A DNA stretch of 64,000 nt. Origin: Rhodospirillales bacterium. GTDB lineage: Bacteria > Pseudomonadota > Alphaproteobacteria > MPNO01 > UBA2964. Made by a program: the position numbers and the translations under genes. Under the pieces are notes generated by a model. That model saw only the letters and a program-made list of their open reading frames with translations, was not told where the DNA came from and did not search any database. This document shows, one piece after another, positions 1 through 64,000 of the stretch; position 1 is the first letter of the stretch; each line of letters opens with the position of its first letter. Location of the stretch: NCBI GenBank assembly GCA_038120295.1, contig JAYOLL010000001.1, positions 205,140 to 269,139 on the forward strand, in the 5' to 3' direction.

Positions 1-993
1 GCGCTGTTTGCGTCGATCACAGGCTCTTCGATCGCCTCCGCGTCCGTGTTTACCCGGATAGCGGTTCCGGAAATGCGACGGTTCGGTTATTCGCGCCCGT
101 TTTCCGTCGGCGTTGTGGCCGGTAGCTCTGTGCTGGGAATGCTGATCCCGCCATCGGCGATGCTGATTATCTTTGCGATTGTGGCAGAACGGTCGGTCGG
201 CGACATGTTCATCGCCGGCTTCATTCCTGGAATCATGCTCGCTGTTGCCTTTATTCTCGGCATTCTGCTGATGTCCTACATCAAGCCGTCGTTCATCGGT
301 GAAAGGCTGTCGCGGTCGGAAGAAGAAGCACCGCCTGAGATGAGTGCAAAGGAGATATTCGGGCTTCTGTTGCCCGTCGCAGGGCTGGTGGTTGTGGTTC
401 TGGGCGGCATTTATTCCGGTTGGTTTTCGCCTGAGGAAGCGGGGGCCGCCGGGTCTGCCGGCGCACTCGCCATCGGGTTGTTGAAGCGCAGGCTGACCTG
501 GCGTGGATTCTGGCGTGTGCTGGTGGAAACGGGCCAGATCACCGCCGCCATCCTGTTCCTCATCATCGCCGCTTCGATGTACAGCCGGATGCTCGGCGTT
601 GCGGCTTTGCCGACGCTGTTCAGCGAATGGCTTGCGGACCTGAATTTGGGGCTGACAGGACTTATGGTGATCTACGTCATCCTGATGGTGGCGCTCGGTA
701 CGATCATCGAGACTGCGTCCATCATCCTGATCGTCGTACCACTGTTTCTCGGTTCGGTAGAGGCGCTCGGCGGCGATATCGTGTGGTTCGGGATCGTTAC
801 GGTGATCGGCGCCGAGATAGGTCTGTTAACGCCCCCGCTGGGCATATCGTGCTTTACGATCAAGAGTACCATTCGAGATCCGTCAATCACGCTTCGGCAT
901 ATCTTCACCGGCGCGTTTCCGTTCGCGGTAATCATGCTGCTGGTGCTGATCCTGATCATTGCTTTCCCCTGGCTCAGCCTTGCGCTGCTATAG
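1..993 (+). CDS. TRAP transporter large permease (DctM family), 5'-truncated by window edge
   Basis: Frame 1 is open from base 1. Polytopic membrane protein with DctM-like segments (GSSIASASVFTRIAVPEM..., LLMSYIKP..., LLTPPLGISCF). Stop at 991-993. Confidence 0.7.
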   Translation, partial: ALFASITGSSIASASVFTRIAVPEMRRFGYSRPFSVGVVAGSSVLGMLIPPSAMLIIFAIVAERSVGDMFIAGFIPGIMLAVAFILGILLMSYIKPSFIGERLSRSEEEAPPEMSAKEIFGLLLPVAGLVVVVLGGIYSGWFSPEEAGAAGSAGALAIGLLKRRLTWRGFWRVLVETGQITAAILFLIIAASMYSRMLGVAALPTLFSEWLADLNLGLTGLMVIYVILMVALGTIIETASIILIVVPLFLGSVEALGGDIVWFGIVTVIGAEIGLLTPPLGISCFTIKSTIRDPSITLRHIFTGAFPFAVIMLLVLILIIAFPWLSLALL

Positions 994-1032
994 CGTTAGC
1001 GGCAGAATTCCGGCCATCCAAAGGAGGCGTAC

Positions 1033-1431
1033 ATGATCAAAATGAAGGGGCTGACCCATTTCACCATTCCGGTGAAGGACCTGGAAAATTCGAAAGACTT
1101 CTACGTCAACACGCTCGGGTTCGAGTTCGTCCGGGAGAACCCGCATATGGTGTTCTGCAAGTGTCAGAACGATTATTTCGTTCTGACTCGGTCGGAAAAC
1201 CCGATCGATCCCAACCCGGGCGATAGTCATGACATCCACACCGCGTTCTATGTCGATTCCGACGAGTACGATCGGGCGCTGGATTACCTTGAGGGTAAAG
1301 GCATCCGGGTGTTCAAGTCAGAGGAACGCCACGGTGATGCTACCTTCACCGGCCGCAGCGCCTATTTCCACGACCCGGACAGGAACGTCCTGGAACTGCT
1401 GGATTCCGACAAGGGAACCCATCACGACTGA
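1033..1431 (+). CDS. VOC/glyoxalase-bleomycin resistance family protein
   Basis: 132 aa. HFTIPVKDLENSKDFYVNTLGFEFV and AYFHDPDRNVLEL glyoxalase-fold motifs. AAAGGAGG RBS 5 nt upstream of ATG. Confidence 0.7.
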   Translation: MIKMKGLTHFTIPVKDLENSKDFYVNTLGFEFVRENPHMVFCKCQNDYFVLTRSENPIDPNPGDSHDIHTAFYVDSDEYDRALDYLEGKGIRVFKSEERHGDATFTGRSAYFHDPDRNVLELLDSDKGTHHD

Positions 1432-1451
1432 CCGGTCGTCTTACGGCAAAA

Positions 1452-1489
1452 GAAAAACCCCCGGGCGGATGCCCGGGGGTTTTGTTTTT
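1452..1489. terminator. Bidirectional rho-independent terminator between convergent genes
   Basis: CCCCCGGGC-GGAT-GCCCGGGGG hairpin (9-bp GC stem). Flanked by an A-run upstream and TTTTGTTTTT downstream. Confidence 0.6.
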
Positions 1490-1505
1490 CGACCTGTTCG
1501 GAAGA

Positions 1506-2819
1506 TCAGCTCTTGCAGTCGAGCTTCTTCGCCGTGGTCTTGTTGCCGTAGTAATGGAAGGTGCAGTTCATGCCCATCTTGATGGCCTTCCGCTTCGCTT
1601 TCTTGCCGTCTACGAGCACTTCGGTCTTGCTGCCGGAGACGTTGGCCCGGCGGTTCTTGCCCTTGTAGTCGATGGTGATTCGGCGGCCGTCGCGCTGGAT
1701 TTTGACGACCTTACCGGCTTCGACGACGATCGGCAGTTCGACCTTCTCGACCGGGCCCTTGAACTTGAACATTTCCTTCAGGGCAGCCATCTTCTCGGTC
1801 GGGGTCTTGGACAGCTCCTTAAGAATTTTTTCGATCTCGTCGCCCGACACGAACTCGATTTCGCGTTTAATACGCTTGGCGTCGGCGAGGAATTCCGGGT
1901 CCTTGGTCATTGCCGCAAAAGCATTCTTCATTGCGACGACACGCGCTCTCGGCACTTCCGCCGCCATGGCGAACGGACGACCGAATACCGGCGGGATCAC
2001 CGTCAGCTGGAAGTACAGCCTCGCGTCTTCCATGGTCACGCCCTTGGCGAGCTGGTCCTTGGTCAGCACGTCGCTCAGGAGCGGTACGCTCAGCTTTGTC
2101 ATCTGCGGATCGGGATGCAGCGAAATCTGCACCAGCGGGACGATCTCGCCGCTATCCAGCATGTGCTTGGCCTGTTCCGCGAACGAAGCCCAGCTCTGGC
2201 ACACGCCGTCGAGCTCGCCGCGACCGATCGCCAGATGAATCTGCGGCGTGGCCGGATAACCACGGATCAGCTTCATGTTGGCGCCCATCGTGTTGCGCAG
2301 AAGGGCCGGCCAGAACTCGGTCGAATTCGGTCCGGTGCCGCCGAATGTGAGCTGTTTGCCGAAAAGATCGCTGAAATTTTTCACGCCGGTCCGTTTCGCG
2401 ACGGCGCAGACGCCGGCTTCCTTGGCGAGACTGCCCAGCCAGTTGAGCTCCGCTGCCTTGAACTTCGGACCCTTCTGGCCCATCAGCTGGACCAGCGGAA
2501 CCGACCGCTGCAGACCGCCGACGATCGAGCCGTCCTTGGGCGCGGCGTTGAACACGAAGTTCGCGCCGATAATGCCGCCGGCGCCCGTCATGTTCTGAAC
2601 GATCATGGTCGGGTTACCGGGGATGTGCTTGCCGATATGGCGCGCGACAAGACGCGCATACACGTCGTAACCGCCGCCGGCGCCGGAGCCGACGATCATT
2701 TTCAGGCGTTTGCCTTTGTAGAAATCCTCAACCTCGTCAGCGGATGCGGACGGGGCCGCGATGCCGAAACCGACGGCTACGGCCAGCGCCGCAGCGGAAA
2801 TGCGTTTTATAGTTTTCAT
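1506..2819 (-). CDS. Bug/TctC-family periplasmic solute-binding protein with an extra Lys-rich C-terminal domain of about 110 aa
   Basis: Signal peptide (AAALAVAVGFGIAAPSASA). TctC-like core (IVGSGAGGGYDVYARLVA...VQNMTGAGGIIGANFV...APKDGS). 437 aa versus about 325 typical. AGGAGG RBS upstream of ATG 2819. Confidence 0.65.
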   Translation of the reverse strand: MKTIKRISAAALAVAVGFGIAAPSASADEVEDFYKGKRLKMIVGSGAGGGYDVYARLVARHIGKHIPGNPTMIVQNMTGAGGIIGANFVFNAAPKDGSIVGGLQRSVPLVQLMGQKGPKFKAAELNWLGSLAKEAGVCAVAKRTGVKNFSDLFGKQLTFGGTGPNSTEFWPALLRNTMGANMKLIRGYPATPQIHLAIGRGELDGVCQSWASFAEQAKHMLDSGEIVPLVQISLHPDPQMTKLSVPLLSDVLTKDQLAKGVTMEDARLYFQLTVIPPVFGRPFAMAAEVPRARVVAMKNAFAAMTKDPEFLADAKRIKREIEFVSGDEIEKILKELSKTPTEKMAALKEMFKFKGPVEKVELPIVVEAGKVVKIQRDGRRITIDYKGKNRRANVSGSKTEVLVDGKKAKRKAIKMGMNCTFHYYGNKTTAKKLDCKS

Positions 2820-2939
2820 AAATTTACCTCCTGTTCAGGGCGGGCGACATCTTCTGCCCGCCCGTGGCCGGGAGATTAGCAATGCTAAGCCGTCGGGCCA
2901 ATGGCGAATTTATGGCGGAAATCGGGCGATTGATTGCGG

Positions 2940-3680
2940 TTAGTGGCGATTGCCGAGGTCTCGTAACTCTTTCAGAACCGGCATGTCTTCGATATCCCGC
3001 TCCGTCAGGCAGGACCAGTCTATTCCGGCAGGGGCCGGAAGAGGGGAGGCGATTTCGAATGCGCCCTGCGGCGTCGCAATGGCGGAGAGCGGCAGGTCGG
3101 TTGGTTCGGACGGAAAATCGCCGACCAGACCGATATCGTGTACGGTCGTGGCGACCGGGACGGCGCGATGGCCGAGTTCGCGCAGGATGGCGAATTCGAT
3201 GTCGCTATAGCCTTCTCCCTTGCCGCAGCGCTTTCCGGCGCGCGTGACCGCGACGGAGCCGGCAACGATGGCGTCGACCTGCGGCATATCCTCGAGGGCG
3301 ACCAGTTCTCCCCATTGTTCCGAGCTCGATAGCGCTGCGGCCTCGTTGAACTTGTCCGGCGGAAGGCGGGCAGGATCGAATTTCCTGAATCCCGCCTTGA
3401 GTCTCGGCGTCGGCATGAAATAGGTGATGCCGCGGCGCAGGGCTTCGACGCGTACCGGCTTTTGCGGAGAATCGGGGTTTATTTTGAGAAGCTTCGCATC
3501 GCGCCAGGGCGGCAGCGTGAACAGATGCCTTGCTGCCGCTTCCGCCCCCTTGAAGTTGGGAATACGGCCGCGCACGGGAAAGGGGAAACGCGCCAGTTTT
3601 CGTTCGGTCAGAGCTTGCCAGATTGTCTCGCGGGCGTCGGCTTTCGATTTGAATTTCCGGTCGCCGAAATCGTCGCTCAT
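2940..3680 (-). CDS. 5-formyltetrahydrofolate cyclo-ligase family protein
   Basis: 246 aa from the internal ATG at 3680, which forms an ATGA overlap with the stop of the upstream gene. The longer ORF to 3842 would overlap that gene. 5-FCL-like N-terminus (KSKADARETIWQAL) and Gly-rich core. Confidence 0.55.
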   Translation of the reverse strand: MSDDFGDRKFKSKADARETIWQALTERKLARFPFPVRGRIPNFKGAEAAARHLFTLPPWRDAKLLKINPDSPQKPVRVEALRRGITYFMPTPRLKAGFRKFDPARLPPDKFNEAAALSSSEQWGELVALEDMPQVDAIVAGSVAVTRAGKRCGKGEGYSDIEFAILRELGHRAVPVATTVHDIGLVGDFPSEPTDLPLSAIATPQGAFEIASPLPAPAGIDWSCLTERDIEDMPVLKELRDLGNRH

Positions 3681-5776
3681 GATCGGTTGCTGCCTGACAC
3701 CATCAGCGCGAACCCGTATGACAAGGCGATTTCCTTGAGTCGATCGAAACGGCCGGACGCCCCGCCATGCCCGGCGTCCATATTGATCCAGCACAGAATA
3801 TCGGTGTTTCCCTGATTGTGATGGCGTAGCTTTGCCGCCCATTTAGCAGGTTCCCAGTAGGTGACGCGCGGATCTGTCAGCCCGCCGGTCGCCAGAACAT
3901 TGGGATAGGCCTTATCCGCGATGTTGGTATAGGGGCAATAAGCGGCCATGTCGTTGAAGGCCTCTTCCTCGCGGATCGGATCGCCCCATTCTACCCATTC
4001 GGGAGGAGTCAGCGGCAGGGTCTTGTCCGACATGGTGTTGATTACGTCGACGAACGGGACCTCGGCCAGAATGCCGCGGAACAGGTCGGGCCGCATGTTC
4101 GCTACCGCACCCATCAGCATGCCGCCGGCTGACCGTCCCTGCGCGACGATGGAGCCGACAGAGGTGTATTTCCGTTCCACCAGCATCTCGGCTGCGGCGA
4201 TGAAATCGCGGAACGTGTTCATCTTTTTCTTCATCTTGCCGTCGAGATACCAGCCATAACCGCGATCGGTGCCGCCCCGGATATGGGCGACGGCATGAAC
4301 GAAGCCGCGGTCCACCAGGCTGAACACGTTGGGGGAGAAGGCGGCAGGGATAGAGATGCCGTAGGAACCGTACCCGTAAAGAAGCAGTGGCGCTGTGCCG
4401 TCGACCGGCGTCGATTTCGCGTGCAGGACTGTCACCGGAACTTCGATGCCGTCATGACTCTTGGCGTAGAGCCGCCGGCAGACGTATTTTTCGGGGTCGT
4501 GGCCTGACGGAATTTCCTGTTCCTTGCGTAACTGGCGCGTTCTCGTCGCCATGTCGTAATCGTAGATCCGTTGCGGCGTGGTCGGCGAGGAGTAGGCGAA
4601 ACGCAGGATCGTCGTCGCGAACTCGTAGCCAGGCATCAGAGACAGGTCGTAGGCTTCCTCGTCGAACGCGATGGCGTGTTCCTCGCCGGTGGCGATCTCG
4701 CGGATGACAATGCGGGGCAGAGCGTCCTCCCGCTCTAGCCGTACGAGGTGTCGTTCGAACAGCAACATCGAACGGATCAGACGACCGGGCTGGTGCGGCA
4801 CGACCTCCGTCCAGTTCCCCGGCGAGGGGTCGGCGATGGGGGCGGAAACGATCTTGAAATCCAACGCACCGTCGTGGTTGGTGCGGATGAAGAACGATTC
4901 GCCGTGGTCGCTGAAATCGCACGTGATCCCGGTTTCCTTCGCCCACAGCATACGGGGTGGATCCTCCGGTCTTGCCGCATCGATGGCAAGGACCTCTGTC
5001 GTGTCGGAATGGTCATGGGAGTCGATCAAGATGAAGCGCCCGCTCTCGGTCTCGCCCGCACTCATATAAAAAGCCGGGTCGCTGTCCTCATGGATGGAGA
5101 CATCGGTCTGCGGGTCGGTGCCCACAACATGCCGCATCACCCGGCACGGTCGATGGTTTTCGTCGAGCACCGTATAGATAAGTGATGACGAGTCCCGCGA
5201 GAAGGACAGGTCGCCCAGCGCATCCTGAAGCAGGTCGGGCAGCGTCGTGCCACGTTCGAGGTCGCGAATCTCAACCGTGCAGTACTCGGACCCGTTTCGG
5301 TCGATCGCCGCGGCCAGCAGTCGGTGGTCCGGCGCGTGCGCCGCGCCGTTGACCGAGAAGAATTTCTCGCCCTCCGCTTCCGCATTGCCGTCGATCAGGA
5401 CCTGCTCTCCTGAGCCGTCAGTCACACCGCGCGGTCGGCGGCAGTATATCGGATACTGCTGGCCGGTCTCGAACCGCCGGTAATACTCCCAGTCGCCGTC
5501 GGGCGACGGCACCGTGGAATCGTCCTCCTTTATCCGTCCCTTGAGCTCCTCGAAAAGCGTTTCGCGCAGGTTTTCTATCGGTGCGAGAACGTGATCCGTC
5601 CAGGCATTCTCCGCCTCGAGATGGGTGCGAATGTCCGGGGCCAGCGCATCCGGTTCGCGCATGACGCGCTGCCAGTCCTCGTCCTTGAGCCACGCGTACG
5701 GATCGCTCAGCGTGCGGCCGAACCGTTCTTCCGTCTTTTCGCGCCGTTCGGCGCAGGGTGGTGATTCTTTTGTCAT
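3677..5776 (-). CDS. ptrB: Oligopeptidase B (protease II, S9A prolyl-oligopeptidase family)
   Basis: 699 aa. N-terminal SDPYAWLKDE (matches E. coli PtrB DNYYWLRD). Beta-propeller region. C-terminal catalytic domain with GRSAGGML (Ser nucleophile) and the PYTNIADKAYP / GHGG region. Start chosen at MTKESPP; an alternative start is 5809. Confidence 0.8.
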   Translation of the reverse strand: MTKESPPCAERREKTEERFGRTLSDPYAWLKDEDWQRVMREPDALAPDIRTHLEAENAWTDHVLAPIENLRETLFEELKGRIKEDDSTVPSPDGDWEYYRRFETGQQYPIYCRRPRGVTDGSGEQVLIDGNAEAEGEKFFSVNGAAHAPDHRLLAAAIDRNGSEYCTVEIRDLERGTTLPDLLQDALGDLSFSRDSSSLIYTVLDENHRPCRVMRHVVGTDPQTDVSIHEDSDPAFYMSAGETESGRFILIDSHDHSDTTEVLAIDAARPEDPPRMLWAKETGITCDFSDHGESFFIRTNHDGALDFKIVSAPIADPSPGNWTEVVPHQPGRLIRSMLLFERHLVRLEREDALPRIVIREIATGEEHAIAFDEEAYDLSLMPGYEFATTILRFAYSSPTTPQRIYDYDMATRTRQLRKEQEIPSGHDPEKYVCRRLYAKSHDGIEVPVTVLHAKSTPVDGTAPLLLYGYGSYGISIPAAFSPNVFSLVDRGFVHAVAHIRGGTDRGYGWYLDGKMKKKMNTFRDFIAAAEMLVERKYTSVGSIVAQGRSAGGMLMGAVANMRPDLFRGILAEVPFVDVINTMSDKTLPLTPPEWVEWGDPIREEEAFNDMAAYCPYTNIADKAYPNVLATGGLTDPRVTYWEPAKWAAKLRHHNQGNTDILCWINMDAGHGGASGRFDRLKEIALSYGFALMVSGSNRS

Positions 5777-5970
5777 CGGTCCGTCTCGTGTCTGGGTAAC
5801 GCGGCGCATCTATATCGACGTCGGGTCGATACAGGCAAGTCTCGGACCAACACAAAAAGTTCGAAATTATTCTTCGGCCAGTGACCCGTTTAGAGATTCG
5901 ACCCGTACAGGCAACGCGTTCGTCGAATGCGGCGCAGAAGCGAGCAAACTTTCTCACAGGAGACATCAAA

Positions 5971-6465
5971 ATGTTTGGTATCAAATCACTAGCACGGGTT
6001 GCTGCCTTTACGGCAGCGCTTTTCCTCTCAGCGACTGGCGCCAAGGCCATGGAGAAGGACATCGTCGACACGGCCGTTGCGGCGGGGTCGTTCAGTACCC
6101 TCGTAGCCGCGGTCAAAGCGGCGGGACTGGTCGAGACGCTGAAATCCAAGGGGCCTTTCACCGTATTCGCTCCGACCGACGAAGCTTTCGCAAAGCTGCC
6201 CAAGGGTACGCTTGAGAATCTGTTGAAACCGGAGAACAAGGATAAGCTGGTCGCAGTTCTGACCTATCACGTGCTGTCAGGAAAGGTGATGGCATCCGAC
6301 ATCGCCGGAAAGAAGATGGACGTGCCGACCGTGCAGGGCAGCAAGGTTGCGGTCGACGCCACCTCCGGCGTAACGGTCGACAAGGCGAACGTCGTAAAAG
6401 CCGATATCGCGACGTCGAACGGCGTGATCCATGTTATCGACACGGTAATTCTGCCGGTCCAGTAA
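5971..6465 (+). CDS. Secreted fasciclin (FAS1) domain protein
   Basis: 164 aa. Signal peptide ([26 protein letters not shown]). FAS1 motifs [40 protein letters not shown] before ATG 5971. Confidence 0.8.
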
Positions 6466-6489
6466 CCGCACAAGCTCTGAAAACACGAC

Positions 6490-6522
6490 GGGCCGGCATC
6501 ATGCCGGCCCGTTTTCGTTTTT
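6490..6522 (+). terminator. Rho-independent terminator downstream of the fasciclin gene
   Basis: GGGCCGGCA-TCA-TGCCGGCCC hairpin followed by GTTTTCGTTTTT. Confidence 0.6.
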
Positions 6523-6634
6523 GCATATTCGACGGCAACTATGCCCGGATTCAGCCGTGAATTCGTGCGCGGGCCGGTGATCCATGTTCCTGCCAACCCC
6601 GTATCGGAAGTAGTAGCAAGAATGGAGCAGGCAT

Positions 6635-7549
6635 ATGGATTCACAAATTGATGCATCGAGGGACCGATCGGACAAGCTCAATGCTACTGCAAGCAGATTT
6701 CTGACAGCAGATGAGGAAAGACACCTGATCACCTGTTGGCAGGACGCGCGGGACAAACGCGCGCTCGACAGGATTGTTCGTGCCTTTGCTCCCCTGGTTG
6801 CACGGCACGCCCACGCATTACGGAAATACACCGATCAACGCGATGACCTGATTCAGGAAGGAAATATCGCTCTCATGGAAGCCATATCGCGCTTTGACTC
6901 TGAACGAGGGGCGAGATTCGGAACCTACGCCAGCTGGTGGGTGAAAGCGCGTATGCAGGATTACGTCTTGAGCAACCGGTCGGTCGTGCGTATTCCCCGG
7001 TCGCGCGAAAAAAAGAGCCTGTTCTTCAAGATGCGGCACCTCGAGGCAAAGCAGTTTCAGAACGGTACTGACGATCGGCAGGGAGTCGAAACTGTTTCCG
7101 CAGCACTCAATATTCCTGTCGGCGACGTCGTTCGCGTAGCAGCGCTGATGTCAGGCGATCAGGCCATGGAGGCGCCAGTTCCGGCAACCGGTATGGAGTT
7201 TGGTAGCATGCTGGCCGACCCGGCGCCCGGACCAGAAGAAACTGTTGCTGCGCGCCAAAGCATCGACGCTTGCCGCCTCTTGCTCGGCGAGGCCATGGAC
7301 GATCTATCCGACCGTGAAAGAGAGATAATCAAGGCCAGAAAACTTACGGAAGCCCCCCGGACACTGAAGGAACTGGCCGCAGATTTCGGTGTCTCGACAG
7401 AAAGGGTTCGCCAGATCGAAGGCTCAGCCCTGATCAAGCTACGCGAAGCTATAGAGACCTCATTCAGCTTTCCCGTAGATCTGTTGCCAGATTCCCCCTC
7501 CTTTGTAGCAACCGGAAGGTCCGGGACCGTCGGTCAGGCTCTTTATTAA
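6635..7549 (+). CDS. rpoH: RNA polymerase sigma-32 (RpoH-type, heat shock) factor
   Basis: 304 aa. Sigma-70 region 2 (DLIQEGNIALMEAISRFDSERGARFGTYASWWVKARMQDYVL). RpoH-box-like REKKSLFFKMRHL. Region 4 HTH (TLKELAADFGVSTERVRQIEGSALIKLR). Confidence 0.8.
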   Translation: MDSQIDASRDRSDKLNATASRFLTADEERHLITCWQDARDKRALDRIVRAFAPLVARHAHALRKYTDQRDDLIQEGNIALMEAISRFDSERGARFGTYASWWVKARMQDYVLSNRSVVRIPRSREKKSLFFKMRHLEAKQFQNGTDDRQGVETVSAALNIPVGDVVRVAALMSGDQAMEAPVPATGMEFGSMLADPAPGPEETVAARQSIDACRLLLGEAMDDLSDREREIIKARKLTEAPRTLKELAADFGVSTERVRQIEGSALIKLREAIETSFSFPVDLLPDSPSFVATGRSGTVGQALY

Positions 7550-7571
7550 GCGGTGCTGGAGGTGATTGATG

Positions 7572-8147
7572 TCACCGCTCGCCTTCGCCGTCTATCAGGA
7601 TAAACGCCATGGTGCAGTATTCGTCTCCGCGGTTTACCCAGGCGTGGTTGGTGCCGCGCTGGACCATCACGTCGCCGGGCTTCATCACTACTTCGCTATC
7701 GTCGAGCAGCATGGTCATCTCGCCCGACAGGCAGATCGCGTAATCGACCGTGTCGGTACGGTGCATGAAGGAATGGCGGTTCGCCTGCGTTTCGTTGGCA
7801 TTGTCTTCGTGCTGCAGCGCGCCGTCGGCGCCGTATTCCTCGAACGCCTTTTTCGCGGTTTCCTCGTCGACCGTGCCGACTTGGTTTTCCGGCGGGAACT
7901 CGATCAGGCGGAAAGTCGTGCCGTTGGTTGGCGGCGGCAGAGGAAGGTCCACGCTGGTCTCTTCCTCCGGTCCGTCATAGCGCGCAGGTGCGGATTTGGT
8001 GGTCCACATATTGTGAAAGATCACGCCCGGACGGTTGGGGGTGGTCTTGACTCCCGGCGTCGGGCCGTCCGCGATGACGATCGCCTTTCCGCTGGAATCG
8101 TGTCCGGTAACGATACGGCGAATGCCGACAGGCTGTTTCTCGGTCAT
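7572..8147 (-). CDS. Cupin-2 domain protein
   Basis: 191 aa. C-terminal cupin barrel with MKPGDVMVQRGTNHAWVNRGDEYCTMAFI. Likely co-transcribed with the upstream hydrolase (17-bp gap). Confidence 0.65.
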   Translation of the reverse strand: MTEKQPVGIRRIVTGHDSSGKAIVIADGPTPGVKTTPNRPGVIFHNMWTTKSAPARYDGPEEETSVDLPLPPPTNGTTFRLIEFPPENQVGTVDEETAKKAFEEYGADGALQHEDNANETQANRHSFMHRTDTVDYAICLSGEMTMLLDDSEVVMKPGDVMVQRGTNHAWVNRGDEYCTMAFILIDGEGER

Positions 8148-8164
8148 TGAATAATCTCCTGGTT

Positions 8165-8962
8165 TTAAAGACGGTTCAGGAAGCCCAGCAGGGCCTGATT
8201 GAAATCGGCCGGGTTCTCCATGTTGGAAATATGCCCGGCTCCGGGCACGACATGCAGCTCCGAGCCGGAAACCGCCTGCTGCATCGGGCCCATCGTGTCG
8301 GCATTGGCTGCCGGGTCGAATTCACCGCAGATGAACTGGGTCGGTACCCGGATGCGGTCGAGGCGTGCCTTGTAGTTGATGTCCTGCAGCGCATTCGAAC
8401 AGCCGATGAACCCGTCGAGCGAGGTCGTGGCGATCATGCCCTTGATCTTTTCCATCACGGGCGCATTGGCCGGGTCCGTGTGAAATTTTTCCGTAAACCA
8501 GCGATTGGCCGTTGGCTCAGCCATGCCGTCCATGCCGACTTCTTTCGCCATGGCGATGCGGTCGTCCCAGGCGGCGGTGAAATCGGGCAGGGACTCGCAG
8601 CGCAGGTCGCAGCCGATATAGGCCGCCAGTCGGTCTTCGTAATCGATGGCGAGGCCGAGACCGGTCGTGCCGCCCATCGACAGGCCGCAGAACACGCTGC
8701 GCCGTACGCCGAGCTCATCCCAGATCGCGACGACATCGGCGGCCAGTTGATCGAACGAATAAGGGGGCGTCGTCGCCTGGGTCTTTCCGTGGCCGCGCTG
8801 GTCGTAGCGAAGCACGCGCCAGTTATCCGACAGCAGCGCCGCCTGTTCGTCCCACATGGTGATGTTGGTGGCGAGCGAGTTGGAAAAGGTGATCCACGGC
8901 GCGCCTTCCGGTCCGTCGACTTCGCAATTGAAAGTGATGCCGTTCGCGGCAACGGTCGGCAT
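8165..8962 (-). CDS. Alpha/beta-hydrolase (3-oxoadipate enol-lactonase-like)
   Basis: 265 aa. GLSMGG nucleophile elbow, HGKT oxyanion region, C-terminal GAGHISNMENPADF. Confidence 0.7.
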   Translation of the reverse strand: MPTVAANGITFNCEVDGPEGAPWITFSNSLATNITMWDEQAALLSDNWRVLRYDQRGHGKTQATTPPYSFDQLAADVVAIWDELGVRRSVFCGLSMGGTTGLGLAIDYEDRLAAYIGCDLRCESLPDFTAAWDDRIAMAKEVGMDGMAEPTANRWFTEKFHTDPANAPVMEKIKGMIATTSLDGFIGCSNALQDINYKARLDRIRVPTQFICGEFDPAANADTMGPMQQAVSGSELHVVPGAGHISNMENPADFNQALLGFLNRL

Positions 8963-9114
8963 GGCAAGCCCCCCGGCTGTTATCGATAGGGGACCTGATA
9001 CGGTTTTTGCCGCAGGCGGTCAACGGAGGCAGCGGCGGGATAATATGCGCCCTATCCGACCGGATGCCGGGTTCCTATGATGGTTTGCAATAAAAGAGGT
9101 AACGGGAGGCGCCG

Positions 9115-9978
9115 ATGAACGCTGACAGGAAAAAACGACTAATGCTCAAGGACGCGCTAGCGGCGCCTGACATTGCTCTGGCGCCAGCATGCGCCGATGT
9201 GTCGACGGCGCGTCTGGTGGAGCGTATGGGGATCGCAGCCATCCACGGTTCCGGCAGCACGATGCACCGCACGGCGGGCTACGCCGATGCCGGATACCTG
9301 ACGATGACCGAAATGGCCAACCGCATCCGTTCGCTCAACGAGGGGATCGGCATCCCCGTTATCGCCGACGCCGATACCGGGTTCGGCGGTCCCTCGAATG
9401 TGGTCCGGATGGTCAGGGAGTACGAGCGCGCCGGCGCGGCGGCGATCCATATCGAGGATCAGCTGACGCCCAAGCGGCCGACCCATGCCGGCTTCGACGG
9501 TAATTTCGTCTCCCGGGCCGAAATGGTGGACAAGATCCGCGCCGCCGTCGATACGCGCGAGGACGAGAACCTGCTGATCATCTCGCGCTGCGATGTCGAC
9601 GACTGGGACGAAAAGCTGGAACGGCTCGTCGCCTGCCGAGATGCCGGCGCCGATTGCGGCTGGATTGCGGCGCACGATCCGGAAAGGATCCGGGAAATCG
9701 TCGACGCGTGCGGCACGCCCTGTATCGGCGTGCTGCAGCCTTCCATGAGCGCCCAGGAATTCCAGGCCGCCGGCGCCGCGCTGGCGCTTATTCCCACCGC
9801 GCTGGAAATCGCCGCCCTGTGCGCGCAGATGGCGGTGCTGGAGTCGTTGAAGGCGACGGGAACCTTCGCCGAATGCCTCAACGGCCTGCCGAACATAGAC
9901 GAGATGCGACCCTTCTATACCCAGCAGGGCACCGAGGAGCTGAAACGCGTCGAGGCGAAATATAACGGGGAGGGGTAG
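9115..9978 (+). CDS. Isocitrate lyase/PEP mutase superfamily protein (paralogue 1; catalytic-loop Cys replaced, KRPTH)
   Basis: 287 aa. DADTGFGG and IHIEDQ motifs of the ICL/PEPM fold. The gating loop reads TPKRPTHAGF instead of KRCGH. GGGAGG RBS upstream. Confidence 0.75.
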   Translation: MNADRKKRLMLKDALAAPDIALAPACADVSTARLVERMGIAAIHGSGSTMHRTAGYADAGYLTMTEMANRIRSLNEGIGIPVIADADTGFGGPSNVVRMVREYERAGAAAIHIEDQLTPKRPTHAGFDGNFVSRAEMVDKIRAAVDTREDENLLIISRCDVDDWDEKLERLVACRDAGADCGWIAAHDPERIREIVDACGTPCIGVLQPSMSAQEFQAAGAALALIPTALEIAALCAQMAVLESLKATGTFAECLNGLPNIDEMRPFYTQQGTEELKRVEAKYNGEG

Positions 9979-9985
9979 TCTAGCC

Positions 9986-10879
9986 CTACGGTCTGAACAA
10001 TATTCGGGCGGCAGTTGCCGCCATGCGCCTGTTGCTGTGCCCGACTCCAGGAACGGATTCCAGCCTCCATCCGAACTCAAAACGGTTCATGCGGGCAAAC
10101 TCCTGAGACACTGAGAAAAAATTTCTGGCGCGTTCAAGGCGGTGACTTCCCTGCTTCCGGGTGTTGCTGTTCTGCCGCAGAGATTTCGCATACGGGTCGT
10201 TGTCGTTTTCGCCGATAAGGATTGTCAGGTCGGTTCCGAATACCGACCGCCAGTCGATCTGGTCTTTCTTTAGCAGTCCCGTGCCGTACGGGTAGTTCCG
10301 GTCTTCGTCCGGCCACAGATAGTATCCCGCGTTTGCGGCGACCGCGCGGATGATCCGCTTCCCGCCGGTAAGCATGACGTAGCGGTGTACGAACTGTGCG
10401 CCGGCAGAGTGGCCGTACAGATAGAATTTTTCGCCGTTTGCGCCTGTGGCTGCGGCCGCGATGGCGACGGCTTCTTCCATTGCACTGAAGCTCCAAACAG
10501 CCCGTGGCTTCTGTACGTTGCGGCTTTTCGTCAGGACATTGCCCCAGTTGTAGTGGCGGCCGGACGGCCAGTCCTGTCTGGCGAATTCCGGCACGAGCAG
10601 AATGACGCCCTGCGCGTTTGTGAACGGTTTCCAGACATCAAGATAATTTCCTGCCGTTCGGCTCTTGCCGTGCATGACCACAAGAATTCGGGAGTCGTCC
10701 GACCGCGCATCGGGAATATGGATATGCGCCCGGACGGTTCGCCGCCGCTCGACATCGTCTATTTCGAATGTCTTCGTAATGGTTTCGCCGGCTTGAGATA
10801 AAGATAAGCTGCTCAGGGCAACAAAGGCCGCTACAGCGGACGCGGCCCACCGCGCCGGAAATCTTTTTCGATATGGCAT
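9986..10879 (-). CDS. Secreted alpha/beta-hydrolase (esterase/depolymerase-like)
   Basis: 297 aa. Signal peptide (AASAVAAFVALSSLSLSQA). LYGHSAGAQF GxSxG. His near the C-terminus (GVGHS). Confidence 0.6.
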   Translation of the reverse strand: MPYRKRFPARWAASAVAAFVALSSLSLSQAGETITKTFEIDDVERRRTVRAHIHIPDARSDDSRILVVMHGKSRTAGNYLDVWKPFTNAQGVILLVPEFARQDWPSGRHYNWGNVLTKSRNVQKPRAVWSFSAMEEAVAIAAAATGANGEKFYLYGHSAGAQFVHRYVMLTGGKRIIRAVAANAGYYLWPDEDRNYPYGTGLLKKDQIDWRSVFGTDLTILIGENDNDPYAKSLRQNSNTRKQGSHRLERARNFFSVSQEFARMNRFEFGWRLESVPGVGHSNRRMAATAARILFRP

Positions 10880-10971
10880 CCGAAAGAGGCCTCTCCTGTC
10901 GACTGTCCGACCCTACCACCAGGAAGGGGCGGGACGTATGATGAAAGCAACAACAGCTGAGGGAGTCATTC

Positions 10972-11928
10972 ATGCCCCGCAAAAACATGGGGAAGGCGTT
11001 CCGCGATCTGCTGGCGCAGGAGCGGATCATCGTCAAGCCGGGCGCCTATGACGCGCTGAGTGCGAAGATGATCGAGGCCGCCGGGTTCGAAAGCTGCGGC
11101 GTATCGGGCTACGCCGTGTCGGCAACGCTGCTGGGCAAGCCGGATTGCGGGCTGGTCACGCTTGATGAGATGGTAATGGTGTCGCGCTACGTGCAGGCGG
11201 CGGTCGATATTCCGGCCATCGCGGATGCCGATACCGGCCACGGCAATGCCATCAACGCGATGCGTACGGTCGAGGATTTCATCCGCGCCGGCGTCGGCGG
11301 CATCCATATCGAGGACCAGGTCGCGCCCAAGCGCTGCGGCCATGTCGCCGGCAAGCAGATTATCCCGGTCGAGGAAGCTGCCGGAAAATATCGTGCGGCC
11401 GCGAAGGTTCGTGATGAGCTCGACCCCGATTTCGTGCTGATCGCCCGGACGGATGCGCGTGGCGTTGCCGGCGGATCGGTGGATGCCGTGGTGGAACGGG
11501 CGAAGGCCTATCTCGATGCCGGGGTCGACATGATCTTTCCGGAAGGGCTGACTACGAAGGACGAACTGGCCGAGGTGTGCGACCGGGTCGATGCGCCGAT
11601 CCATTACAATCGTACAGGCGTCTCGCCCATGCTGACGCTGGAAGAACTGGACGAGCTGGGCGTCGCCATGGTGTCCAACGCGACCGGGACGCTGCGCTCG
11701 GCGGCGCGCGCCATGTGGGACTACATGCACCGGTTCCGGGACGAGGATGTCGCCTGGCAGAAGGCGTTTCTCGCCGAGGTAAAGGATCACCCGATTGGCG
11801 ATTTCCATGGTTTCATGGGTTTCGATACGCTGCGGGAGCTGGAGGAACAGTTTCTGCCGGCCGAGGAAATCGTCGCCAAGTACGAAGGTTCGGTCGGTTA
11901 CCAGCCGCCGACGGATCAGGAAAAATAG
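10972..11928 (+). CDS. ICL/PEPM superfamily lyase (2-methylisocitrate lyase / dimethylmalate lyase-like; canonical KRCGH)
   Basis: 318 aa. DADTGHG, IHIEDQVAPKRCGHVAGK catalytic loop, ARTDA. First gene of an operon with the LeuCD-like genes. Confidence 0.8.
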   Translation: MPRKNMGKAFRDLLAQERIIVKPGAYDALSAKMIEAAGFESCGVSGYAVSATLLGKPDCGLVTLDEMVMVSRYVQAAVDIPAIADADTGHGNAINAMRTVEDFIRAGVGGIHIEDQVAPKRCGHVAGKQIIPVEEAAGKYRAAAKVRDELDPDFVLIARTDARGVAGGSVDAVVERAKAYLDAGVDMIFPEGLTTKDELAEVCDRVDAPIHYNRTGVSPMLTLEELDELGVAMVSNATGTLRSAARAMWDYMHRFRDEDVAWQKAFLAEVKDHPIGDFHGFMGFDTLRELEEQFLPAEEIVAKYEGSVGYQPPTDQEK

Positions 11929-11940
11929 GGGAGACCGACC

Positions 11941-13215
11941 ATGCCGGGCATGACGGCCATAGAGAAGATTCTCGCCCGCAATGCTGGGCTCGACCGCGTC
12001 GGACCCGGCGATCTCGCCGTGGTCAAGGTGGGCTGTGCGGTGCTTTACGACAACAACCTTATCCCCGCGAACTGGCGCAAGCTGACAAGCGTGTACGACC
12101 CCGACCGTATCGTGGTGGTGTTCGACCACCGCGTGCCGGCCAAGGATGTGATTACCGCCACGGCGCAGAAAACAGGGCGGGAGTTCGTCGCGCAGTTCGG
12201 CATTAAGCGGTTTCATGATGTCGGCCCGAACCAGGGGATCTGCCATGTGCTGGTGGCTGATCACGGCTACGCCATTCCTGGCGAGGTGCTGGTCTGCGGC
12301 GACTCGCACACCTGTTCCGCCGGCGTGTTCAATTGCGCCGCGCGGGGCACCGGCTCGCCCGACATGCTGTACGCCGCCGCAAAGGGCGAGACCTGGTTCC
12401 GGGTCGGCGAAACAGTGCGCTACGAGCTCGAAGGCGAACTCCAGGAGGATGTCTCGACCAAGGATGTGTTTCTCCATATCGCCGATAAATTTGGCGATCA
12501 TGCGACGATGAACGTCGAATATGGCGGACCGGCGCTGGCGAACCTGTCGATCAACGCACGGCGAACGCTGTCGACCATGTCGGCGGAGCTGTCGGCGGAG
12601 TTTGCGACGTTCGAGCCGGACGATGTCATGCTCGACTATGTGCGGGAGCGAAATCCGGGTCTTGAGTTCGAGGCGCAATATTCCGATGCGGACGCGGCCT
12701 ACGCTGCTGTGCGGACCGTCGACCTCTCTGCCATCGAGCCGCAGGTGGCGCTGCCGGATTCGGTGCTCAACAATTCTCAGCCTGTCGGCGCTGTCGCGGG
12801 TACGAAGATCGATCAGGCCTTTATCGGTTCCTGCGCCAACGGCACGCTCGACGATCTGGCCGTCGCAGCGAAAGTCCTGAAAGGTCGACAGGTGGCCGAC
12901 AGTGTGCGGCTGATCGTGACGCCGGGCTCGCAGAACATCTATCGGGACGCGCTTCGGGCCGGCTATATCGAGACGCTGATGGATGCTGGCGCGGTCGTTA
13001 CGAATTCGACCTGCGGTGCGTGCGGCGGCGGCAATCTTGGCATCCTTGCGCCGGGGGAGACCTGTATCACGGCGAGCACCCGCAACTTCAAGGGACGCAT
13101 GGGCTCGGCGGAAGCGCGCATCTTCATGGCCTCGCCCGCCACCGTTGCGGCCTCCGCTGTCGAAGGGACGATCGCCGATCCCCGCGAGGTGCTGGCGAAA
13201 GGAGCCGCATCATGA
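11941..13215 (+). CDS. Aconitase-family dehydratase large subunit (LeuC/DmdA-like, short archaeal-type)
   Basis: 424 aa. GICH, VCGDSHT, Fe-S ligand region GSCANG and NSTCGACGG, FKGRMGS. Confidence 0.85.
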   Translation: MPGMTAIEKILARNAGLDRVGPGDLAVVKVGCAVLYDNNLIPANWRKLTSVYDPDRIVVVFDHRVPAKDVITATAQKTGREFVAQFGIKRFHDVGPNQGICHVLVADHGYAIPGEVLVCGDSHTCSAGVFNCAARGTGSPDMLYAAAKGETWFRVGETVRYELEGELQEDVSTKDVFLHIADKFGDHATMNVEYGGPALANLSINARRTLSTMSAELSAEFATFEPDDVMLDYVRERNPGLEFEAQYSDADAAYAAVRTVDLSAIEPQVALPDSVLNNSQPVGAVAGTKIDQAFIGSCANGTLDDLAVAAKVLKGRQVADSVRLIVTPGSQNIYRDALRAGYIETLMDAGAVVTNSTCGACGGGNLGILAPGETCITASTRNFKGRMGSAEARIFMASPATVAASAVEGTIADPREVLAKGAAS

Positions 13216-13727
13216 TCCTGCCCGGTAGGACCTGTATCGGCAAGACCTGGATATTCGGCGACAACATCAACACCGACCTGATCCTTCCCGGCCGCGCACA
13301 GTGGTTCACAGAAGAAGAACAACTGGCCTGCGTTTTTGAGGCCAACCGCCCCGGATGGATCGACGAGATCGCGCCCGGTGAGATCATTATCGGCGGGCAG
13401 AATTTCGGCATGGGCTCAAGTCGCCCGGCGGCGCGGTCGCTGCGCAACCTGAAGCTCGGCTGCCTGGTCGCGGAGTCGATTAACGGGCTGTTCTTTCGCA
13501 ACTGCGTCAACTGGGGCTTCCGGGCGCTCGAATGTCCGGGCGTGTCAGAGGCGTTCGAGGAAGGCGATGTCGCGGAGGTGTCGTTCGAGGATTTCACCGT
13601 GCGCAACCAGCGGACGGGCGCGACGCTTCAGTCCGCCGCCGTGCCTGCGACGCTGCTTGCCACCATGGAAGCCGGCGGCGTACTGCCGCTGCTTGAGAAG
13701 GAAGGCCTGATCGAGGCGACGGAATAG
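13212..13727 (+). CDS. Aconitase-family dehydratase small subunit (LeuD/DmdB-like)
   Basis: 171 aa. GDNINTDLI and GGQNFGMGSSR swivel-domain motifs. Its ATG overlaps the large-subunit stop (ATGA at 13212-13215). Confidence 0.8.
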   Translation: MILPGRTCIGKTWIFGDNINTDLILPGRAQWFTEEEQLACVFEANRPGWIDEIAPGEIIIGGQNFGMGSSRPAARSLRNLKLGCLVAESINGLFFRNCVNWGFRALECPGVSEAFEEGDVAEVSFEDFTVRNQRTGATLQSAAVPATLLATMEAGGVLPLLEKEGLIEATE

Positions 13728-15158
13728 CTACTCCGCTGCCGCGGCACCGACTTTTCCGCTCATATATTTCGCGACCTCGTCCTCGACTACGGTGCCTTTG
13801 AAGAAGTCCGGATTCATACCGGCATGCATCGAAACGACATTGCCGAAGGTAAACTCGCGGAAATCGTCGTCGTCCATAAAGCCGTCCTCGACCATTTCAT
13901 AGGCCTCGACCATCACTTTCGACATATCCGGCACGTCCCAGTGGCCGATGTCGGAGCCGAGGAAAGCATTCAGCTTCAGCCCGTAATGGTTGATTCTGGG
14001 GTCGAAGGCGAGGGCATTGAGACTGTCATCCGCCTCGCAGCCGAAATAGAAGTTGCGCTGGAAAATATCGCGGATGTCCTCTCCCTTCGTGATTCCGCTT
14101 TCACGAAAATCGTCGACCTCTTCGGCGGGTACGAAGAGTTGCGTGGCTGACGGCTGGTGCGGCGCTTCGCGAATGCGTTCGGGCGTCAGGTAGTCGTTGC
14201 CGTACTTGTCGAACATCTCGACCATCAGGTCGATATTAAGCGCCGACGGGTCGAGATTGCGCTTTTCGAAATATTCGAACAGCGAGTTGTAAAGGGCTGC
14301 CGCCCAGCCGGGCCCGCCTTCGAGGAAGGCGTATTTGAGCGTCGGGAAACGTTTCGGTACGCCGCCCATGAACAGCGAACGGCAAAAAAACTCCGATCCC
14401 TTGGCGAAGCTGCCAAGCGAGTTGTGCACGTAGTTGGTGGGCGAGTTGTTGAGCGATCCGCGGCCACGCGACGAATTGTGGCAACTCGGTGCAACCTCGA
14501 GTTCTACGCATCTGGCCCATACCTTGTCGTATCTGTCGCCGACATCGATGGCGGGCGAGATTGGTGCGGTAGAATACTGCGCGAGGTGCGGCGCTTCCTT
14601 CACCACGTCCGGATGCGGCAGATGGATCTGGGTGTTCATGACGATAGCTTTGAGACCCAGCTCGTTGACCACGAATTCGAGCTCCGCCACGACTTCGTCG
14701 GGGTCGTGCATAGGGATCAGCGCGACCGGCGTCAGCCTGTCTTCAAGTCCTCTGAACATGTCGGCATAGAGCATGTTCATGGCGCGATAGATAACGGGAC
14801 GCATCTCGTCGTCGCCCTCGCGCATCACGGTCAACGCGTAGGTGCCGTATACGACACCAAAATCGATGCCTGCCTCGTCGAGTCGTTCGTAATAGAGCTT
14901 CGGCAGCATGGCGGTCGCGCGATCAATGCTCATGTCGCCGGAAAGCCCCACCCAGACCGCGCGCCGTCCGCGCGTCTGGTTGTCGTGAATCAGGTGCTGC
15001 TCGTATCGCTTCGCCATATCGGAACCGCCGACCTTTTTGACGAAATCGAGTATCGCGAAGCTCGCCTCGATCATGTGCCCGTCGGCATCCACTACCGGAT
15101 GGTTCAGCTTTTTACGAATGTCCGCGCCCTTGAGCTTGCTGTCGTGATGTCCCGTCAT
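13728..15158 (-). CDS. Amidohydrolase-2 family (metal-dependent TIM-barrel hydrolase/decarboxylase-like) protein
   Basis: 476 aa from ATG 15158 (MTGHHDSKLK...). VVDADGHMIE N-terminal metal-site region. Transcribed divergently from the UbiD gene. Confidence 0.65.
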   Translation of the reverse strand: MTGHHDSKLKGADIRKKLNHPVVDADGHMIEASFAILDFVKKVGGSDMAKRYEQHLIHDNQTRGRRAVWVGLSGDMSIDRATAMLPKLYYERLDEAGIDFGVVYGTYALTVMREGDDEMRPVIYRAMNMLYADMFRGLEDRLTPVALIPMHDPDEVVAELEFVVNELGLKAIVMNTQIHLPHPDVVKEAPHLAQYSTAPISPAIDVGDRYDKVWARCVELEVAPSCHNSSRGRGSLNNSPTNYVHNSLGSFAKGSEFFCRSLFMGGVPKRFPTLKYAFLEGGPGWAAALYNSLFEYFEKRNLDPSALNIDLMVEMFDKYGNDYLTPERIREAPHQPSATQLFVPAEEVDDFRESGITKGEDIRDIFQRNFYFGCEADDSLNALAFDPRINHYGLKLNAFLGSDIGHWDVPDMSKVMVEAYEMVEDGFMDDDDFREFTFGNVVSMHAGMNPDFFKGTVVEDEVAKYMSGKVGAAAAE

Positions 15159-15279
15159 GGCTCTGATCCCCTGTCTTGCCGTCCGCAAAAAGCTTAGTCC
15201 CGAAAGGGAGATTTGCGAAGGCTGCCCTGTACCGTTTTTCCTGCCTGGGATACGCTTGCGGAAACACAGGGAGTCTCCT

Positions 15280-16932
15280 ATGCCGAACGACACTGCGGGC
15301 CGTGACTATCCGGATTTTCACGATCATCTGGCGGCCCTGGAAGAGGCCGGGCTGCTGACCGTGATCGACGCGCCGGTCAACAAGGATACCGAACTGCATC
15401 CGCTGGTCCGCTGGCAGTTTCGGGGCGGCATTGCGGAAAAGGACCGCAAGGCGTTCAAGTTCACCAATGTGACAGACTCGAAGGGCCGGAAATACGATAT
15501 GCCGGTGGTGGTCAGCGCGCTGTCGACCAACGAGCAGATGTATTCGATCGGGATGGGCGTTCCGGTCGAGGAGATCGGCGACCGATGGAACCACGCCATC
15601 GCCAATCCGATCGATCCCGTGACGGTCGAAGATGCGCCCTGTCATGAGGTCGTGATCACCGGCGACGATCTGCGCGGAGAAGGCAAGGGGGTCGATGCGC
15701 TGCCGGTGCCGATTTCCACCCCGGGCTATGATTCAGCGCCGTATTTCACCGCGACCAACGTCACCACGAAGAACCCGGAGACGGGGACCCAGAATATGGG
15801 CACCTATCGTGTCGGGCTAAAGGCACCCGACCGTCTGGCGGTAAGGATGGTGGCGCGGCCCGGTGGCGCGGAGGGCCATCTGCACTGGGAGCTGTGGAAG
15901 AAGCGGGGCGAAAAGATGCCCTGCGCTGTTGTCGTTGGCTGCCCGCCGTCGGTTGCCTTCATGGGACCGCAGAAACTGCCGGTCGGGATCGAGGAGATGG
16001 CGGTCGCAGGCGGTGTGGTCGGGGCGCCGATCCGGCAGGTGAAGTGCAAAACCATCGACATCATGGTGCCGGCGGAATCCGAACTGGTGATCGAAGGGCT
16101 GGTCGATACGGAATATCTCGAACCCGAGGCGCCGTTTGCCGAGAGCCATGGCCATGTTGCGCTGGAGGATTACAACACGGTGATGGAGATTACCGCGATC
16201 ACGCACCGCAGGGACGCGGTCTATACCTCGATTATCTCTCAGCTTACCCCGTCGGAATCCTCTGTAATCAAGCGCGTAGCGTACGAGCCGCTCTACCTGT
16301 CGCATCTCCGCGACAATCTCGGTATCAAGGGCGTGAAGCGGGTCTATCTGCACGAGAAGCTGACCAACCTGCGCAAGGTGCTGTTCGTGGTCGTCGACAG
16401 AGATACGCCGACGACAGAGGTGTGGCGTGCGCTCTATGGCGCGTCGTCGCTTGCCGCCGCCATCGGCAAATACGTGGTCGCAATCAACGAGGACATCGAT
16501 CCGGAAAACGGCGATTCCGTATTCTGGGCGCTGGCCTACCGGTCGAACCCGGCGCTGGACGTGCAGATACTCAAGCACAAGGTGCGCTACGGGCCGCGCG
16601 ATCCGCGCACGCCCAACGGCGAAGAATCGATCTGCCTGATTGACGCGACGCTCAAGGCCGACATGCCTCCTATTGCGCTGCCCAAGCGCGAATACATGGA
16701 AGGCGCAAAAGAGCTATGGGAACGGCTGGGCCTGCCGCCTTTACAGCCGGAAAGCCCGTGGCATGGCTATTCGCTTGGCGACTGGACCGATGAATGGGAC
16801 GAGATGGCGAAACGCGCGGCGGAAGGAAATTACCTCGAGAACGGCCGCCGCAGCGCGCAATATCGCCGTAAGGATGTCGCGCCCAACACCTCCATTCGCG
16901 ATGTCCCGGGCGGCCCGTTCGACAAGTCCTGA
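15280..16932 (+). CDS. UbiD-family (prFMN-dependent) reversible decarboxylase
   Basis: 550 aa. Typical UbiD architecture and motifs (YPDFHDHLAALEEAGLL N-terminus, VVVGCPPSVAFMG, ESHGHV). AGGGA RBS before ATG 15280. Confidence 0.85.
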   Translation: MPNDTAGRDYPDFHDHLAALEEAGLLTVIDAPVNKDTELHPLVRWQFRGGIAEKDRKAFKFTNVTDSKGRKYDMPVVVSALSTNEQMYSIGMGVPVEEIGDRWNHAIANPIDPVTVEDAPCHEVVITGDDLRGEGKGVDALPVPISTPGYDSAPYFTATNVTTKNPETGTQNMGTYRVGLKAPDRLAVRMVARPGGAEGHLHWELWKKRGEKMPCAVVVGCPPSVAFMGPQKLPVGIEEMAVAGGVVGAPIRQVKCKTIDIMVPAESELVIEGLVDTEYLEPEAPFAESHGHVALEDYNTVMEITAITHRRDAVYTSIISQLTPSESSVIKRVAYEPLYLSHLRDNLGIKGVKRVYLHEKLTNLRKVLFVVVDRDTPTTEVWRALYGASSLAAAIGKYVVAINEDIDPENGDSVFWALAYRSNPALDVQILKHKVRYGPRDPRTPNGEESICLIDATLKADMPPIALPKREYMEGAKELWERLGLPPLQPESPWHGYSLGDWTDEWDEMAKRAAEGNYLENGRRSAQYRRKDVAPNTSIRDVPGGPFDKS

Positions 16933-16936
16933 TCGG

Positions 16937-19270
16937 ATGGCTATATCGACCCCTACCGGAATCGGGGCACCGCTGCCGCGGGCTGAGGACAGGCGTCTGC
17001 TGACCGGCGAGGGGAGCTACAGCGACGATATTTCACGTCCCGACCAGCTTCATATCGCTATGGTTCGCAGTCCCCATCCGCATGCGGAACTGTTCGGAGT
17101 CAATGCGACGGCGGCGAAGGCAATGGCTGGCGTGATCGATGTTCTGGACGGGGTCGACTGGCGCGCGGACGGTCTCGGTCCGATGCCGGCCTGGGGCAAC
17201 CCCAAGGATGTCGAACTGAAGAATGCCGACGGCTCCCCGATCTTCTATACGCCGCTCTGGCCGGTTGCGGTCGATCGCGTTCGTCGCGCAGGAGAGATCG
17301 TAGCCGTCGTTATCGCTGAAACGGAAGCGGCGGCCCAGGAAGCGGCGGAAGCCGTGTCACTCGACTGCAAGATTCTTCCCGCTGTCGTCGACCCTGAGGC
17401 CGCCCTGGCGGACGGCGCGCCTCTCCTGTGGAAAGAGGTTCCCGGCAACCTCAATTTGCGGGACGAGAAGGGCAATCGCGAGGCTACCGACCTGGTGTTC
17501 GAAAACGCCTGGCAGACGGTGTCGTTCGAGAGCTGGAACCAGCGCGTCACGGGCGTCCCAATGGAGCCGCGCGCGGCTCTCGGCGAATACAGCGACGGAA
17601 AATTCCTGCTCGAAGCGGGCGGGCAGGGCGTCATCCGGTTCCGTAACGAACTGGCCCAGACCTTCGGCGTCGATCCCGCCCACATGCATGTGATCACCCG
17701 TGACGTCGGTGGGGGGTACGGGACGCGTAACCACACCTACCCCGAATTTGCGCTTGTGCTATGGGCGGCGAAACGGATCGGCCGGCCAGTAAGATGGGTA
17801 TGCGAGCGCTCTGAGGCGTTCCTCAGCGACTATGCCGGGCGTGACCTGCATATGACAGTGGAGGTCGCACTCGACTCCACCGGCCGCATTCTAGCCATGC
17901 GCAATGGGAATACCGCCAATATCGGCACTCATACGATCAGCTATGTACCGCTGGCGCGCGGGCCGACGGTCTATAACGGGGTCTACGATATCCCGGTGGC
18001 GCACATTGTGTCTTCTGCGGTTTTCACCAACACGACGGCCACGGCATCCTATCGTGGGGCAGGGCGACCGGAAGCCATGTTCCTGATCGAACGGCTGATG
18101 GATGTCGTTGCCGCAGAAACCGGGATTGACCGGATAGAACTGCGCCGCCGAAACATGATCCCGGAAGACCGCATTCCCTACAGAAACGCAGTGGACGTTT
18201 CCTACGACAGCGGACGGTTCGAGCGGTCGATGGACATGGCGCTGGCGATGATCGGCTGGGTTGACGCGGACGCGCGCAAGATCGCGGCGAAGGAACGGGG
18301 AAAGTTGCGGGGCATAGGCCTTGCCAACTATATCGAGACGGCGACCGGCTACCCGCAGGAGCGCGCCGAGATGGAAATCATGCCGGGCGGAATTGTGGAT
18401 CTGATAATGGGGACGCAGTCGAGCGGCCAGAGCCATGAGACGACCTATCCGCAGGTCGTCTCGGATTGGCTCGGCGTACCGTATGACAGCGTTCGGCTGC
18501 GCACGGGCGATACCGACTTCGTGTCCGCCGGGTCCGGGTCCCATTCATCTCGCTCGATGAAGCTTGCCGGCCATCTTTACCGTCAAACCGCGGACGACAT
18601 CATCGAGCGCGGCGCCCAGATTTCAGCGCATCTGCTTGAGGCGTCGCGCGAAGATATCCTCTTTCATGACGGTCAGTTTGAAATTGAGGGGACCGACCGG
18701 TCTGTGCATCTGTTCGACGTCGCCCGCGAGGCGACCGGCGAGAACGTACCGGAGGAACTGCGTGGGCCTCTGCGCGCCGTGGCCGAAATCGCGGCGCCTC
18801 TTCCGACCTATCCAAACGGCTGTCACGCGGCAGAAGTCGAGATCGATCCGGAAACCGGGGTGGTGGAGATCGTTGTCTATGTCGGGGTGGACGATCCCGG
18901 CACCGTGATCAATCCGCTGGTGGTCGACGGTCAGACCCATGGCGGCGCAGTGCAAGGGATCGGGCAGGCGCTGATGGAAGCCTGCACCTACGATCCGGAC
19001 AGCGGACAGCTTCTGGCAGGCTCGTTCATGGATTACGCCATGCCACGCGCAGACGATGTGCCGTCTTTCGATACCGCCTTCAACGAGGTTCCGGCGCCTT
19101 CGACAGAGCTCGGCGTGAAGGGCGGCGGTGAAGGGGGCGCGACGGCGGCTCCGCCCGCGATTGTCAACGCGATCTGCGACGCGCTGTTGGAATACGGCGT
19201 GCGCCATATCGAAATGCCGGCCACACCAGAGCGCATCTGGCGGGCCATTCGCGATCATCAAACAGGCTGA
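16937..19270 (+). CDS. Xanthine dehydrogenase/aldehyde oxidase-family molybdopterin-binding large subunit (orphan)
   Basis: 777 aa from ATG 16937 (MAISTPTGIGAPLPRAEDRRLLTGEGSYSDD). MoCo-binding segments (GGGYG, SYRGAGRPE, C-terminal GVKGGGEGG). Starts 4 nt after the UbiD stop. Confidence 0.85.
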   Translation: MAISTPTGIGAPLPRAEDRRLLTGEGSYSDDISRPDQLHIAMVRSPHPHAELFGVNATAAKAMAGVIDVLDGVDWRADGLGPMPAWGNPKDVELKNADGSPIFYTPLWPVAVDRVRRAGEIVAVVIAETEAAAQEAAEAVSLDCKILPAVVDPEAALADGAPLLWKEVPGNLNLRDEKGNREATDLVFENAWQTVSFESWNQRVTGVPMEPRAALGEYSDGKFLLEAGGQGVIRFRNELAQTFGVDPAHMHVITRDVGGGYGTRNHTYPEFALVLWAAKRIGRPVRWVCERSEAFLSDYAGRDLHMTVEVALDSTGRILAMRNGNTANIGTHTISYVPLARGPTVYNGVYDIPVAHIVSSAVFTNTTATASYRGAGRPEAMFLIERLMDVVAAETGIDRIELRRRNMIPEDRIPYRNAVDVSYDSGRFERSMDMALAMIGWVDADARKIAAKERGKLRGIGLANYIETATGYPQERAEMEIMPGGIVDLIMGTQSSGQSHETTYPQVVSDWLGVPYDSVRLRTGDTDFVSAGSGSHSSRSMKLAGHLYRQTADDIIERGAQISAHLLEASREDILFHDGQFEIEGTDRSVHLFDVAREATGENVPEELRGPLRAVAEIAAPLPTYPNGCHAAEVEIDPETGVVEIVVYVGVDDPGTVINPLVVDGQTHGGAVQGIGQALMEACTYDPDSGQLLAGSFMDYAMPRADDVPSFDTAFNEVPAPSTELGVKGGGEGGATAAPPAIVNAICDALLEYGVRHIEMPATPERIWRAIRDHQTG

Positions 19271-19282
19271 GAGGAAACAGAC

Positions 19283-20014
19283 ATGGCCGACGACAAAATC
19301 CTTTGCGAAAAGAGGGGCGATGCGACTCACATCACGCTGAACCGGGCCGATTGCGGCGGGCTGGTCAGCGATCCGATGGCGGTCGAGCTTGCCGATATGA
19401 TCGACGCCGCGGCGGCGGAGTCGAAATATATCGTGTTCCGCAGCGCGGGCGCCGATTTCTGCCTTGGGCGAGACCCGGAAGGGCGTGAACCCGGCAAGCC
19501 GAAGGATGCACTGGATTCGCGCCGCCGGTCCGAGGTCGTGTTCAATTTTTACGGCGCATTCCGCCGGTCGAAGGTGCCGGTCGTCTGCGCTGCGCAGGGC
19601 CGCTCCCTCGGGTTCGGTTGCGCCATCACGTCGGTCTGCGACATTACCATCGCAGGGGAAAGTTCCACTTTTGCGCTACCCGAGATGGGGCACAACATCA
19701 TGCCGACCATGGCGATGTCGTCGCTGGTCGATCGGGTGGGACGCAAGGGCGCTCTGTATCTGACCTACTCGACCGAGGAAATCGACGCGCAGACCGCGCT
19801 TGCCTACGGGCTGGTGAGCCGGGTTGTTCCCGACGACCGGATCGAGGCCCAGGTGGAGCTGGTCTGCGCCGCTCTCGACAAGGCGCCTCTGCCGGCGGTG
19901 ATGTCGGTCAAGGAATACGCCACCAATGCACTCACCATGAGCATTGAGCAGGCATCCGATTTCGCCCGCAACATGCATGCGGCCGTGAATACGTCGGAAG
20001 GGATGCGGCGGTAA
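19283..20014 (+). CDS. Enoyl-CoA hydratase/isomerase (crotonase) family protein
   Basis: 243 aa. Crotonase fold signatures (FCLGRD, VPVVCAAQGRSLGFGCAI, oxyanion-hole region). Confidence 0.75.
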   Translation: MADDKILCEKRGDATHITLNRADCGGLVSDPMAVELADMIDAAAAESKYIVFRSAGADFCLGRDPEGREPGKPKDALDSRRRSEVVFNFYGAFRRSKVPVVCAAQGRSLGFGCAITSVCDITIAGESSTFALPEMGHNIMPTMAMSSLVDRVGRKGALYLTYSTEEIDAQTALAYGLVSRVVPDDRIEAQVELVCAALDKAPLPAVMSVKEYATNALTMSIEQASDFARNMHAAVNTSEGMRR

Positions 20015-20023
20015 ATTCGACCG

Positions 20024-21430
20024 ATGGCCGCCGGTTACTTTCGCGAACGCCGCCGCCTGGCCGCTGTTTTCGTCGTCGGCGGTCTGGCGGCGATGGCGGT
20101 CGTGCTGGGCGCCTTGTGGAAGTTGTCCGAAAACGCCGGCGGCGGCCATGAATCCTGGCTTGTCGTCGCTTTCGCACTGGCCGGGATCGTCGCCGGTCTG
20201 GCGCTGATCTGGGTGAGGCTCGACAGAACACTGCTCTATCCCCTCGAACGGCTGGAGCGCGAACTCGATACCTTGCTGCATGCGGATCCCAAGCGCGCAG
20301 TCGATCTGGTCGAACCTGGCCTGCTGGGACCGGTCATCGCCAGGATGGAACGCCTTTTTGCGCGCGCGGACAGGAGCAGGCAGGACCTGGCCGCTTCGAT
20401 AGCCGCAGCGACCGCCGCGCTGGAGAGCGACAGATCGAAGCTCGCAACGATCCTCCATGAACTGCCTGATGGCGTCGTGGTCTGTTCGGCTGATCATCGT
20501 ATCCTGCTCTTCAACGCCGCGGCCCGCCAGATTGTGGCCAACGGGGACCGGCTGGGCGTTGGGCAACCAGTCGATTTCTGTTTCGACAGGGAAACAGTGG
20601 CAAGTGCCTTCGACAGGGTCGCTGCGGGCGTTGGACGAGATATTTTGCTCATCGATTTGCCTCAGACAGGCCCCGCCCGCATTGCGGCCTGGCACGGTAA
20701 GGGCGGAGACTGCGAAGGGTACGTGCTGACGATTGTCGCCGAGCCAAACGGTGGCGAGGCGAAGATGAAACGGCTGGCCTACGATTTCGGAATTTCCGGT
20801 CGGCCGGTCGAGGAAACCGGGGGCGATGTGAAGCTCTCGGAGGCGACCTTCGTGGTTTTCGGTATTCTGACCACGGGGCTCCGGCCCGACAGAGGCGACC
20901 GGATCCTCCGGATTGGCGCCGTCAGGGTCTCGAACGGGAAAGTGCGCGAAGAGGAAGTCTTCGAGACTCTGGTCAATCCCGGCCGTCCTGTCCCGCCTTC
21001 TTCAACCCGGCTTCACGGTCTCACCGATGAAATTGTTGCCGATGCGCCCGATACGGTCCGGGCCATTGCGTCGTTTCACGCGTATTGCGGCGATGCCGTG
21101 CTCGTGGCGCAACATGCCGGGTTTGATATGCGGTTTCTGCGTAATAGCCAGCAGGAAGCGGGTGTAGAGTTCCCCGACAGGTTTCTTGATCCCATGCTGC
21201 TATCCTTCGTTCTTCATCCCGGGGAAAGCGACCATTCTCTCGCAGCGCTGGCGAGGCGTTACGGCGTCGATATAGCGGGACCGCACACGCTTAATGAAGA
21301 CGTACGGGGGGCGGCGGAAATTCTGTGCCGGATGGCGCCGCTGCTGGCCGCTTCGGGGATCGAAACGGTCGATCAGGCGATAGAGGCGTGCAGAAAGAGC
21401 ATCGCCAGAAACGGGAAGACGTCGGAATAG
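20024..21430 (+). CDS. Membrane-anchored PAS-domain protein with a C-terminal DnaQ-like 3'-5' exonuclease domain whose catalytic motif is degenerate
   Basis: 468 aa. Two N-terminal TM helices, coiled linker, PAS-like segment (LHELPDGVVVCSADHRILLFNAAARQIV). Exo domain with motif II HAGFDMRFL and motif III HTLNEDV. Motif I reads FVVFGILTTGL where DxETTG is expected. Confidence 0.6.
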   Translation: MAAGYFRERRRLAAVFVVGGLAAMAVVLGALWKLSENAGGGHESWLVVAFALAGIVAGLALIWVRLDRTLLYPLERLERELDTLLHADPKRAVDLVEPGLLGPVIARMERLFARADRSRQDLAASIAAATAALESDRSKLATILHELPDGVVVCSADHRILLFNAAARQIVANGDRLGVGQPVDFCFDRETVASAFDRVAAGVGRDILLIDLPQTGPARIAAWHGKGGDCEGYVLTIVAEPNGGEAKMKRLAYDFGISGRPVEETGGDVKLSEATFVVFGILTTGLRPDRGDRILRIGAVRVSNGKVREEEVFETLVNPGRPVPPSSTRLHGLTDEIVADAPDTVRAIASFHAYCGDAVLVAQHAGFDMRFLRNSQQEAGVEFPDRFLDPMLLSFVLHPGESDHSLAALARRYGVDIAGPHTLNEDVRGAAEILCRMAPLLAASGIETVDQAIEACRKSIARNGKTSE

Positions 21431-21589
21431 GATTCTGCCGGAAGGATCGCCTTTGCCGGCGGTATTTGCTCGATCAGAGCCTGCGACGGGTGCGCCGCCG
21501 GGCCAGTCCTATGGAAAATTCCGCTTGGCGGCTGCTTCGTGAAGCGCGAACATCAACTGTACCCGGGTCAACGTTGTGGGGGATGCGGC

Positions 21590-22471
21590 ATGACAGTCAG
21601 AAGTATTCTTACGGTTCTTGTCGGTGGGGAAGGCGACGCGGCAGCGCTTGGGTGTTCCGTTCGGGTCGCCCGGCATTCCGGCGCCCATATTGCAGCGGTC
21701 TCCGCCGTTTCGTCGAACGGGGCGGTCGGCGATCTCGGGTTGCTGCCCGAAGAGGGCGGAAGCGCGGTCATGCTGGAGTTCGAGAAGCGGGCGAAGGAAC
21801 GCGCCACACGGGCGCGCGCCGCATTCGATACGTTTGTTCGTACCGAAGCGGTTACAATATCCGACAGGCCAAAGTTGGAGGACAACGTTACGGCAAGCTG
21901 GGAAGAAATCGATGACGCGCCCGACAGCGTCGTCGAACATCTCGGCGGGGCCTACGATCTGATCGTCGTCGGGCAGCCGGAACGTGTTTCGGGCGGCATG
22001 GCAGGCAGCGGCCTGCTGAATGAACGGATTTTCGAAACCGCCACCTTTTCGACCGGGCGACCGGTTCTTGTTGCGCCAGCCAAAACGCCGGCCATGCTGG
22101 GTGAAACGGTCCTCATCGGCTGGAACCGGAGCGCCCAGGCTGCGCGGGCGTTTCACGCCAGCAAGGCGCTCCTTCTTAACAGGGCCCGGCGGGTACGGAT
22201 CGTGTCTGTTACAACGGGCGCCAAGGACGGACCGCCCGCCGAACGGATCGCGGAGAACCTGGCCTGGCACGGGATCGATTGCGACGTTCGGGAACTGTCG
22301 CCCGATAACAGATCGGTTGGGACAGTTCTGCTCGCTGAGGCCAGCGCTATCGGTGCGGATCTATTGGTCGCCGGCGCCTATACGCATAGCCGCCTGCGCC
22401 AGCTCTTGCTCGGCGGCGTGACGCAAAGCCTGCTGGCCGAAGCGGAAATCCCGCTGTTTTTCGCTCACTGA
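21590..22471 (+). CDS. Tandem universal stress protein (UspA) domain protein
   Basis: 293 aa from ATG 21590. Two Usp-like halves ending in LVVGAYTHSRLRQLLLGGVTQSLL. Confidence 0.7.
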   Translation: MTVRSILTVLVGGEGDAAALGCSVRVARHSGAHIAAVSAVSSNGAVGDLGLLPEEGGSAVMLEFEKRAKERATRARAAFDTFVRTEAVTISDRPKLEDNVTASWEEIDDAPDSVVEHLGGAYDLIVVGQPERVSGGMAGSGLLNERIFETATFSTGRPVLVAPAKTPAMLGETVLIGWNRSAQAARAFHASKALLLNRARRVRIVSVTTGAKDGPPAERIAENLAWHGIDCDVRELSPDNRSVGTVLLAEASAIGADLLVAGAYTHSRLRQLLLGGVTQSLLAEAEIPLFFAH

Positions 22472-22507
22472 CGGTCGCGAATAGTGGCAGTTTAGGCTTC
22501 TGCGGGG

Positions 22508-22729
22508 TCAGTAGTGCGGGGGCGGCGGCTCCTCTCCCTCAGGGTTTTCCAGCCGGTATGAAAGGGCTTCGAGCGTGGCTTCCAGCCGTTCGATCCGCGC
22601 CGAAAGCGCTTCCATTGCCGTCCACTGTTTCGTCACCACGTCGTTGAGGTCGTCGATCGTACCGTCCCGGTGCGCGATAAGGGTTTCCAGCGCGTCGAGA
22701 CGCTCGGTCAGGCGAGAAAGGTCCGGCAT
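22508..22729 (-). CDS. slyX: SlyX family protein
   Basis: 73 aa coiled-coil. LEERLDALE / LEATLEAL heptads typical of SlyX. Confidence 0.65.
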   Translation of the reverse strand: MPDLSRLTERLDALETLIAHRDGTIDDLNDVVTKQWTAMEALSARIERLEATLEALSYRLENPEGEEPPPPHY

Positions 22730-22737
22730 CGGATCAA

Positions 22738-23274
22738 TCAGAGAGGCCGGGCATATTCGTCGTCGCGACGTTCAGGGGGCTGCTTTTCGGCCTCCCGTTC
22801 GGCAAACCGGATGATGCGTTCGAAAAAGCCGAAAAACCGGTCCATCATCGCCGTCCGTTCTTCCGAACGTTTCTGCCGCTGTTCGGCCCGCTTCTTCTCG
22901 AGCTCCTGGGGTGAGGCGGCCGGAAGTTCGGTGGCGGCGGTCGATTTCGCGCAGATCATGCGATCCGCTTCGAGCCGGCATACCGTGATTTCCCCGGTTT
23001 CCGTATTCAGACGCCAGGCCTGCCCGTTGCCGGTTTTGACGATCTGGTACCGGCCGGCGGATGAGGGGGGGCGGCTGTCCGACGCCGGGGTATCCTCCGT
23101 CGCGACCTGAGGCGGCGGTGCTTTCGCGGCGACCGGTTGCTGGTTCGCGGAGTCGCCTGGCAACACCGGCGCGCCGGCGAAAATACCGGCGGCGATGATG
23201 ACGCTGCCGAAAATGATGGCCTTTCCTGCGGTTGGGCCGGACGATTGGTGGGGGGATGGGCTGTTATCGCTCAT
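22738..23274 (-). CDS. Hypothetical membrane-anchored protein (N-terminal TM helix, Pro-rich linker, charged C-terminus)
   Basis: 178 aa from ATG 23274 (MSDNSPSPHQSSGPTAGKAIIFGSVIIAAGIFAG). 8-bp gap to slyX on the same strand. No recognisable family. Confidence 0.4.
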   Translation of the reverse strand: MSDNSPSPHQSSGPTAGKAIIFGSVIIAAGIFAGAPVLPGDSANQQPVAAKAPPPQVATEDTPASDSRPPSSAGRYQIVKTGNGQAWRLNTETGEITVCRLEADRMICAKSTAATELPAASPQELEKKRAEQRQKRSEERTAMMDRFFGFFERIIRFAEREAEKQPPERRDDEYARPL

Positions 23275-23460
23275 ATCTGTTCTTTCCTGTTCATTGCGAT
23301 CTCCGGTCGCCCTGTTTCCCCGACCGGATACGGATAATGTGGTGATAAACGAGGTTCGATCAACGGAAACCCGCTCCGACCCATGAATTTCCATCTTCCC
23401 CTTATTTATCCCAGTCAATAAAGTGGTTTGCAATTCTGGCAAAACCAAGGCGGATCTCAC

Positions 23461-23775
23461 ATGCTGTTCATGTGCTACGGAATCGATGGTCCTGACGGCG
23501 CCGCGCGGCGCGATCTCGCACGCGAAGAGCATTTCGCCTATCTCAAGGCGAATGAGGATATCATGGTCCTCGGCGGGGCGACGCTCGCCGATGCGGATGA
23601 TACGCGGACCGGAAGCGTTCTGATCATCAATGTTCCCGACCGCGCCGCTGCCGAGGCGTTCGCCGACGGGGAGCCGCTCAGGAAGGCGGGCGTCTTCGAA
23701 AGCTATAAGATTACACGCATGCGACGCGGGCAGTGGTACCCGGAAAACGCGCCGAAAACAGCTGAGGGCGATTGA
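23461..23775 (+). CDS. YciI-like (Dabb-fold) protein
   Basis: 104 aa. MLFMCYGIDGPDG...REEHFAYLKAN...IMVLGGA pattern of the YciI family. Confidence 0.6.
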   Translation: MLFMCYGIDGPDGAARRDLAREEHFAYLKANEDIMVLGGATLADADDTRTGSVLIINVPDRAAAEAFADGEPLRKAGVFESYKITRMRRGQWYPENAPKTAEGD

Positions 23776-23792
23776 GGGTAAGAAGCGGGACG

Positions 23793-24449
23793 ATGCTGCG
23801 AAAACTTGTCTCAGGGATCGCGTGTTTTCTGCTGCTGGCGGGAAGCGTCTCCGCTGCGCCCGTCGTTATCGATTTTTCGGGCTTCGTCGATCAGTTCAAT
23901 CCCGGGCCGCACTCTCCCAACGTGCCACTGTTCGGACAGATCGTTCTCGACGACACTGTCGTTGCGAGCGGCCCCAACAACACTTTCGAAAACGCCATTC
24001 TGAGCCTGACGATAACGGTTCAGGATTCGGGAGGCGACGTGACCTTTACGAGCGCCGGACCGGGCGGCCGGGTGCAGCAGTTCGTCAACAACTCGACCGA
24101 ATTTATCGGGATCAATTTCGGTGCAAATTCAAGCGGCATTATAAACGGAACGGTGGAGGGGGCGTCGGGAACGCTCACGATGACCGATTTCGAGATCGAT
24201 TTTCGCGGCGTAGACCTGTTCGGCGACCCTACCGTTCTGGCGACCGGGCTGACCCAGGCGGATTTCAGCTTTTCTGAACTGACCGTCAATTACAGCACAA
24301 TCGGGCTGGAAGGGCTGATGGTCGAAAGGTCGCTTGATGTCGTCACGTTCTCGACCAGCGAGTCGATCGATGAGCCGCCGATGGCGCTTTTCCTTTCATT
24401 TGCCTTACTGTGGCTGGTCGGGCGGGCGCGTCAGGCGCCCCTCACCTGA
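23793..24449 (+). CDS. Secreted Gly/Thr-rich protein with a PEP-CTERM-like C-terminal sorting signal
   Basis: Signal peptide (MLRKLVSGIACFLLLAGSVSA). C-terminus SIDEPPMALFLSFALLWLVGRARQAPLT, i.e. an EPP motif, then a hydrophobic helix, then basic residues. Confidence 0.5.
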   Translation: MLRKLVSGIACFLLLAGSVSAAPVVIDFSGFVDQFNPGPHSPNVPLFGQIVLDDTVVASGPNNTFENAILSLTITVQDSGGDVTFTSAGPGGRVQQFVNNSTEFIGINFGANSSGIINGTVEGASGTLTMTDFEIDFRGVDLFGDPTVLATGLTQADFSFSELTVNYSTIGLEGLMVERSLDVVTFSTSESIDEPPMALFLSFALLWLVGRARQAPLT

Positions 24450-26029
24450 TCGATCAAGGCGCCGCTATCGTCGGGCAGGGCATCGTCCCGCCACGCGACA
24501 TGAGCGTCCGGCCGCACAAGCACCAGTTTCCGCTCGAAAAGGCGTATCGCATCCTCATTATCGAGGTCGACTATCTTTAACGGTACCTTGTGGTCTATGG
24601 CGGCAGCTTCCAGCGACGCAACATCGGTATCGGCCGCGCCCAGCCGCAACAGCACGAACCCGTCGCCAAACAGATCGAGGGTGGATTTGTCCCCGTCGAT
24701 CCAGCAATGCGGCGCCCTTGTGCCAGGCCGCGCCGACGGCTTGAGTAGATCCGGGCCCTGGGGCGGGGAGGTGCCATCGGCGACGCAGATGGGCGAATTC
24801 TCGTAGCGCATATAGGCGCGGATCTGGTCCGGGATCGACAGGCTGCGCATCAGGGACTGGTCTGCTTCGACAGCGGCCGACAGGCTGTCCGCCGCCGGAA
24901 GGGCGGAGAGGGCGTCGTACGTATCGGTCGACAAATCGACAAAATGCCGGGCGATCGGGCGGCACTCTATTTCGTATGACGGGATCAGGTTCGTCCCGCC
25001 CCAGCCCTTGAACACCGCCTCGAATTTCCAGGCGAGATTGTAGGCCTCGCTCACGCCGGTATGCATGCCCAGTCCGCCGGTGGGCGAGCATTGATGCGCG
25101 GAATCTCCCGCAATCAGGACCCGTCCGGGACCGATTTCCGATCCGTAAGTCCGCGCCACATAGTCGCGCCGCTCCCAGGGAGAGGTATCGATGATCTCGA
25201 ACTCGAAATCCTTTCCCATCATACGTTTGAGATAGGAATCGCCAGCGATGTCGGGATCGTCGTCATGGAAAACCGTCAGGCGCCAGTATTCCTTCCCGTC
25301 GATGGCGATCAGCTCCGACCAGCAGCCGGTTTCATCGACCATGCGGTAGAAGCGCGCCCAGCCCTTGTCGTGCATCGAGGCCAGCCCCGGCGACCGGAAG
25401 AACACGTTGACGCTGGTCGCGATGGTACCCAGCCCGTCGAGCGGAATATCGAGCGCATCGCGAACCTTGCTGCTGCCGCCGTCGCACCCGACCATGTAAA
25501 GAGCGGAAATTACGTATGTTTTTTCGTTTTCGCGATCCAGAACGGTCGCGCGGACGCCGGTTTCGTCCTGCTCGAAGGATTCCAGCTGCGTGTTGTAGCG
25601 AATATCGGCTCTGGGCAGGGACTGCGCTTTCTCGGCCAGAATAGGGTCGAAATAGATCTGTGGGCAGGTACAGGTGCCTTCCGGCGAATATTCCAGATTG
25701 CCGCGCTGCATGTAGGACGGCACCTTGAGCCGCGCCAGCTCTTCTCCCAGCAGCCCGTTGGTGTAGACGAAATCGAGCGGATGGGAGCTCGACCAGACGG
25801 CGTTGCGGACCTTGTCCGCGATGCCCCAGCGGCGGCAGAACTCCATGTTCCGGCCGCTGACTTGGCTCATGCGCGGCACGCGCAGCCTGCCGTCGCGCCG
25901 TTCGACGAGGATGCAGTCGATCCCTCGGATCCCAAGCTCAATCGCCAGCGAAAGCCCAACCGGACCCGCGCCGACGATCAGGACGGACGTCGAAAAACTG
26001 TCGTCACTGATTGCGCTACTGTCAGCCAT
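24431..26029 (-). CDS. FAD-dependent aromatic-ring monooxygenase (PheA/TfdB family)
   Basis: 532 aa. N-terminal GAGPVGLSLAIEL dinucleotide fold, GCDGGSSKVR, and GRVLIAGDSAHQCSPTGGLGMHTG FAD motif. C-terminal thioredoxin-like extension. Confidence 0.85.
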   Translation of the reverse strand: MADSSAISDDSFSTSVLIVGAGPVGLSLAIELGIRGIDCILVERRDGRLRVPRMSQVSGRNMEFCRRWGIADKVRNAVWSSSHPLDFVYTNGLLGEELARLKVPSYMQRGNLEYSPEGTCTCPQIYFDPILAEKAQSLPRADIRYNTQLESFEQDETGVRATVLDRENEKTYVISALYMVGCDGGSSKVRDALDIPLDGLGTIATSVNVFFRSPGLASMHDKGWARFYRMVDETGCWSELIAIDGKEYWRLTVFHDDDPDIAGDSYLKRMMGKDFEFEIIDTSPWERRDYVARTYGSEIGPGRVLIAGDSAHQCSPTGGLGMHTGVSEAYNLAWKFEAVFKGWGGTNLIPSYEIECRPIARHFVDLSTDTYDALSALPAADSLSAAVEADQSLMRSLSIPDQIRAYMRYENSPICVADGTSPPQGPDLLKPSARPGTRAPHCWIDGDKSTLDLFGDGFVLLRLGAADTDVASLEAAAIDHKVPLKIVDLDNEDAIRLFERKLVLVRPDAHVAWRDDALPDDSGALIDQVRGA

Positions 26030-26041
26030 TCCTGGTGGTTC

Positions 26042-26722
26042 CTACATCGACTGAAAACATTTCAGCGCGGCTGCCCGCGAAGCCTTCGCCGCCGCCTCGT
26101 CGTAGCCAGGTTTGTAGGGCATGGCGAAATTATGCGAGGCGCCCGGATAGACGCCGATCTCGGCATTGGGGTGGCTGGCGTAGGATTTCTTGATCGCGTC
26201 TACCTCGTCCATCGGCACGACGGGGTCTTCCTCTCCGAAATGGAAGCTGATGGGGCATCTGACGTTGGGCGTTTCGTCGAGATGCTCGCCGATCAGGGTG
26301 CCGTGATAGGCAGCTGCCGCATCCACTCCGAGCCGTGCGGCGGCGAGGTGCGCATAGCGTCCGCCGAAACAGTAGCCCAAAACCCCCACCTTTCCGTTGC
26401 ATTCCGGTCGCGCCTTCAGATCTGCGATCAGGTCTTCGATATCAAGCATCCCTTGCACCGGGTCGAAGGCCTCGTAACGTGCGAAGGCCTTTTCCATATC
26501 GGCGGTCGGGCCGGGCATGACGCGCCAGAAGATGTCAGGAACCGAGACGACAAAACCGTCCGCCGCCCAGGCGTCGGCGATTTCCTTCATCTCGTCATCG
26601 ACCCCGAAAATTGCCGTGATCAGCAGGATGCCCGGCGCAGCCTTGCCGCCGTCAGGCGCGGACAGATAACCGGTGAATTCCTCTTTCGCGCGGGTGGTAT
26701 AGGTAATGTCCCTGCTGGCCAT
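26042..26722 (-). CDS. Dienelactone hydrolase family protein
   Basis: 226 aa. GYCFGG nucleophile (Cys-type DLH). His near the C-terminus (GASHNF). 12 bp upstream of the monooxygenase gene, suggesting an operon. Confidence 0.8.
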   Translation of the reverse strand: MASRDITYTTRAKEEFTGYLSAPDGGKAAPGILLITAIFGVDDEMKEIADAWAADGFVVSVPDIFWRVMPGPTADMEKAFARYEAFDPVQGMLDIEDLIADLKARPECNGKVGVLGYCFGGRYAHLAAARLGVDAAAAYHGTLIGEHLDETPNVRCPISFHFGEEDPVVPMDEVDAIKKSYASHPNAEIGVYPGASHNFAMPYKPGYDEAAAKASRAAALKCFQSM

Positions 26723-26752
26723 GCTTCTTCTCCCTGTTATCGCGTGCCCATG

Positions 26753-27799
26753 TTACCCAAGGGTCGGGTCGATGACGATCTTTCCCTTCACGCCGCCGGT
26801 TTCCAGCATGTCGTACGCATCGTGCAGGGCCGCCAGCGGCATAATGTGGTCGATGGCGCAGCTCAGCCGGCCGGTCCTGGCGAAATCTAGCGCCCGTTCG
26901 ACGTTCTTCCGGCTCGAACCGGCTCCGCCGATCACGCGAAGTCGCCGCAGGTACAGCCGCCTTGCATCGAGTGGAACCGTGCCGCCGCCATGCGCGCCGG
27001 CGGTCACGAGCCTGCCGCTGAAGGCGAGACATTCGAATGCTTTCGGCCAGGTTGTCGGGTCCGAGATGTTTTCGAACACGACATCGGCGCCGCGCCCTTC
27101 AGTGATCTTCATGACCTCTTCGACGAGATCCTGTTCGCGGTAATTGACTCCGTGGTCTGCGCCGAGCGAAAGGCCGAGTTCAACGCGTTCGTCCGCACCC
27201 GCGCCGGCGATCACGGTCGCGCCCATCAGCTTCGCGATCTGGATACCGGTGCTGCCAAGCCCGCCGCCGGCGCCCATGACAAGGACGGTTTCGTCCGGTT
27301 TCAGCCCCGCCTTGTCGTCCAGCAGCTGGATCGCCGTCGGGCAGTGCCGCATGAAGACGGCGGCTTCCTGAAACGAGATATTGTCGGGAATGACGCGGAT
27401 GTTGTCAGCCGGCGCGGCGATGTACTCGGCATAGCCGCCCCAGCGCTGGATTCCCATTGTCGAACCCGACCGGCAATCGGCGTCGTTGCCGGCATTGCAA
27501 TAGACGCATTCGCCGCAGGGGGAGCGCGAAATCACGACGACGCGGTCGCCAGTTGAAATGCCTGAAACCTCGTCGCCTGCCTCGACGACCACGCCTGACG
27601 GGTCGACTCCCGGCACTAGGGGAAGGGCATCGGCCTTGCCGTAATGTCCCTCGGCCGCCTGAACGTCGCGCGTGCGGTTGGCCGTAACGGCATGTACCTC
27701 GACGAGCACGCCGTCCGGTCCGATTGCCGGGCGCTCGACTTCCGCCAACCGCATGACGTCGCGCCAGGGGCCGTATTCCCGGATCAGAATTGCTTTCAT
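26753..27799 (-). CDS. Zinc-binding alcohol dehydrogenase (MDR family)
   Basis: 348 aa. Structural-Zn Cys cluster (CGECVYCNAGNDADC). GAGGGLGSTGIQIAKLMG Rossmann motif. Confidence 0.85.
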   Translation of the reverse strand: MKAILIREYGPWRDVMRLAEVERPAIGPDGVLVEVHAVTANRTRDVQAAEGHYGKADALPLVPGVDPSGVVVEAGDEVSGISTGDRVVVISRSPCGECVYCNAGNDADCRSGSTMGIQRWGGYAEYIAAPADNIRVIPDNISFQEAAVFMRHCPTAIQLLDDKAGLKPDETVLVMGAGGGLGSTGIQIAKLMGATVIAGAGADERVELGLSLGADHGVNYREQDLVEEVMKITEGRGADVVFENISDPTTWPKAFECLAFSGRLVTAGAHGGGTVPLDARRLYLRRLRVIGGAGSSRKNVERALDFARTGRLSCAIDHIMPLAALHDAYDMLETGGVKGKIVIDPTLG

Positions 27800-27826
27800 A
27801 TTGGTCGCAGGCTCCCAAAGTCTGCC

Positions 27827-27896
27827 CCAGCCCTCTCCCCCTCCTGACCACCCATCAGGATACTCTCGTGGGTGGTCAGGAGGGGGAGAGGGCTGG
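27827..27896. repeat. Palindromic intergenic repeat, copy 1 (26-bp perfect stem, 18-nt centre)
   Basis: CCAGCCCTCTCCCCCTCCTGACCACC-CATCAGGATACTCTCGTG-GGTGGTCAGGAGGGGGAGAGGGCTGG. It shares the 28-nt core CCACCCATCAGGATACTCTCGTGGGTGG with the element at 49524-49585. Confidence 0.7.
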
Positions 27897-27914
27897 CACC
27901 AAATTCCGCATAAG

Positions 27915-28337
27915 TTACTTCGGCGGACCGACCGACCAGCGGCGGTTGTCTATCTCCAGCACCCCGTCGGCGAGGTTGAGGGTCATCCGCATGTTGCCCT
28001 CGTTGCGCTGCCACGGGATGACGTCGATTTCGCGCTGGCCGTACTTCGTGTAGGGCTCCTGCATGGCAAGCTCGGTTGCTTCCGCCCGGCTGGCGGCGCG
28101 GAAGATCAGCAGCCCGGTGCCGCGCGTCCAACCCTCGTCATCGCGACACGGACCGGCGGCGAACAGGACGCCGCGTCGCTCCATCTCGCAGAGGAAATCA
28201 TGGTGCTCAAGCCGCATCTCGGCCTGCGGCTTGGGCGGCTCCGGTGGGTTTTCGGCGGGGCGCATCATGATCAGGTAACACTGCTCGCGCTGCAGGCCTG
28301 CCATCAGTTCTTCTGCTTTTTTTTCTGCGTCGCTCAT
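27915..28337 (-). CDS. YciI-like domain protein with a C-terminal extension
   Basis: 140 aa. CYLIMMRP...HHDFLCEMERRGVLFAAGP fits the YciI/Dabb pattern. Confidence 0.5.
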   Translation of the reverse strand: MSDAEKKAEELMAGLQREQCYLIMMRPAENPPEPPKPQAEMRLEHHDFLCEMERRGVLFAAGPCRDDEGWTRGTGLLIFRAASRAEATELAMQEPYTKYGQREIDVIPWQRNEGNMRMTLNLADGVLEIDNRRWSVGPPK

Positions 28338-28343
28338 CGGTTT

Positions 28344-29222
28344 CTATTCCTCAAGAAATTTAAAGGCGTACCCGTCGGCGGTGCCGACGACATGGCCTGC
28401 GGTCGGACAGGGGAAATGCGCCGGGATCAGCAGGGTATCGGTGTCGGCGATCTCGCTCAGGATACGACGCTTGGTCGCCGACGCCGCTTCCATGTCGGTG
28501 CATCGGATGGTGCTCCAGCCCGGCTCGAAGACTTGCAGCGGATGGTGGAACGCGTCTCCGGCGAATAACGCCTTCGTGCCCGCGGATTCGAAATTGGCGC
28601 AGCACTGGCCCGGCGTGTGACCGAAAGCCGGGCTAAGATGCAGCAGATCGTTGATCTCGTAATCGTCCTCGACGAGGATCGCGCGCCCTGCCTCCACAAT
28701 GGGCAGGACCGAATCCTCGAAGGACGGGCCGGACGGGTGCGGGCCGTTCTCCTTGTTCCATGCCTGCGAGTGCTCGAACTCCTTGCGGCCGAAAATGTAC
28801 TGCGCGTTGGGAAAGGTCGGCACCCAGCGCCCGTTCTCCAGCTTCGTGTTCCAGCCGACATGATCGACATGCAGATGGGTGCAGAACACGATGTCGATAT
28901 CCTCAAACGTTACGCCCGCCGCAAGGAATTCCGCCCGCCAGCGGTCCTTGGGATAAAGCAGCCCCTCGCGCCGGTCCTCATGCTCGCCGACGCAGGTGTC
29001 GATCAGGATGTTGTGATGCGGCGTTTTCAGGAGAAAGGACTGAAAGGTAAGACACAGCCAGCCGGTTTCCCGGTCGACAACGAAGTCGGGCAGGGCGGTC
29101 AGGTGTTTTTCGACCAGCTCCTTCGTCGCCTTCGGAAACATGTGATAGGGGTCGTGATAGGGCCCCTCGCGCTCAATGATGCGCGTCAGCGTGACATCTC
29201 CGAGCGGCATGGTGTTCTGCAT
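28344..29222 (-). CDS. MBL-fold metallo-hydrolase
   Basis: 292 aa. THLHVDHVGW (HxHxDH), with further His/Asp ligands downstream (GHTPG, AGDAFHH). Confidence 0.8.
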   Translation of the reverse strand: MQNTMPLGDVTLTRIIEREGPYHDPYHMFPKATKELVEKHLTALPDFVVDRETGWLCLTFQSFLLKTPHHNILIDTCVGEHEDRREGLLYPKDRWRAEFLAAGVTFEDIDIVFCTHLHVDHVGWNTKLENGRWVPTFPNAQYIFGRKEFEHSQAWNKENGPHPSGPSFEDSVLPIVEAGRAILVEDDYEINDLLHLSPAFGHTPGQCCANFESAGTKALFAGDAFHHPLQVFEPGWSTIRCTDMEAASATKRRILSEIADTDTLLIPAHFPCPTAGHVVGTADGYAFKFLEE

Positions 29223-29347
29223 CGCCTGTCTCCCTTTTTCTTTGGCCGAAGCTTATGGGCGAGCCGCCCTGGCGTCTACCGGGGGCTCGAACCGCATTAA
29301 CGGGCAAGCGGGCGCCGATTTGCCAATGGGGAGGCTGGGCGCAGGTT

Positions 29348-29971
29348 CTATTTTCCCGTTGCGACCCAATTTCGTTCGGCGAGGTAAAAAGCCTCCAGTA
29401 CTTCAGGGCGGTCATCGCCCAGCAGGTCATGACTGACTTCATAGTTGCGGCTCGTCTCACAGAAACCGAAAAAGCGGTAAGAGGGGCGCATCGCAATCCC
29501 CTTGTTCCAGTCGCTGGGCAGGACATCGTTCGGATTGACCGGCCGCAGGCTGTCGCTTTCGTATATGGCCTCGAACGAATTGAGCCGCCAGCCGACGTCG
29601 GTAAGCACTAGCCGGGAATGGAACCTGACGTGGGCCATGAGGTCCAGTTCGACGCCATTCAATGTCAGGCGCTCCGAGATGTTTGCCGGGCTTTCACAGA
29701 TCGCGCGGCCGCCCTTCTGGTGAAGCTTGGCTGGAAAAACCCGATGCTGGATCATGTTACCAGCAGCCTTCTTCGCTTTCAGGGCTTCGGCGAAGCCTTC
29801 GATGGGACCGTCGAACCAGGTGGTACGCACGGGCGATCCGGGCACGTAGGAACCGACAAGGCCATCCCAGTCCCCGATGTCGCGGCAAAGAGACTCGAAA
29901 CGAACGAGATAGAAGATTTCGGCCCGGTCTAGCAGGCCAACGGTTCTCTCTTCGGCACTTGCGCGTGGCAT
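29348..29971 (-). CDS. Hypothetical protein (possibly NTF2/SnoaL-like fold)
   Basis: 207 aa from ATG 29971 (MPRASAEERTVGLLD). The longer ORF to 30154 has an arginine-rich, unlikely N-terminus. No diagnostic motif. Confidence 0.35.
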   Translation of the reverse strand: MPRASAEERTVGLLDRAEIFYLVRFESLCRDIGDWDGLVGSYVPGSPVRTTWFDGPIEGFAEALKAKKAAGNMIQHRVFPAKLHQKGGRAICESPANISERLTLNGVELDLMAHVRFHSRLVLTDVGWRLNSFEAIYESDSLRPVNPNDVLPSDWNKGIAMRPSYRFFGFCETSRNYEVSHDLLGDDRPEVLEAFYLAERNWVATGK

Positions 29972-30166
29972 GGGTAGTCTTCCTTTGTGCAGCCGGTGTT
30001 CGCTATTTGGAGAAACCGGCAAGCGAAATATTATGGACGGGCAAGAGTTCCGTCCACTGTGCGCAGAATGCCGGTTTGTACTCGCAGATTGCCGAGAATG
30101 GCCGGCCAAGTGTTTCGATCTGCGGAAGAGGGATGTAGGATCGGGGCGCAACATCCGGAGAAGCCT

Positions 30167-31168
30167 ATGCCCCTAGATGGCGTCCTTTTCATTCCCTATC
30201 GCGACACGCTGAACCTGCTGAGCGTCGAGGAGGCGCTGCAGGTCTGCGAAGATGTTTACCGCATGCATGCGCGCGGCACGGTGCAATGGTCGAACCCGCC
30301 GTCCTGGAAGCTCGACGCGGGCGAGCCGTGGCACAATCACTGGCATGTGAAGGGGGCGCTTCTGACCGATATCCCGACCACCGGGGTGCGCATGTACAAC
30401 TATTACGACGACGGGGTGCGCAACACGGTCGGACAGCTTGAATGCGCGCGCTACATCCTGCTAACCGACCCCGCGACCGGCCACGCAAAGGCGATTGTGG
30501 AGGAGCACTGGTCCTACGCCATCCGCTCGACCGCGGCAGCCGCCCTGCCGCTGCGCTGGATGGCCCCGAAGGACCCGAAAGTGCTGGGGCTGGTCGGTAT
30601 CGGCACGATGGGCGTCAACATGCTGCGCTGCCTCAACACCATGTTTTCGTTCGAGAAAATCGTATGCACCTCGCGCCGCCCCGAAACGCGGGAAGCGTTC
30701 GCGCAGACCTGGTCGGCGACGTTGGGGATTCCGGTCGAAACCGTGGATACGGTGGAAGAGGTTGTCCGCGTTGCCGATATCGGCGTCGGCGGGACCACGA
30801 CGGAGGATATCGTTGCCCGCGAACACTGGGTGAAGCCGGGCGCGACCTATATCTCGCTGGCGCGCCGCGAAATGGACCCGGCGGGCTGGGCCGCGTTCGA
30901 CAAGGTCGTGATCGACGGGTGGGACGTGAACATAATCACCAAGGAATTCAAGGCAATGATCGACGCGGGCGAGTTCTCGCACGAACAGCTGCACGGCGAA
31001 ATCTGCGATGTCGTGACCGGGGCCGTTCCGGGCCGCGAAAGCGACGACGAACGCATCCTGGTCCACACGACAGGGCTGGTGTCGCAGGACATCGCCATGT
31101 GCCACTACATCTACGAAAAGGCAAAAGAACGCGGCGTCGGCATCGTCCTGCCGCCGACGGGCGGGTAA
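30167..31168 (+). CDS. Ornithine cyclodeaminase / mu-crystallin family protein
   Basis: 333 aa from ATG 30167 (MPLDGVLFIPY). GLVGIGTMG NAD-binding motif and OCD-family core. Confidence 0.75.
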   Translation: MPLDGVLFIPYRDTLNLLSVEEALQVCEDVYRMHARGTVQWSNPPSWKLDAGEPWHNHWHVKGALLTDIPTTGVRMYNYYDDGVRNTVGQLECARYILLTDPATGHAKAIVEEHWSYAIRSTAAAALPLRWMAPKDPKVLGLVGIGTMGVNMLRCLNTMFSFEKIVCTSRRPETREAFAQTWSATLGIPVETVDTVEEVVRVADIGVGGTTTEDIVAREHWVKPGATYISLARREMDPAGWAAFDKVVIDGWDVNIITKEFKAMIDAGEFSHEQLHGEICDVVTGAVPGRESDDERILVHTTGLVSQDIAMCHYIYEKAKERGVGIVLPPTGG

Positions 31169-31255
31169 AAACGAGAGCAAAATATTCGTATTTTTTTATT
31201 GTTTCCGGTGTTATTTGCGTTGTGGACTGACCAGTTTTTTCTAGTGGTATAGCAG

Positions 31256-32311
31256 GTGTCGACTGAACCGATTGCCAGGCTCGCATTCCGGGACCTGGGT
31301 CCGGGCGCGCTCCATGATCTGTTTCGCGCTGGATCGAAGGTCGTGGTTATCGAAAACGACGACAGGGTCCGGATGCTCTGGCGGCGACTGGTAGAGCGTG
31401 AAAGCGGCGCAAACCAGCCCGATGAGGAAGTACTTCCATGGGCAGGAAGTTTTCGAGATCTTGCACGCAATCATTATGCCGGTGGAGATATTTCCCAGAA
31501 TATCGGGGATATGGTCTGTTCCTCGGAAGGATCGATCGCTTATACGGCCCGCAAATTTCTTCTGCATCGATCACCGGCCGACGGGGCGTTGAAGACCTTT
31601 CCGCCTCATTTCGTATTTGAAGACGAGAAACACGTTATTGCCGATGACCTGCAATCGACGGCATGGGAACTGGCGTCCGAACTGACGCAGGCGATGATGC
31701 CGCCCGGCGCAGCGACGTCCGAGATATGCGTTTCGGTCCAGCGGCTTAAATACGACGAGTCGCTGGACGATGTGATCCGCAAGAACATCGTCATAGACGA
31801 CGCGATCGGGACCTGGGCGCAGCGCGGAAGAAGGGTGGATGCGATGGTGACGCGCGCCTCGGGCCTGCTCGATCACCGTTATGTCCGGGATGCGTTCGGC
31901 CTGGCGGGACTGAACGGGTTAATGCGCCGGTTGCTCGATCGTCTGAATGACGGTCAGGCCAGGCGGGATCCTGTCCGGAAAGCCCTCCCCGGTTTCGAGG
32001 TGATTGGCAGGCCGCATACGGATTCCCGCCTTTTCAGCGCAATGTGCAGCCGTCGCGACACGGTTCGGACGGAAATCTATGACGGTGCCGAATGGCATGA
32101 GCTGCCGGCGGCTCCCGATACGCTGTGCGTGTTCCCGGGCAACGGCATGATCCAGGAGTTTGGCATCGAACCGACCATGCACCGCATTCTCATGCGCGAC
32201 GGGGATGCCGCCACGTTTGGCGACAGCGGCAATGTGACGCTGCTGTTCGGCATCACGCCGGCGGCCAAGTTCGAAGGGGTGTTCGAGGCCTTTCCCGCTT
32301 CTTCTGCGTAA
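31256..32311 (+). CDS. 2-oxoglutarate/Fe(II)-dependent oxygenase superfamily protein
   Basis: 351 aa with a GTG start. HTD (HxD) triad element, then distal TMHRIL His. Preceded by an AT-rich 85-bp region. Confidence 0.55.
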   Translation: MSTEPIARLAFRDLGPGALHDLFRAGSKVVVIENDDRVRMLWRRLVERESGANQPDEEVLPWAGSFRDLARNHYAGGDISQNIGDMVCSSEGSIAYTARKFLLHRSPADGALKTFPPHFVFEDEKHVIADDLQSTAWELASELTQAMMPPGAATSEICVSVQRLKYDESLDDVIRKNIVIDDAIGTWAQRGRRVDAMVTRASGLLDHRYVRDAFGLAGLNGLMRRLLDRLNDGQARRDPVRKALPGFEVIGRPHTDSRLFSAMCSRRDTVRTEIYDGAEWHELPAAPDTLCVFPGNGMIQEFGIEPTMHRILMRDGDAATFGDSGNVTLLFGITPAAKFEGVFEAFPASSA

Positions 32312-32388
32312 TTCCACCAGTATTTCCGCCAGTATTTCCGCCAGTAATTCCGCCAGTAATTCCCCCGATAATTCCGGCAGTCATTCTG
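32305..32388. repeat. 12-bp tandem repeat array (about 7 units)
   Basis: CCAGTATTTCCG x2, CCAGTAATTCCG, CCAGTAATTCCC, CCGATAATTCCG, GCAGTCATTCTG, plus a degenerate first unit that overlaps the stop of the upstream gene. Confidence 0.7.
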
Positions 32389-32516
32389 GAGGAAAGTCCC
32401 GGTCAGCTGCTCTGGCCCGATATATTTATTCGCCGTTAACCATAGAATTTGATTTTCCTGCCGAGGTCGGGCGTTTAATCTGTGCCCCAATCGTGTAAAA
32501 CATCGGTTCTGTCCCG

Positions 32517-33299
32517 TTGCGACAAAAACCCACCAAGCCTTCCGGAAGTTCGATCGCCCGGCCCGCATCGCTTGTCTTCAACCGGTTGCGATCGGCAGTT
32601 CCGATCGGGCTGGCTGCAGTTATTTCGGTATTTGTTTTCGTTACAGACGCGCTTGCCGTGCCGACGACAGTTCCGACTGGCCTGGCGCCCGGTACGCAAT
32701 ACCGGCTCGCCTTTGTGACGAGCACGGTGCGTAATGCGACATCGGCGAATATCTCGGACTACAACGCCTTTGTGTCGGCGGCGGCCAACGCCGTATCGGA
32801 ACTGGCTGCGCTAGGGACAGGATGGACAGCGATAGCGTCTACGACGACGGTAGATGCGCGCGACAACACGTCCACAAGCCAGGCGCCTGCCGGTCCGAAC
32901 GGTGTTGCGATATATCTGATGAACGATGTCAAACTGGCCGATCATTACGACGATTTGTGGGATGGGACGATCGATAGCGTTCTCGGAATCGATGAAAACG
33001 GGAATGCGGTAGGCGGAGACACAAGGGTCTGGACAGGTACGACCTTCTTCGGCACGGCCACCGCGACGTCGGCGCTGGGAGTGCCGACAACAGAAGTAAC
33101 GCATGGACGGACGACTTTTTCTTCCGCTGCATGGGTGACCGGACAGACACTGGCGAAGAGCAACCAGCTCCATCTCTACGGTATTTCGGACATCCTGACG
33201 GTACAGGAAGATGTGGTTCTTTCAGAACCCGGCGCGATGCCTCTGGTCCTCTTCAGCCTGATTACGATGGTTATGGTCTCGCGTCAGGCGCGCTTGTAG
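32517..33299 (+). CDS. Secreted Thr/Ala/Gly-rich protein with a PEP-CTERM-like C-terminal sorting signal
   Basis: N-terminal signal/TM (AVPIGLAAVISVFVFVTDALA). C-terminus VLSEPGAMPLVLFSLITMVMVSRQARL, i.e. an EPG motif, a hydrophobic helix, then RQAR. Confidence 0.5.
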   Translation: MRQKPTKPSGSSIARPASLVFNRLRSAVPIGLAAVISVFVFVTDALAVPTTVPTGLAPGTQYRLAFVTSTVRNATSANISDYNAFVSAAANAVSELAALGTGWTAIASTTTVDARDNTSTSQAPAGPNGVAIYLMNDVKLADHYDDLWDGTIDSVLGIDENGNAVGGDTRVWTGTTFFGTATATSALGVPTTEVTHGRTTFSSAAWVTGQTLAKSNQLHLYGISDILTVQEDVVLSEPGAMPLVLFSLITMVMVSRQARL

Positions 33300-33655
33300 C
33301 CTGAATTGATCTTGATCTCGCACCCGTCCGGGCCGTTGACGATGAACGAGTCGTGACCCGGCGTCTGGCGGGCGATCGGGGCGGGTTTCAGGCCGTTATC
33401 GGCGCATTCCTGCCAGGCGGAGTCGATGTCCTTTACCCTGAAATCGAACTGAAGTGGCGCGTCGGTGGCGATATTGCTCGCCCCGCCCGTTAGCTGCAGG
33501 CGCGTTTTGTCGGAAAACTCCATCACGGCGAAATTATCCCTGTCCACGTCCTGTCGTGCGCCGAGAGCTTCGAAAAATGCGATGGCGCCGGGGAGGTCGG
33601 TAACTGACAGTCGCAAATGACCGAGCGAAAGGGACAGGGGGGGCTGAGATGCCAT
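33284..33655 (-). CDS. VOC/glyoxalase family protein
   Basis: 123 aa. LGHLRLSVTDLPGAIAFFEALG ... FIVNGPDGCEIKI glyoxalase-fold pattern. Confidence 0.6.
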   Translation of the reverse strand: MASQPPLSLSLGHLRLSVTDLPGAIAFFEALGARQDVDRDNFAVMEFSDKTRLQLTGGASNIATDAPLQFDFRVKDIDSAWQECADNGLKPAPIARQTPGHDSFIVNGPDGCEIKINSGYKRA

Positions 33656-34321
33656 GGCTCGTTTCCGTCTTTGGCTTCAGGTTGCTGCTAATCCGGTCGG
33701 GGAATATTAGCGGGGAACACAGGCGTAGCAAACTCCGCTCCGTATACTCCCAGGGTTTGTCGAGGGGCACGCCTGTCGTCCAATTTACCTAAAATTCGAA
33801 CAAACGCCGGATGCCGCTTAGTATTTTGTTAACAGGGCAAACCAATAATTTCCCATGACGTTACCAGAGTCGGTCGAGTGCCGATACGAAGCGGAGGGAA
33901 CTATGTCGAGACATCTGACGTTCGAACATCATGCCGATCTCGCGGGCTGGACCGCTGAGCATGCCGGCCAGTCCAATATCGATATGCAGTGGTCCGGCGC
34001 TATCAGGGCCATCTGCTTCATCGGCTCCTGTTTTGCTTCCTGGGGGGGCGTTATCGCGGCGTTGTACGCGATCTTCTGATCGGGCGGCTTACGCGGGCCG
34101 GGCACCGTCACAGCAAGGTTTGCATACAGCGACCGGTTTTCCAGGAACACGCAGAATTCGGGCGTCAGAATCCCGGCAGGAGGTAGCCTTCGTCCATCGG
34201 AGGCTTCGTCCAGATCGCCATTTCGTTTCCGGTCGGCATGAAGCCACTGAAAAGACCTGGTCCGAGGCTCGGAATGTTTCCACCCGGGTTCTTGCCTGTT
34301 GCGCGAGCGCTGCCTTATCCT

Positions 34322-34339
34322 GTTTCGCGTTTGCGAAAC
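34322..34339. promoter_or_regulatory. Inverted repeat GTTTCGC-N4-GCGAAAC in the tauD-like promoter region (candidate operator)
   Basis: Perfect 7-bp arms, 26-43 nt upstream of ATG 34365. It lies within a 285-bp non-coding leader. Confidence 0.25.
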
Positions 34340-34364
34340 TGAAAAATCCGTACCCGTCATGTCT

Positions 34365-35213
34365 GCGACCGCGGCACGATTCGTTAAGTCGTTTGAAATC
34401 GAACCGATCGGTCCGACGATCGGCGCGGAAATCCACAACCTCGACCTGACGCAGAATCTGGGCGAGGAGACCTTCGCGGCGCTTGAGGCATCGCTTATCG
34501 AGCACAAGGTCGTCTATCTGCGTGACCAGTTCCTGACCACCGAACAGCATGTCGCGCTCGGCAAGCGGTTCGGCGAGCTCGAAGTCCACCCGTTCCGGCC
34601 CGAAGGCGCGTTTCCGGAAATCATGGTGCTCGACAATCACAAGGACAATCCGGTGCTGTCGACCGATGTCTGGCATTCGGACACGACCTTCCGCGAATGC
34701 CCGACGCGTTATTCGATCCTGCGCTGCCTGGAGATGCCGGCGGTCGGCGGCGATACGCTGTGGGCCGACATGTGCGCCGCCTATGACGGGCTGAGCGAGA
34801 CGATGAAAGCCTTTATCGACGGGCTGGAAGCGGTCCACGATTTCAAGAATTTCCGCGCGCTGTTCACCAAATCCGAGGAGGATCAGGCGAAGCTGAACCG
34901 GATGGAAGAGCTTTACCCAAACCCGACCCATCCTGTTGTACGCACCCATCCGGTGACAGGCCGTAAGGTGATTTACGTTAATCCGCAGTTCACGCTCCAT
35001 ATCAAGGGTATGAATCCGGATGAAAGCCGCGCGCTGCTGGACCTTCTGTACGAGCAGGCGCATGTGCCGGAATACCAGTTCCGGCTGCGCTGGAAGGCGG
35101 GCACCATCGTGATGTGGGACAACGCCTCGACCCAGCATTACGCCGCCAACGACTACTATCCCAATCGCCGCCACATGGAACGCGTGGCGGTGATCGGCGA
35201 CAGGCCATACTGA
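34365..35213 (+). CDS. TauD/TfdA-family Fe(II)/2-oxoglutarate dioxygenase
   Basis: 282 aa. WHSDTTF (HxD), a distal His, and R near the C-terminus (WDNASTQHYAANDY). Confidence 0.8.
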   Translation, partial: ATAARFVKSFEIEPIGPTIGAEIHNLDLTQNLGEETFAALEASLIEHKVVYLRDQFLTTEQHVALGKRFGELEVHPFRPEGAFPEIMVLDNHKDNPVLSTDVWHSDTTFRECPTRYSILRCLEMPAVGGDTLWADMCAAYDGLSETMKAFIDGLEAVHDFKNFRALFTKSEEDQAKLNRMEELYPNPTHPVVRTHPVTGRKVIYVNPQFTLHIKGMNPDESRALLDLLYEQAHVPEYQFRLRWKAGTIVMWDNASTQHYAANDYYPNRRHMERVAVIGDRPY

Positions 35214-35225
35214 CCGTTTTCCCGT

Positions 35226-37124
35226 TTACGTCGCCGCAGCTTTTTTTGCCCCCGCCTCCCGCCCCTGGGCCGCCCGCCGCTGGGCTGCAAGCCGGTAGGG
35301 TGCATTCGGCGCGCCGAATCCGCGATAACCGTTCTCGCGCTGCACGAATTCGAAGAAGAACCCGTTGCCAATCGTCCTGCTGAAAAGCTGGTAGAACGGA
35401 CCGTTGTCGTCCTCATCGTAAAGAATGTTGTTTGACTGGAGCCGTTGAAGATGGTCCGGGGCGAGATCGAAACGGGCCAGAACGTCGTCATAGTAATTCT
35501 GGGGCAGGTCGAGCACGTCGAAATTTTCCCGGCGCAGCCGGTCCGCAAGCGCGAAGATATCGCTGGTGGCCAGCGCAAGATGCTGCACCGCTGCGCCCCG
35601 GACGGACGAAATGAAAAGGTTGGCGCGCGTGTGGGGGGCGTCGCTGCCGTTAAGGGTGATCTGCAGCTTCCTGTTTGCGCTGCCGATCACCTGGCTCTTG
35701 ATGATGCCGTCCGGATCGACCACGTCGAACTGCGGCGACTTTCGCGTCGCGAAGATGGTTGTGTAGAACAGCGCCCAGCTCATCATCTCGTCATAGGTCA
35801 TGGTCTGGGCGATATGGTCGATATGGGACAGGCAGGCAGCATCGTCCGACGTCTCTCCGGTCGGTGCGAAATCCTGTTCCCACACTTCGTCGGGACGGTC
35901 GATCAGCCGGATGACGCTGTGTCCGACACCCTTGATCGTGGGAATTTTCGCTTCACTGGCGGCGATCTCCTGGTCGAAGTTTTCGGCCCGCAACGCGATG
36001 GCCCGTCGATGCGCGGCCGCGGCATCCGGCACCACCAGCGCGATATCCGTTACCGTGGTGCCGTGTTCCGAAACCGCGTCGTTTGCGTAACCCGCCGGCT
36101 CGGTATCGAGCAGAAAATTCAGACTGCCTTGCTGCCAGCGAGTCACAGCCTTCGATTTGTGACGCCCCGTGTTTCGAAAACCGAGCTGGCGAAAGAGCCC
36201 TTCGAAAAACGCCTTATCCCCCGGCTTTGTTGCGAACTCGATAAAGCCGATCTCGGCGATTTCGGGCTTGGCGGGCAGAGGTTTGAGATCGTTACGGGCG
36301 CCGAACGGCTCGCGCCCGACCTCGTCCATCAAATGGAGGATCGAGCGCAGCCCGTCCTTCGCCACCATGTCGGCGTATCCGCGCCGGAACTGGTCATTGA
36401 AAATTTCGAGGCTGATCGGTCCCGCATAGCCGGTTGCCTGCACCGCGCCCATGAATCCTGTGACGTCGAGATCGCCCTCGCCCGGCATGTTGCGAAAATG
36501 GCGCGACCAGTAAAGCAGATCCATTTCGATGCCCGGGGCATCGGCCAGCTGGACGAAGAAAATCTTGTCGCCCGGGATGATGCGGATGCTTTCCGGATCG
36601 ATCCCGCGGGCGAGGGTGTGAAAACTGTCGAGGATCAGCCCGATATTGTCGTGATCGGCGCGGCGGACGACTTCCCAGGCATCCCGGTGGTCGTTGATGT
36701 TCTTTCCCCAGGCCAGCGCCTCGAACCCGACGCGCACACCGAACTTCTTCGCGATGTCGCCGAGCTGGGCGAAATCCTCCGCGCACTGGCCGATTCCTCC
36801 CAGACTTTGCGGGTGCACCGACGAGCAGATCAGCATGAGATCCGTGCCGAGCTGATTCATCAGATCGAACTTGCGTTCGGCGCGCCTGAACGTCCGGTCC
36901 CGCAACGGGCCGTCCGGCAACCCTTCGAAGTCGCGGAACGGCTGGAAAAGCATGATCTCCAAGCCGTGATCCGAGACCATTTTCCGGACATCCGTAGGGC
37001 TGAAATCGAAGCTGATGAAGTCCTGTTCGAAAATCTCTATGCCATCGAACCCGGCTTTGGCGATGGCGTCGAGCTTCTCCGCGAAATCTCCAGACAGCGA
37101 AACCGTGGCGATGCCCGTTTTCAT
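35226..37124 (-). CDS. 3-dehydroshikimate dehydratase, QuiC1-type fusion (xylose-isomerase-like TIM barrel plus HPPD-like VOC domain)
   Basis: 632 aa. N-terminal sugar-phosphate isomerase/epimerase fold (MKTGIATVSLSGDFAEKLDAIAKAGFDGIEI...). C-terminal 4-hydroxyphenylpyruvate-dioxygenase-like tandem VOC domain. Confidence 0.75.
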   Translation of the reverse strand: MKTGIATVSLSGDFAEKLDAIAKAGFDGIEIFEQDFISFDFSPTDVRKMVSDHGLEIMLFQPFRDFEGLPDGPLRDRTFRRAERKFDLMNQLGTDLMLICSSVHPQSLGGIGQCAEDFAQLGDIAKKFGVRVGFEALAWGKNINDHRDAWEVVRRADHDNIGLILDSFHTLARGIDPESIRIIPGDKIFFVQLADAPGIEMDLLYWSRHFRNMPGEGDLDVTGFMGAVQATGYAGPISLEIFNDQFRRGYADMVAKDGLRSILHLMDEVGREPFGARNDLKPLPAKPEIAEIGFIEFATKPGDKAFFEGLFRQLGFRNTGRHKSKAVTRWQQGSLNFLLDTEPAGYANDAVSEHGTTVTDIALVVPDAAAAHRRAIALRAENFDQEIAASEAKIPTIKGVGHSVIRLIDRPDEVWEQDFAPTGETSDDAACLSHIDHIAQTMTYDEMMSWALFYTTIFATRKSPQFDVVDPDGIIKSQVIGSANRKLQITLNGSDAPHTRANLFISSVRGAAVQHLALATSDIFALADRLRRENFDVLDLPQNYYDDVLARFDLAPDHLQRLQSNNILYDEDDNGPFYQLFSRTIGNGFFFEFVQRENGYRGFGAPNAPYRLAAQRRAAQGREAGAKKAAAT

Positions 37125-37145
37125 TTTGCGCTCCTGACTGCCGCC

Positions 37146-37925
37146 CTAACCGCCGACCGGTACGCGTTCGGCTGCAAACGCAGGGTCCCCGGCTGCTTCG
37201 GCGCGGGCGAGTTTTCGGCAATAGTAGCGCCACAGCGTCGCGCCGCCGATGATGGCGGGGTCGAGCGATGCGCCGGTGGCCAGCTTTTCGATCAGTTCAT
37301 CTTCCTCCGGACATGAATAGGACAGGCCGGACGCATTGATCGCCAGCGCTTCGCGGCACATTTTCTCGAGCGCTATGCCCACCAGCACCGGATCGCAGAT
37401 TTCTACCCCGCAGGTGACGATCCCGTGATTGCGCAGCAGGATCGCGGTTCCGGCGCCCATCGCCCTGGTCATCGAGTCCGCGGCTTCGACGGTATTGATC
37501 AGGTCGGCAGGCCCATCCCAGCGCGGCGGGCGCACCGGCTGCGTGGTGCTCCGCGGCACCACGGTGCGCAGCGGCTCCTCCGACGCCGAATAGACCGAGG
37601 CGTAGAACGGGTGCGTATGGGCCGTGACATTGATCTCGGGCCGCTGCTTCATGATCTCGGTGTGGATCGGCCACTCGTTGTGCGATCGACCGTCACCGCC
37701 GATCAGCTTTCCATCCCAGTCGAGCAGGACGAAATCCCGAGCGTCGAACACCTCGCCCAGGGCGATACCGGCGCGCTTCATCCAGATGCCGCGACCGTCA
37801 GGGTCGCGCAGCGCCATATGCCCGACGACGCGGTCGCCATGGCCCTCGAGTTCGAACACCCGGCAGGCCCGCGCCAGCTCGTCGAGATCGGCACGCAGGC
37901 TGTTGCTCATTTGCTCCATAAGCAT
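37146..37925 (-). CDS. Class II aldolase/adducin family protein
   Basis: 259 aa. VTAHTHPFYASVYS and NHGIVTCG metal-binding His motifs. Confidence 0.8.
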   Translation of the reverse strand: MLMEQMSNSLRADLDELARACRVFELEGHGDRVVGHMALRDPDGRGIWMKRAGIALGEVFDARDFVLLDWDGKLIGGDGRSHNEWPIHTEIMKQRPEINVTAHTHPFYASVYSASEEPLRTVVPRSTTQPVRPPRWDGPADLINTVEAADSMTRAMGAGTAILLRNHGIVTCGVEICDPVLVGIALEKMCREALAINASGLSYSCPEEDELIEKLATGASLDPAIIGGATLWRYYCRKLARAEAAGDPAFAAERVPVGG

Positions 37926-38006
37926 CTCCTGTTCATCTCTTCCATTTTGCTATGTCCGGGGCACGGGGGCTGTCCAGAGAGAGCCTGTCATCGTACCTTA
38001 TCCAGC

Positions 38007-39572
38007 ATGCGAGGTCGCCCGAATATTGTCCTGATCGTCACCGATCAGCATCGTGCCGATCATCTGGGATGCTATGGCAATCCGGTGGTGCGAACGCCCA
38101 ATATCGACAGCATCGCGGCGGACGGGACGCGGTTCGAGCGGTTTTATGTGGCGAGCCCCGTCTGCATGCCGAACCGGGCGTCGCTGATGACGGGCCGCAT
38201 GCCGTCGCTGCACGGGGTGCGCCATAACGGGATCGCTCTGTCGGCGGAGCACGTGACCTTCGTTGAACTGCTGGCTGCCGCCGGATACCGCACCGGGCTT
38301 ATCGGCAAGTCTCACCTGCAGAACTTCACCGGAGCGCCGCCGACGCGGGATTTTCCTGAAATTGAAGGGCTGGAGGCGCCGCCCGCCGATCTTCGGGAAG
38401 CGGACCGCCGGCACCGGCAGGGCGCGTTCTACGATATCGAGAACCAGACGCTATGGGACGATCCGGAACACGGCGTTTCCTTGCCGTTCTACGGGTTCCA
38501 GCACGCGCGGATATGCACAGGTCATGGCGATCTGGTGGGTGCCGACTATCTGCGCTGGCTGAAGGAAAAGGGCGGCGATGCGGACGCGCTGGTCGGCGAA
38601 GGGAACGCGCTGCCGGATCAGCGCCGCGTCGGTCCGCAGGTCTGGCGCACCGCCGTTCCGGAAGAGCTCTACCCGACGCGCTATGTCGAGGAGCTTTCCA
38701 TCGAGTTTCTCGAACAGGCGGCCGGGACGGGTGATCCGTTTTTCGCCCAGATTTCCTTCCCGGATCCACACCATCCGTTCACGCCCCCCGGCCGTTACTG
38801 GGAAATGTACGACCCTGACGAAATCGATCTCCCGTCCTCGTTCGGCAAGGGCGATCTCCGCGCGCTGCAATATCTCTGGCAGGCGCGCGAGGCCGGTACG
38901 GCGGTCCGCACCTCGGCGACAGTGCCATTTGCCGTCTCCGAGGAAGAAGCCCGCGTTCTGATCGCGCTGACCTACGGCATGATCACGATGGTCGATGATG
39001 CGGTGGGGAATATTCTTTCGACGCTCGACAGGCTGAACATCGCTGACGACACGGTGGTGATGTTTACAAGCGACCACGGCGACTTCATGGGCGACCACGG
39101 CATCATGCTGAAATACCTGCTTCACTATCAGGGGCTGATCAGGGTCCCGTTTGTCTGCCGTGTGCCGGGACAGGCGGGGGATGTCAGGGCCGGACTCGGC
39201 CAGACCATCGATATCGGCGCGACGGCGCTCGGGCTCGCCGGTCTGCAGCCTTTCAACGGCATGCAGGGACGCGACCTGCTGTCGACAGAAGCGCCCAAAG
39301 AGTTGCTGGTTGAGGAAGATTCCATCATCCGCATGTTCGGCGACGATCCGGGGGACCGCGTTCGCACGCTGGTAACTGACCGCTGGCGCCTGTCCTGCCA
39401 CCAGGAAGCGGGCTGGTGGGAGCTGTACGATCTGGAGAACGATCCGGATGAGATCGAGAATTTGTGGGGCTCGGACGACTATCGGGATATCGCCGACGAT
39501 CTTATGCAGAAACTGATCGTAAAGATGATCGATCTGCAGGACCGCAGCCCCCTGCCGAGCGGGCGCGCCTGA
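38007..39572 (+). CDS. Sulfatase (arylsulfatase family, Cys-type formylglycine site)
   Basis: 521 aa from ATG 38007 (MRGRPNIVLIVTDQHRADHLG). CMPNRASLMTGR (C-x-P-x-R FGly motif). GKSHL. Confidence 0.85.
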   Translation: MRGRPNIVLIVTDQHRADHLGCYGNPVVRTPNIDSIAADGTRFERFYVASPVCMPNRASLMTGRMPSLHGVRHNGIALSAEHVTFVELLAAAGYRTGLIGKSHLQNFTGAPPTRDFPEIEGLEAPPADLREADRRHRQGAFYDIENQTLWDDPEHGVSLPFYGFQHARICTGHGDLVGADYLRWLKEKGGDADALVGEGNALPDQRRVGPQVWRTAVPEELYPTRYVEELSIEFLEQAAGTGDPFFAQISFPDPHHPFTPPGRYWEMYDPDEIDLPSSFGKGDLRALQYLWQAREAGTAVRTSATVPFAVSEEEARVLIALTYGMITMVDDAVGNILSTLDRLNIADDTVVMFTSDHGDFMGDHGIMLKYLLHYQGLIRVPFVCRVPGQAGDVRAGLGQTIDIGATALGLAGLQPFNGMQGRDLLSTEAPKELLVEEDSIIRMFGDDPGDRVRTLVTDRWRLSCHQEAGWWELYDLENDPDEIENLWGSDDYRDIADDLMQKLIVKMIDLQDRSPLPSGRA

Positions 39573-40801
39573 TGACCTCGGTTTCCGCCAGCACGGCCCA
39601 TACGGTCAGGGTTCTCGGGTTCATTGGCTCAGCGCATTTCATGAGCCATGTGTTCAACCTGGCGCTCCCGCCGCTGTTTCCTCTGCTGGTGCAGGATACC
39701 AGCCTCAGCTACACCGAACTCGGCTTCGTGATGACCGCATATGCGCTGGCTGGCGCCCTGTTTACGACCCCGATGGGGTTCCTGGTCGACAGATGGGGTG
39801 GGCGGACGGTTCTGACGCTGGGGCTCGCGCTGCAATCGGGAGCGATCCTGGCGGTAGGGTTTGTCAGCTCCTTCTGGGCGATGCTGGCGCTGTTCGTCCT
39901 CGCGGGCGTGGCGTATTCGGTCTATCACCCGAGCGACTACGCCATTCTGTTGGCCTCCATCGCCAGGGAACGGCTGGGGCGCGCGTTCAGCTTTCACGCA
40001 TTTTCCGGCAATACCGGGTCTGCCGCGACGCCGCCGGTGATGGTCGGGATTGCCGCGCTGTGGGACTGGCGAGTCGCGATGATCGCGGTCGGAATTTTTG
40101 GGCTGTGCCTGGCGGCTCTGATTCTGCTTCAGGGAGATTCTCTTTCGGACGGGGCGGACGAGCCGCGCAAAAAGAAAAAAGAGGAGGGCGCCGGTGGAGG
40201 CTTCAGACAGGATTTCCGCGTTCTGCTCTATCCGCCGATCTTGTTGTGCTTCCTGTTTTACGTGATCTCAAGCATCGGGTTCGGCGGGTTCCGGGCGTTC
40301 AGCGTGGCCGGAATCGTCGAGCTCTACGGCACGCCGCTGGCGGCCGCGAGTGGGGCGCTGACCGGATTCCTGGTCGGGTCGTCGGCGGGCATTCTTGCCG
40401 GGGGCTGGGTCGCTGACCGGTTCGGCGCAAAGATGATTACGGCGGCGGCTGGATTCCTCACCGCGGCCGCGCTGATCGCGTTTACCGGCACGGTTTCCAT
40501 GCCGATGGTCCTGATGGTCGCGGTGCTGAGCGCCGCTGGCTTCATGCGCGGAATGGTGCAGTCGACCCGCGATCTGTTTGTGCTCTCCGTTACTCCTGCG
40601 GGCAGCACGGGCAAGGTCTTCGGTTTCGTCAATAACGGCGCCCTTGTCGGCGCGGCAATCATGCCGCTGGTGTTCGGGCTGGCGCTCGATAACGGCAACC
40701 CGCAGGGCGTGTTCTACCTGACTGCGGGATTTATGACGCTGGCGCTCTGCACGTTTTTCGGGGTGAAGCAGCTCGCGGCGAACCGGGGCGAAGGCAGCTG
40801 A
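39572..40801 (+). CDS. MFS transporter
   Basis: 409 aa, 12-TM profile. Its ATG overlaps the sulfatase stop (TGATG). Confidence 0.8.
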   Translation: MTSVSASTAHTVRVLGFIGSAHFMSHVFNLALPPLFPLLVQDTSLSYTELGFVMTAYALAGALFTTPMGFLVDRWGGRTVLTLGLALQSGAILAVGFVSSFWAMLALFVLAGVAYSVYHPSDYAILLASIARERLGRAFSFHAFSGNTGSAATPPVMVGIAALWDWRVAMIAVGIFGLCLAALILLQGDSLSDGADEPRKKKKEEGAGGGFRQDFRVLLYPPILLCFLFYVISSIGFGGFRAFSVAGIVELYGTPLAAASGALTGFLVGSSAGILAGGWVADRFGAKMITAAAGFLTAAALIAFTGTVSMPMVLMVAVLSAAGFMRGMVQSTRDLFVLSVTPAGSTGKVFGFVNNGALVGAAIMPLVFGLALDNGNPQGVFYLTAGFMTLALCTFFGVKQLAANRGEGS

Positions 40802-41590
40802 TTATTCCGCGAGAATTTTCTGAATCTTCGGCCAGGCGTCCGCGCCCTTCTCTGCCATAAGCTCGCAATAGGCCTCGTTGCGCCAGTCTAGATAGCCGGG
40901 CCTGAAATTCGGCCTTGCCTTTATCGCTTCGTAGAGTTCCGTCACGCGCGGCTTGTCGTCCATCCAGCCCCAGAGCTGCAGCTCGTCGAGACGGATCAGA
41001 TAGGGCGTGTACCCAATCTCGGCGAGAGAGTAACTCGACCCCGCCATCCATTCGGTCTTCTGTAGCTGTGTATCGAGGTCATGGACGAATCTATCGAACG
41101 CGCGGACGGCTTCGGCGAATTGCGGCGCGTCCATGCCGAGCTCGATCTGCTGCCGCTGGCGTTCGCGGCGCTTCGGGTCGGGGATGCCGTCGATATAGGC
41201 TTTGAGTTCCTCTGCCGGGCGCGCCAGATGCTGGAAACGGAAGGCGATCGAGCCCGACAGCACGCCGGTATAGTAGTGCAGCACCTCGTCCAGCCACTTG
41301 GTCCATTGCCGCATGCGCGCCCGCTCGGCGGGAGAGGCCGGGCGCACCGGCGGGTCGGGGAAAGCGTCGTCGATATATTCGCAGATCACGGTGGATTCGA
41401 TGACGACCGTGCCGTCATGCACCAGCGTCGGCACGACGCCGTTGGGGTTTAGCTCCAGATAGTCAGGGGCGTGCTGGTCGCGGGTCCGCAGATTGAGCAG
41501 GTGCCCCTCCCACTCCAGCTCTTTCTCGGCGAGCAGAAGCCGGATTTTCTGGGCGCAGGTCGACATGTCCGCGTGGTAGAGTTCAATCAT
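40802..41590 (-). CDS. Glutathione S-transferase family protein
   Basis: 262 aa. N-terminal thioredoxin-like GST domain (MIELYHADMSTCAQKIRLLLAEK...VPTLVHDGTVVIES) and a C-terminal helical domain. Confidence 0.8.
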   Translation of the reverse strand: MIELYHADMSTCAQKIRLLLAEKELEWEGHLLNLRTRDQHAPDYLELNPNGVVPTLVHDGTVVIESTVICEYIDDAFPDPPVRPASPAERARMRQWTKWLDEVLHYYTGVLSGSIAFRFQHLARPAEELKAYIDGIPDPKRRERQRQQIELGMDAPQFAEAVRAFDRFVHDLDTQLQKTEWMAGSSYSLAEIGYTPYLIRLDELQLWGWMDDKPRVTELYEAIKARPNFRPGYLDWRNEAYCELMAEKGADAWPKIQKILAE

Positions 41591-41706
41591 GGAGAAGTTC
41601 CCTTTGTTCGGCGTTTAGTCTAACGCCGGCATCGGTTGTCGGCCATCGGGGCTGGTGATAAGTACAAACCAATGCTTTCAAACTACTAACGGATGGAATT
41701 ACGACC

Positions 41707-42696
41707 ATGGCAAAGCTCACCCTCAGTCTCGCCTGCTGCGATTACGATCGGACCCGCGCCCTGTTCGACGGGCGCGTCCCGGTCGAGGGATGCGAGGTGG
41801 TCGGCGTTCCGATGTCGCCCGAAGAAGCGTTTCACCGGGCATTCAAGTACCAGGAATTCGATGTCACGGAACTGTCGATGTCGAGTTACATGAACGTCCT
41901 GTCGCGCGACAACAGCCCCTATATCGGCATTCCGGCTTTCGTCTCGCGCCTGTTTCGTCACAGCTCGATCTATATCCGTACCGATCGTGGGATCGAAAAG
42001 CCGGAAGACCTGAAAGGAAAGACCATCGGCGTTCCGGAATACCAGATGACGGCGGCGCTCTGGGTACGCGGCATTCTGCATGACGAATACGGGGTGCGGG
42101 CCGAAGACATTTCCTGGCGCAATGGCGGGCTGGAAGAAGGCGGGCGCGAGGAACGCGCACCGCTGCATCTCCCCGATACGATTGATCTCCAGAGTATCCC
42201 GAAAGACGAAACCCTGGCGCAGCAGCTCGACGACGGCCGGCTGGATGCGGTCATTTCCGCCCGCGCGCCCTCGACCTACTACACCAACGAAAATATCGAC
42301 CGGCTGTTTCCCGATTATAAGACGGCCGAGCAGGCCTACTATGCCAAGACCGGCATGTTCCCGATCATGCATCTTGTCGGCGTAAGGCGGTCCATTGTGG
42401 AGAAACATCCCTGGCTGCCGGTCAATCTCTATGTCGCCTTCCTGAAAGCCAAGGCGCTCTGCTACGAGGAGATGGAGCAGGTCGGTCACCTGGCGCACAC
42501 CATGCCCTGGCCGGTCTACGAGCTGGAGCAGGTGCGCAAGCTGATGGGGCCGGATCACTGGAAGTACGGAATCCAGGAGAACGAGAAGGAAATCTCGGCC
42601 GTGACCCGCTATTCGTTCGAACAGGGAATTTCGGCCCGCAAGCTCGAGGCGGAAGATCTGTTCGCAGAGGCGACTTTCGAGCTGTACAAGCTCTAG
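41707..42696 (+). CDS. 4,5-dihydroxyphthalate decarboxylase-like protein (PhtD family, SBP-like fold)
   Basis: 329 aa. MAKLTLSLACCDYDRTRALFDG N-terminus characteristic of the PhtD-like family. Confidence 0.65.
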   Translation: MAKLTLSLACCDYDRTRALFDGRVPVEGCEVVGVPMSPEEAFHRAFKYQEFDVTELSMSSYMNVLSRDNSPYIGIPAFVSRLFRHSSIYIRTDRGIEKPEDLKGKTIGVPEYQMTAALWVRGILHDEYGVRAEDISWRNGGLEEGGREERAPLHLPDTIDLQSIPKDETLAQQLDDGRLDAVISARAPSTYYTNENIDRLFPDYKTAEQAYYAKTGMFPIMHLVGVRRSIVEKHPWLPVNLYVAFLKAKALCYEEMEQVGHLAHTMPWPVYELEQVRKLMGPDHWKYGIQENEKEISAVTRYSFEQGISARKLEAEDLFAEATFELYKL

Positions 42697-42707
42697 GAGC
42701 CGAAAAG

Positions 42708-43313
42708 ATGACGCGGATTGCGCCGCTTAGGCGCGAGGATCATCCCGACCTCGACGAGAAGTTCTTCAGGCCCTACGAGGAATCGCGCGGCTATGTGCCG
42801 AACTCCAACCTCGTTATGGCTCGCAGACCCAAGGTGCTGGCGGCGTTCCGCGCGCTGAACGCGGCGGTGTTCGATCCTGAGAACAGCGTACCTGCCGGGT
42901 TGCTTGCGCTGGTCGGGAATATCGCGAGCCAGGCTGCAGGTTGCATGTATTGCGTCGCGCATACGGCTAACAATGCGGGTATTCACGGCGTCGATGCGGC
43001 AAAAGTCGCGGCGCTGTGGGAATATGAGACCAGCCCGCTGTTCGACGATGCCGAACGGGCGGCGCTGCGGTTCGCCCAGGCGGCAGCGTCGGTGCCCAAT
43101 ATGGTGACGGACGAGGACGTCGATGCCGTGAAGGCGCATTTCGGCGAAGACGGCGCGGTGGAAATCCTGACGGTGGTGTCCTGGTACGGATTTCTCAATC
43201 GCTGGAACGACAGCCTCGCGACGGACCTGGAAGAGGTCGCCTTTGATAAGGCGTCGGATACGCTGGCTTCGACCGGCTGGGATGCCGGCAAGCATCGCCC
43301 GCCGACGCGTTAG
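42708..43313 (+). CDS. Carboxymuconolactone decarboxylase (AhpD-like) family protein
   Basis: 201 aa. CMYCVAHT (CxxC/H AhpD-fold motif). Confidence 0.75.
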   Translation: MTRIAPLRREDHPDLDEKFFRPYEESRGYVPNSNLVMARRPKVLAAFRALNAAVFDPENSVPAGLLALVGNIASQAAGCMYCVAHTANNAGIHGVDAAKVAALWEYETSPLFDDAERAALRFAQAAASVPNMVTDEDVDAVKAHFGEDGAVEILTVVSWYGFLNRWNDSLATDLEEVAFDKASDTLASTGWDAGKHRPPTR

Positions 43314-43322
43314 GGAATCGGG

Positions 43323-44195
43323 TTACGAAACGCCGATTTGCGCGCGCACCGTTTTCGACAGTGTGCTTTCGGAATCGAGATATTCGTTGATCGTCGTGAA
43401 GTGATGCTTGCCCTGCATCACCCAGGCGCTGACGTCATGACCCTGGGCCGACCAGGTAGAGGCGAGATCCTCGGACTGACGAACGAACTCGGGGCCCTCA
43501 TCGCCTCCAACCAGCAGTAGCAGCGGCGCCACGCGACCGGGCGTCATCAGGACCGGACTGAATTCCTCGGCTTCTTTCGGAGAGAACTGCAGATCGTCGT
43601 TCTGGAACGACAGCCGCACGGGTTCGAGGTCGTACACGCCGCTTATCCCGCAGCCCGCCTTGACCAGATCAGCCGGCAGGTCTTCGGCATAGGAAGGCCA
43701 GTCGGTAGATGCCAGCATTGCCGTGATGTGCCCGCCTGCGGAATGACCGGAAACCGTGATGTTATCGGGATCGCAATCCATCTCTGCAGCGTTGCGCCAC
43801 ACCCAGGCCATCGCTGCGCGGCACCGCTCAATCAGCGTGTCCATACGTACGCCCGGAATAAGAGGATATTCGACCACCACCGTCGTCACCCCGTAGGGAA
43901 CGAACGGCTTGGCGACAAACCCGAAATCGTTCTTGGTGTTCGATTTCCAGTATCCGCCGTGAAAAAACACATGTACGGGACGCGGGCCTATCGACTCTCC
44001 GTGATAGATGTCGAGCAGATCGGTCGAGCCGGAACCGAACCGGTGATCCAGCAGGGTGTGATATTGCGCCTTGGCCTCGTCCGACCCGGAGATTTGCGCG
44101 GCCTTGCATTCTGCCGTATCGGGCACCTTGCCGCGATTATTGTATTCCCAGTCCAGCGCTTCCTGATCGTAGCTGCGAAATACCGGTTCTGCCAT
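43323..44195 (-). CDS. Alpha/beta-hydrolase (esterase/arylformamidase-like)
   Basis: 290 aa. HGGYW oxyanion motif, SGHSAGG nucleophile elbow. Confidence 0.75.
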   Translation of the reverse strand: MAEPVFRSYDQEALDWEYNNRGKVPDTAECKAAQISGSDEAKAQYHTLLDHRFGSGSTDLLDIYHGESIGPRPVHVFFHGGYWKSNTKNDFGFVAKPFVPYGVTTVVVEYPLIPGVRMDTLIERCRAAMAWVWRNAAEMDCDPDNITVSGHSAGGHITAMLASTDWPSYAEDLPADLVKAGCGISGVYDLEPVRLSFQNDDLQFSPKEAEEFSPVLMTPGRVAPLLLLVGGDEGPEFVRQSEDLASTWSAQGHDVSAWVMQGKHHFTTINEYLDSESTLSKTVRAQIGVS

Positions 44196-44343
44196 GGGAG
44201 TCCTCGATTGTGATTATCACGGGAAAAACATTGTGATGACGTAGAAATATAGTTGCAAATCCCGCTTGGGTCAAAATGCCGTCCGTATTGACCCTTGGCC
44301 TTATTTTGACAGAATAGCATTTCTTCGAACGGAATATGGAAAA

Positions 44344-44685
44344 ATCATGCCTTCCAAGGAAGATCCCGGACGCGGTTATCATGATATTGGCGGACTCGAT
44401 GCCGGGTCCATCCCGCTTGAAACGACGGACATGAAGCCGTGGGAGAAGCTGTCGACCGCTATCAGCAATGCTCTTGGCGCGGGGGGACGGGGTTATTACG
44501 TCACGGACGAATCAAGGCGCGCGCGCGAACAGATGGGCGATCCACCCTATAGCGATCTTGGATATTTCGAACGCGCAACAGAATCGATGAAGATGGTGCT
44601 GATCGAGAAGGGACTGTTTTCATCCGAAGAGCTCGAATCTCGGATGAAGGAAATCGAACAGCGTATGGCAGAGGCGCGCAAATGA
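44344..44685 (+). CDS. Nitrile hydratase beta subunit, N-terminal half (SCNase-beta/ToyK-like split subunit)
   Basis: 113 aa. HDIGGLDAGSIP matches the NHase-beta N-terminal HDLGG motif. Its stop overlaps the next ATG (ATGA). Confidence 0.7.
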   Translation: MMPSKEDPGRGYHDIGGLDAGSIPLETTDMKPWEKLSTAISNALGAGGRGYYVTDESRRAREQMGDPPYSDLGYFERATESMKMVLIEKGLFSSEELESRMKEIEQRMAEARK

Positions 44686-44966
44686 GTGCGCTCTATCAGG
44701 CTGGCGATCGGGTGAGGGTCATTGCGACCAACCCGCCCGGTCATCGAAGGACGCCATACTATATTCGCGGCAAGGTGGGCGAAGTCGAACGGGTGTGCGG
44801 CGCGCATCCGAATCCGGAGGAACTCGCTTACGGATTCGATGGCCTGCCGGCGAAGATGCTCTATCGTGTCCGGTTCAAACAGAAAGAGGTCTGGGATGCC
44901 TATTCGGGACCCGAGACCGATACGGTCGATGTCGACATCTACGAACACTGGCTTCGTCCAGCGTAA
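44682..44966 (+). CDS. Nitrile hydratase beta subunit, C-terminal half (SCNase-alpha/ToyL-like split subunit)
   Basis: 94 aa. GDRVRVIATNPPGHRRTPYYIRGKVGEVERV...YRVRF...VDVDIYEHWLRPA matches the NHase-beta C-terminal barrel. Confidence 0.7.
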   Translation: MSALYQAGDRVRVIATNPPGHRRTPYYIRGKVGEVERVCGAHPNPEELAYGFDGLPAKMLYRVRFKQKEVWDAYSGPETDTVDVDIYEHWLRPA

Positions 44967-44983
44967 TTCAGAGGAGATTTGAA

Positions 44984-45682
44984 ATGGCTGCTGACGAACG
45001 CGGACATCAACACGACCATGGTCATGATCACGATCATGACCACGACCACGAACATCCGCACGATCATGACCGGACATTCCAGCCCGATATCGAAGACGAG
45101 CCGCCCGGTCGCTACGAACTGATGACCTATGCGATCCGCGAACTGCTGATCGAGAAGGGTAATCTGACCGGCGAAGAAATCCGCAAGGCCCAGGAAAAGA
45201 TCGATAGCTGGGAAGTATCCCAGGGCGCCCGGATCGTTGCTCGCGCCTGGACCGACCCGGATTACAGGAGCCGCTTGCTGGAGGATGGCAATTCCGCGAT
45301 GGCGGAGTTCGGCATCGAACCCGGCGGAGCCAAGATGACGGTGGTCGAAAACACCGACAAGGTTCAGAACGTCATCGTCTGTACGCTGTGCTCCTGCTAT
45401 CCGCGTGCAGTTCTCGGCCTGCCGCCGGACTGGTACCGTTCGAAAAGCTATCGCTCTCGCGTCGTCGTCGAGCCACGCGAGGTGCTGAAAGAGTTCGGCA
45501 CCGAGGTTCCCGATGACATGGCGGTCAGGGTTCACGACAGCCTGGCGGATCTGCGCTATCTGGTGCTGCCGCGACGGCCGGAAGGAACGGAAGGCTGGAG
45601 CGAGGAACAGCTCGCCTCCATCGTAACGCGCGATACCATGGTCGGCGTTGCCAACCCCGTTGCGGACGCCTCCAAGAGCTGA
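44984..45682 (+). CDS. Nitrile hydratase alpha subunit, Co-type, with an N-terminal poly-His/Asp extension
   Basis: 232 aa. Metal site VIVCTLCSCYPRAVLGLPPDWYRSKSYRSR (the Thr/Tyr variant of cobalt enzymes). Residues 8-29 read HQHDHGHDHDHDHDHEHPHDHD. GGAGA RBS upstream. Confidence 0.85.
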   Translation: MAADERGHQHDHGHDHDHDHDHEHPHDHDRTFQPDIEDEPPGRYELMTYAIRELLIEKGNLTGEEIRKAQEKIDSWEVSQGARIVARAWTDPDYRSRLLEDGNSAMAEFGIEPGGAKMTVVENTDKVQNVIVCTLCSCYPRAVLGLPPDWYRSKSYRSRVVVEPREVLKEFGTEVPDDMAVRVHDSLADLRYLVLPRRPEGTEGWSEEQLASIVTRDTMVGVANPVADASKS

Positions 45683-45694
45683 TCGGTTCCACCT

Positions 45695-48034
45695 ATGCCC
45701 GACGATCTGATCGGCGTCTCGCGTCGCCGGCTTGAAGATTACGACCTCCTGACCGGCAATGCGTCCTTCGTCGACGATCTGCGGCTCGACGGCATGCTGC
45801 AGGCAGCCTTTGTGCGCAGCGCCCATGCTCACGCGACTATAGGAACCGTCGATCTGTCGGCTGCGCGCGCCGCGCCAGGCGTTGTCGCCGCATACGCGAT
45901 CGACGATCTGGCTGACGTGCTGACACAGGACCGCATTCCCGAAGGGTTTCCCAAGCCGGGTCTGCGCAATGAGGTCGGTCCATACGTTCTGGCGCGTGAC
46001 GAGGTCTGTTATGTCGGCGAACCCATTGCAGTCGTCATCGCCGACACACGGTACCGGGCGGAGGACGCGGCGCAGCTTGTCGAAGTCGAGTACGACCCTC
46101 TGCCGGCAGTCGGAGACCCCCGCGACTCTGCGGCAGACGGCGCTTCGGTCGTCAACAGGCGTAGCGGCGAGAACACCGTCGGGCGCTACGCGCTGGAGAC
46201 CGGCGATGTCGATGCGGCCTTCAACACCGCCGCTCATGTCGTAAAGGCGAAGCTGCGCCAGCATCGCGGGTGTTCGCTGCCGATGGAATGCCGGGGCGTT
46301 GCGGTACGCTACGATCCACGCCGCCGCAAGCTTACGCTCTGGAGTTCCAACCAGGCGCCGCATTCGCACAAGAGCATCATCGTTTCCCTGTTCGGGCTTT
46401 CGGAAGGCGATGTGCGGGTCATCGTACCGTCGGTCGGCGGCGGGTTCGGGCCCAAGCTGCTGTTCTACCCTGAGGATGCCTCCGTGACCGCTGCGGCGAT
46501 CAAGCTCGGCCGTCCGGTAAAGTGGATCGAGGATCGGCGCGAACATCTGATGTGCACGACCCAGGAACGCGACCAGTTCTGGGACGTCGAAATGGCTGCT
46601 GATACGGAAGGTCGCGTGGTCGGATTGCGCGGCACGCTCTGGCATGACCAGGGCGCCTACACGGCTCGCGGCACCAACATTCCGTTTTCTTCAGCCACCA
46701 CCATTCTCGGTCCCTATATCATCCCGACCTACCGGATGAATGTGGTGATCGCGCATACCAACAAGGTTCCGGCAACATCGATGCGGGGCGCGGGCCATCC
46801 CCAGGGCTGTTTCACGATGGAGCGGCTGCTCGACCGGCTGGCCGTGGCGACCGGGATCGACCGGGCGGAAATCCGCGTGCGCAACATGATCCGGCCCGAG
46901 CAGATGCCTTACGAACATCCGCTTCGTACGCAGGCGGGACAGCGGATCATCTATGACAGCGGCGACTATGCGAAATGCCAGGCGGACCTGCTGGACGCGA
47001 TGGATTACGACGGGTTCGCGGCGCGTCAGCGGGCGGCGCGGACCGAGGGCCGTTATCTGGGCATTGGCATCGCCAACTATGTGAAGCCGACGGGGCGGGG
47101 TCCGTTCGAAACCGGGCTGGTGCGCATCGGCACCTCGGGCAAGGTGATGGTCTATAGCGGCGGCGTCGCGATGGGGCAGGGGTTCCATACCGCCATGGCC
47201 ACCATCGCGGCCGAACAGCTGGGCGTCAGTCCCGACGATGTCTCCGTTGTGGCGGGGGATACTGACGGGGTGCCGCGCGGCATAGGCGGGTTCGCCAGCC
47301 GGCTGACGGTCTGCGCCGGTTCGTCGGTTCACCTCGCGTCGGTAAAGCTGCGCGAAAAAGTCCTGGCGATCGCGGCCAACCTGCTGGAAGCCTCGGCCGA
47401 GGACCTGGAACTGATCGATGGCAAGGTGTTCATCAAGGGGGTGCCGGGGATCGAGGTGTCGTTCAGCCAGGTCGCGCAGGCGGTGGCGGGGATGCCGGGA
47501 GTCTCTCTGCCCGAGGGGATGTCCCCCGGACTTGAGGCAGACGCGAGTTTTCAGCCGGAGAACGTGGTCTACGCCAATGGCGCGCATGCGGCGGAGGTGG
47601 AAATCGACCCCGACACCGGGCGCATTCGCCTGCTGCGTTACGTGGTCGTGCATGACAGCGGCCGGCTCATAAACCCGATGATCGTCGACGGTCAGGTGCA
47701 GGGCGGCGTCGCCAACGGACTCGGCAATGCCTTGTTCGAGGAAATGATGTTCGACGACGACGCGATGCCGCTCTCGACCAACCTGGCCGAGTATCTGGCG
47801 CCCACCGCGCCGGAACTGCCGAATTTCGAGATCATCCATCAGGTCTCGCCGACCGACCGAAACCCCATCGGCGTCAAGGGCGTCGGCGAATGCGGCGTTA
47901 TGTCCGCCGCCCCGTCCGTCCTGTCGGCTATTGAGAACGCGCTGGACGAATTCGGCGTGACCCTGGACTCCCATCCGGTTACGCCCATGATGCTCGTCGA
48001 AAAGATCAATGAACACCGCAACAGGGAGAAGTAG
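45695..48034 (+). CDS. Xanthine dehydrogenase/aldehyde oxidase-family molybdopterin-binding large subunit (orphan, second copy)
   Basis: 779 aa. MPDDLIGVSRRRLEDYDLLTGNASFVDDL N-terminus, GGGFG, MoCo-domain motifs. 12 nt after the NHase alpha stop. Confidence 0.85.
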   Translation: MPDDLIGVSRRRLEDYDLLTGNASFVDDLRLDGMLQAAFVRSAHAHATIGTVDLSAARAAPGVVAAYAIDDLADVLTQDRIPEGFPKPGLRNEVGPYVLARDEVCYVGEPIAVVIADTRYRAEDAAQLVEVEYDPLPAVGDPRDSAADGASVVNRRSGENTVGRYALETGDVDAAFNTAAHVVKAKLRQHRGCSLPMECRGVAVRYDPRRRKLTLWSSNQAPHSHKSIIVSLFGLSEGDVRVIVPSVGGGFGPKLLFYPEDASVTAAAIKLGRPVKWIEDRREHLMCTTQERDQFWDVEMAADTEGRVVGLRGTLWHDQGAYTARGTNIPFSSATTILGPYIIPTYRMNVVIAHTNKVPATSMRGAGHPQGCFTMERLLDRLAVATGIDRAEIRVRNMIRPEQMPYEHPLRTQAGQRIIYDSGDYAKCQADLLDAMDYDGFAARQRAARTEGRYLGIGIANYVKPTGRGPFETGLVRIGTSGKVMVYSGGVAMGQGFHTAMATIAAEQLGVSPDDVSVVAGDTDGVPRGIGGFASRLTVCAGSSVHLASVKLREKVLAIAANLLEASAEDLELIDGKVFIKGVPGIEVSFSQVAQAVAGMPGVSLPEGMSPGLEADASFQPENVVYANGAHAAEVEIDPDTGRIRLLRYVVVHDSGRLINPMIVDGQVQGGVANGLGNALFEEMMFDDDAMPLSTNLAEYLAPTAPELPNFEIIHQVSPTDRNPIGVKGVGECGVMSAAPSVLSAIENALDEFGVTLDSHPVTPMMLVEKINEHRNREK

Positions 48035-48583
48035 ATGCCGCGGATCGACCCCATCGATATGGACAACCTGACAGAGGAACAGAAGGCCGTCGCCGCCAAG
48101 ATTGTTTCCGGGCCGCGCGGCGAAGTTCGCGGACCGTTCCGTGTGCTGATGCACAGCCCCGAACTGGCCGATGCGGTTCAGACCATGGGAGCCTATGTGC
48201 GGTTTAATGCGGAACTGCCCTGGAAGCTGCGCGAACTGGCGATTCTCGTAACAGCGCGTCACTGGAACTGCTCCTACGAGTGGTTTGCGCACGAAAAGGA
48301 GGCTCAGAAGGCCGAGCTGGACCAGGGCATTATTGATGCCATCCGAATTCGCGAGAAGCCGAACTTCACTGAGGAAGCGGAAGAGGAAATCTGGAATTTC
48401 TGCACCGAGTACTACGCCAACACCAAGGTTAGCGACGCGACCTTCCAGAAGATCATCGACCGGCACGGCAAACGGGGCGCGGTCGACCTCGCCGGGCTGC
48501 TCGGCCATTACAATGCCATTGCGGCGACGCTGAATATCTTCCAGGTGGAAGTGCCGGACGGATCGTCGCCTTTGCCCGATTAA
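48035..48583 (+). CDS. Carboxymuconolactone decarboxylase-family protein
   Basis: 182 aa. Its ATG abuts the stop of the Mo-hydroxylase gene. HWNCSYEWFAHE AhpD-like helix motif. Confidence 0.7.
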   Translation: MPRIDPIDMDNLTEEQKAVAAKIVSGPRGEVRGPFRVLMHSPELADAVQTMGAYVRFNAELPWKLRELAILVTARHWNCSYEWFAHEKEAQKAELDQGIIDAIRIREKPNFTEEAEEEIWNFCTEYYANTKVSDATFQKIIDRHGKRGAVDLAGLLGHYNAIAATLNIFQVEVPDGSSPLPD

Positions 48584-49488
48584 GTCGTCCGGTACTGACG
48601 GGCGACCAGCCAGACGCCGGCGACGACCATTGCGGTTCCATACAGGTGGAACGGCTGAAGCGTCTCGTTCAGGAAAAAGATGGCGAGCGCCGATCCGAAG
48701 ACCGGATGCAGGTTCATGAAGGATGATGTCCGGTTGGGACCGATCCGGACGATGCCCTGATTCCAGCAGGCCCAGGCGACGATCGTACTGAACAGGGCGA
48801 CATAGACGAGGCTTCCCGCCATCGTCGGCGTCAGGCTCATGACGGCGCCGGTGGCCAGTTCCGCGGCGTATGCCGGAACCAGCCAGATCGTTCCGCTGAT
48901 GCACAGCACGAAGAGCAGGGTCCAGGGCGACACCCTGATGCCCGCCCGCTTGAACAGGACCGTGTAAAGCGCCCAGCAGATCACGGCGAGAAACATGTAG
49001 AGATCCCCCAGCCGGATATCGAGCGCCCTGAGAACGGCGATGTCGCCCCGCGCGACGACGAATGCTATGCCGATGAACGAGAGCGCGATGCCGGTCGCCT
49101 GCCAGCGATTGATCAGCTCGCGCAGGATCAGCCAGGAAAAGAACACCGCAACCACCGGAACGCCGGCGTTTATAAGGGCGGCGTTGATCACGGTCGTGTG
49201 CTGGACGCAGAAATAGACCAGCGTATTGCCCACGACGAAAAGGAAGCTCAGCGCGGGGATTGAGCCCGGATTTTCTCTGATCTGAGGCCAGTCGCGCCGC
49301 AGCGCCGGGATGACGAAGGGCAGAACCATGGCGGCGGCCAGCGCGTGCCGCCAGAAAGACAGCGCCACCGGCGGCACGTCAAGATTGGCGAGCCGCGCCA
49401 CGATGAAATTCCCGGCCCAGCACAGAATCGCAAGCGAGCAGAGCGCATACGCGGTTGTCTGCGCCGCGCCGGAATTCTGGTCTGACAT
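48580..49488 (-). CDS. DMT superfamily (EamA-like) transporter
   Basis: 302 aa from ATG 49488. Two EamA repeats, 10 predicted TM helices. Confidence 0.75.
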   Translation of the reverse strand: MSDQNSGAAQTTAYALCSLAILCWAGNFIVARLANLDVPPVALSFWRHALAAAMVLPFVIPALRRDWPQIRENPGSIPALSFLFVVGNTLVYFCVQHTTVINAALINAGVPVVAVFFSWLILRELINRWQATGIALSFIGIAFVVARGDIAVLRALDIRLGDLYMFLAVICWALYTVLFKRAGIRVSPWTLLFVLCISGTIWLVPAYAAELATGAVMSLTPTMAGSLVYVALFSTIVAWACWNQGIVRIGPNRTSSFMNLHPVFGSALAIFFLNETLQPFHLYGTAMVVAGVWLVARQYRTT

Positions 49489-49523
49489 GCTAGGACATGA
49501 TCCGCTTACGCGGATGCGCACCG

Positions 49524-49585
49524 GCCCACTCCCCCACCCGGCCACCCACGAGAGTATCCTGATGGGTGGCCGGGTGGGGGAGTGG
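49524..49585. repeat. Palindromic intergenic repeat, copy 2 (23-bp perfect stem, 16-nt centre)
   Basis: CCCACTCCCCCACCCGGCCACCC-ACGAGAGTATCCTGAT-GGGTGGCCGGGTGGGGGAGTGGG. It contains the reverse complement of the 28-nt core shared with 27827-27896. Confidence 0.7.
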
Positions 49586-49612
49586 GCGGGCGCTGTCTAA
49601 CATGACTTCGCG

Positions 49613-50479
49613 CTAGAACGTCGCGCCGGACTCCAGCCAGGCGTCGACGATTTCCTCGCCGGTGGCGAACCACACATCGTCGTGGCCCTTGATGTAATCC
49701 AGCGCCGATTCGAGCGCCCAGATCCGGTGCGAGACGCCGATTACGAATGGGTGCAGGCAGATCGCCATCACTCGACCGGATTCAGCGCCCTCCATGTAAA
49801 GACGGTCGAACTGCCGCCGCATCATCAATTCGAACTCGTCGCTCGATTTGCCGGTGCGGAACTGCGGGAGATCGTTGATCTCGGTCGAGTAGGGGAGCGA
49901 CACCATTTTTCGGTCGCCCGCGTCGATAAAATAAGGCTGGTCGTCATTGACCCAGTCGCACACGTAATCGAGGCCCTCACCGGCCAGATAATCCAGCGTA
50001 TGCCAGGTCTCCTGCAAGCCGGACCCAAGCCAGCCGCGCGGCTTTCGGCCAGTTGTCTGCTCGATCCGGGCGAGTGTGTCGCGTACCAGCTTTTCGTCGC
50101 CTTCGGGCGGGGTTTCATGAAAAGGCCGCGAGTTGCTCTGGTTGTGACCGAGAAACTCCCAGCCGAGCGCCATCGCGTCTTCCATGATCTCCGGGTAGAC
50201 GTCGCAGACCTCGGAGTTGAGCGTGACCGACGCCCGTATGTCGCGCGACGACAGCGCGTCCATGATGCGGAATACCCCGATCCGCGCCCCATAATCGCGC
50301 TGTGACCAGGAGGAAACCTCCGGGACATGGCCGCGCGAGCCCGGCACCACCTCGTTCAGCGGGAAGAACTCGATATTAGGGATCACCCAGACGGCGACAC
50401 GCGCGCCGTTGGGCCATTTCAGGGTCGGTCGCCGGTTGATCGGCGTGTAGGGAAAAGGCCCGTAGCGGCGCGGCTCCAT
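49613..50479 (-). CDS. Polysaccharide deacetylase-family (PuuE/allantoinase-like) hydrolase
   Basis: 288 aa from ATG 50479 (MEPRRYGPFPYTPINRRPTLKWPNGARVAVWV). NodB-like His/Asp motifs (LGHNQ, CLHPFVIG). Confidence 0.7.
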   Translation of the reverse strand: MEPRRYGPFPYTPINRRPTLKWPNGARVAVWVIPNIEFFPLNEVVPGSRGHVPEVSSWSQRDYGARIGVFRIMDALSSRDIRASVTLNSEVCDVYPEIMEDAMALGWEFLGHNQSNSRPFHETPPEGDEKLVRDTLARIEQTTGRKPRGWLGSGLQETWHTLDYLAGEGLDYVCDWVNDDQPYFIDAGDRKMVSLPYSTEINDLPQFRTGKSSDEFELMMRRQFDRLYMEGAESGRVMAICLHPFVIGVSHRIWALESALDYIKGHDDVWFATGEEIVDAWLESGATF

Positions 50480-51186
50480 CAGACGACCTCTTTCAGCCCG
50501 GCGGAGCCGAGCAGCTTCTGGACCACCTCGCCTACATGCATGACGTCGGCGTATTTGTGGTGCATGTCGAACAGGTTCACCTTGTGCGACAGTTCGCTGC
50601 GGTCGAAACAGCATTCCTCGGCCAGAGTAACGTGAATGCCGTTGGAGTAGGCGTCGACGACGGATGCACGGACGCAGCCGGACGTGCTTTCCCCGCACAC
50701 AATCAGGCTCTGGACGCCCATTTGGTGAAGCTGGGCAATCAGCGGCGTACCGTAGAACGCGCTGGCGCGCTGCTTGTAAACAATTAGGTCTCCTTCCTGA
50801 GGCGCGAACTCTTCCTTGATCTGCCAGACATCGTCTGATTTCGGCTTGTTCTGGCGCGAGGTGGCGTAGGCCTTGCCGACATTGGCTTCGGTGCGGGCTT
50901 CCGTGGTCGAATAGATGACAGGAATGCCGACCGCCCGGGCCGCCTTGAACAGGCGTTCAGTCGGCTCGATGGCGTTCCAGGCGTTCTCGCCGCAGGAGCT
51001 GGGGAATTCGCCCATCAGGTCGTGTACCGGCTTTGAACCGCCCTGATAGGCAAGCTGATACAGGTCGATAGCCAGCAACGCCGGCTTTTCGCCGATATAG
51101 GTTTCACGCTCGTAGGCGCTGTAAATATCGAGGACCTTGGGGTCGACGATGTCCTGCCAGCAATGATCTTCGAATTTCGACACCAT
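50479..51186 (-). CDS. Isochorismatase-family cysteine hydrolase (amidase-like)
   Basis: 235 aa from ATG 51186 (MVSKFEDHCW). Catalytic Cys in LIVCGESTSGCVR. Its stop overlaps the next ATG by 1 nt. Confidence 0.75.
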   Translation of the reverse strand: MVSKFEDHCWQDIVDPKVLDIYSAYERETYIGEKPALLAIDLYQLAYQGGSKPVHDLMGEFPSSCGENAWNAIEPTERLFKAARAVGIPVIYSTTEARTEANVGKAYATSRQNKPKSDDVWQIKEEFAPQEGDLIVYKQRASAFYGTPLIAQLHQMGVQSLIVCGESTSGCVRASVVDAYSNGIHVTLAEECCFDRSELSHKVNLFDMHHKYADVMHVGEVVQKLLGSAGLKEVV

Positions 51187-51304
51187 GGAGAAAACCTTTC
51201 CTTGCCTGATTGAAACGTAGACACAGGATATTGCAGCGCGGTTCGCGCGGCAACGACGGGGCTGTGACCTAAAAGGGGAAATGGGCCTGAAAAGCCGCTG
51301 GCTC

Positions 51305-53995
51305 CTAGGTCGACTGGTCGGCGGGGCGTCCGCGCAGTTCGGCCACCACGCGGACGAATTCTCCCTCGAGTGCATCGAACAGCGCGTCGGCGTTATCGAT
51401 GACATGTTCGGCGCTCATCTGTTCGAGTTCTTCACAGAGCTTCGGAAGGCTCAGGGCGCCGAGGTTCGCGCTGGCGGATTTGAGCTTGTGTGCAGCGAAC
51501 TGGGCCGCCGCGACATCCCGGTTCTTCAGGGCGGTTTCGATCTCATTCACCGTGTCCGGCGCCGTCCGCAGATAAACGTCCGTAATCTTTCGCAGCAGTT
51601 CCGCCGAGAAGCCGGAAGGAGGAGCGCCTACAGCGGGACCGTCCGTCGGCTCACTATCTATCGGCCCATCGTCATCCTGCAATGCTGACGGGGCCGGGGA
51701 AGCGGTGCTGGAACATTTGTATATCTTTTCGAGCAGATCGACGGGATCGAACGGTTTGGAGGCGTAGTCGTTCATTCCTGCCGCGAGATACTCCTCCCGG
51801 TTCCCGGCCATGGCATTGGCGGTAAGCGCAATGATCGGCGTGTCGCAGCCCAGAGTGCGTATCGCCCTTGTCGCGGATATACCGTCCATTACGGGCATCT
51901 GTATATCCATCAGGATCACGTCATAAGCGGCGTTGCGAACCGCCGCTACCGCTTCCTGGCCGTTCTGCGCAACGACGACGGTGTGACCGGCTTCCTGGAG
52001 CAGCGCGATGGCGATTTCCTGGTTCACCACGTTGTCTTCGGCGAGCAGAATTATCCGGGTCGGGGACACATTACCCACATTCGTTGCACTTTCGCGGAAT
52101 CCAACCGCGCCAGGGTCCGCTACAATCCGCTTTGCGGGTTCGCAGAGGACCGTAAACCAGAAGGTCGAACCTTTGCCCGGTACGCTGTCCACGCCGATGT
52201 CGCCGCCCATCAAACGCGTCAACTCCTGGCATATCGCGAGTCCGAGACCGGTGCCGCCGAACTCCCGTGTCGTCGAGGTATCGGCCTGCGAAAATTTCTC
52301 GAAGATCGTTGCCGTCTTGTCGGGACCGATCCCGATCCCGGTATCGGTAACTTCGAACCGGACAAGGAGACTGCCGTCCGCCGTATCCATGTGCGAGACG
52401 GCAATGTTGATGCCGCCGCGCTCGGTGAACTTGATCGCATTGCCGACAAGGTTGAACAGCACATGTTTGATACGACCGAAATCGCCGCTCAACGTCTCCG
52501 GCGTACCGGGCGCGATGGTTACTCGGTAGTCGACGCCTTTCTCGTGCGCCCGCGATTTCATCAGCGCGCCGACTTCGTCGATCAGCCGGGAAAGCGGAAA
52601 ATCTACACGTTCGAGATCGAGTTTCCCGGCTTCGACCTTGGAGATATCGAGTATGTCGTTGATAAGGCTGAGAAGCGCCTCGCCGGACTGCCTGATGCGC
52701 GAGGCGTAATGTCGCTGTTTTTCGTTCAGCCCGGTTTTGAGAAGCAGGTGCGCCATGCCGAGAAGACCGTTCATCGGCGTCCGTATTTCATGACTCATCG
52801 TCGCCAGAAATTCGGATTTGGTCTGGCTGGCCTGTTCGCCCTTTCTGGTTTCAAATTTGAGGGCCCGCGTTCTCTCTTCAACGCGGTTCTCGAGGTCGGC
52901 GTTGAGCGCTGTCAGCTTGCGCTCGGACCACTGTATTTCCTGCATCTGCAGCGCGAGCATATCTTCTCTCGACTGCAGGGCGTCGGCCATATTGTTGAAC
53001 TCGCTCGCAAGATCTCCCAGACCGTCCCGGTCCGGTATCTCGATCCGCCCGGTCAGGTCGCCGGAACTGATCCGGCGCGCACCTTCCGCTACCAGCCGGT
53101 GCCTCTGCGATATTTTTCTCGGGAGGAAAAATGACAGGTAGAGGATGATTGCTCCCCCGGTCAGCCCCAGTAAGACGAATAATATCTGATCGTTGTTCGC
53201 GTTTTCGATCAGTCGGGACTGGTACGCGTTGAAGTTCTTTTCCAGCTTCGTTGAAAGAGACCGGATCTGGCGACGGGCGTCGATTTCTTCGCGAAATACC
53301 TCCTTGCGAATGTCGTCCAGGCTTGTACCGCTGAGTTCCTGCTGGATCGCATCGGCATAGGCAAACAGGCTCGCCCGATAGCGAAATAGCGGCGTCAGAC
53401 CGGCAACCGCGGTTTCTTGCAGACCGAGTTGCCGCATCAGGCCGTCGTGTTCGTGATCGTGGTGATTGTGGGATTTTTTGTCGCCAAGATGATCGCGGAA
53501 CCATGTCAGTAGCCCAATGCTTTTTTCGACCGGCGCGAGGACATCTGCTACAGAATGTCGGGGGCGCTCGAAGTACCGGCGAATTTCCTCTTCCACCTGA
53601 AGGAGCGTCTGACTTTTTTTCGAGGCCAGGTCAGAAAACGCGATCGACCTGGCGCCGCGGGCCACGAACCCGTTAAAAGCAGTGCGAAAAATCGCCAGTG
53701 ACGTGATGGTTTCTTTCTGCAGCTGGTTCGCCGTGTCCGACGAAGGGTCGACGGCTTCTTCCTGGAGATAGGCGCTAAAAGCTGAGATTATTCGATCCGA
53801 TTTCAGGGCGGGGCTGTTGCCGGACGGGAGTGGTTTCGGCTTTAGGGCAGATGCGCCGTTACCGGCGATCTGTAATTCGATGCGTCTCAGTTCAGAGAGC
53901 GAATCCTGGATGTTTCCCGGCGTCAGGTCCCGGTACGCATCCATCTGCCTGAATTCGACCGCCGACTTTGAAATCAGACTGTCTACGCGCGTCAA
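51305..53995 (-). CDS. Hybrid sensor histidine kinase (periplasmic domain-TM-HAMP-HisKA-HATPase-REC-HPt), as annotated from a TTG start; N-terminal TM helix apparently severed
   Basis: HisKA H-box ([13 protein letters not shown]), N/G1/G2 boxes. REC ([14 protein letters not shown]...[14 protein letters not shown]). C-terminal HPt ([12 protein letters not shown]). The upstream in-frame codon 54068-54070 is TAG. Confidence 0.8.
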
Positions 53996-54067
53996 TGCTT
54001 CGCGCGCGGGCGTGACGACGGTTACGTTCGTGACAAGGAGGTCGTTAAGGCCGCGCGCGTGAAATAT

Positions 54068-54142
54068 CTAGAATCCAATGACGAGAAGCAACAGCGCCGC
54101 GACGGTCGCGAAGCCGAGCCGGCAAAGGACTGTTACAGACAT
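54068..54142 (-). other. 24-codon ORF encoding a single TM helix (MSVTVLCRLGFATVAALLLLVIGF), in frame with and directly upstream of the sensor kinase; separated only by an amber stop
   Basis: ATG 54142 to TAG 54068-54070. The reading frame continues, without any further stop, into the kinase ORF. Confidence 0.4.
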
Positions 54143-54170
54143 CCGGCTGCTCTTTCCCGCGTCTTCTGAC

Positions 54171-55088
54171 TCAATCGAAGCGGAACGTCAGCAGTTCCGT
54201 TATTTCGCCGGAACCGAACAGGGGCTCCTGTATCTTCGGGTTGGGGCGGCGTCCCGCAATTTCGAATCGGGATACCCCGAAAGCATACTGCCGCCCCGGA
54301 TCCAGCTGGATATCGTCGGAATTGCCGGTTTTAAGCTTGCGGGCGAACTCCACCGTCCACCGGCCGTCCTTCCATGTTCCCTTTGCACGGACGTCGGCCC
54401 GACTGCCGGTAGGGGCGGAAAGGGCGAATAGCGGGGTACGGTCGCCGCGATGCTGGGCCTGGATCTCGGTACGATAGGCGGAGCCGCCGCTGTCGCCCGG
54501 CCGCGTCAGGTAATATCGGGTCCCGTTGCGCGACAGGAGTTTTTTCGCTTTTGGCGACCTGATCGTCGAATAGACATGCATCTTGTCGTCAGCAAAACCC
54601 GCATGGTCGGTCCGGTGCGACTTCCAGTACCAGATATCCGCCCGATAGGAATTTTCCGCATCGATGCGGAGGTCCACCGGAAAAGCCTCCATGCTCCATT
54701 TCAGAACGAACGTATCTTCCCGGTCGGGACCGATACGATAGCGTTTCTGGTCGGGTACCCATACCAGTGTCTTGTGATCGCGGTTCTCGGATCGGTCCGG
54801 GAATGTCGCCAATATGTACACATGGCTCTTCGTGTATACCGAGCGGATTTCAAGCTGCGTTTTCGCCAGGGGTTCGAAAGTCGTCAGGGACGCCGCTTTG
54901 GACCATGCCGAATCCGTCGCCTTGCCGTCAATGACTGGCGGGTCTGTGACCTGTACCGCCGTCAGCGTTCTCGAACTACGGTCCGTAGCGGCAGCCGGTA
55001 ACGAAAAAAGAAGGGCAACAAACGAAACGAAGACGACAGGTGCAGAATTTTTCACGACCGATCCAGTTAATTTAGCCGAAGCAGGCAT
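54171..55088 (-). CDS. Periplasmic DOMON/CBM9-like domain protein
   Basis: 305 aa from ATG 55088. Signal peptide (SAPVVFVSFVALLFSLPAAA). VIDGKATDSAWSKA motif typical of the EB-dh/DOMON-like fold. Directly upstream of the kinase, on the same strand. Confidence 0.45.
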   Translation of the reverse strand: MPASAKLTGSVVKNSAPVVFVSFVALLFSLPAAATDRSSRTLTAVQVTDPPVIDGKATDSAWSKAASLTTFEPLAKTQLEIRSVYTKSHVYILATFPDRSENRDHKTLVWVPDQKRYRIGPDREDTFVLKWSMEAFPVDLRIDAENSYRADIWYWKSHRTDHAGFADDKMHVYSTIRSPKAKKLLSRNGTRYYLTRPGDSGGSAYRTEIQAQHRGDRTPLFALSAPTGSRADVRAKGTWKDGRWTVEFARKLKTGNSDDIQLDPGRQYAFGVSRFEIAGRRPNPKIQEPLFGSGEITELLTFRFD

Positions 55089-55292
55089 CAGGCCCCGGGC
55101 GATTAGCAAAATATCCTCGTGGTCGCACAATCGTTTGCGTTCTTGCCGGGACCCTGCGCAACCCGCCAATACCATGGCCGGAAACAGGTTAATAATGAAT
55201 TAAGAAAGATTGCCAGGGCCTGTCGCTCTTGCGATGCCAGACGTCATGGGTTCAAATCTCCGCAATCGATTTCCATCCGACGGGAGAGTTTC

Positions 55293-56264
55293 ATGAAGTA
55301 TCGCAAACTTGGCTGCTGCACAGATGACGTATCTGCCATCGGGCTCGGTGGGATGGCGATGACCGCGATCTATGGTCCTGCCGACAAGGGAGAGGCCATC
55401 GCGACGACCCATGCCGCGCTCGATGCCGGGATGAATTTCATCGACACGTCGGATGCCTATGGCGGCGGCGGAAACGAGGAAATGCTGGGCGAGGCGCTGA
55501 AGGGCGGTTATCGCGACAGGGCGTTTCTCGCTACCAAGTTCGGGAATCTGGGCGGCAGCGCCGACGGACGGCCCGAATATGTCGTCGAGGCCTGCGACAA
55601 GAGCCTGTCGCGGCTCGGAATCGACGTCATCGATCTCTATTTCCAGCATCGCGTGGATAGGGACGTGCCGATCGAGGACACGGTGGGCGCGATGTCGAAG
55701 CTGGTAGAGCAGGGCAAGGTCCGCTGGCTCGGCCTGTCCGAAGCCGGCCCCGATACGATCCGTCGGGCGCACGCGACCCACCCTATTGCAGCGCTACAGA
55801 CCGAATATTCGCTCTGGACCCGCTTCGTCGAGACCGATTACCTGCCGCTGCTACGCGAACTCGGCATCGCGCTCGTCGCTTATTCGCCGCTCGGGCGCGG
55901 CATGCTGACCGGCACCATCGACGGGTTCGACAGCCTGGCGGAAAATGATCGCCGCAAGGACCATCCGCGGTTCCAGCAGGGCAATATCGAGGCGAATGTA
56001 GAGATCATCCAGCCCCTCAAGGCCATCGCGGATGAGAAAGGCGTGTCGACCGCGCAGCTTTCCATCGCGTGGCTCCTGGCGCAGGGCGACGACATCGTGC
56101 CGATCCCGGGAACCAAACGGCGCGAGCATCTGATGGACAATATCGCGGCTGTCGATCTGGAGCTCTCGGCCGACGATATCGCGCGAATTGGCGGAGCGGT
56201 TAAAGCCGATGACGTGTCCGGAACGCGCTATCCGGCAGGTCAGCTGCCCGGTCTGGGTATCTAG
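55293..56264 (+). CDS. Aldo/keto reductase
   Basis: 323 aa. IDTSDAYGGGGNEE, LYFQHRVD, and IPGTKRREHL C-terminal signature. GGGAGAG RBS upstream. Confidence 0.85.
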   Translation: MKYRKLGCCTDDVSAIGLGGMAMTAIYGPADKGEAIATTHAALDAGMNFIDTSDAYGGGGNEEMLGEALKGGYRDRAFLATKFGNLGGSADGRPEYVVEACDKSLSRLGIDVIDLYFQHRVDRDVPIEDTVGAMSKLVEQGKVRWLGLSEAGPDTIRRAHATHPIAALQTEYSLWTRFVETDYLPLLRELGIALVAYSPLGRGMLTGTIDGFDSLAENDRRKDHPRFQQGNIEANVEIIQPLKAIADEKGVSTAQLSIAWLLAQGDDIVPIPGTKRREHLMDNIAAVDLELSADDIARIGGAVKADDVSGTRYPAGQLPGLGI

Positions 56265-56288
56265 ATCTCTCCTGTTTTGGAACGGAAG

Positions 56289-56320
56289 CCGGCGGCGCTG
56301 CTGGTCGCCGCCGGTCTTTT
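56289..56320 (+). terminator. Putative rho-independent terminator after the AKR gene
   Basis: CCGGCGGCG-CTGCTGGT-CGCCGCCGG hairpin followed by TCTTTT. Confidence 0.45.
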
Positions 56321-57237
56321 CAATCGTCCAGACTGTCCATCCGTTTCGGCATGGTCAGGAAGCTGTGAAAGACGTGCCAGAAGCGCGCGCGATTGACGCC
56401 CAGATGGGAGACGTGTGCCTGGCCGGGGATGATGACGAACTGCTTGTCGTGCACCGGTAGCGCATTGTAGTAGGCCATCAGGTCTTCCTCGGTGGCGACG
56501 CCGTCATGCTCGCCGCGAATAATCAGCACCGGGCACCGGATTTTCGTCGGGTCGCATACCGGCAGTTTCGAGCACATATCGACATAGGTGCCGGTCGGAA
56601 CCTGATTACAGATCTTCAGTTCGGTCTCCGCCAGAGCCTCGCCGACGCCGTCCTCGGTGGTGCCCGGCAGGTCGCGTGTGAAGATCGACTTCAGGAAGGC
56701 CTCGTCGATCTGGCGCATGTTGCTGGCGGTCCAGATATCCATCTTCCTGGCGCGCTCGATCAGGGTCGGCGCGTCCTTGCCGGTCCAGACGAAGGCGTCG
56801 AGTACGAGTTGTTCGGCGTGTTCCGGATAGGCTTCGGCAAAGGCCGCGGCGCGCAGCGCACCGGATGACGAGCCGTAGAAGGAAATTTTCTTCAGTCCGG
56901 TTTCGCGCTCGACGACTTCCATCGCAGCCTTAAGATCCCGGACCCCCTCAGCCACCGGTGAATTGCCGTCGGTCGAGTCCGATTTGCCGTATCCCTCATG
57001 GTCCATGGTCCACACGTCGAACCCGTACCCGGCGAATTTCTCCATCAGGGAAAAGTCGCTTTTTCCCGGGACATGCAGGTCGAAGCCCGACGGTCCGCTG
57101 AATGAGGAGCCGTGCACCAGAAACAGCACAGGCCGGCCGTCGCCGCCCGCCGGCGGCGCGTCCGTCCGTTTGCGAAACATGTAAAGTTTCACATCGCCCT
57201 TTTGAGCCCAGTATTCTTCACTCCAGAATTCGGTCAT
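56320..57237 (-). CDS. Alpha/beta-hydrolase (paralogue A)
   Basis: 305 aa from ATG 57237 (MTEFWSEEYW). AGGAGAA RBS 6 nt upstream. YGSSSGALR nucleophile elbow. About 55% identical to the adjacent paralogue. Confidence 0.7.
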   Translation of the reverse strand: MTEFWSEEYWAQKGDVKLYMFRKRTDAPPAGGDGRPVLFLVHGSSFSGPSGFDLHVPGKSDFSLMEKFAGYGFDVWTMDHEGYGKSDSTDGNSPVAEGVRDLKAAMEVVERETGLKKISFYGSSSGALRAAAFAEAYPEHAEQLVLDAFVWTGKDAPTLIERARKMDIWTASNMRQIDEAFLKSIFTRDLPGTTEDGVGEALAETELKICNQVPTGTYVDMCSKLPVCDPTKIRCPVLIIRGEHDGVATEEDLMAYYNALPVHDKQFVIIPGQAHVSHLGVNRARFWHVFHSFLTMPKRMDSLDD

Positions 57238-57247
57238 GTCGGTTCTC

Positions 57248-58192
57248 CTACCCATCCACCCGCCCGGGCATCGACAGGAAGGCGTCGAGGACGTGCCAGA
57301 AGCGGGCGCGGTTGATGCCGATTGAGGTGTTATGGGCCTGACCCGAGACCATGATCATCTGCTTGTCCTTGTTGGGCAGCGCTTCGAAGAACCCCATGAC
57401 GTCCTCGTCAGTGGCAATGCCGTCATGGTCGCCGCGGAAGATCATGACAGGGCATTGCACCTTTGCCGGATCGACCGCCGGCAGGTTGATGCACATGTCG
57501 ATATAGGTCCCGTTCGGCACGCTGCCGCCCCCGTTCTCGATTTCGGTCCGTGCCGCGGCAGCCGGTAGTTCGGGGACGGTCAGTCCGACGACATCGCGCG
57601 AGAATATGCCTTCATAGGCCTTCTCGTCGACAATGCGGCGGTTGGTGGCCTGCCATTCGTCGATGCGTTCGGCGCGTTTCTTCAGGGTGGGGGAGCCTTC
57701 GCCGGTCCAGACCAGCGCGGCGAGGCCGAGTTTCGCCACGCGGTCGGGAAATTTGTTGGCGAACTGCCCGGCGCGCAACGCGCCCGAAGAGGATCCGAAG
57801 AAACAGTATGAGGACAGCCCGGTCGCCGCCTCGACAACCGGCATGGCCGCTTCGAGGTCGTCGACGCCGTCCGCAATATAGGAAAACCCGTCGGTGTGGC
57901 TGGATCGACCGTATCCTTCGTGATCCATCGTCCAGACGTCATAGCCGAGCCCGGCGAACGTCTTCATCAGCGAATAGTCGCCGTGCCCCGGCAGTTCCAG
58001 GTCGTAGGCCGTGCGCGCTGCAAAGGACGAGCCATGCACCAGGAACAGGACCGGCTTGTCCGGATTGGCGGCGCGGAGAGACGGCGAATAGCGGCGGAAC
58101 AGGAACAGGTCCACGTCCCCCTTCTTGGTCCAGTGCTCTTCGCTGGTCAGGTCTCCCGGATCATTGGGCATGGTGACGATGGCTTCGGTCAT
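57248..58192 (-). CDS. Alpha/beta-hydrolase (paralogue B)
   Basis: 314 aa. FGSSSGALR elbow. LFLVHGSSF shared with paralogue A. AGGAGAAG RBS upstream. Confidence 0.75.
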   Translation of the reverse strand: MTEAIVTMPNDPGDLTSEEHWTKKGDVDLFLFRRYSPSLRAANPDKPVLFLVHGSSFAARTAYDLELPGHGDYSLMKTFAGLGYDVWTMDHEGYGRSSHTDGFSYIADGVDDLEAAMPVVEAATGLSSYCFFGSSSGALRAGQFANKFPDRVAKLGLAALVWTGEGSPTLKKRAERIDEWQATNRRIVDEKAYEGIFSRDVVGLTVPELPAAAARTEIENGGGSVPNGTYIDMCINLPAVDPAKVQCPVMIFRGDHDGIATDEDVMGFFEALPNKDKQMIMVSGQAHNTSIGINRARFWHVLDAFLSMPGRVDG

Positions 58193-58462
58193 CCTCGGAC
58201 TTCTCCTGAATGGATACTAGTTCGCTTTGGAGCGTGTTTAAGAGAGATCTAGACTATGCCCGGAGACTGGATGGAAGGGAAGATACCGAGGGGGAAATGC
58301 CGACAATACCGCGCCAAGAAGCCGAGGAGCAGTATCGCCGCCGCACTCGCCTGTCGGGATTGTTGATCGGAATGGCGGGGATGTCGGCGCTAATGCAGAA
58401 AGAGGCGTAGAGCGCGACCTTAAACACGCCCCCGATCTCGGGCTCACGGAATAGTGTTTCCG

Positions 58463-60316
58463 TCAGGCTAGCGGCCAGACCCAGAGCAGCATCGGCGTTG
58501 CAACGGCGACAATCAGGATTTCGAGCGGTAGCCCCATGCGCCAGTAATCGCCGAACCGGTAGCCGCCCGGCCCCATGATCAGCGCGTTGTTCTGGTGTCC
58601 GATAGGGGTCAGGAAGGCGCAGGATGCGCCTATGGCGACCGCCATAAGAAAGCTGTCCGGATTAACGTTCAGACGCCCGGCAATGTCGATCGCCACAGGC
58701 GCCATGACGACGGCGGTCGCGGCGTTATTGATAACGTCCGAGAGAGTCATGGTTAGGACCAGTACGACGACAAGCCCGACAACCGCCGGATAGCCTTCGA
58801 GCAGACCCGAAATCCCACTGGCCAGGATAGCTGTCGTTCCGGTGGCCTGCATGGCCTGCCCTATCGGGATCATGGCGCCCAGCAGCACAACAATGGACCA
58901 GTCGATATCGTCGTAAAGCTCCCGGACCGGGACGATGTTGGTCAGGACCATGCCGACGACTGCGACGCCCAGGGCGACCGCGAAGCCTGTTATTCCCATG
59001 GTGGCGGCAGCGATCGCCGCGCCGAACAGGCCGATGGAAAGCCAGGCGAGGTGGTAGCGGCTTCCGTGGATCGGCCGGGCGGCGAGGGGAAGACAGTGCA
59101 GGTCTGAAATAGCCAGATGGAGGCGGTCCGCGTCTCCCTCCAGCAGCAAAACGTCGCCGGGCTGGAATCGCAGCTGGTGCAGCCCTTCGTGCAACGACCG
59201 GCCCTGACGCGCTACGGCGAGCAGGTTGACGCCGAAATGACGGCGGAGGCGAAGGCTGGCCGGCGTCCGGCCCGCGATATGAGCATCGGGAGTCACCACA
59301 GCCTCTGCGACGGCGACGTCCGGTCCGCCGAACAGCCGGGGCTTTTCCACCTCGTCGTCTGCCAGCTCTTCCGTTGAAGCGGGGGAAACGTCTTCTTCTT
59401 TCTGTTCTTTTTCAGGTGCAGGCGGAGCGGGCGGACGCAGGTCCAGTTTGGAGAGTGCGGCACTGATCGATTCCGATCCGGCGCGGACAAGGACCACGTC
59501 GCCCGCGCGTATCAGCGTCGTCCGTGCAGCGGGGTCCAGTCGGCGGTTTCCGCGCAGCACGCCCAGAACGACGGCGTCTATCTCCTGCATGGTTTCGTCC
59601 AGTTCGCGCAGTCTCTTGCCGATAAGCGCGTGTTCGTCCGGCACGCGGGCCTGCGCGATATACCCGTCGATATTCATCAGCTCTTCGCCCGACGGGGTTT
59701 CCTGTCGGCCCTTGGGGATCAGCCGCCAGCCGACGAGGGCGACGAACGCGATACCGGCAAGCGCGACCGCCCCGCCAACCGGAGAAAAATCAAACATGGA
59801 AAACGGTACGCCTGCGACGTCTTCCCGTATCGCGGCGATGATGATGTTGGGCGGCGTACCGATCAGTGTCACCAGCCCGCCAAGGATTGACCCGTAGGCC
59901 AGAGGCATCAGCAGCAGCGACGCCGGCCTGTTTGTTTGCTTTGCCGACTGGATCGCCGCAGGCATCAGCATGGCCAGCGCGCCGACATTGTTCATGAAAC
60001 CCGACAGGGCTCCGCCGACGCCCGACAGCAGCCCGACATGCGCGGTGGTCGTTTTTACAGGCGGCAGCAGGTTGCGGGCGATCATGTTGACCGCGCCTGA
60101 ATTTACCAGTCCCCGGCTTGCAACCAGTACGAGCGCAACCGTCACGGTCGCTGCGCTCGCGAAACCGGAGAAGACGTTCTGTGTTTCTACCTGTCCGCCG
60201 AGGGCCGCGGCCAGAAGACCGAGCATTGCCACGATGTCGTGCCGCAGTTTTCCCCAGACGAAGAGCGCGAGAATGCCGGCGAGAATACCCAGGAGAAAGA
60301 TCTGGTCGAATGTCAT
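58463..60316 (-). CDS. DASS/SLC13-family anion transporter with two central TrkA-C domains
   Basis: 617 aa. N- and C-terminal permease repeats flanking two TrkA_C-like cytoplasmic domains. Confidence 0.8.
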   Translation of the reverse strand: MTFDQIFLLGILAGILALFVWGKLRHDIVAMLGLLAAALGGQVETQNVFSGFASAATVTVALVLVASRGLVNSGAVNMIARNLLPPVKTTTAHVGLLSGVGGALSGFMNNVGALAMLMPAAIQSAKQTNRPASLLLMPLAYGSILGGLVTLIGTPPNIIIAAIREDVAGVPFSMFDFSPVGGAVALAGIAFVALVGWRLIPKGRQETPSGEELMNIDGYIAQARVPDEHALIGKRLRELDETMQEIDAVVLGVLRGNRRLDPAARTTLIRAGDVVLVRAGSESISAALSKLDLRPPAPPAPEKEQKEEDVSPASTEELADDEVEKPRLFGGPDVAVAEAVVTPDAHIAGRTPASLRLRRHFGVNLLAVARQGRSLHEGLHQLRFQPGDVLLLEGDADRLHLAISDLHCLPLAARPIHGSRYHLAWLSIGLFGAAIAAATMGITGFAVALGVAVVGMVLTNIVPVRELYDDIDWSIVVLLGAMIPIGQAMQATGTTAILASGISGLLEGYPAVVGLVVVLVLTMTLSDVINNAATAVVMAPVAIDIAGRLNVNPDSFLMAVAIGASCAFLTPIGHQNNALIMGPGGYRFGDYWRMGLPLEILIVAVATPMLLWVWPLA

Positions 60317-60378
60317 CAGAAAATTCTAAGCTTTGTTTCCCGCGTGCGAAACCGCGCCGAGAATTGGAAGGGTGACGG

Positions 60379-60741
60379 ATGAACGATGCTCCCGGCATCG
60401 ATACCTCCAGGATGAAGAGCGCGCTGGACAAGCGCGTGGCGGAGCTGGAGAGGCTTCTCGAGAGCTTCGCCGACACACGGACAGATACGGCGCTCGATCA
60501 GCAGAGAATCGGTCGACTGTCGCGCATGGACGCGATCCAGCAGCAGGCCATGGAAGATGAAACGCACCGCCGGAGCGAGCGCGAGCTGGCGCTGTGCCGC
60601 GCGGCGCAAAAGCGCATTGCCGATGGCGACTACGGGTACTGTACTGCCTGCGAAGAACCGATCGCGCCCAAACGGCTGGAAAACGACCCTTCCGCCATGC
60701 TGTGCATCGCCTGCGCCAGCAGGGCGGGGGCGGGTGGCTGA
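60379..60741 (+). CDS. DksA/TraR-family C4-type zinc-finger protein
   Basis: 120 aa. Coiled-coil followed by CTAC...CIAC (CxxC-N17-CxxC). Confidence 0.7.
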   Translation: MNDAPGIDTSRMKSALDKRVAELERLLESFADTRTDTALDQQRIGRLSRMDAIQQQAMEDETHRRSERELALCRAAQKRIADGDYGYCTACEEPIAPKRLENDPSAMLCIACASRAGAGG

Positions 60742-60747
60742 CGGGTG

Positions 60748-61995
60748 TTACCCGTCCTTTAGTTCTTCGTCTGCCGGGGCGCGTGGGTCGAGTTCCGAAA
60801 TAGCAGGCGTCGTGCGCGGTAAGGCGGCGAAGGAATTTTTTCGATCCGCGGGCACGGAATCCCGCTGGCGCATGCGCCATACACCGAATCCGACAGCAGC
60901 TGCGGCGACAATGCCTGTAAAGACGAACAGGCCGGATGCACCGGTCGCGGTCATTGCCGCTGAGCTTGCAACGGGTCCGACTGTCGCGCCCAGGCTGTAG
61001 GCAAGCAAAAGCCCGCTCACGACTCCGACGAAATCCGCATCCCGTGCAAAATCGCTGGCATGCGTGACGGATAGCGGATAGAGCGCGAAGGCGACAGAAC
61101 CGAACGCGGCAGATAGAAACAGGATCGCCCCCTCTGAACTTCTCGTCAGGATGACCATAGCTACGCTCACGAGAAGGATTCCTCCGCACACCCCGACGAT
61201 GACGCGGCGGCGGTCCATGCGGTCCGAGAGCACCCCTAAGGGCCACTGCATCCCGAGCCCGCCTATGATCGCGACGGACATGAAGCGCGCAGTGGCGTCG
61301 ATATCCAGCCCGGCAAGAGGCGCGTAGGCAGGGCCCATCCCGTAGAACGCACCCAGAATGAGGCCGCTGGCGAAAGAGCCGACCACGCCGAGCGGCGACA
61401 GCCGGTAAAGGTCGCGAATTTTCATCCTGCTTGGCAAAGGCGGCTTCGGTTGCGGTTGTCGTGTCAACGCAATCGGAACCGCTCCGATCGAGGCGATTGC
61501 GGAAACGATGGCGAACAGAACGAATGTGTCCGGCGGAGTCGCGAGCAGCAGGAACTGACCGAACGCCTGCGCCAGGTAAATAAGGATCATGTAGAGCGAC
61601 ATGATCCTGCCCCTTGTGTCGTTGGTGGCGCGCTCGTTAAGCCAGGATTCCGTGCACAGGAACAGGCCTGCCATGCAGGCGCCTTCAAGAAATCGCAGGA
61701 TTCCCCAGAAAACCGGATCGAAATAAAGGGCGTGGAGTAACGACGCCGCCGAATAGATCGAGGCGAAGGCGGTGAAGGACCGAATGTGGCCAACGGTGGC
61801 GATCAGAGTGCTGCCCCTGATCGCGCCGACAGCGAGGCCGCCGAAATAGGCCGCCATTACCGCGCCAGTCGCCAATGTCGGAATTTCCGCCAGCGTCATC
61901 CGTACGCCCAGCAATGTCCCGAGCAGCCCGTTGCCAAGCATGATCAGGGAGATGCCCAGGAGGAGGGATGAAATGGCGATGGCAGTATGACGCAT
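60748..61995 (-). CDS. MFS transporter
   Basis: 415 aa, 12 TM. MFS signature loop (GILRFLEGACMAGLF). Confidence 0.8.
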   Translation of the reverse strand: MRHTAIAISSLLLGISLIMLGNGLLGTLLGVRMTLAEIPTLATGAVMAAYFGGLAVGAIRGSTLIATVGHIRSFTAFASIYSAASLLHALYFDPVFWGILRFLEGACMAGLFLCTESWLNERATNDTRGRIMSLYMILIYLAQAFGQFLLLATPPDTFVLFAIVSAIASIGAVPIALTRQPQPKPPLPSRMKIRDLYRLSPLGVVGSFASGLILGAFYGMGPAYAPLAGLDIDATARFMSVAIIGGLGMQWPLGVLSDRMDRRRVIVGVCGGILLVSVAMVILTRSSEGAILFLSAAFGSVAFALYPLSVTHASDFARDADFVGVVSGLLLAYSLGATVGPVASSAAMTATGASGLFVFTGIVAAAAVGFGVWRMRQRDSVPADRKNSFAALPRTTPAISELDPRAPADEELKDG

Positions 61996-62076
61996 CAGAA
62001 GTACTGCGGTCAGGGCGCCAGCGGGCTGGTCAGGTCGACCTGCTCGGATCGGCGAATGTCAGCTCCCGGGCGCCCG

Positions 62077-63912
62077 TCAGGCGACTTCGGGGGCCTGTCT
62101 GGAACGCCGCTTGCGTTCGACCGGGTCGAGATAGCGCTTTCGCAGCCGGATCGATTTAGGCGTCACCTCGACAAGCTCGTCATCGTCGATATAGGCGATG
62201 GCGCGCTCCAGCCCCAATTTGAGCGGCGGTGTCAGGAGAATAGCGTCGTCGCTGCCGGAGGCGCGGATATTGGTCAGCTGCTTGGTTTTGAGCGGGTTGG
62301 CGTCGATGTCCTGGCCCTTGTTGTGCTCGCCAATCAACATGCCGCAATAGACCTTTTCGCCCGGGCCGATCATCAGTGGCCCCCGTTCTTCCAGGTTCCA
62401 CAGCGCGTATGCGACTGCGTTGCCCTGCTGGGTCGAGATGATGACCCCCTGACGTCGCCCTTCGATGGCGCCGCGGTCCGGCGCGTACTCGTGGAAAATC
62501 CGGTGCATCACGCCGGTTCCCCGCGTGTCGGTCAGGAATTCGCCATGATAGCCGATGAGCGCGCGCGAAGGCGCATGAAACACCAGACGCTGCTTGCCGC
62601 CGCCCGATGGGCGCATTTCCAGCAACTCGCTGCGACGCGCCGAAAGTTTTTCGACGACCACGCCGGAAAATTCCTCGTCAACGTCGATCACGACCTCTTC
62701 GATCGGTTCCGTACGCTTGCCGGTCTCCGGGTCCGTCTGAAACACTACGCGCGGACGGCTGATTGACATTTCGTAGCCTTCGCGGCGCATGGTTTCGATC
62801 AGTACGCCGATCTGCAGCTCGCCGCGTCCGGCGACCTCGTACCCGTCGTCGTTTTCAGTGACCTGAATGGCGACATTGCCTTCAGCCTCGCGCATCAGTC
62901 GATCGCGTATCATGCGCGACGTGACCTTGTCGCCTTCCTGGCCGGCATAGGGAGAATCGTTCACCGAGAAGGTGACGGCGAGTGTCGGCGGATCGATGGG
63001 GCGAGCCTCAATGGGGGCTTCCGAGCCCGGCGCACAGATCGTGTCGGCCACCGTCGTTTTCTGGAAGCCGGACAGGGCGACAATGTCGCCGGCGGCGGCT
63101 TCTTCCAGCGGTACGCGTTCCAGACCGCGGAAGGCGAGAATCTTGGTGACCCGGATTCTCTCGACCGGCTTGCCCTCGCGCGTGACGGCAGAGATAGTCT
63201 CGTTGGGACGAATTTTGCCGGAGGCGATGCGACCGGTCAGCAGGCGTCCGATATAGGGATCTGCTTCGAGCGTGGTCGCCAGCATGCGGAATGGCGCATC
63301 CGCGTCGACCGCCGGTGGCTCGACATGGCTTGCGATCAGTTCGAACAGGGGGGTCAGGCTGTCCTTGGGTCCTTCCGGCTCTTCCGCCGCCCAGCCTTCC
63401 TTGGAGGACGCGTAAAGCGTCGGGAAATCGAGCTGCTCGTCATTGGCGTCGAGCGCTGCGAAAAGGTCGAAAATCTCGTCCAGCACCTCGTCAGCGCGGG
63501 CATCCGGGCGGTCAACCTTGTTGATCACGACGATGGGGTGAAGCCCCTGCGCCAGCACCTTCGACAGTACGAACTTGGTCTGCGGCATTGGCCCTTCGGC
63601 CGCGTCTACGAGAAGGACGCAGCCGTCGACCATGGAGAGTACACGCTCTACCTCGCCGCCGAAATCGGCATGGCCCGGCGTGTCGACGATATTGACCCGG
63701 ATGCCGTTCCATTCGACAGAGGTACATTTGGCGAGGATGGTGATACCGCGCTCGCGTTCCAGGTCGCCCGTATCCAGCGCCTGCGATTGTACAGACTGGT
63801 TGTCGCGAAACATGCCTGACTGCCGCATCAGGCAGTCGACCAGCGTGGTCTTGCCATGATCGACATGGGCGACGATCGCGATATTCCTGAGGGAAGCGGC
63901 GCTGTTTGTCAT
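62077..63912 (-). CDS. typA: Translational GTPase TypA/BipA
   Basis: 611 aa from ATG 63912 (MTNSAASLRNIAIVAHVDHGKTTLVD). G1-G4 motifs (AHVDHGKT, DTPGH, NKVD). Confidence 0.9.
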   Translation of the reverse strand: MTNSAASLRNIAIVAHVDHGKTTLVDCLMRQSGMFRDNQSVQSQALDTGDLERERGITILAKCTSVEWNGIRVNIVDTPGHADFGGEVERVLSMVDGCVLLVDAAEGPMPQTKFVLSKVLAQGLHPIVVINKVDRPDARADEVLDEIFDLFAALDANDEQLDFPTLYASSKEGWAAEEPEGPKDSLTPLFELIASHVEPPAVDADAPFRMLATTLEADPYIGRLLTGRIASGKIRPNETISAVTREGKPVERIRVTKILAFRGLERVPLEEAAAGDIVALSGFQKTTVADTICAPGSEAPIEARPIDPPTLAVTFSVNDSPYAGQEGDKVTSRMIRDRLMREAEGNVAIQVTENDDGYEVAGRGELQIGVLIETMRREGYEMSISRPRVVFQTDPETGKRTEPIEEVVIDVDEEFSGVVVEKLSARRSELLEMRPSGGGKQRLVFHAPSRALIGYHGEFLTDTRGTGVMHRIFHEYAPDRGAIEGRRQGVIISTQQGNAVAYALWNLEERGPLMIGPGEKVYCGMLIGEHNKGQDIDANPLKTKQLTNIRASGSDDAILLTPPLKLGLERAIAYIDDDELVEVTPKSIRLRKRYLDPVERKRRSRQAPEVA

Positions 63913-64000
63913 TTTTTTCCGGAAATTCGGGGGCTTCGGTGCGCCCGATATAGAGGGTTCCCCGCGTCGGTTCAATCAAAACCGGCTGATGCGGAAACTG

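Follow-up and report, generated by a model that had tools for sequence, protein, structure and literature searches.

What does a dense run of catabolic genes in an uncultured marine Rhodospirillales bacterium do, and is it a variant of nicotinate fermentation? The genes lie in a 64-kb window, the whole stretch of DNA analysed here, and were first described as one module spanning positions 9115–19270. Comparison with about 170 related loci suggests that the region 7572–20014 is probably a composite catabolic cluster made up of two independently conserved modules.

Every gene that the initial annotation listed between 9115 and 19270 is real and intact, and the gene models were identical from independent gene callers (six near-identical metagenome contigs). 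Its boundaries required correction at both ends: the crotonase falls past 19270, and the start was placed too late, as a cupin (7572–8147) and a PcaD-like hydrolase (8165–8962) belong to the conserved unit. A secreted esterase gene on the minus strand (9986–10879), which sits between the two ICL/PEPM paralogues, had gone unmentioned. The window additionally encodes an aromatic-ring hydroxylase, a dienelactone hydrolase and a dehydroshikimate-dehydratase-like gene. The features of the region are as follows.

7572–8147, minus strand: small cupin (191 aa; Pfam Cupin_2)
8165–8962, minus strand: PcaD-like alpha/beta hydrolase (265 aa; TIGR02427)
9115–9978, plus strand: PEP_mutase/ICL-family paralogue (287 aa; KRPTH at 9472–9486)
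9986–10879, minus strand: secreted esterase-like protein (297 aa; weak NCBIfam matches to PHB-depolymerase-type esterases)
10972–11928, plus strand: ICL/PEPM-family C-C lyase (318 aa; KRCGH at 11329–11343)
11941–13215, plus strand: LeuC/HacA-type [4Fe-4S] hydratase large subunit (424 aa; aconitase family)
13212–13727, plus strand: LeuD/DmdB-type hydratase small subunit (171 aa; the sequence places the start codon at 13212)
13728–15158, minus strand: Amidohydro_2 protein (476 aa; Pfam PF04909)
15280–16932, plus strand: UbiD-family (prFMN-dependent) decarboxylase (550 aa; Pfam UbiD, UbiD_N, UbiD_C)
16937–19270, plus strand: xanthine-oxidase-family Mo-binding large subunit (777 aa; Pfam Ald_Xan_dh_C, MoCoBD_1, MoCoBD_2)
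19283–20014, plus strand: atypical crotonase-superfamily protein (243 aa; Pfam ECH_1, 97.8 bits)

The first module has as its core the UbiD protein, a CoxL/Qor-like Mo large subunit and the atypical crotonase, with the PcaD-like hydrolase and the cupin upstream and one variable slot for a second decarboxylase or hydrolase; the second consists of the LeuCD-type Fe-S hydratase and the KRCGH lyase.

Within the core, UbiD carries the motifs QNMGTYR and EAPFAE and is extended at the C-terminus by a conserved stretch of about 80 aa. Among solved structures HmfF (6h6x, 144.6 bits) comes closest to it, with E. coli UbiD behind, and homologues with 67–100% identity are abundant in marine Alphaproteobacteria. 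The Mo large subunit, which starts 4 nt past UbiD, in translational coupling with it, and bears the motifs YRGAGR and GGGEGG, is of the CoxL form-II/Qor-like type, scoring 447 bits with CoxL, 358 with Qor and 354 with KDH, against about 85 to 95 bits with the nicotinate dehydrogenase chains. Its best NCBIfam match, an aldehyde oxidoreductase (glyceraldehyde dehydrogenase alpha), reaches 532 bits, below the cut-off of 790. The description of this hydroxylase as an orphan is borne out locally, no gene for an FeS or FAD subunit being present within the 64-kb window: a tblastn search of the window with CoxM, CoxS and CoxG of a rhizobial relative returned no match, and none of its ORFs bears the two CoxS-type Cys motifs. 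UbiD and the Mo subunit are directly adjacent at 14 of 15 orthologous loci, and CoxS/CoxM lie alongside at none of the 15. The crotonase is found at 12 of these loci, the remaining three ending too early downstream to reveal it. When it is aligned with PaaF, its GFGCA, invariant across all crotonase orthologues, stands opposite GAGCE, so that the first hydratase Glu is lost, while LPE is retained; the protein is possibly a thioesterase, an isomerase or a C-C hydrolase.

At the left edge, orthologues of the cupin (77–87% identity) occupy the same position in L014–L024 and L099–L101; its best solved relative, 3es1, is a structure without known function. The PcaD-like hydrolase adjoins the cupin in all orthologous clusters. 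It has both a GLSMG nucleophile motif and a C-terminal His and scores 229.5 bits on TIGR02427 (3-oxoadipate enol-lactonase; cut-off 255.85), and we regard it as a putative enol-lactone or C-C/ester hydrolase.

The second module is compact: 12 nt separate the lyase stop from the LeuC start, and an ATGA overlap joins the LeuC and LeuD genes in translational coupling. The large subunit exceeds the cut-offs of NF001614 (452 bits; cut-off 385) and TIGR01343 (435 bits; cut-off 385.7), has the cluster-ligand motifs GSCANG and CGAC, and finds its best solved relatives in the isopropylmalate/citramalate isomerase of M. jannaschii (345 bits) and homoaconitase. The lyase (Pfam PEP_mutase, 179 bits) keeps K120 R121 C122 G123 H124 invariant across 17 homologues and matches PrpB (185 and 170 bits), petal death protein (165) and the fungal dimethylmalate lyase (145). 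These comparisons set it in a subfamily of its own, with 2-methylisocitrate lyase as the closest neighbour. Identity with plain PrpB was considered and is unsupported (TIGR02317, 250 bits against a cut-off of 354). Lyase and LeuCD are common as a stand-alone pair among the related loci, and among the 26 lyase-homologue loci that extend for 3 kb or more in both directions, 13 have a LeuC-like gene. The coupling proposed at the outset thus holds, and because it is tight, with catalytic motifs intact and adjacency recurrent, a hydratase-then-lyase logic of the DmdAB/Dml type is reasonable.

The initial annotation counted two lyases. This stands for the KRCGH protein; in the paralogue at 9115–9978 (121.8 bits on PEP_mutase and 155 on the prpB model, whose cut-off is 354) KRPTH replaces KRCGH and the catalytic Cys is absent, and it is therefore not an ICL-type C-C lyase. 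Second PEPM paralogues are also seen beside lyase homologues at other loci, and the KRPTH form itself is restricted to the window's species and L011 (87% identity). The esterase-like gene, the N-terminus of whose product resembles a signal peptide, has the same distribution and is a lineage-specific insertion, probably outside the pathway.

The variable slot is occupied here by the amidohydrolase. The gene is present as first described; it belongs to PF04909, lies on the opposite (minus) strand and is not of the enamidase type. Its solved relatives, all weak, are DitZ, 2,3-dihydroxybenzoate decarboxylase and salicylate decarboxylase, and enamidase was absent among those at E ≤ 0.01; the product is a putative non-oxidative decarboxylase, hydratase or ring-opening hydrolase. 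At one locus (L178) a 71% homologue is flanked by two orphan Mo large subunits. Relatives have, in place of the amidohydrolase, an AldolaseII protein (class II aldolase family; AldII), a DnaJ-like protein and a PcaIJ-like CoA-transferase (CoAT). The gene order of these relatives runs cupin, hydrolase, lyase, LeuC, LeuD, AldII, DnaJ-like, CoAT-B, CoAT-A, UbiD, Mo large subunit, an optional VOC dioxygenase-like gene and crotonase. It is retained in L014–L017, L020, L022 and L024 (UbiD 74–84% identical to that of the window) and in the metagenome contig L008 (81%).

Would the genes prove scattered in relatives? The comparison mostly favours linkage. Among the 12 species-level relatives for which the upstream side is visible, 7 retain the whole arrangement, and only in those 7 is the second module joined to the first. 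The lyase is missing from L023 and from the closest sister species, L011, and is thus dispensable to the cluster; lyase and LeuCD are both missing from L012, L013 and L025. The UbiD–Mo–crotonase trio recurs in every orthologous cluster and also as diverged paralogous sets: L042, L057 and L065 carry such sets of UbiD, Mo subunit, CoA-transferase and crotonase, and one TARA contig has two UbiD–Mo pairs. Unbiased clustering of neighbours around the UbiD clade placed the Mo subunit as top partner (32 of 80 loci), followed by crotonase, alpha/beta hydrolase, TctA, a TPP enzyme and AldII. On rhizobial plasmids a UbiD (55% identical) is followed by a Mo subunit, with CoxMSG, a second Mo subunit and UbiX as neighbours, and a single Limnohabitans operon holds CoxM, CoxS, Mo subunit, a hydrolase of the same family as that at 8165–8962, crotonase, CoxG, UbiD, a Rieske oxygenase and AldII. 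Genes of aromatic type in the relatives include the PcaD-like hydrolase, the PcaIJ-type transferase and an extradiol-dioxygenase-like gene. A prolyl oligopeptidase and a 5-FTHF cyclo-ligase, unrelated genes flanking the cluster, are also syntenic in fairly close relatives. As much of the synteny comes from such relatives sharing unrelated flanks, the linkage could partly reflect inherited gene order and not selection.

Our preferred reading, which we hold to be about equally likely to be right or wrong, is a two-module route for a polycarboxylated (hetero)aromatic acid, its steps and their order inferred from family chemistry. UbiD would decarboxylate the acid; the Mo enzyme, with FeS and FAD subunits encoded elsewhere, would use water to oxidise or hydroxylate the ring or an aldehyde precursor; and Amidohydro_2 (an aldolase-II type in relatives) would take off a second carboxyl or an amide/lactone function. 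The PcaD-like hydrolase and the crotonase-fold enzyme would then open and hydrolyse the ring product, LeuCD would hydrate the resulting substituted maleate- or aconitate-like acid, and the lyase would cleave the hydrated acid to a 2-oxo acid and a carboxylic acid. Against this reading, the modules are not tied to one compound by substrate, transporter specificity or regulator, and none of the 64 kb encodes an FeS or FAD partner for the Mo subunit. The PcaIJ-type CoA-transferase and the VOC dioxygenase-like gene are missing from the window's version of the cluster; without the former, the crotonase has no obvious supply of CoA esters.

The two halves might instead be functionally unrelated neighbours, lying side by side in this clade through inherited gene order, the lyase–LeuCD pair (with or without the KRPTH paralogue) handling a small branched di- or tricarboxylate, e.g. 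citraconate- or methylisocitrate-like, and UbiD, Mo subunit and crotonase belonging to a separate pathway. Burkholderiales have lyase–LeuCD pairs beside TctC genes without UbiD or Mo subunit, and such pairs also occur in many metagenome contigs; L012, L013, L025 and L092 have the trio without the pair; and flanking housekeeping genes are syntenic in relatives too. We nevertheless find this explanation rather unlikely: in L023, for all its other rearrangements, LeuCD still directly precedes UbiD, and the lyase–LeuCD pair is retained with either slot variant, Amidohydro_2 or AldII/CoAT, and even where unrelated genes are inserted on its left. Less likely still is that the cluster encodes a modified furoate/2,5-furandicarboxylate (Trudgill/hmf) pathway or some comparable route for a five-membered heteroaromatic carboxylate. 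UbiD would remove one carboxyl, as HmfF does, the relatives' PcaIJ-type transferase would activate the product with CoA, the Mo enzyme would hydroxylate C5 (as HmfA), the PcaD-like hydrolase would open the tautomeric enol-lactone, and the crotonase would be an HmfE-like thioesterase. The HmfF likeness of UbiD and a crotonase lacking a hydratase Glu, compatible with a non-hydratase role, speak for this, as does the kinship of the hydrolase with PcaD, whose natural substrate is a 5-oxo-4,5-dihydrofuran derivative. What the Trudgill pathway calls for is exactly a Mo-dependent acyl-CoA hydroxylase together with lactone hydrolysis and a CoA thioesterase (PMC3223595). Its logic fits better than that of nicotinate fermentation, but the genes are not orthologous: identity to the putative Geobacillus kaustophilus hmf genes is just 28% (UbiD) and 32% (Mo subunit), HmfB/C, HmfD and UbiX were not found in the window, and a 2-oxoglutarate endpoint would leave LeuCD, lyase, Amidohydro_2 and AldII without a role.

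Nicotinate fermentation itself appears very improbable as a model. In that scheme the Mo hydroxylase would serve as the nicotinate-type dehydrogenase, the amidohydrolase would be the counterpart of enamidase, and LeuCD and the lyase would act like DmdAB and Dml, yielding propionate and pyruvate. The direct coupling of a KRCGH lyase to LeuCD, the nearby Mo hydroxylase and amidohydrolase, and a small subunit scoring 108.7 bits on the 'LeuD/DmdB family' model TIGR02087 (cut-off 108.95) favour it. The analogy is weak: the amidohydrolase has no detectable enamidase similarity and is exchanged for other genes in relatives, nicotinate dehydrogenase is a far more distant relative of the Mo subunit than CoxL, Qor and KDH are, and no 6-hydroxynicotinate reductase, 2-methyleneglutarate mutase or methylitaconate isomerase family member was found among the window ORFs scanned. 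UbiD and crotonase were rightly recognised from the start as foreign to the nicotinate pathway; they are not add-ons, and with the Mo subunit they make up the part of the cluster that is best conserved. The least probable reading is an aliphatic route, in which LeuCD as a dehydratase would give an alpha,beta-unsaturated di- or tricarboxylate for UbiD to decarboxylate, CoA-transferase and crotonase would process the enoate, and the Mo subunit would be an aldehyde oxidoreductase, as its sub-threshold NCBIfam match suggests. The archaeal mevalonate pathway uses an aconitase-type dehydratase and a UbiD-type decarboxylase. LeuCD is linked to UbiD more tightly than the lyase is (L011, L023), and aldehyde-forming enzymes (TPP decarboxylases, thiolase-like/DUF35 pairs) recur beside UbiD–Mo pairs. 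Against it, UbiD is nearest to HmfF and UbiD and not to enoate decarboxylases of the Fdc1 or TtnD type, the crotonase lacks a hydratase Glu, and the PcaD-like hydrolase, extradiol-dioxygenase-like gene and Rieske oxygenase of related clusters indicate ring chemistry.

All the evidence gathered agrees with the suggestion made at the outset, a novel route for a substituted (hetero)aromatic or branched acid. The route is probably an uncharacterised one, its likeness to nicotinate fermentation limited to a single hydratase-plus-lyase step, and its role in this marine bacterium is probably the breakdown of a carboxylated aromatic or heteroaromatic acid.

The region at 7572-20014 is an uncharacterised modular catabolic cluster built of known enzyme families. 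Its gene map is the same in an ORF listing, in scans against Pfam and NCBIfam, and in gene calls made independently on six near-identical metagenome contigs. The genes, with the one that comes next beyond the crotonase, are the following:

7572-8147, minus strand: small cupin
8165-8962, minus strand: alpha/beta hydrolase, PcaD-like
9115-9978, plus strand: PEP-mutase/ICL-superfamily protein (the KRPTH paralogue)
9986-10879, minus strand: secreted esterase-like protein
10972-11928, plus strand: second PEP-mutase/ICL-superfamily protein (the KRCGH lyase)
11941-13215, plus strand: LeuC-type hydratase large subunit
13212-13727, plus strand: LeuD-type small subunit, ATGA overlap with LeuC
13728-15158, minus strand: Amidohydro_2 protein, 476 aa
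15280-16932, plus strand: UbiD-family decarboxylase, 550 aa
16937-19270, plus strand: xanthine-oxidase-family Mo-binding large subunit, 777 aa, 4 nt 3' of UbiD
19283-20014, plus strand: crotonase, 243 aa
20024-21430: membrane-sensor/DEDDh-exonuclease fusion, the next gene beyond the crotonase

The catabolic module reported in the initial annotation is real and its interpretation is supported in part, with three corrections to the module: the first ICL/PEPM paralogue carries KRPTH, the amidohydrolase (PF04909) lies on the minus strand and the crotonase occupies 19283-20014. The fusion gene starts 10 nt past the crotonase and codes for 468 aa, which comprise membrane segments at the N terminus, a sensor-like region in the middle and a DEDDh (RNase T/DnaQ) exonuclease domain at the C terminus; it was not found 3' of the crotonase in any relative, including the nearest sister species (the Rhodospirillales MAG L011). 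An Rfam search gave no match above chance, and promoter and terminator scans returned signals at chance level only.

The association of a KRCGH lyase with a coupled LeuC/LeuD-like pair, from which a likeness to nicotinate fermentation had been proposed, is confirmed. The KRCGH loop lies at 11329-11343, its residues K120, R121, C122, G123 and H124 are invariant in 17 homologues, a gap of 12 nt separates the lyase gene from LeuC, and the Fe-S ligand cysteine motifs GSCANG and CGAC are kept in LeuC. The latter passes the cut-offs of NF001614 and TIGR01343 (archaeal-type LeuC/HacA subfamily), and the small subunit stands at the threshold of the LeuD/DmdB model (108.7 bits for a cut-off of 108.95). 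Compared with solved structures, the lyase scores highest with 2-methylisocitrate lyases (185 bits with 3eoo, and 170 bits), followed by petal death protein (165) and a fungal dimethylmalate lyase (145). PrpB of the methylcitrate cycle is its best-scoring characterised relative and shares KRCGH and the Asp/Glu metal ligands; the aligned Arg/Asn/Thr positions of the Escherichia coli enzyme are also kept. However, the PrpB stretch ‘ALYPLS’ aligns with ‘VSNATG’ in the lyase of the window, which suggests a different pocket, and the scores against both PrpB equivalogs fall far under the cut-offs (TIGR02317, 250.1 bits for 354.4; NF008455, 205.4 for 353), which by sequence makes this protein a distinct subfamily and not plain PrpB. 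The competing assignment, a plain 2-methylisocitrate lyase working with a Prp system, also finds no prpC, prpD, acnD or prpF family member in the cluster or in the orthologous clusters.

Of the two ICL/PEPM lyase paralogues claimed for the module, only the protein at 10972-11928 stands as such. The other has KRPTH (9472-9486) where the K(R/K)CGH loop has its catalytic cysteine and, judged by this motif, cannot be an ICL-type lyase; it scores 155.5 and 127.1 bits against TIGR02317 and NF008455, below the cut-offs. In the nearest sister species (L011, 4737-7883), the KRCGH lyase gene is missing and the esterase is followed by LeuC after 211 bp; the KRPTH paralogue is kept, at 87% identity.

From a substituted di- or tricarboxylate that is unsaturated, the lyase and LeuCD would together yield a 2-oxo acid and a carboxylic acid, as do DmdAB and Dml in the nicotinate fermentation of Eubacterium barkeri. 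The likeness lies in a two-subunit LeuCD-type [4Fe-4S] hydratase encoded beside an ICL/PEPM KRCGH lyase, and the expected common logic is hydration of a substituted maleate followed by cleavage of the substituted malate to a 2-oxo acid and an acid. The cluster matches nicotinate fermentation at this hydratase-lyase step and at no other part of the pathway, and even here the lyase is nearest to PrpB-type enzymes by bit-score ranking against solved structures. The families of 6-hydroxynicotinate reductase, 2-methyleneglutarate mutase and methylitaconate isomerase are absent from the window ORFs scanned, and there is no co-located nicotinate dehydrogenase NdhFSLM, the Mo subunit of the window being CoxL/Qor-like and alone. 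The two counterparts suggested on the strength of co-location are not supported either: the amidohydrolase belongs to PF04909 and gave no enamidase match at E <= 0.01, and the Mo subunit reaches only about 85-95 bits with the chains of nicotinate dehydrogenase, compared with 447 for CoxL and about 350-360 for quinoline oxidoreductase and the ketone dehydrogenase of the nicotine pathway.

The Mo subunit has three Pfam domains, a form-II CoxL-type YRGAGR loop and the GGGEGG motif with the active-site Glu. Its loop has no CODH-type Cys, so that it is not a form-I CO dehydrogenase; its best NCBIfam match is an aldehyde oxidoreductase, below cut-off. No genes for a [2Fe-2S] small subunit or a FAD medium subunit were detected in the window by CoxS motif search and tblastn, and tblastn with rhizobial queries found no homologue of CoxM, CoxS, CoxG, UbiX or the TPP enzyme in the 64 kb. 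The FeS and FAD partners are present in more distant clusters, on rhizobial plasmids and in Limnohabitans. A second locally orphan large subunit of this family, 35% identical to the first, is encoded at 45695-48034, directly 3' of nitrile-hydratase beta (split into N and C parts) and alpha genes and 5' of a CMD/AhpD-like gene (44300-48600), with no FeS or FAD subunit nearby.

The decarboxylase comprises the UbiD_N, UbiD and UbiD_C domains of Pfam. Its motifs QNMGTYR (15790-15810; QNxGxYR) and EAPFAE (16126-16143; ExPFxE), which by reference to Fdc1 and UbiD we take to be the metal/prFMN-binding and acid-base motifs, respectively, are invariant in 19 homologues. Among solved structures, the furandicarboxylate decarboxylase HmfF comes closest, followed by E. 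coli UbiD. Past the region that aligns to solved UbiD structures, the protein carries a C-terminal extension of ~80 aa (residues about 465-550; 16660-16932) in which W494, G496-G500, W502, W506, R530, D532, P535, N536 and R540 are invariant in 19 sequences. These are many Trp, Gly, Arg and Pro residues, and the extension might be an interaction surface. No UbiX homologue was found in the 64 kb window by tblastn with rhizobial UbiX, whereas the clusters of the rhizobial relatives do have one.

In the crotonase, the first of the two catalytic Glu residues of canonical enoyl-CoA hydratases, equivalent to Glu144 and Glu164 of the rat enzyme, is replaced by Ala (GFGCA, compared with GAGCE in PaaF), and the second is kept (LPE); the replacement is common to all orthologues. 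The alpha/beta hydrolase falls just short of the PcaD 3-oxoadipate enol-lactonase model (229.5 bits for a cut-off of 255.85). The solved relatives of the amidohydrolase, all weak, are DitZ, 2,3-dihydroxybenzoate decarboxylase and salicylate decarboxylase.

Two other parts of the window deserve mention. An aromatic-type gene set, separate from the cluster, occupies the minus strand at 24431-30154 (FAD aromatic-ring hydroxylase, dienelactone hydrolase, Zn-dependent alcohol dehydrogenase, metallo-beta-lactamase-fold protein and SnoaL-like protein). The region 35226-37925 encodes a 632-aa fusion of a xylose-isomerase-like TIM barrel and an HPPD-like protein, with an architecture like that of 3-dehydroshikimate dehydratase; beside it lies a distant class II aldolase-family paralogue (37146-37925, 24% identical to the class II aldolase of the relatives), after which come a sulfatase and an MFS transporter.

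Conservation of the arrangement was analysed in 80 loci around UbiD relatives from species-representative genomes and 79 loci around lyase relatives from metagenomes, together with contexts obtained by exact-protein look-ups; all loci were scored by tblastn with the cluster proteins. The orthologous group, defined by a UbiD at least 74% identical, contains 15 species-level loci, and the closest species-level genome among the matches listed is L011, with 96% identity in UbiD. The Mo subunit directly adjoins UbiD in 14 of the 15 loci and the crotonase is found in 12, the remaining three being too short downstream to reveal it; CoxS and CoxM are present within 10 kb in none of the 15. The upstream side is visible in 12 loci, and in seven of these (L014-L017, L020, L022 and L024) the arrangement is complete: cupin, hydrolase / lyase, LeuC, LeuD, class II aldolase-family protein / DnaJ-like protein, CoA-transferase B and A / UbiD, Mo subunit, an optional two-domain VOC dioxygenase-like gene and crotonase. 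The same order exists in the metagenome contig L008. LeuCD without the lyase is seen in two of the 12 (L011 and L023), and neither lyase nor LeuCD in three (L012, L013 and L025). Linkage in relatives, on which the proposal of a single route was to be judged, is therefore retained in seven of 12 loci and incomplete in five.

The position between LeuD and UbiD is variable. It is held by Amidohydro_2 in the window, in L011 and in one relative at 87%, and by the class II aldolase, the DnaJ-like protein and the transferase in the other relatives; this CoA-transferase passes the PcaIJ/ScoAB subfamily cut-offs. The J-domain protein (205 aa; 13330-13947 in L007, also in L008 and L014-L024) lies between the class II aldolase and CoA-transferase genes, an odd site for a co-chaperone, and is missing from the window. 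Among the compared loci, the KRPTH paralogue and the esterase are confined to the species of the window and L011.

These distributions show that the cluster is made of two separable modules, lyase-LeuCD and UbiD-Mo. The first also stands alone in many unrelated genomes, often beside TctC transporter genes; in a Burkholderiales MAG, for example, it occurs without UbiD or the Mo subunit, flanked by TctC genes and adjoining a second PEPM paralogue. A LeuC-like gene is present in 13 of the 26 lyase-homologue contigs with at least 3 kb on each side.

The UbiD-Mo pairing extends much further than the orthologous clusters. The UbiD clade has more than 579 relatives among species-representative genomes, and identities range from 60 to 96% among the 80 loci kept. 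Unbiased clustering of the neighbours in these loci placed the Mo large subunit first (32 loci), followed by crotonase (17), alpha/beta hydrolase (14), TctA (12), TPP enzyme (12), LeuC (10), class II aldolase (9), FMN dehydrogenase (8), CoxM (8) and CoxS (8). One TARA contig (L092; ERR599094 k127_687960, 3700-21641) carries three UbiD paralogues and two UbiD-Mo pairs in 18 kb. Alongside them lie a class II aldolase, a crotonase, a TPP enzyme, an FMN-dependent alpha-hydroxyacid dehydrogenase and the transporter genes TctC and TctA/B; gene calling gave no FeS or FAD subunit in this stretch. Paralogous cassettes combine UbiD with a DUF35/thiolase-like pair, a Mo subunit, a family III CoA-transferase and a crotonase. 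The operon of Limnohabitans consists of CoxM, CoxS, Mo subunit, alpha/beta hydrolase, crotonase, CoxG, SBP, UbiD, Rieske oxygenase and class II aldolase.

On plasmids of Neorhizobium petrolearium and Sinorhizobium meliloti, a UbiD (55% identical) is followed by a Mo subunit, GntR and UbiX, and this set is divergent from a second Mo subunit with CoxG, CoxS and CoxM; TctC, TPP enzyme and modABC genes lie nearby. In N. petrolearium (L093, NZ_CP123001, 784-3405 and 6314-17465), the modABC molybdate-transporter genes are a few kb from the UbiD-Mo cluster, which also has a TIGR02444-family protein; the same protein occurs 3' of GntR in a Phyllobacterium remnant (L096). The UbiD match on a Phyllobacterium plasmid is broken into three pieces, with no annotated gene and no adjoining Mo subunit. 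In the marine contig L178 (ERZ24794639 NODE_39, 41-17449), a 482-aa Amidohydro_2 family member lies between two orphan Mo large subunits. A second Amidohydro_2 paralogue is also encoded there, as are a cytidine-deaminase-like and a RidA-like protein, a Rieske (LigXa-like) oxygenase, a LigB dioxygenase and a TPP enzyme; the locus resembles a further uncharacterised cassette for N-heterocycles or aromatics.

No description of the UbiD-Mo pairing or of the cluster was found in the searched literature, where a study of lumazine degradation is the sole relevant paper, as an analogy. In the lumazine/pterin cluster of Cupriavidus sp. LA-1 (LuDH, DHLI and XCDC), a Mo dehydrogenase, an amidohydrolase-2 protein and a UbiD-family decarboxylase act in one N-heterocycle pathway; its Mo enzyme is built of three subunits, small alpha and beta subunits make up a heterotetrameric amidohydrolase that is always found with a GTP-binding helper, and UbiX and a pterin deaminase are also encoded (PMC12391406). 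Compared by description, these defining features are absent here: the only such protein of the window is the 476-aa Amidohydro_2, and the cluster lacks a helper GTPase, UbiX and a deaminase. Equating its UbiD with XCDC or with a true UbiD orthologue gave no lead: the ~30%-identical matches, on plasmids of Paracoccus and S. medicae, have UbiX beside them; those of Paracoccus are also accompanied by annotated U32 and SCP2 ubiquinone genes, and the locus of S. medicae has no homologue of the Mo subunit or Amidohydro_2.

With the hmf genes of the Trudgill pathway (HmfABCDE and HmfFG of Cupriavidus basilensis), the cluster has in common a UbiD decarboxylase, a xanthine-oxidase-family Mo enzyme and a crotonase-family protein. 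However, UbiD and the Mo subunit are only 28 and 32% identical, respectively, to the putative hmf genes of G. kaustophilus pHTA426, and the acyl-CoA synthetase, FeS/FAD subunits and local UbiX are lacking; an orthologous relationship was rejected because of this low identity and the missing genes. The furoate pathway requires lactone hydrolysis and a thioesterase (PMC3223595). LeuCD, the lyase, Amidohydro_2 and the class II aldolase of the relatives are extra genes with no role in furoate breakdown. The PcaD-like hydrolase and the PcaIJ/ScoAB-type transferase of the relatives recall the lower beta-ketoadipate pathway (PcaD, PcaIJ), but the cluster has no PcaGH/CatA ring cleavage, cycloisomerase, PcaC or PcaF thiolase, and the window itself has no transferase.

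Taken together, a decarboxylase of the UbiD family, a Mo oxidoreductase that uses water, an enol-lactone hydrolase like PcaD, dioxygenase-like genes and a transferase of the PcaIJ type resemble a pathway that degrades the ring of an acid bearing two or more carboxyl groups, and anionic di- or tricarboxylates would suit the recurrent TTT transporters. We give this general picture about an even chance and have much less confidence in any order of steps. The class II aldolase and Amidohydro_2 families both include non-oxidative decarboxylases of hydroxylated aromatic acids (NCBIfam lists PhtC in the former, and the solved relatives named above illustrate the latter), so the interchangeable position is plausibly that of a second decarboxylase or a ring-opening hydrolase.

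Two roles can be considered for the Mo subunit. It may hydroxylate the ring carbon freed by UbiD, or UbiD may decarboxylate an acid that the Mo subunit makes by oxidising an aldehyde. Aldehyde oxidation is favoured by the recurrence of aldehyde-forming neighbours (TPP enzymes and thiolase-like/DUF35 pairs) and by the sub-cut-off match to aldehyde oxidoreductase. The FeS and FAD partners are presumably shared from another locus, by analogy with the rhizobial plasmids, where a single CoxMS set apparently serves two large subunits. A bolder and rather improbable proposal is that UbiD and the Mo subunit lacking FeS/FAD partners constitute a dedicated two-enzyme unit for O2-free exchange of a ring carboxyl for a hydroxyl (decarboxylation, then hydroxylation of the freed carbon with water), or for aldehyde oxidation followed by decarboxylation, multiplied into paralogous cassettes in marine Rhodospirillales and here feeding a DmdAB/Dml-like pair. 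UbiD-Mo cassettes would then be a general tool for stripping carboxyls from polycarboxylated aromatic or heteroaromatic dissolved organic matter.

As it stands, the cluster is one among many uncharacterised catabolic clusters of familiar enzyme families. Its main interest lies not in the nicotinate-like pair but in how abundantly a distinct UbiD clade is coupled to a Mo large subunit that is locally orphan, a coupling that has gone unstudied. This clade is distinct from all characterised members and would bring new substrates to prFMN enzymology. Cultured carriers (Neorhizobium petrolearium OS53, Sinorhizobium meliloti LMB1 and Limnohabitans) make the question directly testable. Should polycarboxylated (hetero)aromatics prove to be degraded by the pair and its accessory enzymes, marine and rhizosphere Alphaproteobacteria would have in them a new entry route for such compounds into central metabolism.

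Follow-up and report, generated by a model that had tools for sequence, protein, structure and literature searches.

A membrane-anchored PAS protein whose DEDDh exonuclease domain appears to have lost its catalytic site within a single species

The window analyzed here is a stretch of 64,000 nucleotides from a Rhodospirillales bacterium, and it harbors, at 20024–21430 on the plus strand, a gene for a protein of 468 amino acids with a DnaQ-like exonuclease domain (EXO). All of the window genes described below likewise lie on the plus strand. EXO is preceded by a gene for the large subunit of a molybdopterin-binding dehydrogenase (MoCoDH, 16937–19270), recognized through Pfam and 72% identical to its counterpart at the related locus L021, and by a gene for an enoyl-CoA hydratase (ECH, 19283–20014; Pfam ECH_1), which is 87% identical to the ECH found before the canonical Asp-Thr-Glu (DTE) orthologues in L017 and L021. 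The ECH stop codon lies 9 nucleotides ahead of the EXO start codon, and the two genes are therefore probably co-transcribed; a scan for promoters and terminators around the gene found nothing above shuffled expectation. The order MoCoDH-ECH-EXO is common to the window, L017, and L021, which establishes orthology by gene order. Downstream is a Usp gene (21590–22471), in which the Pfam Usp match covers residues 241–289 only. A protein identical to the product of the window gene (P0001) is present in NCBI, ENA, and Logan assemblies.

The protein is composed, in order, of two transmembrane helices, a long helix, a PAS domain, a linker, and a degenerate DEDDh domain, and the AlphaFold2 model of the full protein has a mean pLDDT of 85.1. 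The first transmembrane helix (20057–20125, approximately residues 12–34) corresponds to the hydrophobic stretch LAAVFVVGGLAAMAVVLGALWKL inside model helix 2–37 and has a basic stretch, RERRR, just before it. The second (20156–20221, approximately residues 45–66) corresponds to the stretch WLVVAFALAGIVAGLALIWVRL inside model helix 43–86. By the positive-inside rule, this transmembrane hairpin would have its N-terminus in the cytoplasm. With an outside loop of only about 10 residues joining the two helices, the protein has no periplasmic sensor domain.

A long cytoplasmic helix (20318–20461, residues 99–146; model helix H99-146) runs into the PAS-like domain, an arrangement likewise found in signaling proteins such as the Foldseek match WalK (9a5d_A). 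The PAS-like domain itself (20462–20743, approximately residues 147–240) is modeled as five strands plus helices. On the window protein, the Pfam models PAS, PAS_4, and PAS_8 give weak matches that lie under their gathering scores (E 0.003–0.006), and PAS matches above the Pfam threshold are found in homologues. The predicted PAS assignment thus rests on these homologue matches, the AlphaFold pattern of strands and helices, and the Foldseek match to WalK. Residues L140, L162, and N164 are invariant in one family alignment (A1). The PAS domain is followed by a disordered linker (20744–20830, residues 241–269), with pLDDT below 50 over residues 241–265, in which the family motif RPxFYDFxL is degraded to KRLAYDFGI and so only partly kept.

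The C-terminal part of the protein is a domain with the DEDDh fold of the DnaQ/PolC type (Pfam RNase_T), located at 20831–21388 (residues 270–455). The RNase_T match spans residues 283–434 (E 1.4e-23; score 84.7 bits, cut-off 24) and begins at profile position 7, which leaves motif I outside the match. Sequence matches in the PDB include the PolC exonuclease of T. maritima (2p1j, E 2.6e-19) and Pol III epsilon, and the predicted model finds PolC in Foldseek with an E-value of 1e-11 and Pol III epsilon with a TM-score of about 0.8. Ten-residue block means of pLDDT within the domain are mostly 92–97, with one block at 85, which makes this a high-confidence fold prediction, and the domain should still fold. 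The architecture of two transmembrane helices, PAS, and exonuclease domain that had been proposed in the earlier note is thus borne out, the PAS part through homologues, the AlphaFold model, and WalK. Scores against the NCBIfam dnaQ equivalogs are far under their cut-offs (TIGR01406, 75.0 bits against 222.7; PRK05711, 70.1 against 196), and the source label from JGI, 'DNA polymerase-3 subunit epsilon', is therefore not justified.

In DEDDh enzymes, the motif I Glu acts as a ligand of metal A and the motif I Asp bridges both metals. In the window protein, motif I reads FVVFGILTTGL (20849–20881), in which G280, I281, and L282 replace D, T, and E. Codon 280 is GGT (20861–20863, Gly) and codon 282 is CTG (20867–20869, Leu), both in frame. 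In alignments with 117 word-indexed homologues, the residues opposite G280 and L282 are the D and E of FDTETTGL in 116, with one apparent exception (P0071), and the same holds for all 147 of the best representatives from an exhaustive search, confirming the two substitutions that had been read from the DNA.

The earlier statement that motifs II and III are retained holds for the catalytic residues but not for their surroundings. Motif II, AQHAGFDMRFL (21107–21139), keeps the catalytic D368 (GAT, 21125–21127), and motif III, PHTLNEDVRGAA (21281–21316), keeps H421 and D426 with the spacing H-x4-D; all three residues sit on invariant columns of the family alignments. The conserved neighbors are altered at H363Q and N364H in motif II, where the family H-N has become Q-H, and at R420P, A423L, G425E, and T430A in motif III, together with L424N, a position that reaches at least 90% conservation in one alignment set only. 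Residue 425 is Gly in 98% of representatives and Glu in the window protein, directly beside the catalytic D426. Altogether, 45 positions of the exonuclease domain are conserved at 90% or more, and the window protein departs at 8 of them. Every one of these departures falls within five residues of a catalytic residue (8/19 near against 0/26 elsewhere; Fisher p = 3.5e-4); that the other 26 conserved positions are all unchanged indicates that the domain is still under selection. With Leu for the motif I Glu in every strain and Gly for the Asp here, the domain, judged from its sequence, almost certainly has no activity as a canonical two-metal DEDDh nuclease, as had been suggested.

The exhaustive search covered 1.84 billion proteins, and the best 147 representatives at 50% identity were inspected. 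All 147 have the complete catalytic set, with D-x-E in motif I, D in motif II, and H and D in motif III, and compared with them the window protein is the sole one with a broken set. Among the 117 word-indexed homologues, P0071 is likewise the one apparent exception to an intact set. The closest three relatives (P0002–4) are 47–48% identical over a full-length alignment, have the same architecture, and read FDTETTGL at motif I; P0002 and P0004 are also syntenic with the window gene in the order MoCoDH-ECH-EXO. Loss of the motif is not shared by orthologues across species, as all of the close homologues outside the species cluster keep D-x-E. Since the relatives are all intact, the loss of activity is recent and local, and does not define a new protein class. 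The earlier note had proposed a dedicated type of dead output or sensor domain, and this proposal does not survive: the three closest relatives, of the same architecture, and the 147 best representatives read D-x-E, and conspecific strains retain the Asp. Canonical orthologues, which the same note had named beforehand as counting against it, are found, two of the three closest DTE relatives being syntenic. A search of genome contigs for intermediate orthologues returned only remote DnaQ-like matches at 28–32% identity.

The window gene belongs, as the local orthologue, to a TM-PAS-DEDDh family that is widespread and uncharacterized and encompasses 729 representative clusters at E ≤ 1e-30. Its members have an N-in transmembrane hairpin at the cytoplasmic membrane, a coiled helix, a PAS domain, and a C-terminal 3'-5' exonuclease domain of the DnaQ/PolC type, and they are labeled 'exonuclease domain-containing protein' or '3'-5' exonuclease'. 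The PAS domain in this family is sometimes accompanied by a His-less kinase-like insert. In architecture, the window protein matches the short forms of this unnamed family (approximately 470–510 amino acids); it differs from the family in its degraded RPxFYDF linker motif and its broken catalytic set. No assigned function was found for the family, and literature searches for DUF294 with exonuclease, or for PAS with DnaQ and transmembrane proteins, found no reports, most of the 'DUF294' matches being to DUF2946.

Within the species, the two catalytic positions of motif I have different histories. The 90% identity cluster contains 14 other proteins, of which 11 read FDIL and 3 FGIL, and all 14 have I281 and L282. 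Glu to Leu and Thr to Ile are thus fixed in the species, and the Asp/Gly difference at residue 280 is a polymorphism of one transition, GAT/GGT. At the nucleotide level, seven independent assemblies share GGT ATT CTG with the window, and five others have GAT ATT CTG; loci L012–L016 have GAT (Asp) at codon 280, and ATT CTG (Ile-Leu) is found in all. The D-I-L allele is represented, for example, by P0119 and by the assembly GCA_964476765.1. The earlier note had raised the possibility that resequencing might restore the motif I carboxylates, but the window codons are reproduced in independent assemblies and are therefore not a sequencing error. The occurrence of the Gly280 allele in many independent assemblies indicates that it is tolerated. 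Residues 424, 427, 429, and 430 also differ between conspecific alleles. At D280 and T430, both of which are family-invariant, and also at A427, it is the window allele that is derived. Of the 15 cluster variants, 13 have an intact gene; of the remaining two, P0127 (389 amino acids) is a partial sequence and P0130 is without its last residue.

The segments of the protein evolve at different rates. Compared with the branch leading to P0002, the window branch is 1.7–2.3 times longer in the PAS and exonuclease domains, nearly 3 times or more in the linker, which is the fastest segment, and 0.9–1.4 times in the transmembrane part. An overall acceleration of the gene relative to ECH was considered and rejected, as the EXO-to-ECH divergence ratio is similar (approximately 4–5 fold) for the window-L017 and L017-L021 pairs; the branch lengths by domain show the acceleration to be domain-specific. 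A comparison of two conspecific alleles gives pN/pS values of 0.07 for residues 1–135, 0.42 for the PAS domain, 0.62 for the exonuclease domain, and 0.18 for the whole gene, which come from 23 substitutions in a recombinant (mosaic) comparison and from a low divergence at which pN/pS is inflated. The PAS and exonuclease domains together have 14 nonsynonymous to 9 synonymous differences, against 1:9 in the equally diverged Usp neighbor (p = 0.009), and the 14:9 ratio shows no distinguishable departure from neutrality (p = 0.11). The membrane-proximal part is strongly constrained, the exonuclease core is under selection, and the active-site shell is probably drifting. An ordinary pseudogene was rejected, with the frame open in every variant, a whole-gene pN/pS of 0.18, and no conserved core position lost.

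The surroundings of the gene also differ from those of its relatives. The Usp gene stands at the place held in L017 and L021 by a convergent CBS-DUF294 gene, in full a CBS-DUF294-DUF294_C nucleotidyltransferase gene. The window species aside, such a gene lies within two genes of a family member in five of the eight distinct loci examined (L017, L021, L023, L024, and L026), and in P0111 CBS-DUF294 is fused to an exonuclease domain. Several of the CBS-DUF294 loci of relatives also contain genes for an acetate-type permease, acetyl-CoA synthetase (Acs), or two-component systems. Adjacency is not obligatory, as the canonical DTE relatives L018 and L027 have no DUF294 gene next to the family member, and none lies immediately downstream in L022, whose contig is short. 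With four DUF294 proteins as tblastn queries, no DUF294 was found anywhere in the 64-kb window; the absence covers this window, and a partner may exist elsewhere in the genome. The metagenome contigs, searched with the L017 DUF294 protein under a requirement for shared exact 8-mers, gave one unrelated match at 34%. PA3232/PA3233 of Pseudomonas aeruginosa presumably represent the same pairing of exonuclease and CBS-DUF294. The genes PA3232–PA3235 have been reported as one propionate-induced cluster that includes ActP (PMC9765439).

These observations are probably best explained by a young, species-specific pseudo-enzyme, the last gene of a MoCoDH-ECH operon, in which the active site is still eroding and the fold and membrane part are kept. 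In its relatives, the nuclease has the complete DEDDh set and is usually encoded beside a CBS-DUF294 nucleotidyltransferase. In the window species, the motif I Glu is replaced by Leu and the adjoining Thr by Ile, both fixed, first-shell residues around motifs II and III are replaced as well, and in the window strain one transition has additionally turned the motif I Asp into Gly; these changes would have inactivated the nuclease. Whatever function remains would derive from the transmembrane and PAS part, or from the presence of a folded domain, and not from phosphodiester hydrolysis. We infer that activity was lost through relaxed constraint, and that the loss is linked to that of the partner. 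The complete conservation of the fold core makes a retained non-catalytic role possible, and the intact gene and unchanged core fit equally well with a 'harmless remnant' and with a domain kept for binding or as a scaffold.

A more specific role, which we regard as possible though rather unlikely, is that the protein has been repurposed, with the pocket remodeled to accept the 3' end of a nucleic acid, an oligonucleotide, or a messenger nucleotide, and the domain serving as a binding output or input module coupled to the PAS and membrane part. Such a role would agree with the restriction of change to the pocket within a perfectly conserved fold core, with the retention of D368, H421, and D426, and with the 13 of 15 intact variants and whole-gene pN/pS of 0.18; as it is described in a reference cited by PMC5785220, the RNA-binding DEDD pseudonuclease Exuperantia offers a precedent. 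However, the pocket is unsettled, with differences between conspecific alleles at D280, T430, 424, 427, and 429, and the variation at D280 and T430 in particular argues against a settled binding pocket. The exonuclease-domain pN/pS of 0.62 shows no distinguishable departure from 1, no second lineage with a remodeled pocket appears among the 147 best representatives, and the locus shows no evident partner gene or gene related to a ligand. An acquired binding function is thus possible but unsupported, and nothing indicates the nucleic-acid or nucleotide binding that had been suggested at the outset.

A further and more speculative proposal, to which we assign a low probability, takes the protein as the catalytic-null form of a PAS-gated membrane exonuclease that would act as the 'eraser' opposite a CBS-DUF294 'writer' in a switch of nucleotide addition and removal governing short-chain acid uptake. 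The dead domain would then be a substrate-trapping reader of the nucleotidylated 3' end or of the nucleotide product, and not a remnant.

Less probable still is that the nuclease remains active through a rewired site, in which Glu425, beside D426, would replace E282 as a metal ligand in the Asp280 alleles and the Gly280 allele would be a recent null. G425E does replace a residue that is otherwise almost always Gly, D280 is kept in most strains, and an acidic residue is found at the position of Glu425 in T. maritima PolC (HRALDDA). However, the family-conserved N364 and T281 are also lost, the Gly280 allele is tolerated across many independent assemblies, and we know of no DEDDh enzyme in which the motif I Glu is dispensable. 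Finally, an artifact of sequencing, assembly, or reading frame is refuted to near certainty by the same codons in independent ENA, Logan, and NCBI assemblies, and by the three codons and four nucleotide changes that it would have to explain within a continuous reading frame that aligns at full length with its orthologues.

The window protein can be set beside several known systems. With DnaQ/PolC-type DEDDh exonucleases, such as E. coli Pol III epsilon and the PolC proofreading domain, it has in common the fold, the Asp of motif II, and the H-x4-D of motif III. It differs from them in motif I, which in the species is G/D-I-L and not D-x-E, in the conserved motif II Asn, which has become His, and in its context, being a membrane-anchored PAS protein that does not belong to a polymerase. 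The two positions altered in motif I are, we take it, the same two residues that are changed in the proofreading-dead dnaQ926. This allele is a dominant-negative variant that abrogates proofreading (PMC4633624). The PDB PolC chain 9qpc_A reads VVFAVATTGL at motif I and is presumably an engineered exo-minus construct. Engineered exo-minus alleles of dnaQ and PolC are thus altered at the identical two motif I positions, but they contain Ala mutations in sites that are otherwise intact, whereas the window protein has a natural Gly and Leu together with an altered active-site shell. Taq DNA polymerase I has an inactive 3'-5' exonuclease domain. [quoted passage not shown] Both keep an exonuclease fold without the catalytic carboxylates, as the window protein does. 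However, they lost these residues long ago and the loss is common to their orthologues, in the case of Exuperantia together with a demonstrated role in RNA binding, whereas in the window protein the loss is limited to one species-level cluster, is still polymorphic, and has no demonstrated replacement function.

Taken alone, the finding is modest, being one more enzyme domain without its catalytic residues. Its value lies in a pseudo-enzyme at a very early stage, in which the Glu is gone species-wide and the Asp is segregating by one base. The resulting natural allele series, DTE to DIL to GIL, provides material for asking why a DEDDh fold persists after catalysis, and it draws attention to the large parent family of membrane PAS-exonucleases that are paired with DUF294 nucleotidyltransferases.

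The EXO gene (20024..21430, + strand) is an open reading frame of 468 residues, in which Pfam RNase_T covers residues 283-434 (E 1.4e-23 in a profile search of the window protein). This match opens at profile position 7 and therefore begins past motif I, which reads FVVFGILTTGL and in which codon 280 is GGT (20861-20863, + strand) and codon 282 is CTG (20867-20869, + strand). The top solved relative by sequence is the exonuclease domain of T. maritima PolC, whose FVVLDFETTGL lines up residue for residue with the window motif. Alignment with homologues confirms the substitution of Asp and Glu, and the catalytic residues D368 of motif II and H421 and D426 of motif III (H-x4-D) are retained, as the earlier note had stated. 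The domain thus belongs to the DEDDh fold but lacks the carboxylates of its motif I. The identical protein with identical codons recurs in ENA, Logan and NCBI assemblies, so the substitutions are real; together with the conspecific variants, this excludes an artefact as their cause. The nearest NCBIfam models are PolC-type and 'DEDD exonuclease domain-containing', all with scores far under the cut-offs, and the label 'Pol III epsilon' given by one source is rejected since the scores against the DNA polymerase III epsilon models are also far below threshold.

An AlphaFold2 model of the protein, built on 40 homologues, has a mean pLDDT of 85.1. At the N-terminus it shows a pair of long helices that hold the hydrophobic stretches 12-34 and 45-66, with some 10 residues of loop in between; residues 99-146 then form one long helix, residues 150-237 a PAS-like domain of five strands and residues 241-265 a disordered linker. 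The DEDDh domain follows, and in it the mean pLDDT of ten-residue blocks is mostly 92-97 and drops to 85 in a single block. Foldseek pairs the C-terminal domain with PolC, DinG-exo and Pol III epsilon (TM ~0.8 normalised to epsilon), and the N-terminal part with WalK. PAS matches lie under the Pfam gathering scores in the window protein and above threshold in homologues, and the arrangement of TM helices, PAS and exonuclease domain first read from the sequence is upheld. Because basic residues border both TM segments on their N- and C-terminal sides, the helices probably form an N-in/C-in hairpin with every domain cytoplasmic. By architecture and synteny the protein belongs to an unnamed TM-PAS-DEDDh family, whose members have an intact active site and usually a DUF294 neighbour, whereas the window protein has neither at its locus.

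Motif I is D-x-E in 116 of 117 homologues from a word-indexed search, and in all three of the closest relatives outside the species (P0002-P0004), which have the length and architecture of the window protein at 47-48% identity. The lone exception, with FDTGT, is P0071 (694 aa), in which motif I reads FDTGTRGPRP, with Glu changed to Gly and TTGL degraded; its sole source is one 6-kb contig, and either an independent second inactivation or an error in the sequence might account for it. When 1.84 billion representatives are searched exhaustively with phmmer, 729 clusters reach E <= 1e-30, and the best 147 of these all carry D-x-E together with Asp in motif II and His and Asp in motif III; set against these best 147 representatives, the window's cluster alone has a broken catalytic set. 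A dead domain as a general type, which the earlier note had envisaged, is therefore not borne out by the orthologues.

Within the species the two motif I changes differ in age. The 90% identity cluster of the window protein holds 15 distinct proteins, all of which have I281 and L282, and 11 of the 14 others keep Asp280 (FVVFDILTTGL), with Gly280 in the remaining 3 and the window protein. At the nucleotide level, codon 280 is GAT in conspecific loci L012-L016 and GGT in the window and L001-L007. Since I281 and L282 are universal and codon 280 is either GAT or GGT, Glu to Leu and Thr to Ile are old enough for fixation, and Asp to Gly is a segregating polymorphism. Replacement of both carboxylates hence holds for this strain (Gly280, Leu282) but not for the species.

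In DEDDh enzymes such as Pol III epsilon, Asp of motif I forms a bridge between the two metal ions, and Glu of this motif coordinates metal A. These two residues are those altered in the proofreading-dead dnaQ926 allele. The dnaQ926 variant is dominant-negative and abrogates proofreading (PMC4633624). Every strain has Leu in place of this Glu and has also lost the conserved Thr and Asn, so that canonical two-metal hydrolysis would be very unlikely in any strain of the species; in the window strain, where Gly replaces the Asp, it would in practice be excluded.

The losses are narrowly placed. Conservation of >=90% among the 147 representatives defines 45 positions in the exonuclease domain, and the window protein departs from eight: D280G, E282L, H363Q, N364H, R420P, A423L, G425E and T430A. 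All eight lie <=5 residues from one of the five catalytic positions (8 of the 19 conserved positions that close, and none of the 26 farther away; Fisher p = 3.5e-4), and a smaller, less exhaustive homologue set gives the same distribution. The fold core thus remains under selection, with the active-site shell alone released or remodelled. As the TM region is also strongly constrained, the protein is probably still made and of some importance.

Rates of change follow the same division. In three-taxon comparisons (outgroup P0003 or P0015), the window branch is 1.7-2.3 times that of P0002 in the PAS and exonuclease domains and nearly 3 times or more in the linker, but only 0.9-1.4 times in the TM region. 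When the window allele is compared with L012, the conspecific allele that diverges most from it, pN/pS (Nei-Gojobori) is 0.18 for the whole gene, 0.07 for residues 1-135, 0.42 for PAS and 0.62 for the exonuclease domain (9 nonsynonymous, 5 synonymous), values that rest on small counts, are inflated at low divergence and come from a recombinant mosaic whose synonymous divergence falls from 0.27 at the 5' end to 0.03 at the 3' end. Taken together, PAS and exonuclease domain have 14 nonsynonymous to 9 synonymous changes, more than the equally diverged downstream gene Usp (1 to 9; p = 0.009) and the TM part (p = 0.0015), with no departure from neutral expectation (p = 0.11); the upstream enoyl-CoA hydratase gene ECH has 0 to 28. 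Polarised with orthologues, the window allele is derived at A427, and also at D280 and T430, two residues invariant across 39 aligned homologues, and L012 is derived at R321 and V152. Because the window allele is derived at family-invariant D280 and T430, the active-site shell is still in flux within the species.

The mosaic is seen in L012:304-2451 against window 19283-21430, where synonymous divergence is 0.16-0.27 in ECH and the first ~135 EXO codons and ~0.03-0.04 in the remaining EXO and Usp, which suggests a recombination breakpoint inside EXO near the TM/PAS boundary. Usp (21539-22471) is called at 293, 297 or 198 aa across same-species assemblies (L001, L002, L013 and L014 compared), with a 1-base gap against the window in L014, pointing to an indel or start-site polymorphism.

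Taken together, the polymorphism, the distribution of damage and the rates are best read as relaxed constraint at the active site of an orthologue that would have lost catalysis recently. That the dead domain has been repurposed for binding agrees with its conserved fold core, but is unlikely, as family-invariant pocket residues are still polymorphic and the new pocket is common to no second lineage. A rewired active site in Asp280 alleles is less probable still: G425E (codon GAA, 21296-21298) gives catalytic D426 a new acidic neighbour, residue 425 being Gly in 98% of representatives and Asp in T. maritima PolC, but we know of no precedent for such a DEDDh site. A uniformly decaying pseudogene is rejected by the clustering of changes at the active site, with none of the 26 positions elsewhere affected.

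Recent inactivation may further be linked to loss of a partner, a putative nucleotidyltransferase (CBS-DUF294), as judged from its absence at the locus. EXO begins 9 nt after ECH, with UbiD and MoCoDH (molybdopterin-binding dehydrogenase) genes upstream, and the closest canonical orthologue loci keep the order MoCoDH-ECH-EXO (L021) or ECH-EXO (L017), their ECH and MoCoDH being 87% and 72% identical to those of the window. Both have a convergent CBS-DUF294-DUF294_C gene after EXO, a slot occupied in the window by Usp, and tblastn with four DUF294 proteins finds no DUF294 in the 64-kb window. CBS-DUF294 likewise lies <=2 genes away from three more remote family members: L023 also carries DUF4212 and an SSF permease, L024 has Acs, an SSF permease, a response regulator and an SSF-fused histidine kinase besides, and L026 has an SSF permease. 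No DUF294 gene is found within reach at L018, L027 or the short contig L022; at a fourth distinct locus, L019/L020, the contig stops just past the family gene. In P0111 (701 aa) the exonuclease domain is fused directly to CBS-DUF294-DUF294_C, which supports a probable functional link. P. aeruginosa PA3232 (nuclease) and PA3233 (cNMP/CBS/DUF294) presumably form such a pair, adjoining actP. PA3232-PA3235, ActP included, are one propionate-induced cluster (PMC9765439). The literature searched assigns no function to the pair.

Gene calls on L001 and L013 place EXO within a block (13200-29300) resembling an aromatic or acyl-CoA catabolic island, with AcnX-type aconitase subunits, amidohydrolase_2, UbiD decarboxylase, MoCo dehydrogenase, ECH, FAD monooxygenase (Rng_hyd_C), dienelactone hydrolase, Zn-ADH, YCII, a metallo-beta-lactamase-fold protein and SnoaL, unlike the acetate-uptake context of several more distant family loci. 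Long members of ~700 aa (P0045, L024:6001-8118; P0024, L023:6001-8109; P0007, L027:6001-8118) carry a ~220-residue insert between PAS and exonuclease domains, with weak HisKA matches and an H-box-like segment (…TEGLRxPLANLRAAAE…) without histidine at the phospho-acceptor position; they look like a pseudo-histidine-kinase core fused to a predicted active exonuclease. In P0092 and P0100 (~510 aa), a matching exonuclease domain stands behind an EamA-type transporter that replaces the TM-PAS module.

Dead DEDD domains are already known. In such cases, of which Exuperantia is an example, the loss is ancient and conserved, whereas here it is species-specific and still polymorphic. Of greater interest is what role the parent family and its DUF294 partner play, a problem for which the natural allele series DTE / DIL / GIL could serve as a tool.

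Follow-up and report, generated by a model that had tools for sequence, protein, structure and literature searches.

Two secreted proteins of a Rhodospirillales bacterium end in tails that appear to descend from PEP-CTERM sorting domains

The 64,000-nucleotide stretch of Rhodospirillales DNA analysed here (hereafter designated the window) encodes two secreted proteins, proteins 1 and 2, whose C-terminal tails are, as judged by alignment with their homologues, PEP-CTERM domains by descent, but Gly-poor and weakly basic ones. They are a sub-threshold form of the known PEP-CTERM signal, and neither a new sorting system nor a distinct variant class. Probably, both tails are diverged PEP-CTERM domains still in service: each protein would be exported by the Sec pathway via its N-terminal signal peptide, anchored transiently by its C-terminal helix with the Arg residues inside, and cleaved at or near the Glu-Pro (E-P) pair by an exosortase (EpsH/Xrt family) expected to be encoded elsewhere in the genome, and its mature domain would then be released or transferred to the cell surface or the exopolysaccharide matrix. 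Metagenome contigs matching the window come from several samples, estuarine and marine, and the nearest genome is that of the Rhodospirillales MAG GCA_038116945.1.

Two secreted proteins and their domains

The initial annotation, made from the DNA sequence, had described two secreted proteins with similar tails, and translation reproduced both exactly; protein 1 (positions 23793-24446) has the C-terminus ...SIDEPPMALFLSFALLWLVGRARQAPLT and protein 2 (32517-33296) has ...LSEPGAMPLVLFSLITMVMVSRQARL. The span given for the first tail, 24363-24446, held as well, and the second tail begins at 33219, not at 33216, a trivial correction. The features of the two genes are as follows.

23793..24449, plus strand: gene 1, encoding a 218-aa secreted protein (family 1) with a signal peptide, a beta-barrel domain and a tail apparently derived from PEP-CTERM
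23793..23855, plus strand: signal peptide of protein 1, MLRKLVSGIACFLLLAGSVSA followed by AP, Sec-type, with predicted cleavage after VSA, as read from the sequence
23856..24362, plus strand: mature domain of protein 1, about 170 aa, predicted to form a small up-and-down antiparallel beta-barrel
24363..24446, plus strand: tail 1, SI-DEP-PMALFLSFALLWLVG-RAR-QAPLT, with the motif D193-E194-P195, a helix at residues 196-210 and basic R211 and R213
32517..33299, plus strand: gene 2, encoding a 260-aa secreted protein (family 2), counted from the first TTG
32517..32657, plus strand: N-terminal region with the signal peptide of protein 2, ...RLRSAVPIGLAAVISVFVFVTDALA followed by VP, Sec-type, with predicted cleavage before VPTT, aligning with the signal peptides of homologues
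32658..33203, plus strand: mature domain of protein 2, about 185 aa, predicted to adopt an endostatin-like (C-type-lectin-like) fold
33219..33296, plus strand: tail 2, L-SEP-GAMPLVLFSLITMVMVS-RQAR-L, with the motif S236-E237-P238, a helix at residues 239-255 and basic R256 and R259

In full, tail 1 reads S191-IDEPPMALFLSFALLWLVGRARQAPLT-218 and tail 2 reads L235-SEPGAMPLVLFSLITMVMVSRQARL-260. Gene 1 starts 17 nt downstream of a YCII-family gene; translation of gene 2 could also begin at another TTG, at 32586, leaving a signal peptide of 24 aa. The signal peptide of protein 1 aligns with those of all its homologues, and the 'AAPV' that follows the predicted cleavage site is nearly invariant. 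AlphaFold models of the two proteins (pLDDT 87 for protein 1; 86 for protein 2, and above 94 over most of its domain) both end in a helix, at residues 197-212 and 241-259, respectively, in agreement with the uncharged stretches of 16 (tail 1) and 18 (tail 2) residues that follow the motifs.

The mature parts had been described as not homologous to each other and as rich in Thr, Gly and Ser, and both statements were borne out. When the profiles of families 1 and 2 were compared by hhalign, the signal peptides aligned and nothing else did; the predicted folds differ too, and homology of the mature domains was rejected on these grounds. The measured compositions (protein 1/protein 2) were T 10.7/16.0%, S 9.5/7.5% and G 11.8/9.1%, with N at 5.3-6.5% and Cys at 0%, and basic residues were few in both mature parts. 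This T/S/N-rich, Cys-free and basic-poor make-up fits the composition of PEP-CTERM cargo reported previously (PMC1569441). Both ORFs were unbroken in 5-16 independent assemblies, and population variation at the two genes did not exceed 1.5% of nucleotides, too low for estimating dN/dS on the tails.

The predicted fold of the mature domain of protein 2 resembles the endostatin domain of collagens XVIII and XV. A Foldseek search of the PDB with this domain gave the endostatin structures 1dy1, 1koe, 1dy0, 1dy2 and 1bnl as the best five matches (E-values of 1.5e-7 to 1.4e-5, probability 1.00, target-normalised TM-scores of 0.64-0.68 over about 185 residues). In contrast to endostatin, with which it shares just 15-16% identity, the domain sits in a bacterial surface protein with a tail of apparent PEP-CTERM origin; a sequence profile search of the PDB with it returned no match, and it is covered by no Pfam model. 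An endostatin-like fold in the cargo domain of a widespread family may be of separate interest.

The tails among their homologues and the RQA ending

Family 1 consists of 29 close homologues, with 69 representatives at 50% clustering, and family 2 of at least 911 proteins. Nearly all family-1 tails are of the PEP-CTERM or VPxPA type, mostly composed of [VI]xAPG, a Gly-rich helix and RRRR, and 14 of 28 members matched PEP-CTERM-bearing models; the distant representatives end in VPEP or VPxPA, several of them in the VPxPAAxWLF type. Among 111 aligned members of family 2, TIGR02595 was matched by 63 and a PEP-CTERM-bearing NCBIfam model by 75. Many homologues in this family carry a precomputed PF07589 assignment, several are named 'PEP-CTERM sorting domain-containing protein' by NCBI, and the consensus end is ...LTVxxVPEPGxLxLLALGLxGLxxxRRRR.

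In a column-by-column alignment, D193-E194-P195 of tail 1 and S236-E237-P238 of tail 2 fall in the P-E-P columns of these homologues. At the second Pro of PEP, 107 of 110 family-2 and all 27 of 27 family-1 homologues have P; P195 of tail 1, invariant in the family alignment, matches the second Pro of the homologues' PEP or APG. The Glu column of family 2, occupied by E237 in tail 2, holds E in 90 of the 110 homologues, and tail 1 has E where most of family 1 has A, which brings it nearer to canonical PEP. In the first-Pro column of family 2, where tail 2 has S236, 83 of the 110 homologues have P, 11 have A and 10 have S; about a quarter of the family lacks the first Pro, and one homologue with the tail SEPP (P0038) is named a PEP-CTERM protein by PGAP/NCBI. 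The motif had been read at first as EPP or EPG standing in place of PEP. The alignment corrects this reading, since the E-P pair is that of P-E-P and it is the first Pro that is replaced by D or S, giving DEP and SEP. Because the homologues bear canonical PEP-CTERM at the same aligned position, both tails are PEP-CTERM by descent.

Searches with the CTERM models that the initial annotation had proposed (TIGR02595 and others) did not themselves reveal this origin. In Pfam and NCBIfam, no model was matched at E <= 10 by the two proteins or by their isolated tails, although very weak matches may be lost to the HMMER filters; more than half of the aligned family-2 homologues match TIGR02595, as given above. 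A tail HMM was built from 131 homologue tails, and the C-termini of 578 six-frame ORFs of the window were scored on it. Tail 1 scored 8.7 bits (E 0.046) and tail 2 scored 5.1 bits (E 0.63), ranks 1 and 2 of the 578 C-termini, and such a tail was found in no further ORF of the window. On the same HMM the homologue tails scored 15.5-53 bits (median, 37.5), so that both window tails lie below the lowest of them. The helix contains one Gly in each window tail, against means of 3.3 in family 1 and 3.25 in family 2; the six positions after the helix hold two Arg per tail (RAR and RQAR), where the homologues average 3.5 and 3.8 basic residues, and for both features the window tails belong to the lowest class observed. 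The end had been called weakly basic, and these counts agree with that description. The tail of a sister-species protein, P0002, which is 69% identical to protein 1, is intact, keeps ESI[DN]EPP[ML]AL (NEPPLALLTLLACLSIAALGRGRHQAPRN) and drifts the same way as tails 1 and 2, being Gly-poor and Arg-poor. Thus, degenerate tails are missed by the curated PEP-CTERM models and recovered by a family alignment, and cargo counts in alphaproteobacterial MAGs are therefore underestimates.

A common ending of the form RxRQA had also been proposed as part of the signal. This ending lies where both genes overlap convergent neighbours, as follows.

24431..24449: 3'-end overlap of 19 nt between gene 1 and a convergent FAD-monooxygenase gene (24431-26029, minus strand, ending ...QVRGA*)
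33284..33299: 3'-end overlap of 16 nt between gene 2 and a convergent glyoxalase-family gene (33284-33655, minus strand, ending ...YKRA*)
24427..24438, plus strand: 12-mer CGCGTCAGGCGC, copy 1, encoding (A)RQA of tail 1, reading frames checked
33280..33291, plus strand: 12-mer CGCGTCAGGCGC, copy 2, encoding (S)RQA of tail 2, reading frames checked

These are the only two exact copies of the 12-mer in the window, both at tail ends, and the complement of each supplies, in the same phase, an Ala codon and the TGA stop of the convergent gene. Since the same 12-mer serves an antisense Ala-stop in both genes, the shared RQA is a by-product of the 3' overlaps, and the RxRQA consensus was rejected as part of the signal. 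The overlap of gene 1 is found also in the sister MAG, where HQAPRN lies opposite ...QFRGA*; the examined homologues with canonical tails all lack it and end immediately after RRRR. The RxRQA likeness of the two tails, together with the conserved QAP of family 1, is best explained by a dual-coding constraint, and these residues are unlikely to be features of a sorting signal.

When set beside known sorting systems, the two proteins resemble most the cargo of PEP-CTERM/exosortase (TIGR02595, PF07589; PMC1569441). They share with it a signal peptide, a T/S/N-rich and Cys-poor cargo part and a tail at the extreme C-terminus in which motif, TM helix and basic residues follow in this order, with E-P kept and the curated domain of the homologues at the same position. 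They depart from it in having D or S for the first Pro of the near-invariant Pro-Glu-Pro that marks the outer membrane face in PEP-CTERM, one helix Gly (about three being usual) and two Arg instead of RRRR, in running into convergent genes and in falling below every curated threshold. The PEP-CTERM-like VPLPA-CTERM (TIGR03370) has the same tripartite layout, and its model is matched by 13 of 111 family-2 homologues; in contrast, the window tails show neither a VPLPA nor a WLF signature and do not match TIGR03370. LPXTG/sortase A follows an analogous logic, in which a motif, a TM helix and a basic cluster precede cleavage and transfer (PMC1569441), but it employs another motif and another enzyme family and operates at the Gram-positive cell wall, and the window tails lack LPXTG.

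Exosortase, a third protein next door and the fate of the tails

The window had been said to encode no exosortase, and the search upheld this. Multi-TM ORFs and EpsH motifs were screened in the window and 106 loci (about 0.9 Mb), with Pfam run on 25 candidate ORFs, and the 10-kb flanks were checked through their precomputed Pfam annotation. No exosortase was found in the window, within 10 kb beyond each end (about 84 kb in all) or beside about 100 related loci: EpsH has at least 8 TM segments, its motifs C-x-G...N-x-x-R...H-x-x-x-G are carried by no ORF in the window or the 106 loci, and PF09721 does not occur in the 10-kb flanks past either window end. The five polytopic ORFs of the window are transporters (DctM, two MFS, EamA and CitMHS), with no rhomboid-like ORF among them; the remaining large ORFs encode metabolic enzymes or a hybrid kinase. 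Because epsH is usually located in an exopolysaccharide locus and not beside the cargo (PMC1569441), absence from about 84 kb is uninformative for the genome as a whole.

A search for further tail-bearing ORFs, which the initial annotation had suggested, was rewarded just outside the window. All ORF C-termini of the window flanks were scored on the tail HMM, and this yielded one further protein on a contig (L100) that is 99.97% identical to the window over a 12.8-kb overlap and comes from the same population.

L100:15084-15806, minus strand: third protein, 240 aa, with a signal peptide, 2.3-3.0 kb left of window position 1

Its tail, ISEPAFMMLVALGLASIALRRR, reached 24.3 bits with the tail HMM and passed PF07589 with 22.4 bits (cut-off, 20.7), so that one population has three tails within about 36 kb, the two in the window and that of the third protein. 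When a collection of 5.8 billion proteins was searched with a 41-aa alignment of the tails, no candidate had three 5-residue words in common with it. In another assembly (L099), the third gene carries an in-frame stop codon. The region upstream of the third gene (L100:15807-15931) has TGGCATTGAATTTGCT, a sigma-54 promoter, at 39 nt from the ATG, with TTTACA a further 64 nt upstream. This arrangement is that described for proteobacterial PEP-CTERM genes, in which motif 1 (with a TTTACA end) is separated by a spacer of 62.8 +/- 10.6 nt from motif 2, a sigma-54 promoter; the pair was found at 99 of 167 such genes and has been linked to PrsK/PrsR/PrsT, regulators that occur together with exosortase (PMC1569441). 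Sigma-54 sites as good as that of the third gene are rare, numbering seven in the whole window on both strands, and the upstream site was present also at 13 of 47 homologue loci. Genes 1 and 2 have upstream neither the TTTACA/sigma-54 pair nor a sigma-54 promoter, which does not exclude them from the PEP-CTERM class because the pair accompanies just 99 of 167 genes (PMC1569441). The likeness to PEP-CTERM hence extends to the neighbourhood, which holds several instances of the signal, one of them with the sigma-54/TTTACA architecture.

Since the third protein passes PF07589 and its gene has this architecture, the genome very probably harbours a working PEP-CTERM/exosortase system. We infer that an exosortase is encoded in this genome and that cleavage of both degenerate tails would still occur. 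The tails had been assigned to a variant signal of the exosortase class; the class stands, given the curated domains of the homologues at the aligned position and the PF07589 match of the third protein, and the distinct variant does not.

The main alternative, which we regard as doubtful, is that the tails are relic signals, derived from PEP-CTERM but no longer processed, which through loss of the Gly-rich helix and the RRRR cluster have become permanent stop-transfer anchors that keep the beta-barrel and endostatin-like domains at the inner membrane, on its periplasmic side. Such decay would be consistent with scores far under the homologue range and failure on all curated models, with the same Gly-poor and Arg-poor drift in two unrelated proteins and in P0002 of the sister species, and with the remodelling of the C-terminal ends through overlap with convergent genes. 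It would also suit gene 2, which is dispensable, being missing from the sister MAG, and in which amino-acid changes cluster in the signal peptide of one population variant. However, both tails and that of the sister species keep E and P, the most conserved residues of the motif, and tail 1, with E in place of the A of most of family 1, is closer to canonical PEP. Moreover, a canonical and apparently sigma-54-regulated PEP-CTERM gene lies next door, and the exosortase machinery is therefore probably present. New biology would follow only if the tails turned out to be uncleaved.

A broader proposition, quite improbable in our estimate, concerns the window population and the MAG GCA_038116945.1 together: by loss of helix Gly and of poly-Arg, driven in part by the fusion of 3' ends with convergent genes, the tails of at least two cargo families may have been turned either into permanent anchors in the inner membrane or into substrates for a re-tuned exosortase, with the neighbouring cargo staying canonical. 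If this were true, a single genome would hold one signal class with two different fates. A genome with a canonical tail next to two degenerate ones, taken together with the sister species, constitutes a small natural series on what exosortase needs.

It is very unlikely that the tails form a separate sorting class, in which a non-exosortase enzyme of their own (a rhombosortase, a myxosortase/CPBP or a sortase-like protease) reads 'EP[PG]...RxRQA'. The failure of the tails on every curated PEP-CTERM model and the RQA that follows the helix in both could be taken to suggest one, but the antisense Ala-stop of the convergent genes accounts for the RQA, and the tails align column for column with the PEP-CTERM of homologues. 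GlyGly-CTERM/rhombosortase and MYXO-CTERM/myxosortase are likewise tripartite C-terminal signals of Gram-negative bacteria, the former needing Gly-Gly and the latter an invariant Cys; the window tails contain no GG, no LPXTG and no Cys, which is missing also from both mature domains. The window offers no candidate protease either, its polytopic ORFs being all transporters and its other large ORFs metabolic or a hybrid kinase. Chance resemblance of two ordinary C-terminal membrane anchors that share no sorting-signal origin might account for the weak tail-HMM scores, but it is scarcely credible: in each of two independent families, which together number hundreds of members, the tail is homologous by position to canonical PEP-CTERM, and the two tails take the top two ranks among 578 window C-termini.

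The gene 2 locus and its relatives

Comparison with the syntenic sister MAG showed that gene 2 is missing there together with the upstream 351-aa ORF. The two form an insertion/deletion of about 2 kb (31256-33299 of the window against L007:15459-16838), and in the sister MAG the glyoxalase-like gene directly follows the ornithine-cyclodeaminase-family gene. The 351-aa ORF (31256-32311) has no Pfam match; it was considered as a functional partner of gene 2 and rejected, there being no link to family 2 at any other locus. Between this ORF and gene 2 lies a 12-nt tandem repeat, GTAATTCCGCCA, in 6.6 copies with 83% matches (32308-32386). The GC3 of gene 2 is 0.64, compared with 0.75-0.79 in its neighbours, and a tblastn search of plasmids with protein 2 gave no match.

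In a population variant, Ga0181587_10000064 (the L021/L001 copy), gene 2 differs from that of the window at 12 nt, and 11 of the 12 differences fall in the first 223 nt (the equivalent of window 32517-32740). Eight of these 11 are amino-acid replacements, I30S and V42G in the core of the signal peptide among them, and the JGI gene caller gave only a 126-aa product for this copy. A family-2 homologue on a 349-kb contig of JGI 3300072015 (P0034) lies in a locus of exopolysaccharide type, among genes for several glycosyltransferases, two asparagine synthases and a UDP-glucose dehydrogenase; PEP-CTERM/exosortase systems are usually found in such a setting.

Follow-up and report, generated by a model that had tools for sequence, protein, structure and literature searches.

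The 64-kb stretch of DNA analysed here (the window) carries two long palindromes, each lying downstream of one minus-strand gene and upstream of the next, and this arrangement raises the question of what kind of element they are and what keeps their arms complementary. An earlier note had read them as copies of a REP/MITE-like, terminator or RNA-stability element whose stem is held in place by selection on secondary structure. Below we describe the two copies and their family, the sites at which copies are gained and lost, and the processes that could account for both.

The two window copies and their family

Both palindromes were confirmed as near-perfect inverted repeats that share an identical 28-nt centre in opposite orientations (Table 1). 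In copy 1, arms at 27827-27854 and 27869-27896 pair with 100% complementarity over 28 bp, and not over the 26 bp first reported, around a 14-nt loop; the outer 6 nt of its left arm have diverged from the family consensus. Copy 2 extends slightly beyond the 49524-49585 first given: its 31-nt arms (49518-49548 and 49563-49593) are 94% complementary, with a perfect part of 25 bp (49524-49548 and 49563-49587), and its loop (49549-49562, CGAGAGTATCCTGA) is the reverse complement of that of copy 1. The 28-nt core, CCACCCATCAGGATACTCTCGTGGGTGG, occurs exactly twice in the window, on opposite strands, and none of 100 shuffled controls contained a match to it, even with up to three mismatches. Between the two copies the arms differ at four positions, all of them compensated on the partner arm. 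Predicted folding energies for both hairpins lie between -71 and -80 kcal/mol (z about -10) on either strand. As had been noted, the copies share one context, being flanked by co-directional minus-strand genes. Copy 1 lies between a YCII gene (27915-28337) and an ADH/quinone reductase gene (zinc-ADH; 26753-27799), in a co-directional cluster of SnoaL-like, beta-lactamase-fold, YCII, ADH, DLH and FAD monooxygenase genes; copy 2 lies between a PuuE-type allantoinase gene (49613-50479; 288 aa) and an EamA transporter gene (48580-49488).

Table 1. Palindromes, associated hairpin and gene junctions in the window
Feature	Position	Strand	Evidence or comparison
Palindromic repeat copy 1 (~82 bp)	27821..27902		Covariance model, 79 bits, E ~5e-14 on both strands
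Copy 1 loop, TCAGGATACTCTCG	27855..27868	+	'Master' loop version, unchanged at non-orthologous sites in many genomes
Palindromic repeat copy 2	49515..49596		Covariance model, 80 bits
Small accessory hairpin ATCCGC-TTAC-GCGGAT	49500..49515		Abuts copy 2
YCII stop (27915-27917) to ADH start (27797-27799), 115 nt	27800..27914	-	Compared with empty loci L082, L083, L085 and L086
PuuE stop (49613-49615) to EamA start (49486-49488), 124 nt	49489..49612	-	Empty in L093/L094; filled in the window and L090-L092

A covariance model built from 57 family members matched only these two copies in the window, and about 190 further copies were gathered beyond it. When one genome per species was searched with the exact central 22-mer, 12 loci were recovered, with 1-3 matches per genome, in Hephaestia, Sphingomonas, Sphingobium, a Croceicoccus MAG and several alphaproteobacterial MAGs; the core is thus found well beyond the two sites to which, on the sceptical reading entertained in the earlier note, it might have been confined. 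Because this search fixed the loop, it was repeated with an arm-only pattern that left the centre free. The arm-only pattern returned 63 loci from IMG/VR, about 55 of them genuine copies. In metagenomes, a pattern of the inner left arm plus half the loop, with the outer arm and the right arm left free, returned 105 loci representing 80 distinct complete sites; salt-marsh samples held at least 12 distinct sites with master-like loops. Only 3 of 72,556 plasmid records matched, all of them from Sphingomonadales. No bona fide phage genome matched, and the IMG/VR matches are chromosomal gene transfer agent (GTA) clusters, so phages were set aside as an obvious vector. With well over 100 distinct sites, the proposal of a repeated REP/MITE-like palindrome family 3' of genes is supported, and this wide distribution, together with the shuffled controls, rejects chance or a local duplication as the source of the shared core. 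Copy number appears low: besides the 1-3 exact-core matches per reference genome, we found about three copies on a 1.76-Mb replicon and two in the 64-kb window.

The family consensus consists of an arm, GCGGCACCGGCCCGCTCCCCCACCCGGCCACCCA, a loop of 13-19 nt that varies in sequence as well as in length, and the reverse complement of the arm, TGGGTGGCCGGGTGGGGGAGCGGGCCGGTGCCGC, for a total of about 82 nt. Family-wide the arms are 34 bp long, their outermost positions are the least conserved, and conservation in the flank profile ends about 9 nt outside the GCCC motif. Because the copies were collected by sequence pattern, conservation looks higher than it is where the patterns fixed a position; at positions that they left free, arm divergence is approximately 0.16 changes per site. 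The loop diverges from the window version by 0.31 per site, about twice as much as the arms, with random sequence at 0.58. The C/G runs of the arms hardly vary from order to order, and this holds for the sample that left them free as well; the variable 'spacer' positions on the C-rich arm are A, T or G and almost never C. The window loop itself recurs unchanged at unrelated sites in many genomes and in this sense behaves like a 'master' version. The earlier picture of a conserved 28-nt core between variable outer stems is therefore reversed at the level of the family, in which the arms are conserved and the loop is variable and invertible; that picture arose because only two young copies, from two arm sub-variants, had been compared.

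Rfam gave no match anywhere in the window at gathering thresholds, and at permissive E-values returned only generic miRNA-precursor hairpin models, all well below threshold. A full-text literature search for the arm sequences found only unrelated eukaryotic primer matches, and neither a paper on triplex repeats (PMC4666352) nor the RepRanger REP survey covers the family or the clade. The family, which the earlier note could not place in a named class, accordingly appears to be previously undescribed; it is distributed in Sphingomonadales and related Alphaproteobacteria, including the lineage of the window itself.

A subfamily that includes copy 2 carries a small hairpin on one side, TGATCCGC-TYAC-GCGGATG, whose copy 2 version has the transcribed-strand sequence CATCCGC-GTAA-GCGGATCA. 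The fetched DNA contains 11 perfect instances, each of them directly adjoining an element and always in one polarity; elsewhere in the window such a hairpin occurs once more, within the coding sequence of a sulfatase. We considered whether this small YTAC-loop hairpin is a pre-existing target for insertion and rejected the idea, as it is absent from empty sites and, in the fetched DNA, occurs solely next to the element. Copy 1 is accompanied by no more than the loop and 3' half of this accessory hairpin (CTTATGCGGAAT; window 27905-27909 and 27923-27927). There the 5' partner, TCCGC, is formed by the last YCII codons, and a 5-bp stem enclosing the stop codon can form. On either side of most chromosomal copies lie small A-tract/stem/T-tract hairpins resembling terminators, and the flanks are mosaic. 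A further palindrome was seen at L085:7413-7528, where a nested C/G-tract structure between convergent genes gave a weak match to covariance model R1 (E ~0.01); part of it, CCCTCTCCTCCCGGGAGGAGAGGG-TT-GGGGAGAGG, resembles the E. coli intrastrand-triplex (TMECO/PIT) consensus quoted in PMC4666352.

Gain and loss of copies behind stop codons

Judged from the comparison of orthologous sites, both window copies were shown to be young, lineage-specific insertions that are absent from the sister lineage. The YCII-ADH gap, 115 nt in the window, measures 2-11 nt in four orthologous loci with the same gene order, whose ADH orthologs show 78-88% protein identity. In the window the segment holds CTTATGCGGAAT, which is half of the small accessory hairpin, then the palindrome, and then a GGGAG Shine-Dalgarno sequence for ADH, the last being newly supplied by the flanks of copy 1. 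At the PuuE-EamA junction the gap is 13 nt in the closest relative (MAG JAYOEY01) and 124 nt in the window and in same-species contigs; JAYOEY01 carries the family elsewhere (L007, L011 and L012). The extra DNA at both window sites consists of the palindrome and short flanks. No target-site duplication was found at YCII-ADH, at PuuE-EamA or at the GTA g8-g9 junction, in comparisons with relatives 88-93% identical in protein sequence, a distance that could hide duplications of very few bases. Two of the relatives in which the YCII-ADH junction is empty have a small, free-standing GIY-YIG nuclease gene (96-102 aa; L085:5735-6025 and L086:6581-6889) a few kb away from it; no link between these genes and the element was seen.

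The same alternation of filled and empty sites was found in GTA clusters. By Pfam, about 38 of the IMG/VR loci were identified as RcGTA-like head-tail clusters, in which copies are found at three junctions, namely behind the portal gene, behind the capsid gene and ahead of the tail-tube gene. Which of these are filled differs from genome to genome, and the g9-g10 junction, used as a control, is always tight. The junction between g8 and the tail-tube gene is filled in L046, L063 and L039, is empty in L035, where the upstream gene is near-identical, and holds an internally deleted remnant in L024. The junction between capsid gene and g6 is occupied in most of the genera sampled, a retention that could reflect host-level selection. 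Behind the portal gene, L040, L015 and L064 carry the element and L074 is empty; this junction is a hotspot that attracts different palindromic repeats. At this site L061 has an imperfect palindromic repeat that is about 130 nt long and unrelated to the element (CCGTTCGTGCTGAGTAG...CTACTCAGGACGAACGG). In L013 the element survives as a remnant with an internal deletion (GGTGCC/GGGGAGCGGGCCGGCACC), and behind it lies a palindrome of a third kind, long and C/G-rich (CCCCTCCCTGACTAGGGAGGGGGCGGGGGTGGGTTGGCC ... its reverse complement). Between the portal and protease genes of the RcGTA-like clusters of these Sphingomonadales, alignment also suggested a small conserved antisense ORF (L040:3798-3976 and orthologous stretches of L015, L064, L061, L074 and L013), with a predicted hydrophobic peptide (MRPRLRIIAAAFAAALLAFTFALPFLKG...). 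Internal deletions, truncated arms or remnants were found at L003, L010, L013, L019, L024, L033, L034 and L039, and L008 differs from its ortholog L002 by three uncompensated changes. Together, these comparisons show that family copies are gained at short junctions just after stop codons and decay by point changes and internal deletions. Many MAG and metagenome contigs were also found to start or end inside the element (L007, L011, L012, L080, L081, L096, L130, L157, L163, L194 and L199), and the element is a recurrent breakpoint for short-read assembly of MAGs and metagenomes.

Across the family the position relative to genes follows the same pattern, with genes around the copies called by a crude GC3-based caller. 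Among the 48 copies of the IMG/VR and genome set with genes on both sides, 42 lie between co-directional genes, four between convergent and two between divergent genes; the independently ascertained metagenome set gave 27, 14 and 3, respectively. In the latter set the median distance from stop codon to element is 35 nt, the distance to the next start being far more variable, and the annotated plasmid copies begin 24 and 33 nt after a stop. The strand of the loop relative to transcription is random in both samples (14 versus 13 in the metagenome set, 9 versus 14 in the IMG/VR and genome set).

These positions bear on the suggestion, also made in the earlier note, that the element is a terminator. 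Neither window copy is followed by a T-run on either strand, and a scan with promoter and terminator consensus sequences found nothing there. Copies also separate gene pairs that in relatives are tightly coupled, and occur within RcGTA-like head-tail clusters. Since the distal genes of such operons need to be expressed, efficient termination at the element is unlikely on the evidence of its sequence and placement. A canonical bidirectional U-tract intrinsic terminator is present elsewhere in the window, at 1448-1489 (AAAAGAAAAACCCCCGGGC / GCCCGGGGGTTTTGTTTTT), showing that the genome does use ordinary terminators of the U-tract type, from which the element differs. With no U-tract and a place inside operons, the element finds no support as an intrinsic terminator.

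Arm symmetry and its possible causes

The earlier note had taken compensatory covariation to imply selection on the structure. The covariation itself is strong: in the 57-copy alignment 95.1% of cells are paired and 14 of the 34 pairs change on both sides, a level reached by none of 500 shuffles and approached by no slid control. The step from covariation to selection is not secure. Reverse-complement loops (1-3 substitutions apart) were found in three orthologous pairs, L015/L040, L032/L039 and L063/L072, and in the first two of these all arm differences are exactly compensated. Exchanges of A-T for T-A pairs, or the reverse, occur often in the arms although no wobble pair can serve as their intermediate, and G-U cells are not enriched in the core (14, against 27 other mismatches). 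Because loops flip, G-U cells are not enriched, orthologous copies decay and both orientations are tolerated, the covariation need not stem from selection on RNA, and symmetrisation of the inverted repeat at the DNA level fits the facts at least as well as selection on structure. Template switching between inverted repeats during replication has arm homogenisation and spacer inversion as its signature (PMC8604942), and it has been proposed to give rise to stems that pair perfectly, to compensatory changes spanning several bases and to inverted loops (PMC8794818). Much the same would be expected if the arms recombined with each other, or if a second copy, aligned either way round, served as donor for ectopic conversion. 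The 19-nt loop of L063, which is the same as that of the distant L072 and unlike that of its close relative L046, hints at conversion or re-insertion. We also observed that L040 (site C) and L039 (site D), which represent separate GTA junctions, differ from their orthologs L015 and L032 by an identical pair of compensated arm changes (CCGGCCC to CCAGCCC, and CCCCCACCC to CCCCCGCCC) and by a loop flip, which suggests concerted change among copies within a lineage. That the arms are about twice as conserved as the loop, with near-invariant C/G tracts, argues for some remaining constraint on arm sequence.

We consider it probable that the element is a dispersed, non-autonomous mobile palindrome of REP/REPIN/MITE-like kind, mobilised in trans, made symmetric by copying between its arms at the DNA level, and probably acting when transcribed as a REP-like intercistronic hairpin and not as a terminator. 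Under this proposal, an enzyme acting in trans would insert copies into short junctions close behind stop codons, transposition being a step that we infer from presence/absence polymorphism. Template switching between the arms, or their recombination, would copy one arm onto the other and so keep the palindrome symmetric, yielding apparently compensatory double changes and flipping the loop; such flips would explain why the two window copies show opposite loop orientations in the same transcriptional context. Transcription would produce a hairpin of approximately -75 kcal/mol with no U-tract, which would not end the operon. By analogy with REPs, and from its position, this stable intercistronic hairpin would probably block 3'-to-5' exonucleases or be processed, raising the relative stability of the upstream cistron, and this would probably explain the persistence of insertions at gene 3' ends only.

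The left arm and half-loop run into the right arm, a small deletion or the contig end in all 107 metagenomic occurrences, none of which has a long internal segment behind the left arm. No solo arms were found at IS ends in the three matching plasmid records, and no unpaired arms border an IS-sized segment in the first ~0.9 Mb of fetched DNA. By these metagenome, plasmid and fetched-DNA searches no autonomous parent element with the same termini was found. Local tblastn of ~1.0 Mb of fetched DNA for RAYT and IS200 TnpA proteins gave no significant match, which is a weak negative, and no transposase family recurs near the copies, the ORF clusters within 4 kb being GTA genes and ordinary metabolic superfamilies. 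The element is thus non-autonomous, with no gene linked to it in cis.

Several observations weigh against a mobile palindrome of this kind. The searches produced no mobilising enzyme, target-site duplication or defined target sequence; arm conservation and invariant C/G tracts across orders argue for constraint beyond that expected of neutral selfish DNA; the occupancy of the capsid-g6 junction could mean selection on the host; and the copy number appears low, unlike that of typical REP/REPIN populations.

The first is that the element is a structured RNA selected by the host, serving as an intercistronic mRNA stabiliser, a processing site (e.g. for RNase III) or an attenuator, in which the stem is kept by selection on RNA pairing and the repeat nature is secondary. 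The strong covariation and the very stable predicted fold speak for it, as do the consistent place after stop codons and the retention of the same GTA junctions in several genera, especially behind the capsid gene. However, both orientations are equally frequent relative to transcription, loops are unconstrained and flip, G-U pairs are not favoured over other mismatches, orthologous copies decay (L008, L024, L039 and L013) and close relatives do well with tight, element-free junctions. A function that required merely a stable stem would, moreover, leave the near-invariant arm sequence across orders unexplained. We regard this explanation as unlikely.

A second alternative, which we judge distinctly unlikely, is something new: a mobile or self-propagating palindrome whose trans-acting enzyme recognises the C/G-tract hairpin plus the one-sided YTAC-loop small hairpin, or a switch between G-quadruplex/i-motif and hairpin that hosts have recruited at intercistronic junctions such as those of GTAs. 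The conservation of the tracts across orders, the C-avoiding spacers and the small hairpin beside the element are compatible with such readings.

The invariance of the C/G runs would also be accounted for if the element were a DNA-level site (duplex, cruciform or G-quadruplex/i-motif) for a host protein, either a nucleoid or topoisomerase site as proposed for BIMEs or a recombinase site, with functional C/G tracts. The C-avoiding spacers preserve the tract pattern GGG-N-GG-NN-GGG-N-GGGGG-N-G-N-GGG, with which a G-quadruplex would be compatible, independence of orientation is what a symmetric DNA site would show, and other C/G-tract palindromes occur at similar places, one of them like the E. 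coli triplex-motif repeats (PMC4666352). Full complementarity of the arms at variable positions, however, is required neither by a G-quadruplex nor by a simple duplex site, the strong preference for gene 3' ends and the rarity of copies in divergent promoter regions point to a transcription-related tolerance, and no candidate binding protein was found. From the sequence patterns at hand we take such a site to be quite improbable.

That the element is a classical MITE, an internally deleted IS derivative moved by the transposase of that IS with its arms as terminal inverted repeats, is highly improbable: the ~34 bp inverted repeats around a short spacer, the size of ~82 bp, the presence/absence polymorphism and the breaking of assemblies at the element would suit it, but three filled/empty comparisons showed no target-site duplication, the outermost arm positions are the least conserved, the opposite of what transposase-bound termini would show, and the searches for internal segments (0 of 107 metagenomic occurrences), for arms at IS-sized segments in plasmid records and fetched DNA, and for a recurrent transposase were all negative.

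A mobile palindrome kept symmetric by arm copying would matter in several ways. With it, Sphingomonadales and related Alphaproteobacteria, in which REP/RAYT-type systems are poorly documented, gain a palindromic repeat family not described before. The element also offers a natural example of a DNA palindrome that generates textbook 'compensatory covariation', which is of consequence for RNA-motif discovery pipelines: since flipped loops and fully compensated arms occur at orthologous sites, covariation alone is no proof of a selected RNA structure. As the element breaks short-read assemblies and sits in operons, including GTA clusters, it is relevant to MAG quality and to the possible tuning of polycistronic expression. 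Its mobilising activity, if found, could be a new kind of hairpin-recognising enzyme.

Relation to known palindromic repeats

One close comparison is with REPIN-RAYT systems (Bertels and Rainey; PMC3116915, PMC3337134). Like REPINs, the element is extragenic and non-autonomous, with two inverted conserved arms and a less conserved spacer that form one long hairpin, with symmetric mutations that preserve pairing, and with a location mainly at gene 3' ends. It differs in that its arm, GCGGCACCGGCCCGCTCCCCCACCCGGCCACCCA, is C-rich and cannot pair with itself, whereas REPIN units are small palindromic REPs, and in that its flank profile contains no conserved GTAG-type tetranucleotide. REP/REPIN sequences number tens to hundreds per genome, against the few exact-core matches per reference genome seen here, and no RAYT was detected for the element with the weak probes used. 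RAYT Group 1 is rare in Alphaproteobacteria (PMC5581495). REPIN-RAYT systems are mostly inherited vertically, whereas the element is common to several orders with an identical 'master' loop, and this sharing across orders suggests horizontal spread.

Classical REP/BIME sequences of enterobacteria and pseudomonads are similarly stable, GC-rich extragenic palindromes found after stops and inside operons, in mosaic association with other small hairpins, and they have been proposed to protect upstream mRNA from 3' exonucleases. They are, however, imperfect palindromes of 20-40 nt, where the element has near-perfect 34-bp arms in 82 nt; REPs occur in hundreds of copies per genome and the element in tens at most, and its sequence is different, with no known protein partner. 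MITEs such as Correia/NEMIS, RUP and Nezha are also short and non-autonomous, with terminal inverted repeats and insertion polymorphism, and are sometimes co-transcribed with their neighbours; in contrast to these, the element has no target-site duplication and no parent IS, and its termini are less conserved than the arm interior. Homogenised arms, multi-base 'compensatory' changes and spacer inversion recall quasipalindrome correction and template-switch mutation (PMC8794818, PMC8604942, PMC7202029); those papers describe a mutational process and not an element family, and the process accounts for the upkeep of a palindrome but not for its dispersal. Finally, a GC-rich hairpin just after a stop, often beside genuine A-tract/T-tract terminator hairpins, recalls Rho-independent terminators, from which the element differs in its missing U-tract, a stem about three times the usual length, its place inside operons and its repeated sequence. 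Elements of this general kind are common in bacteria; set apart by the absence of the self-palindromic units and GTAG of REPINs, of the duplication and parent IS of MITEs, and of the U-tract of terminators, the element described here is filed as a variant of the 'bacterial interspersed palindromic repeat'.
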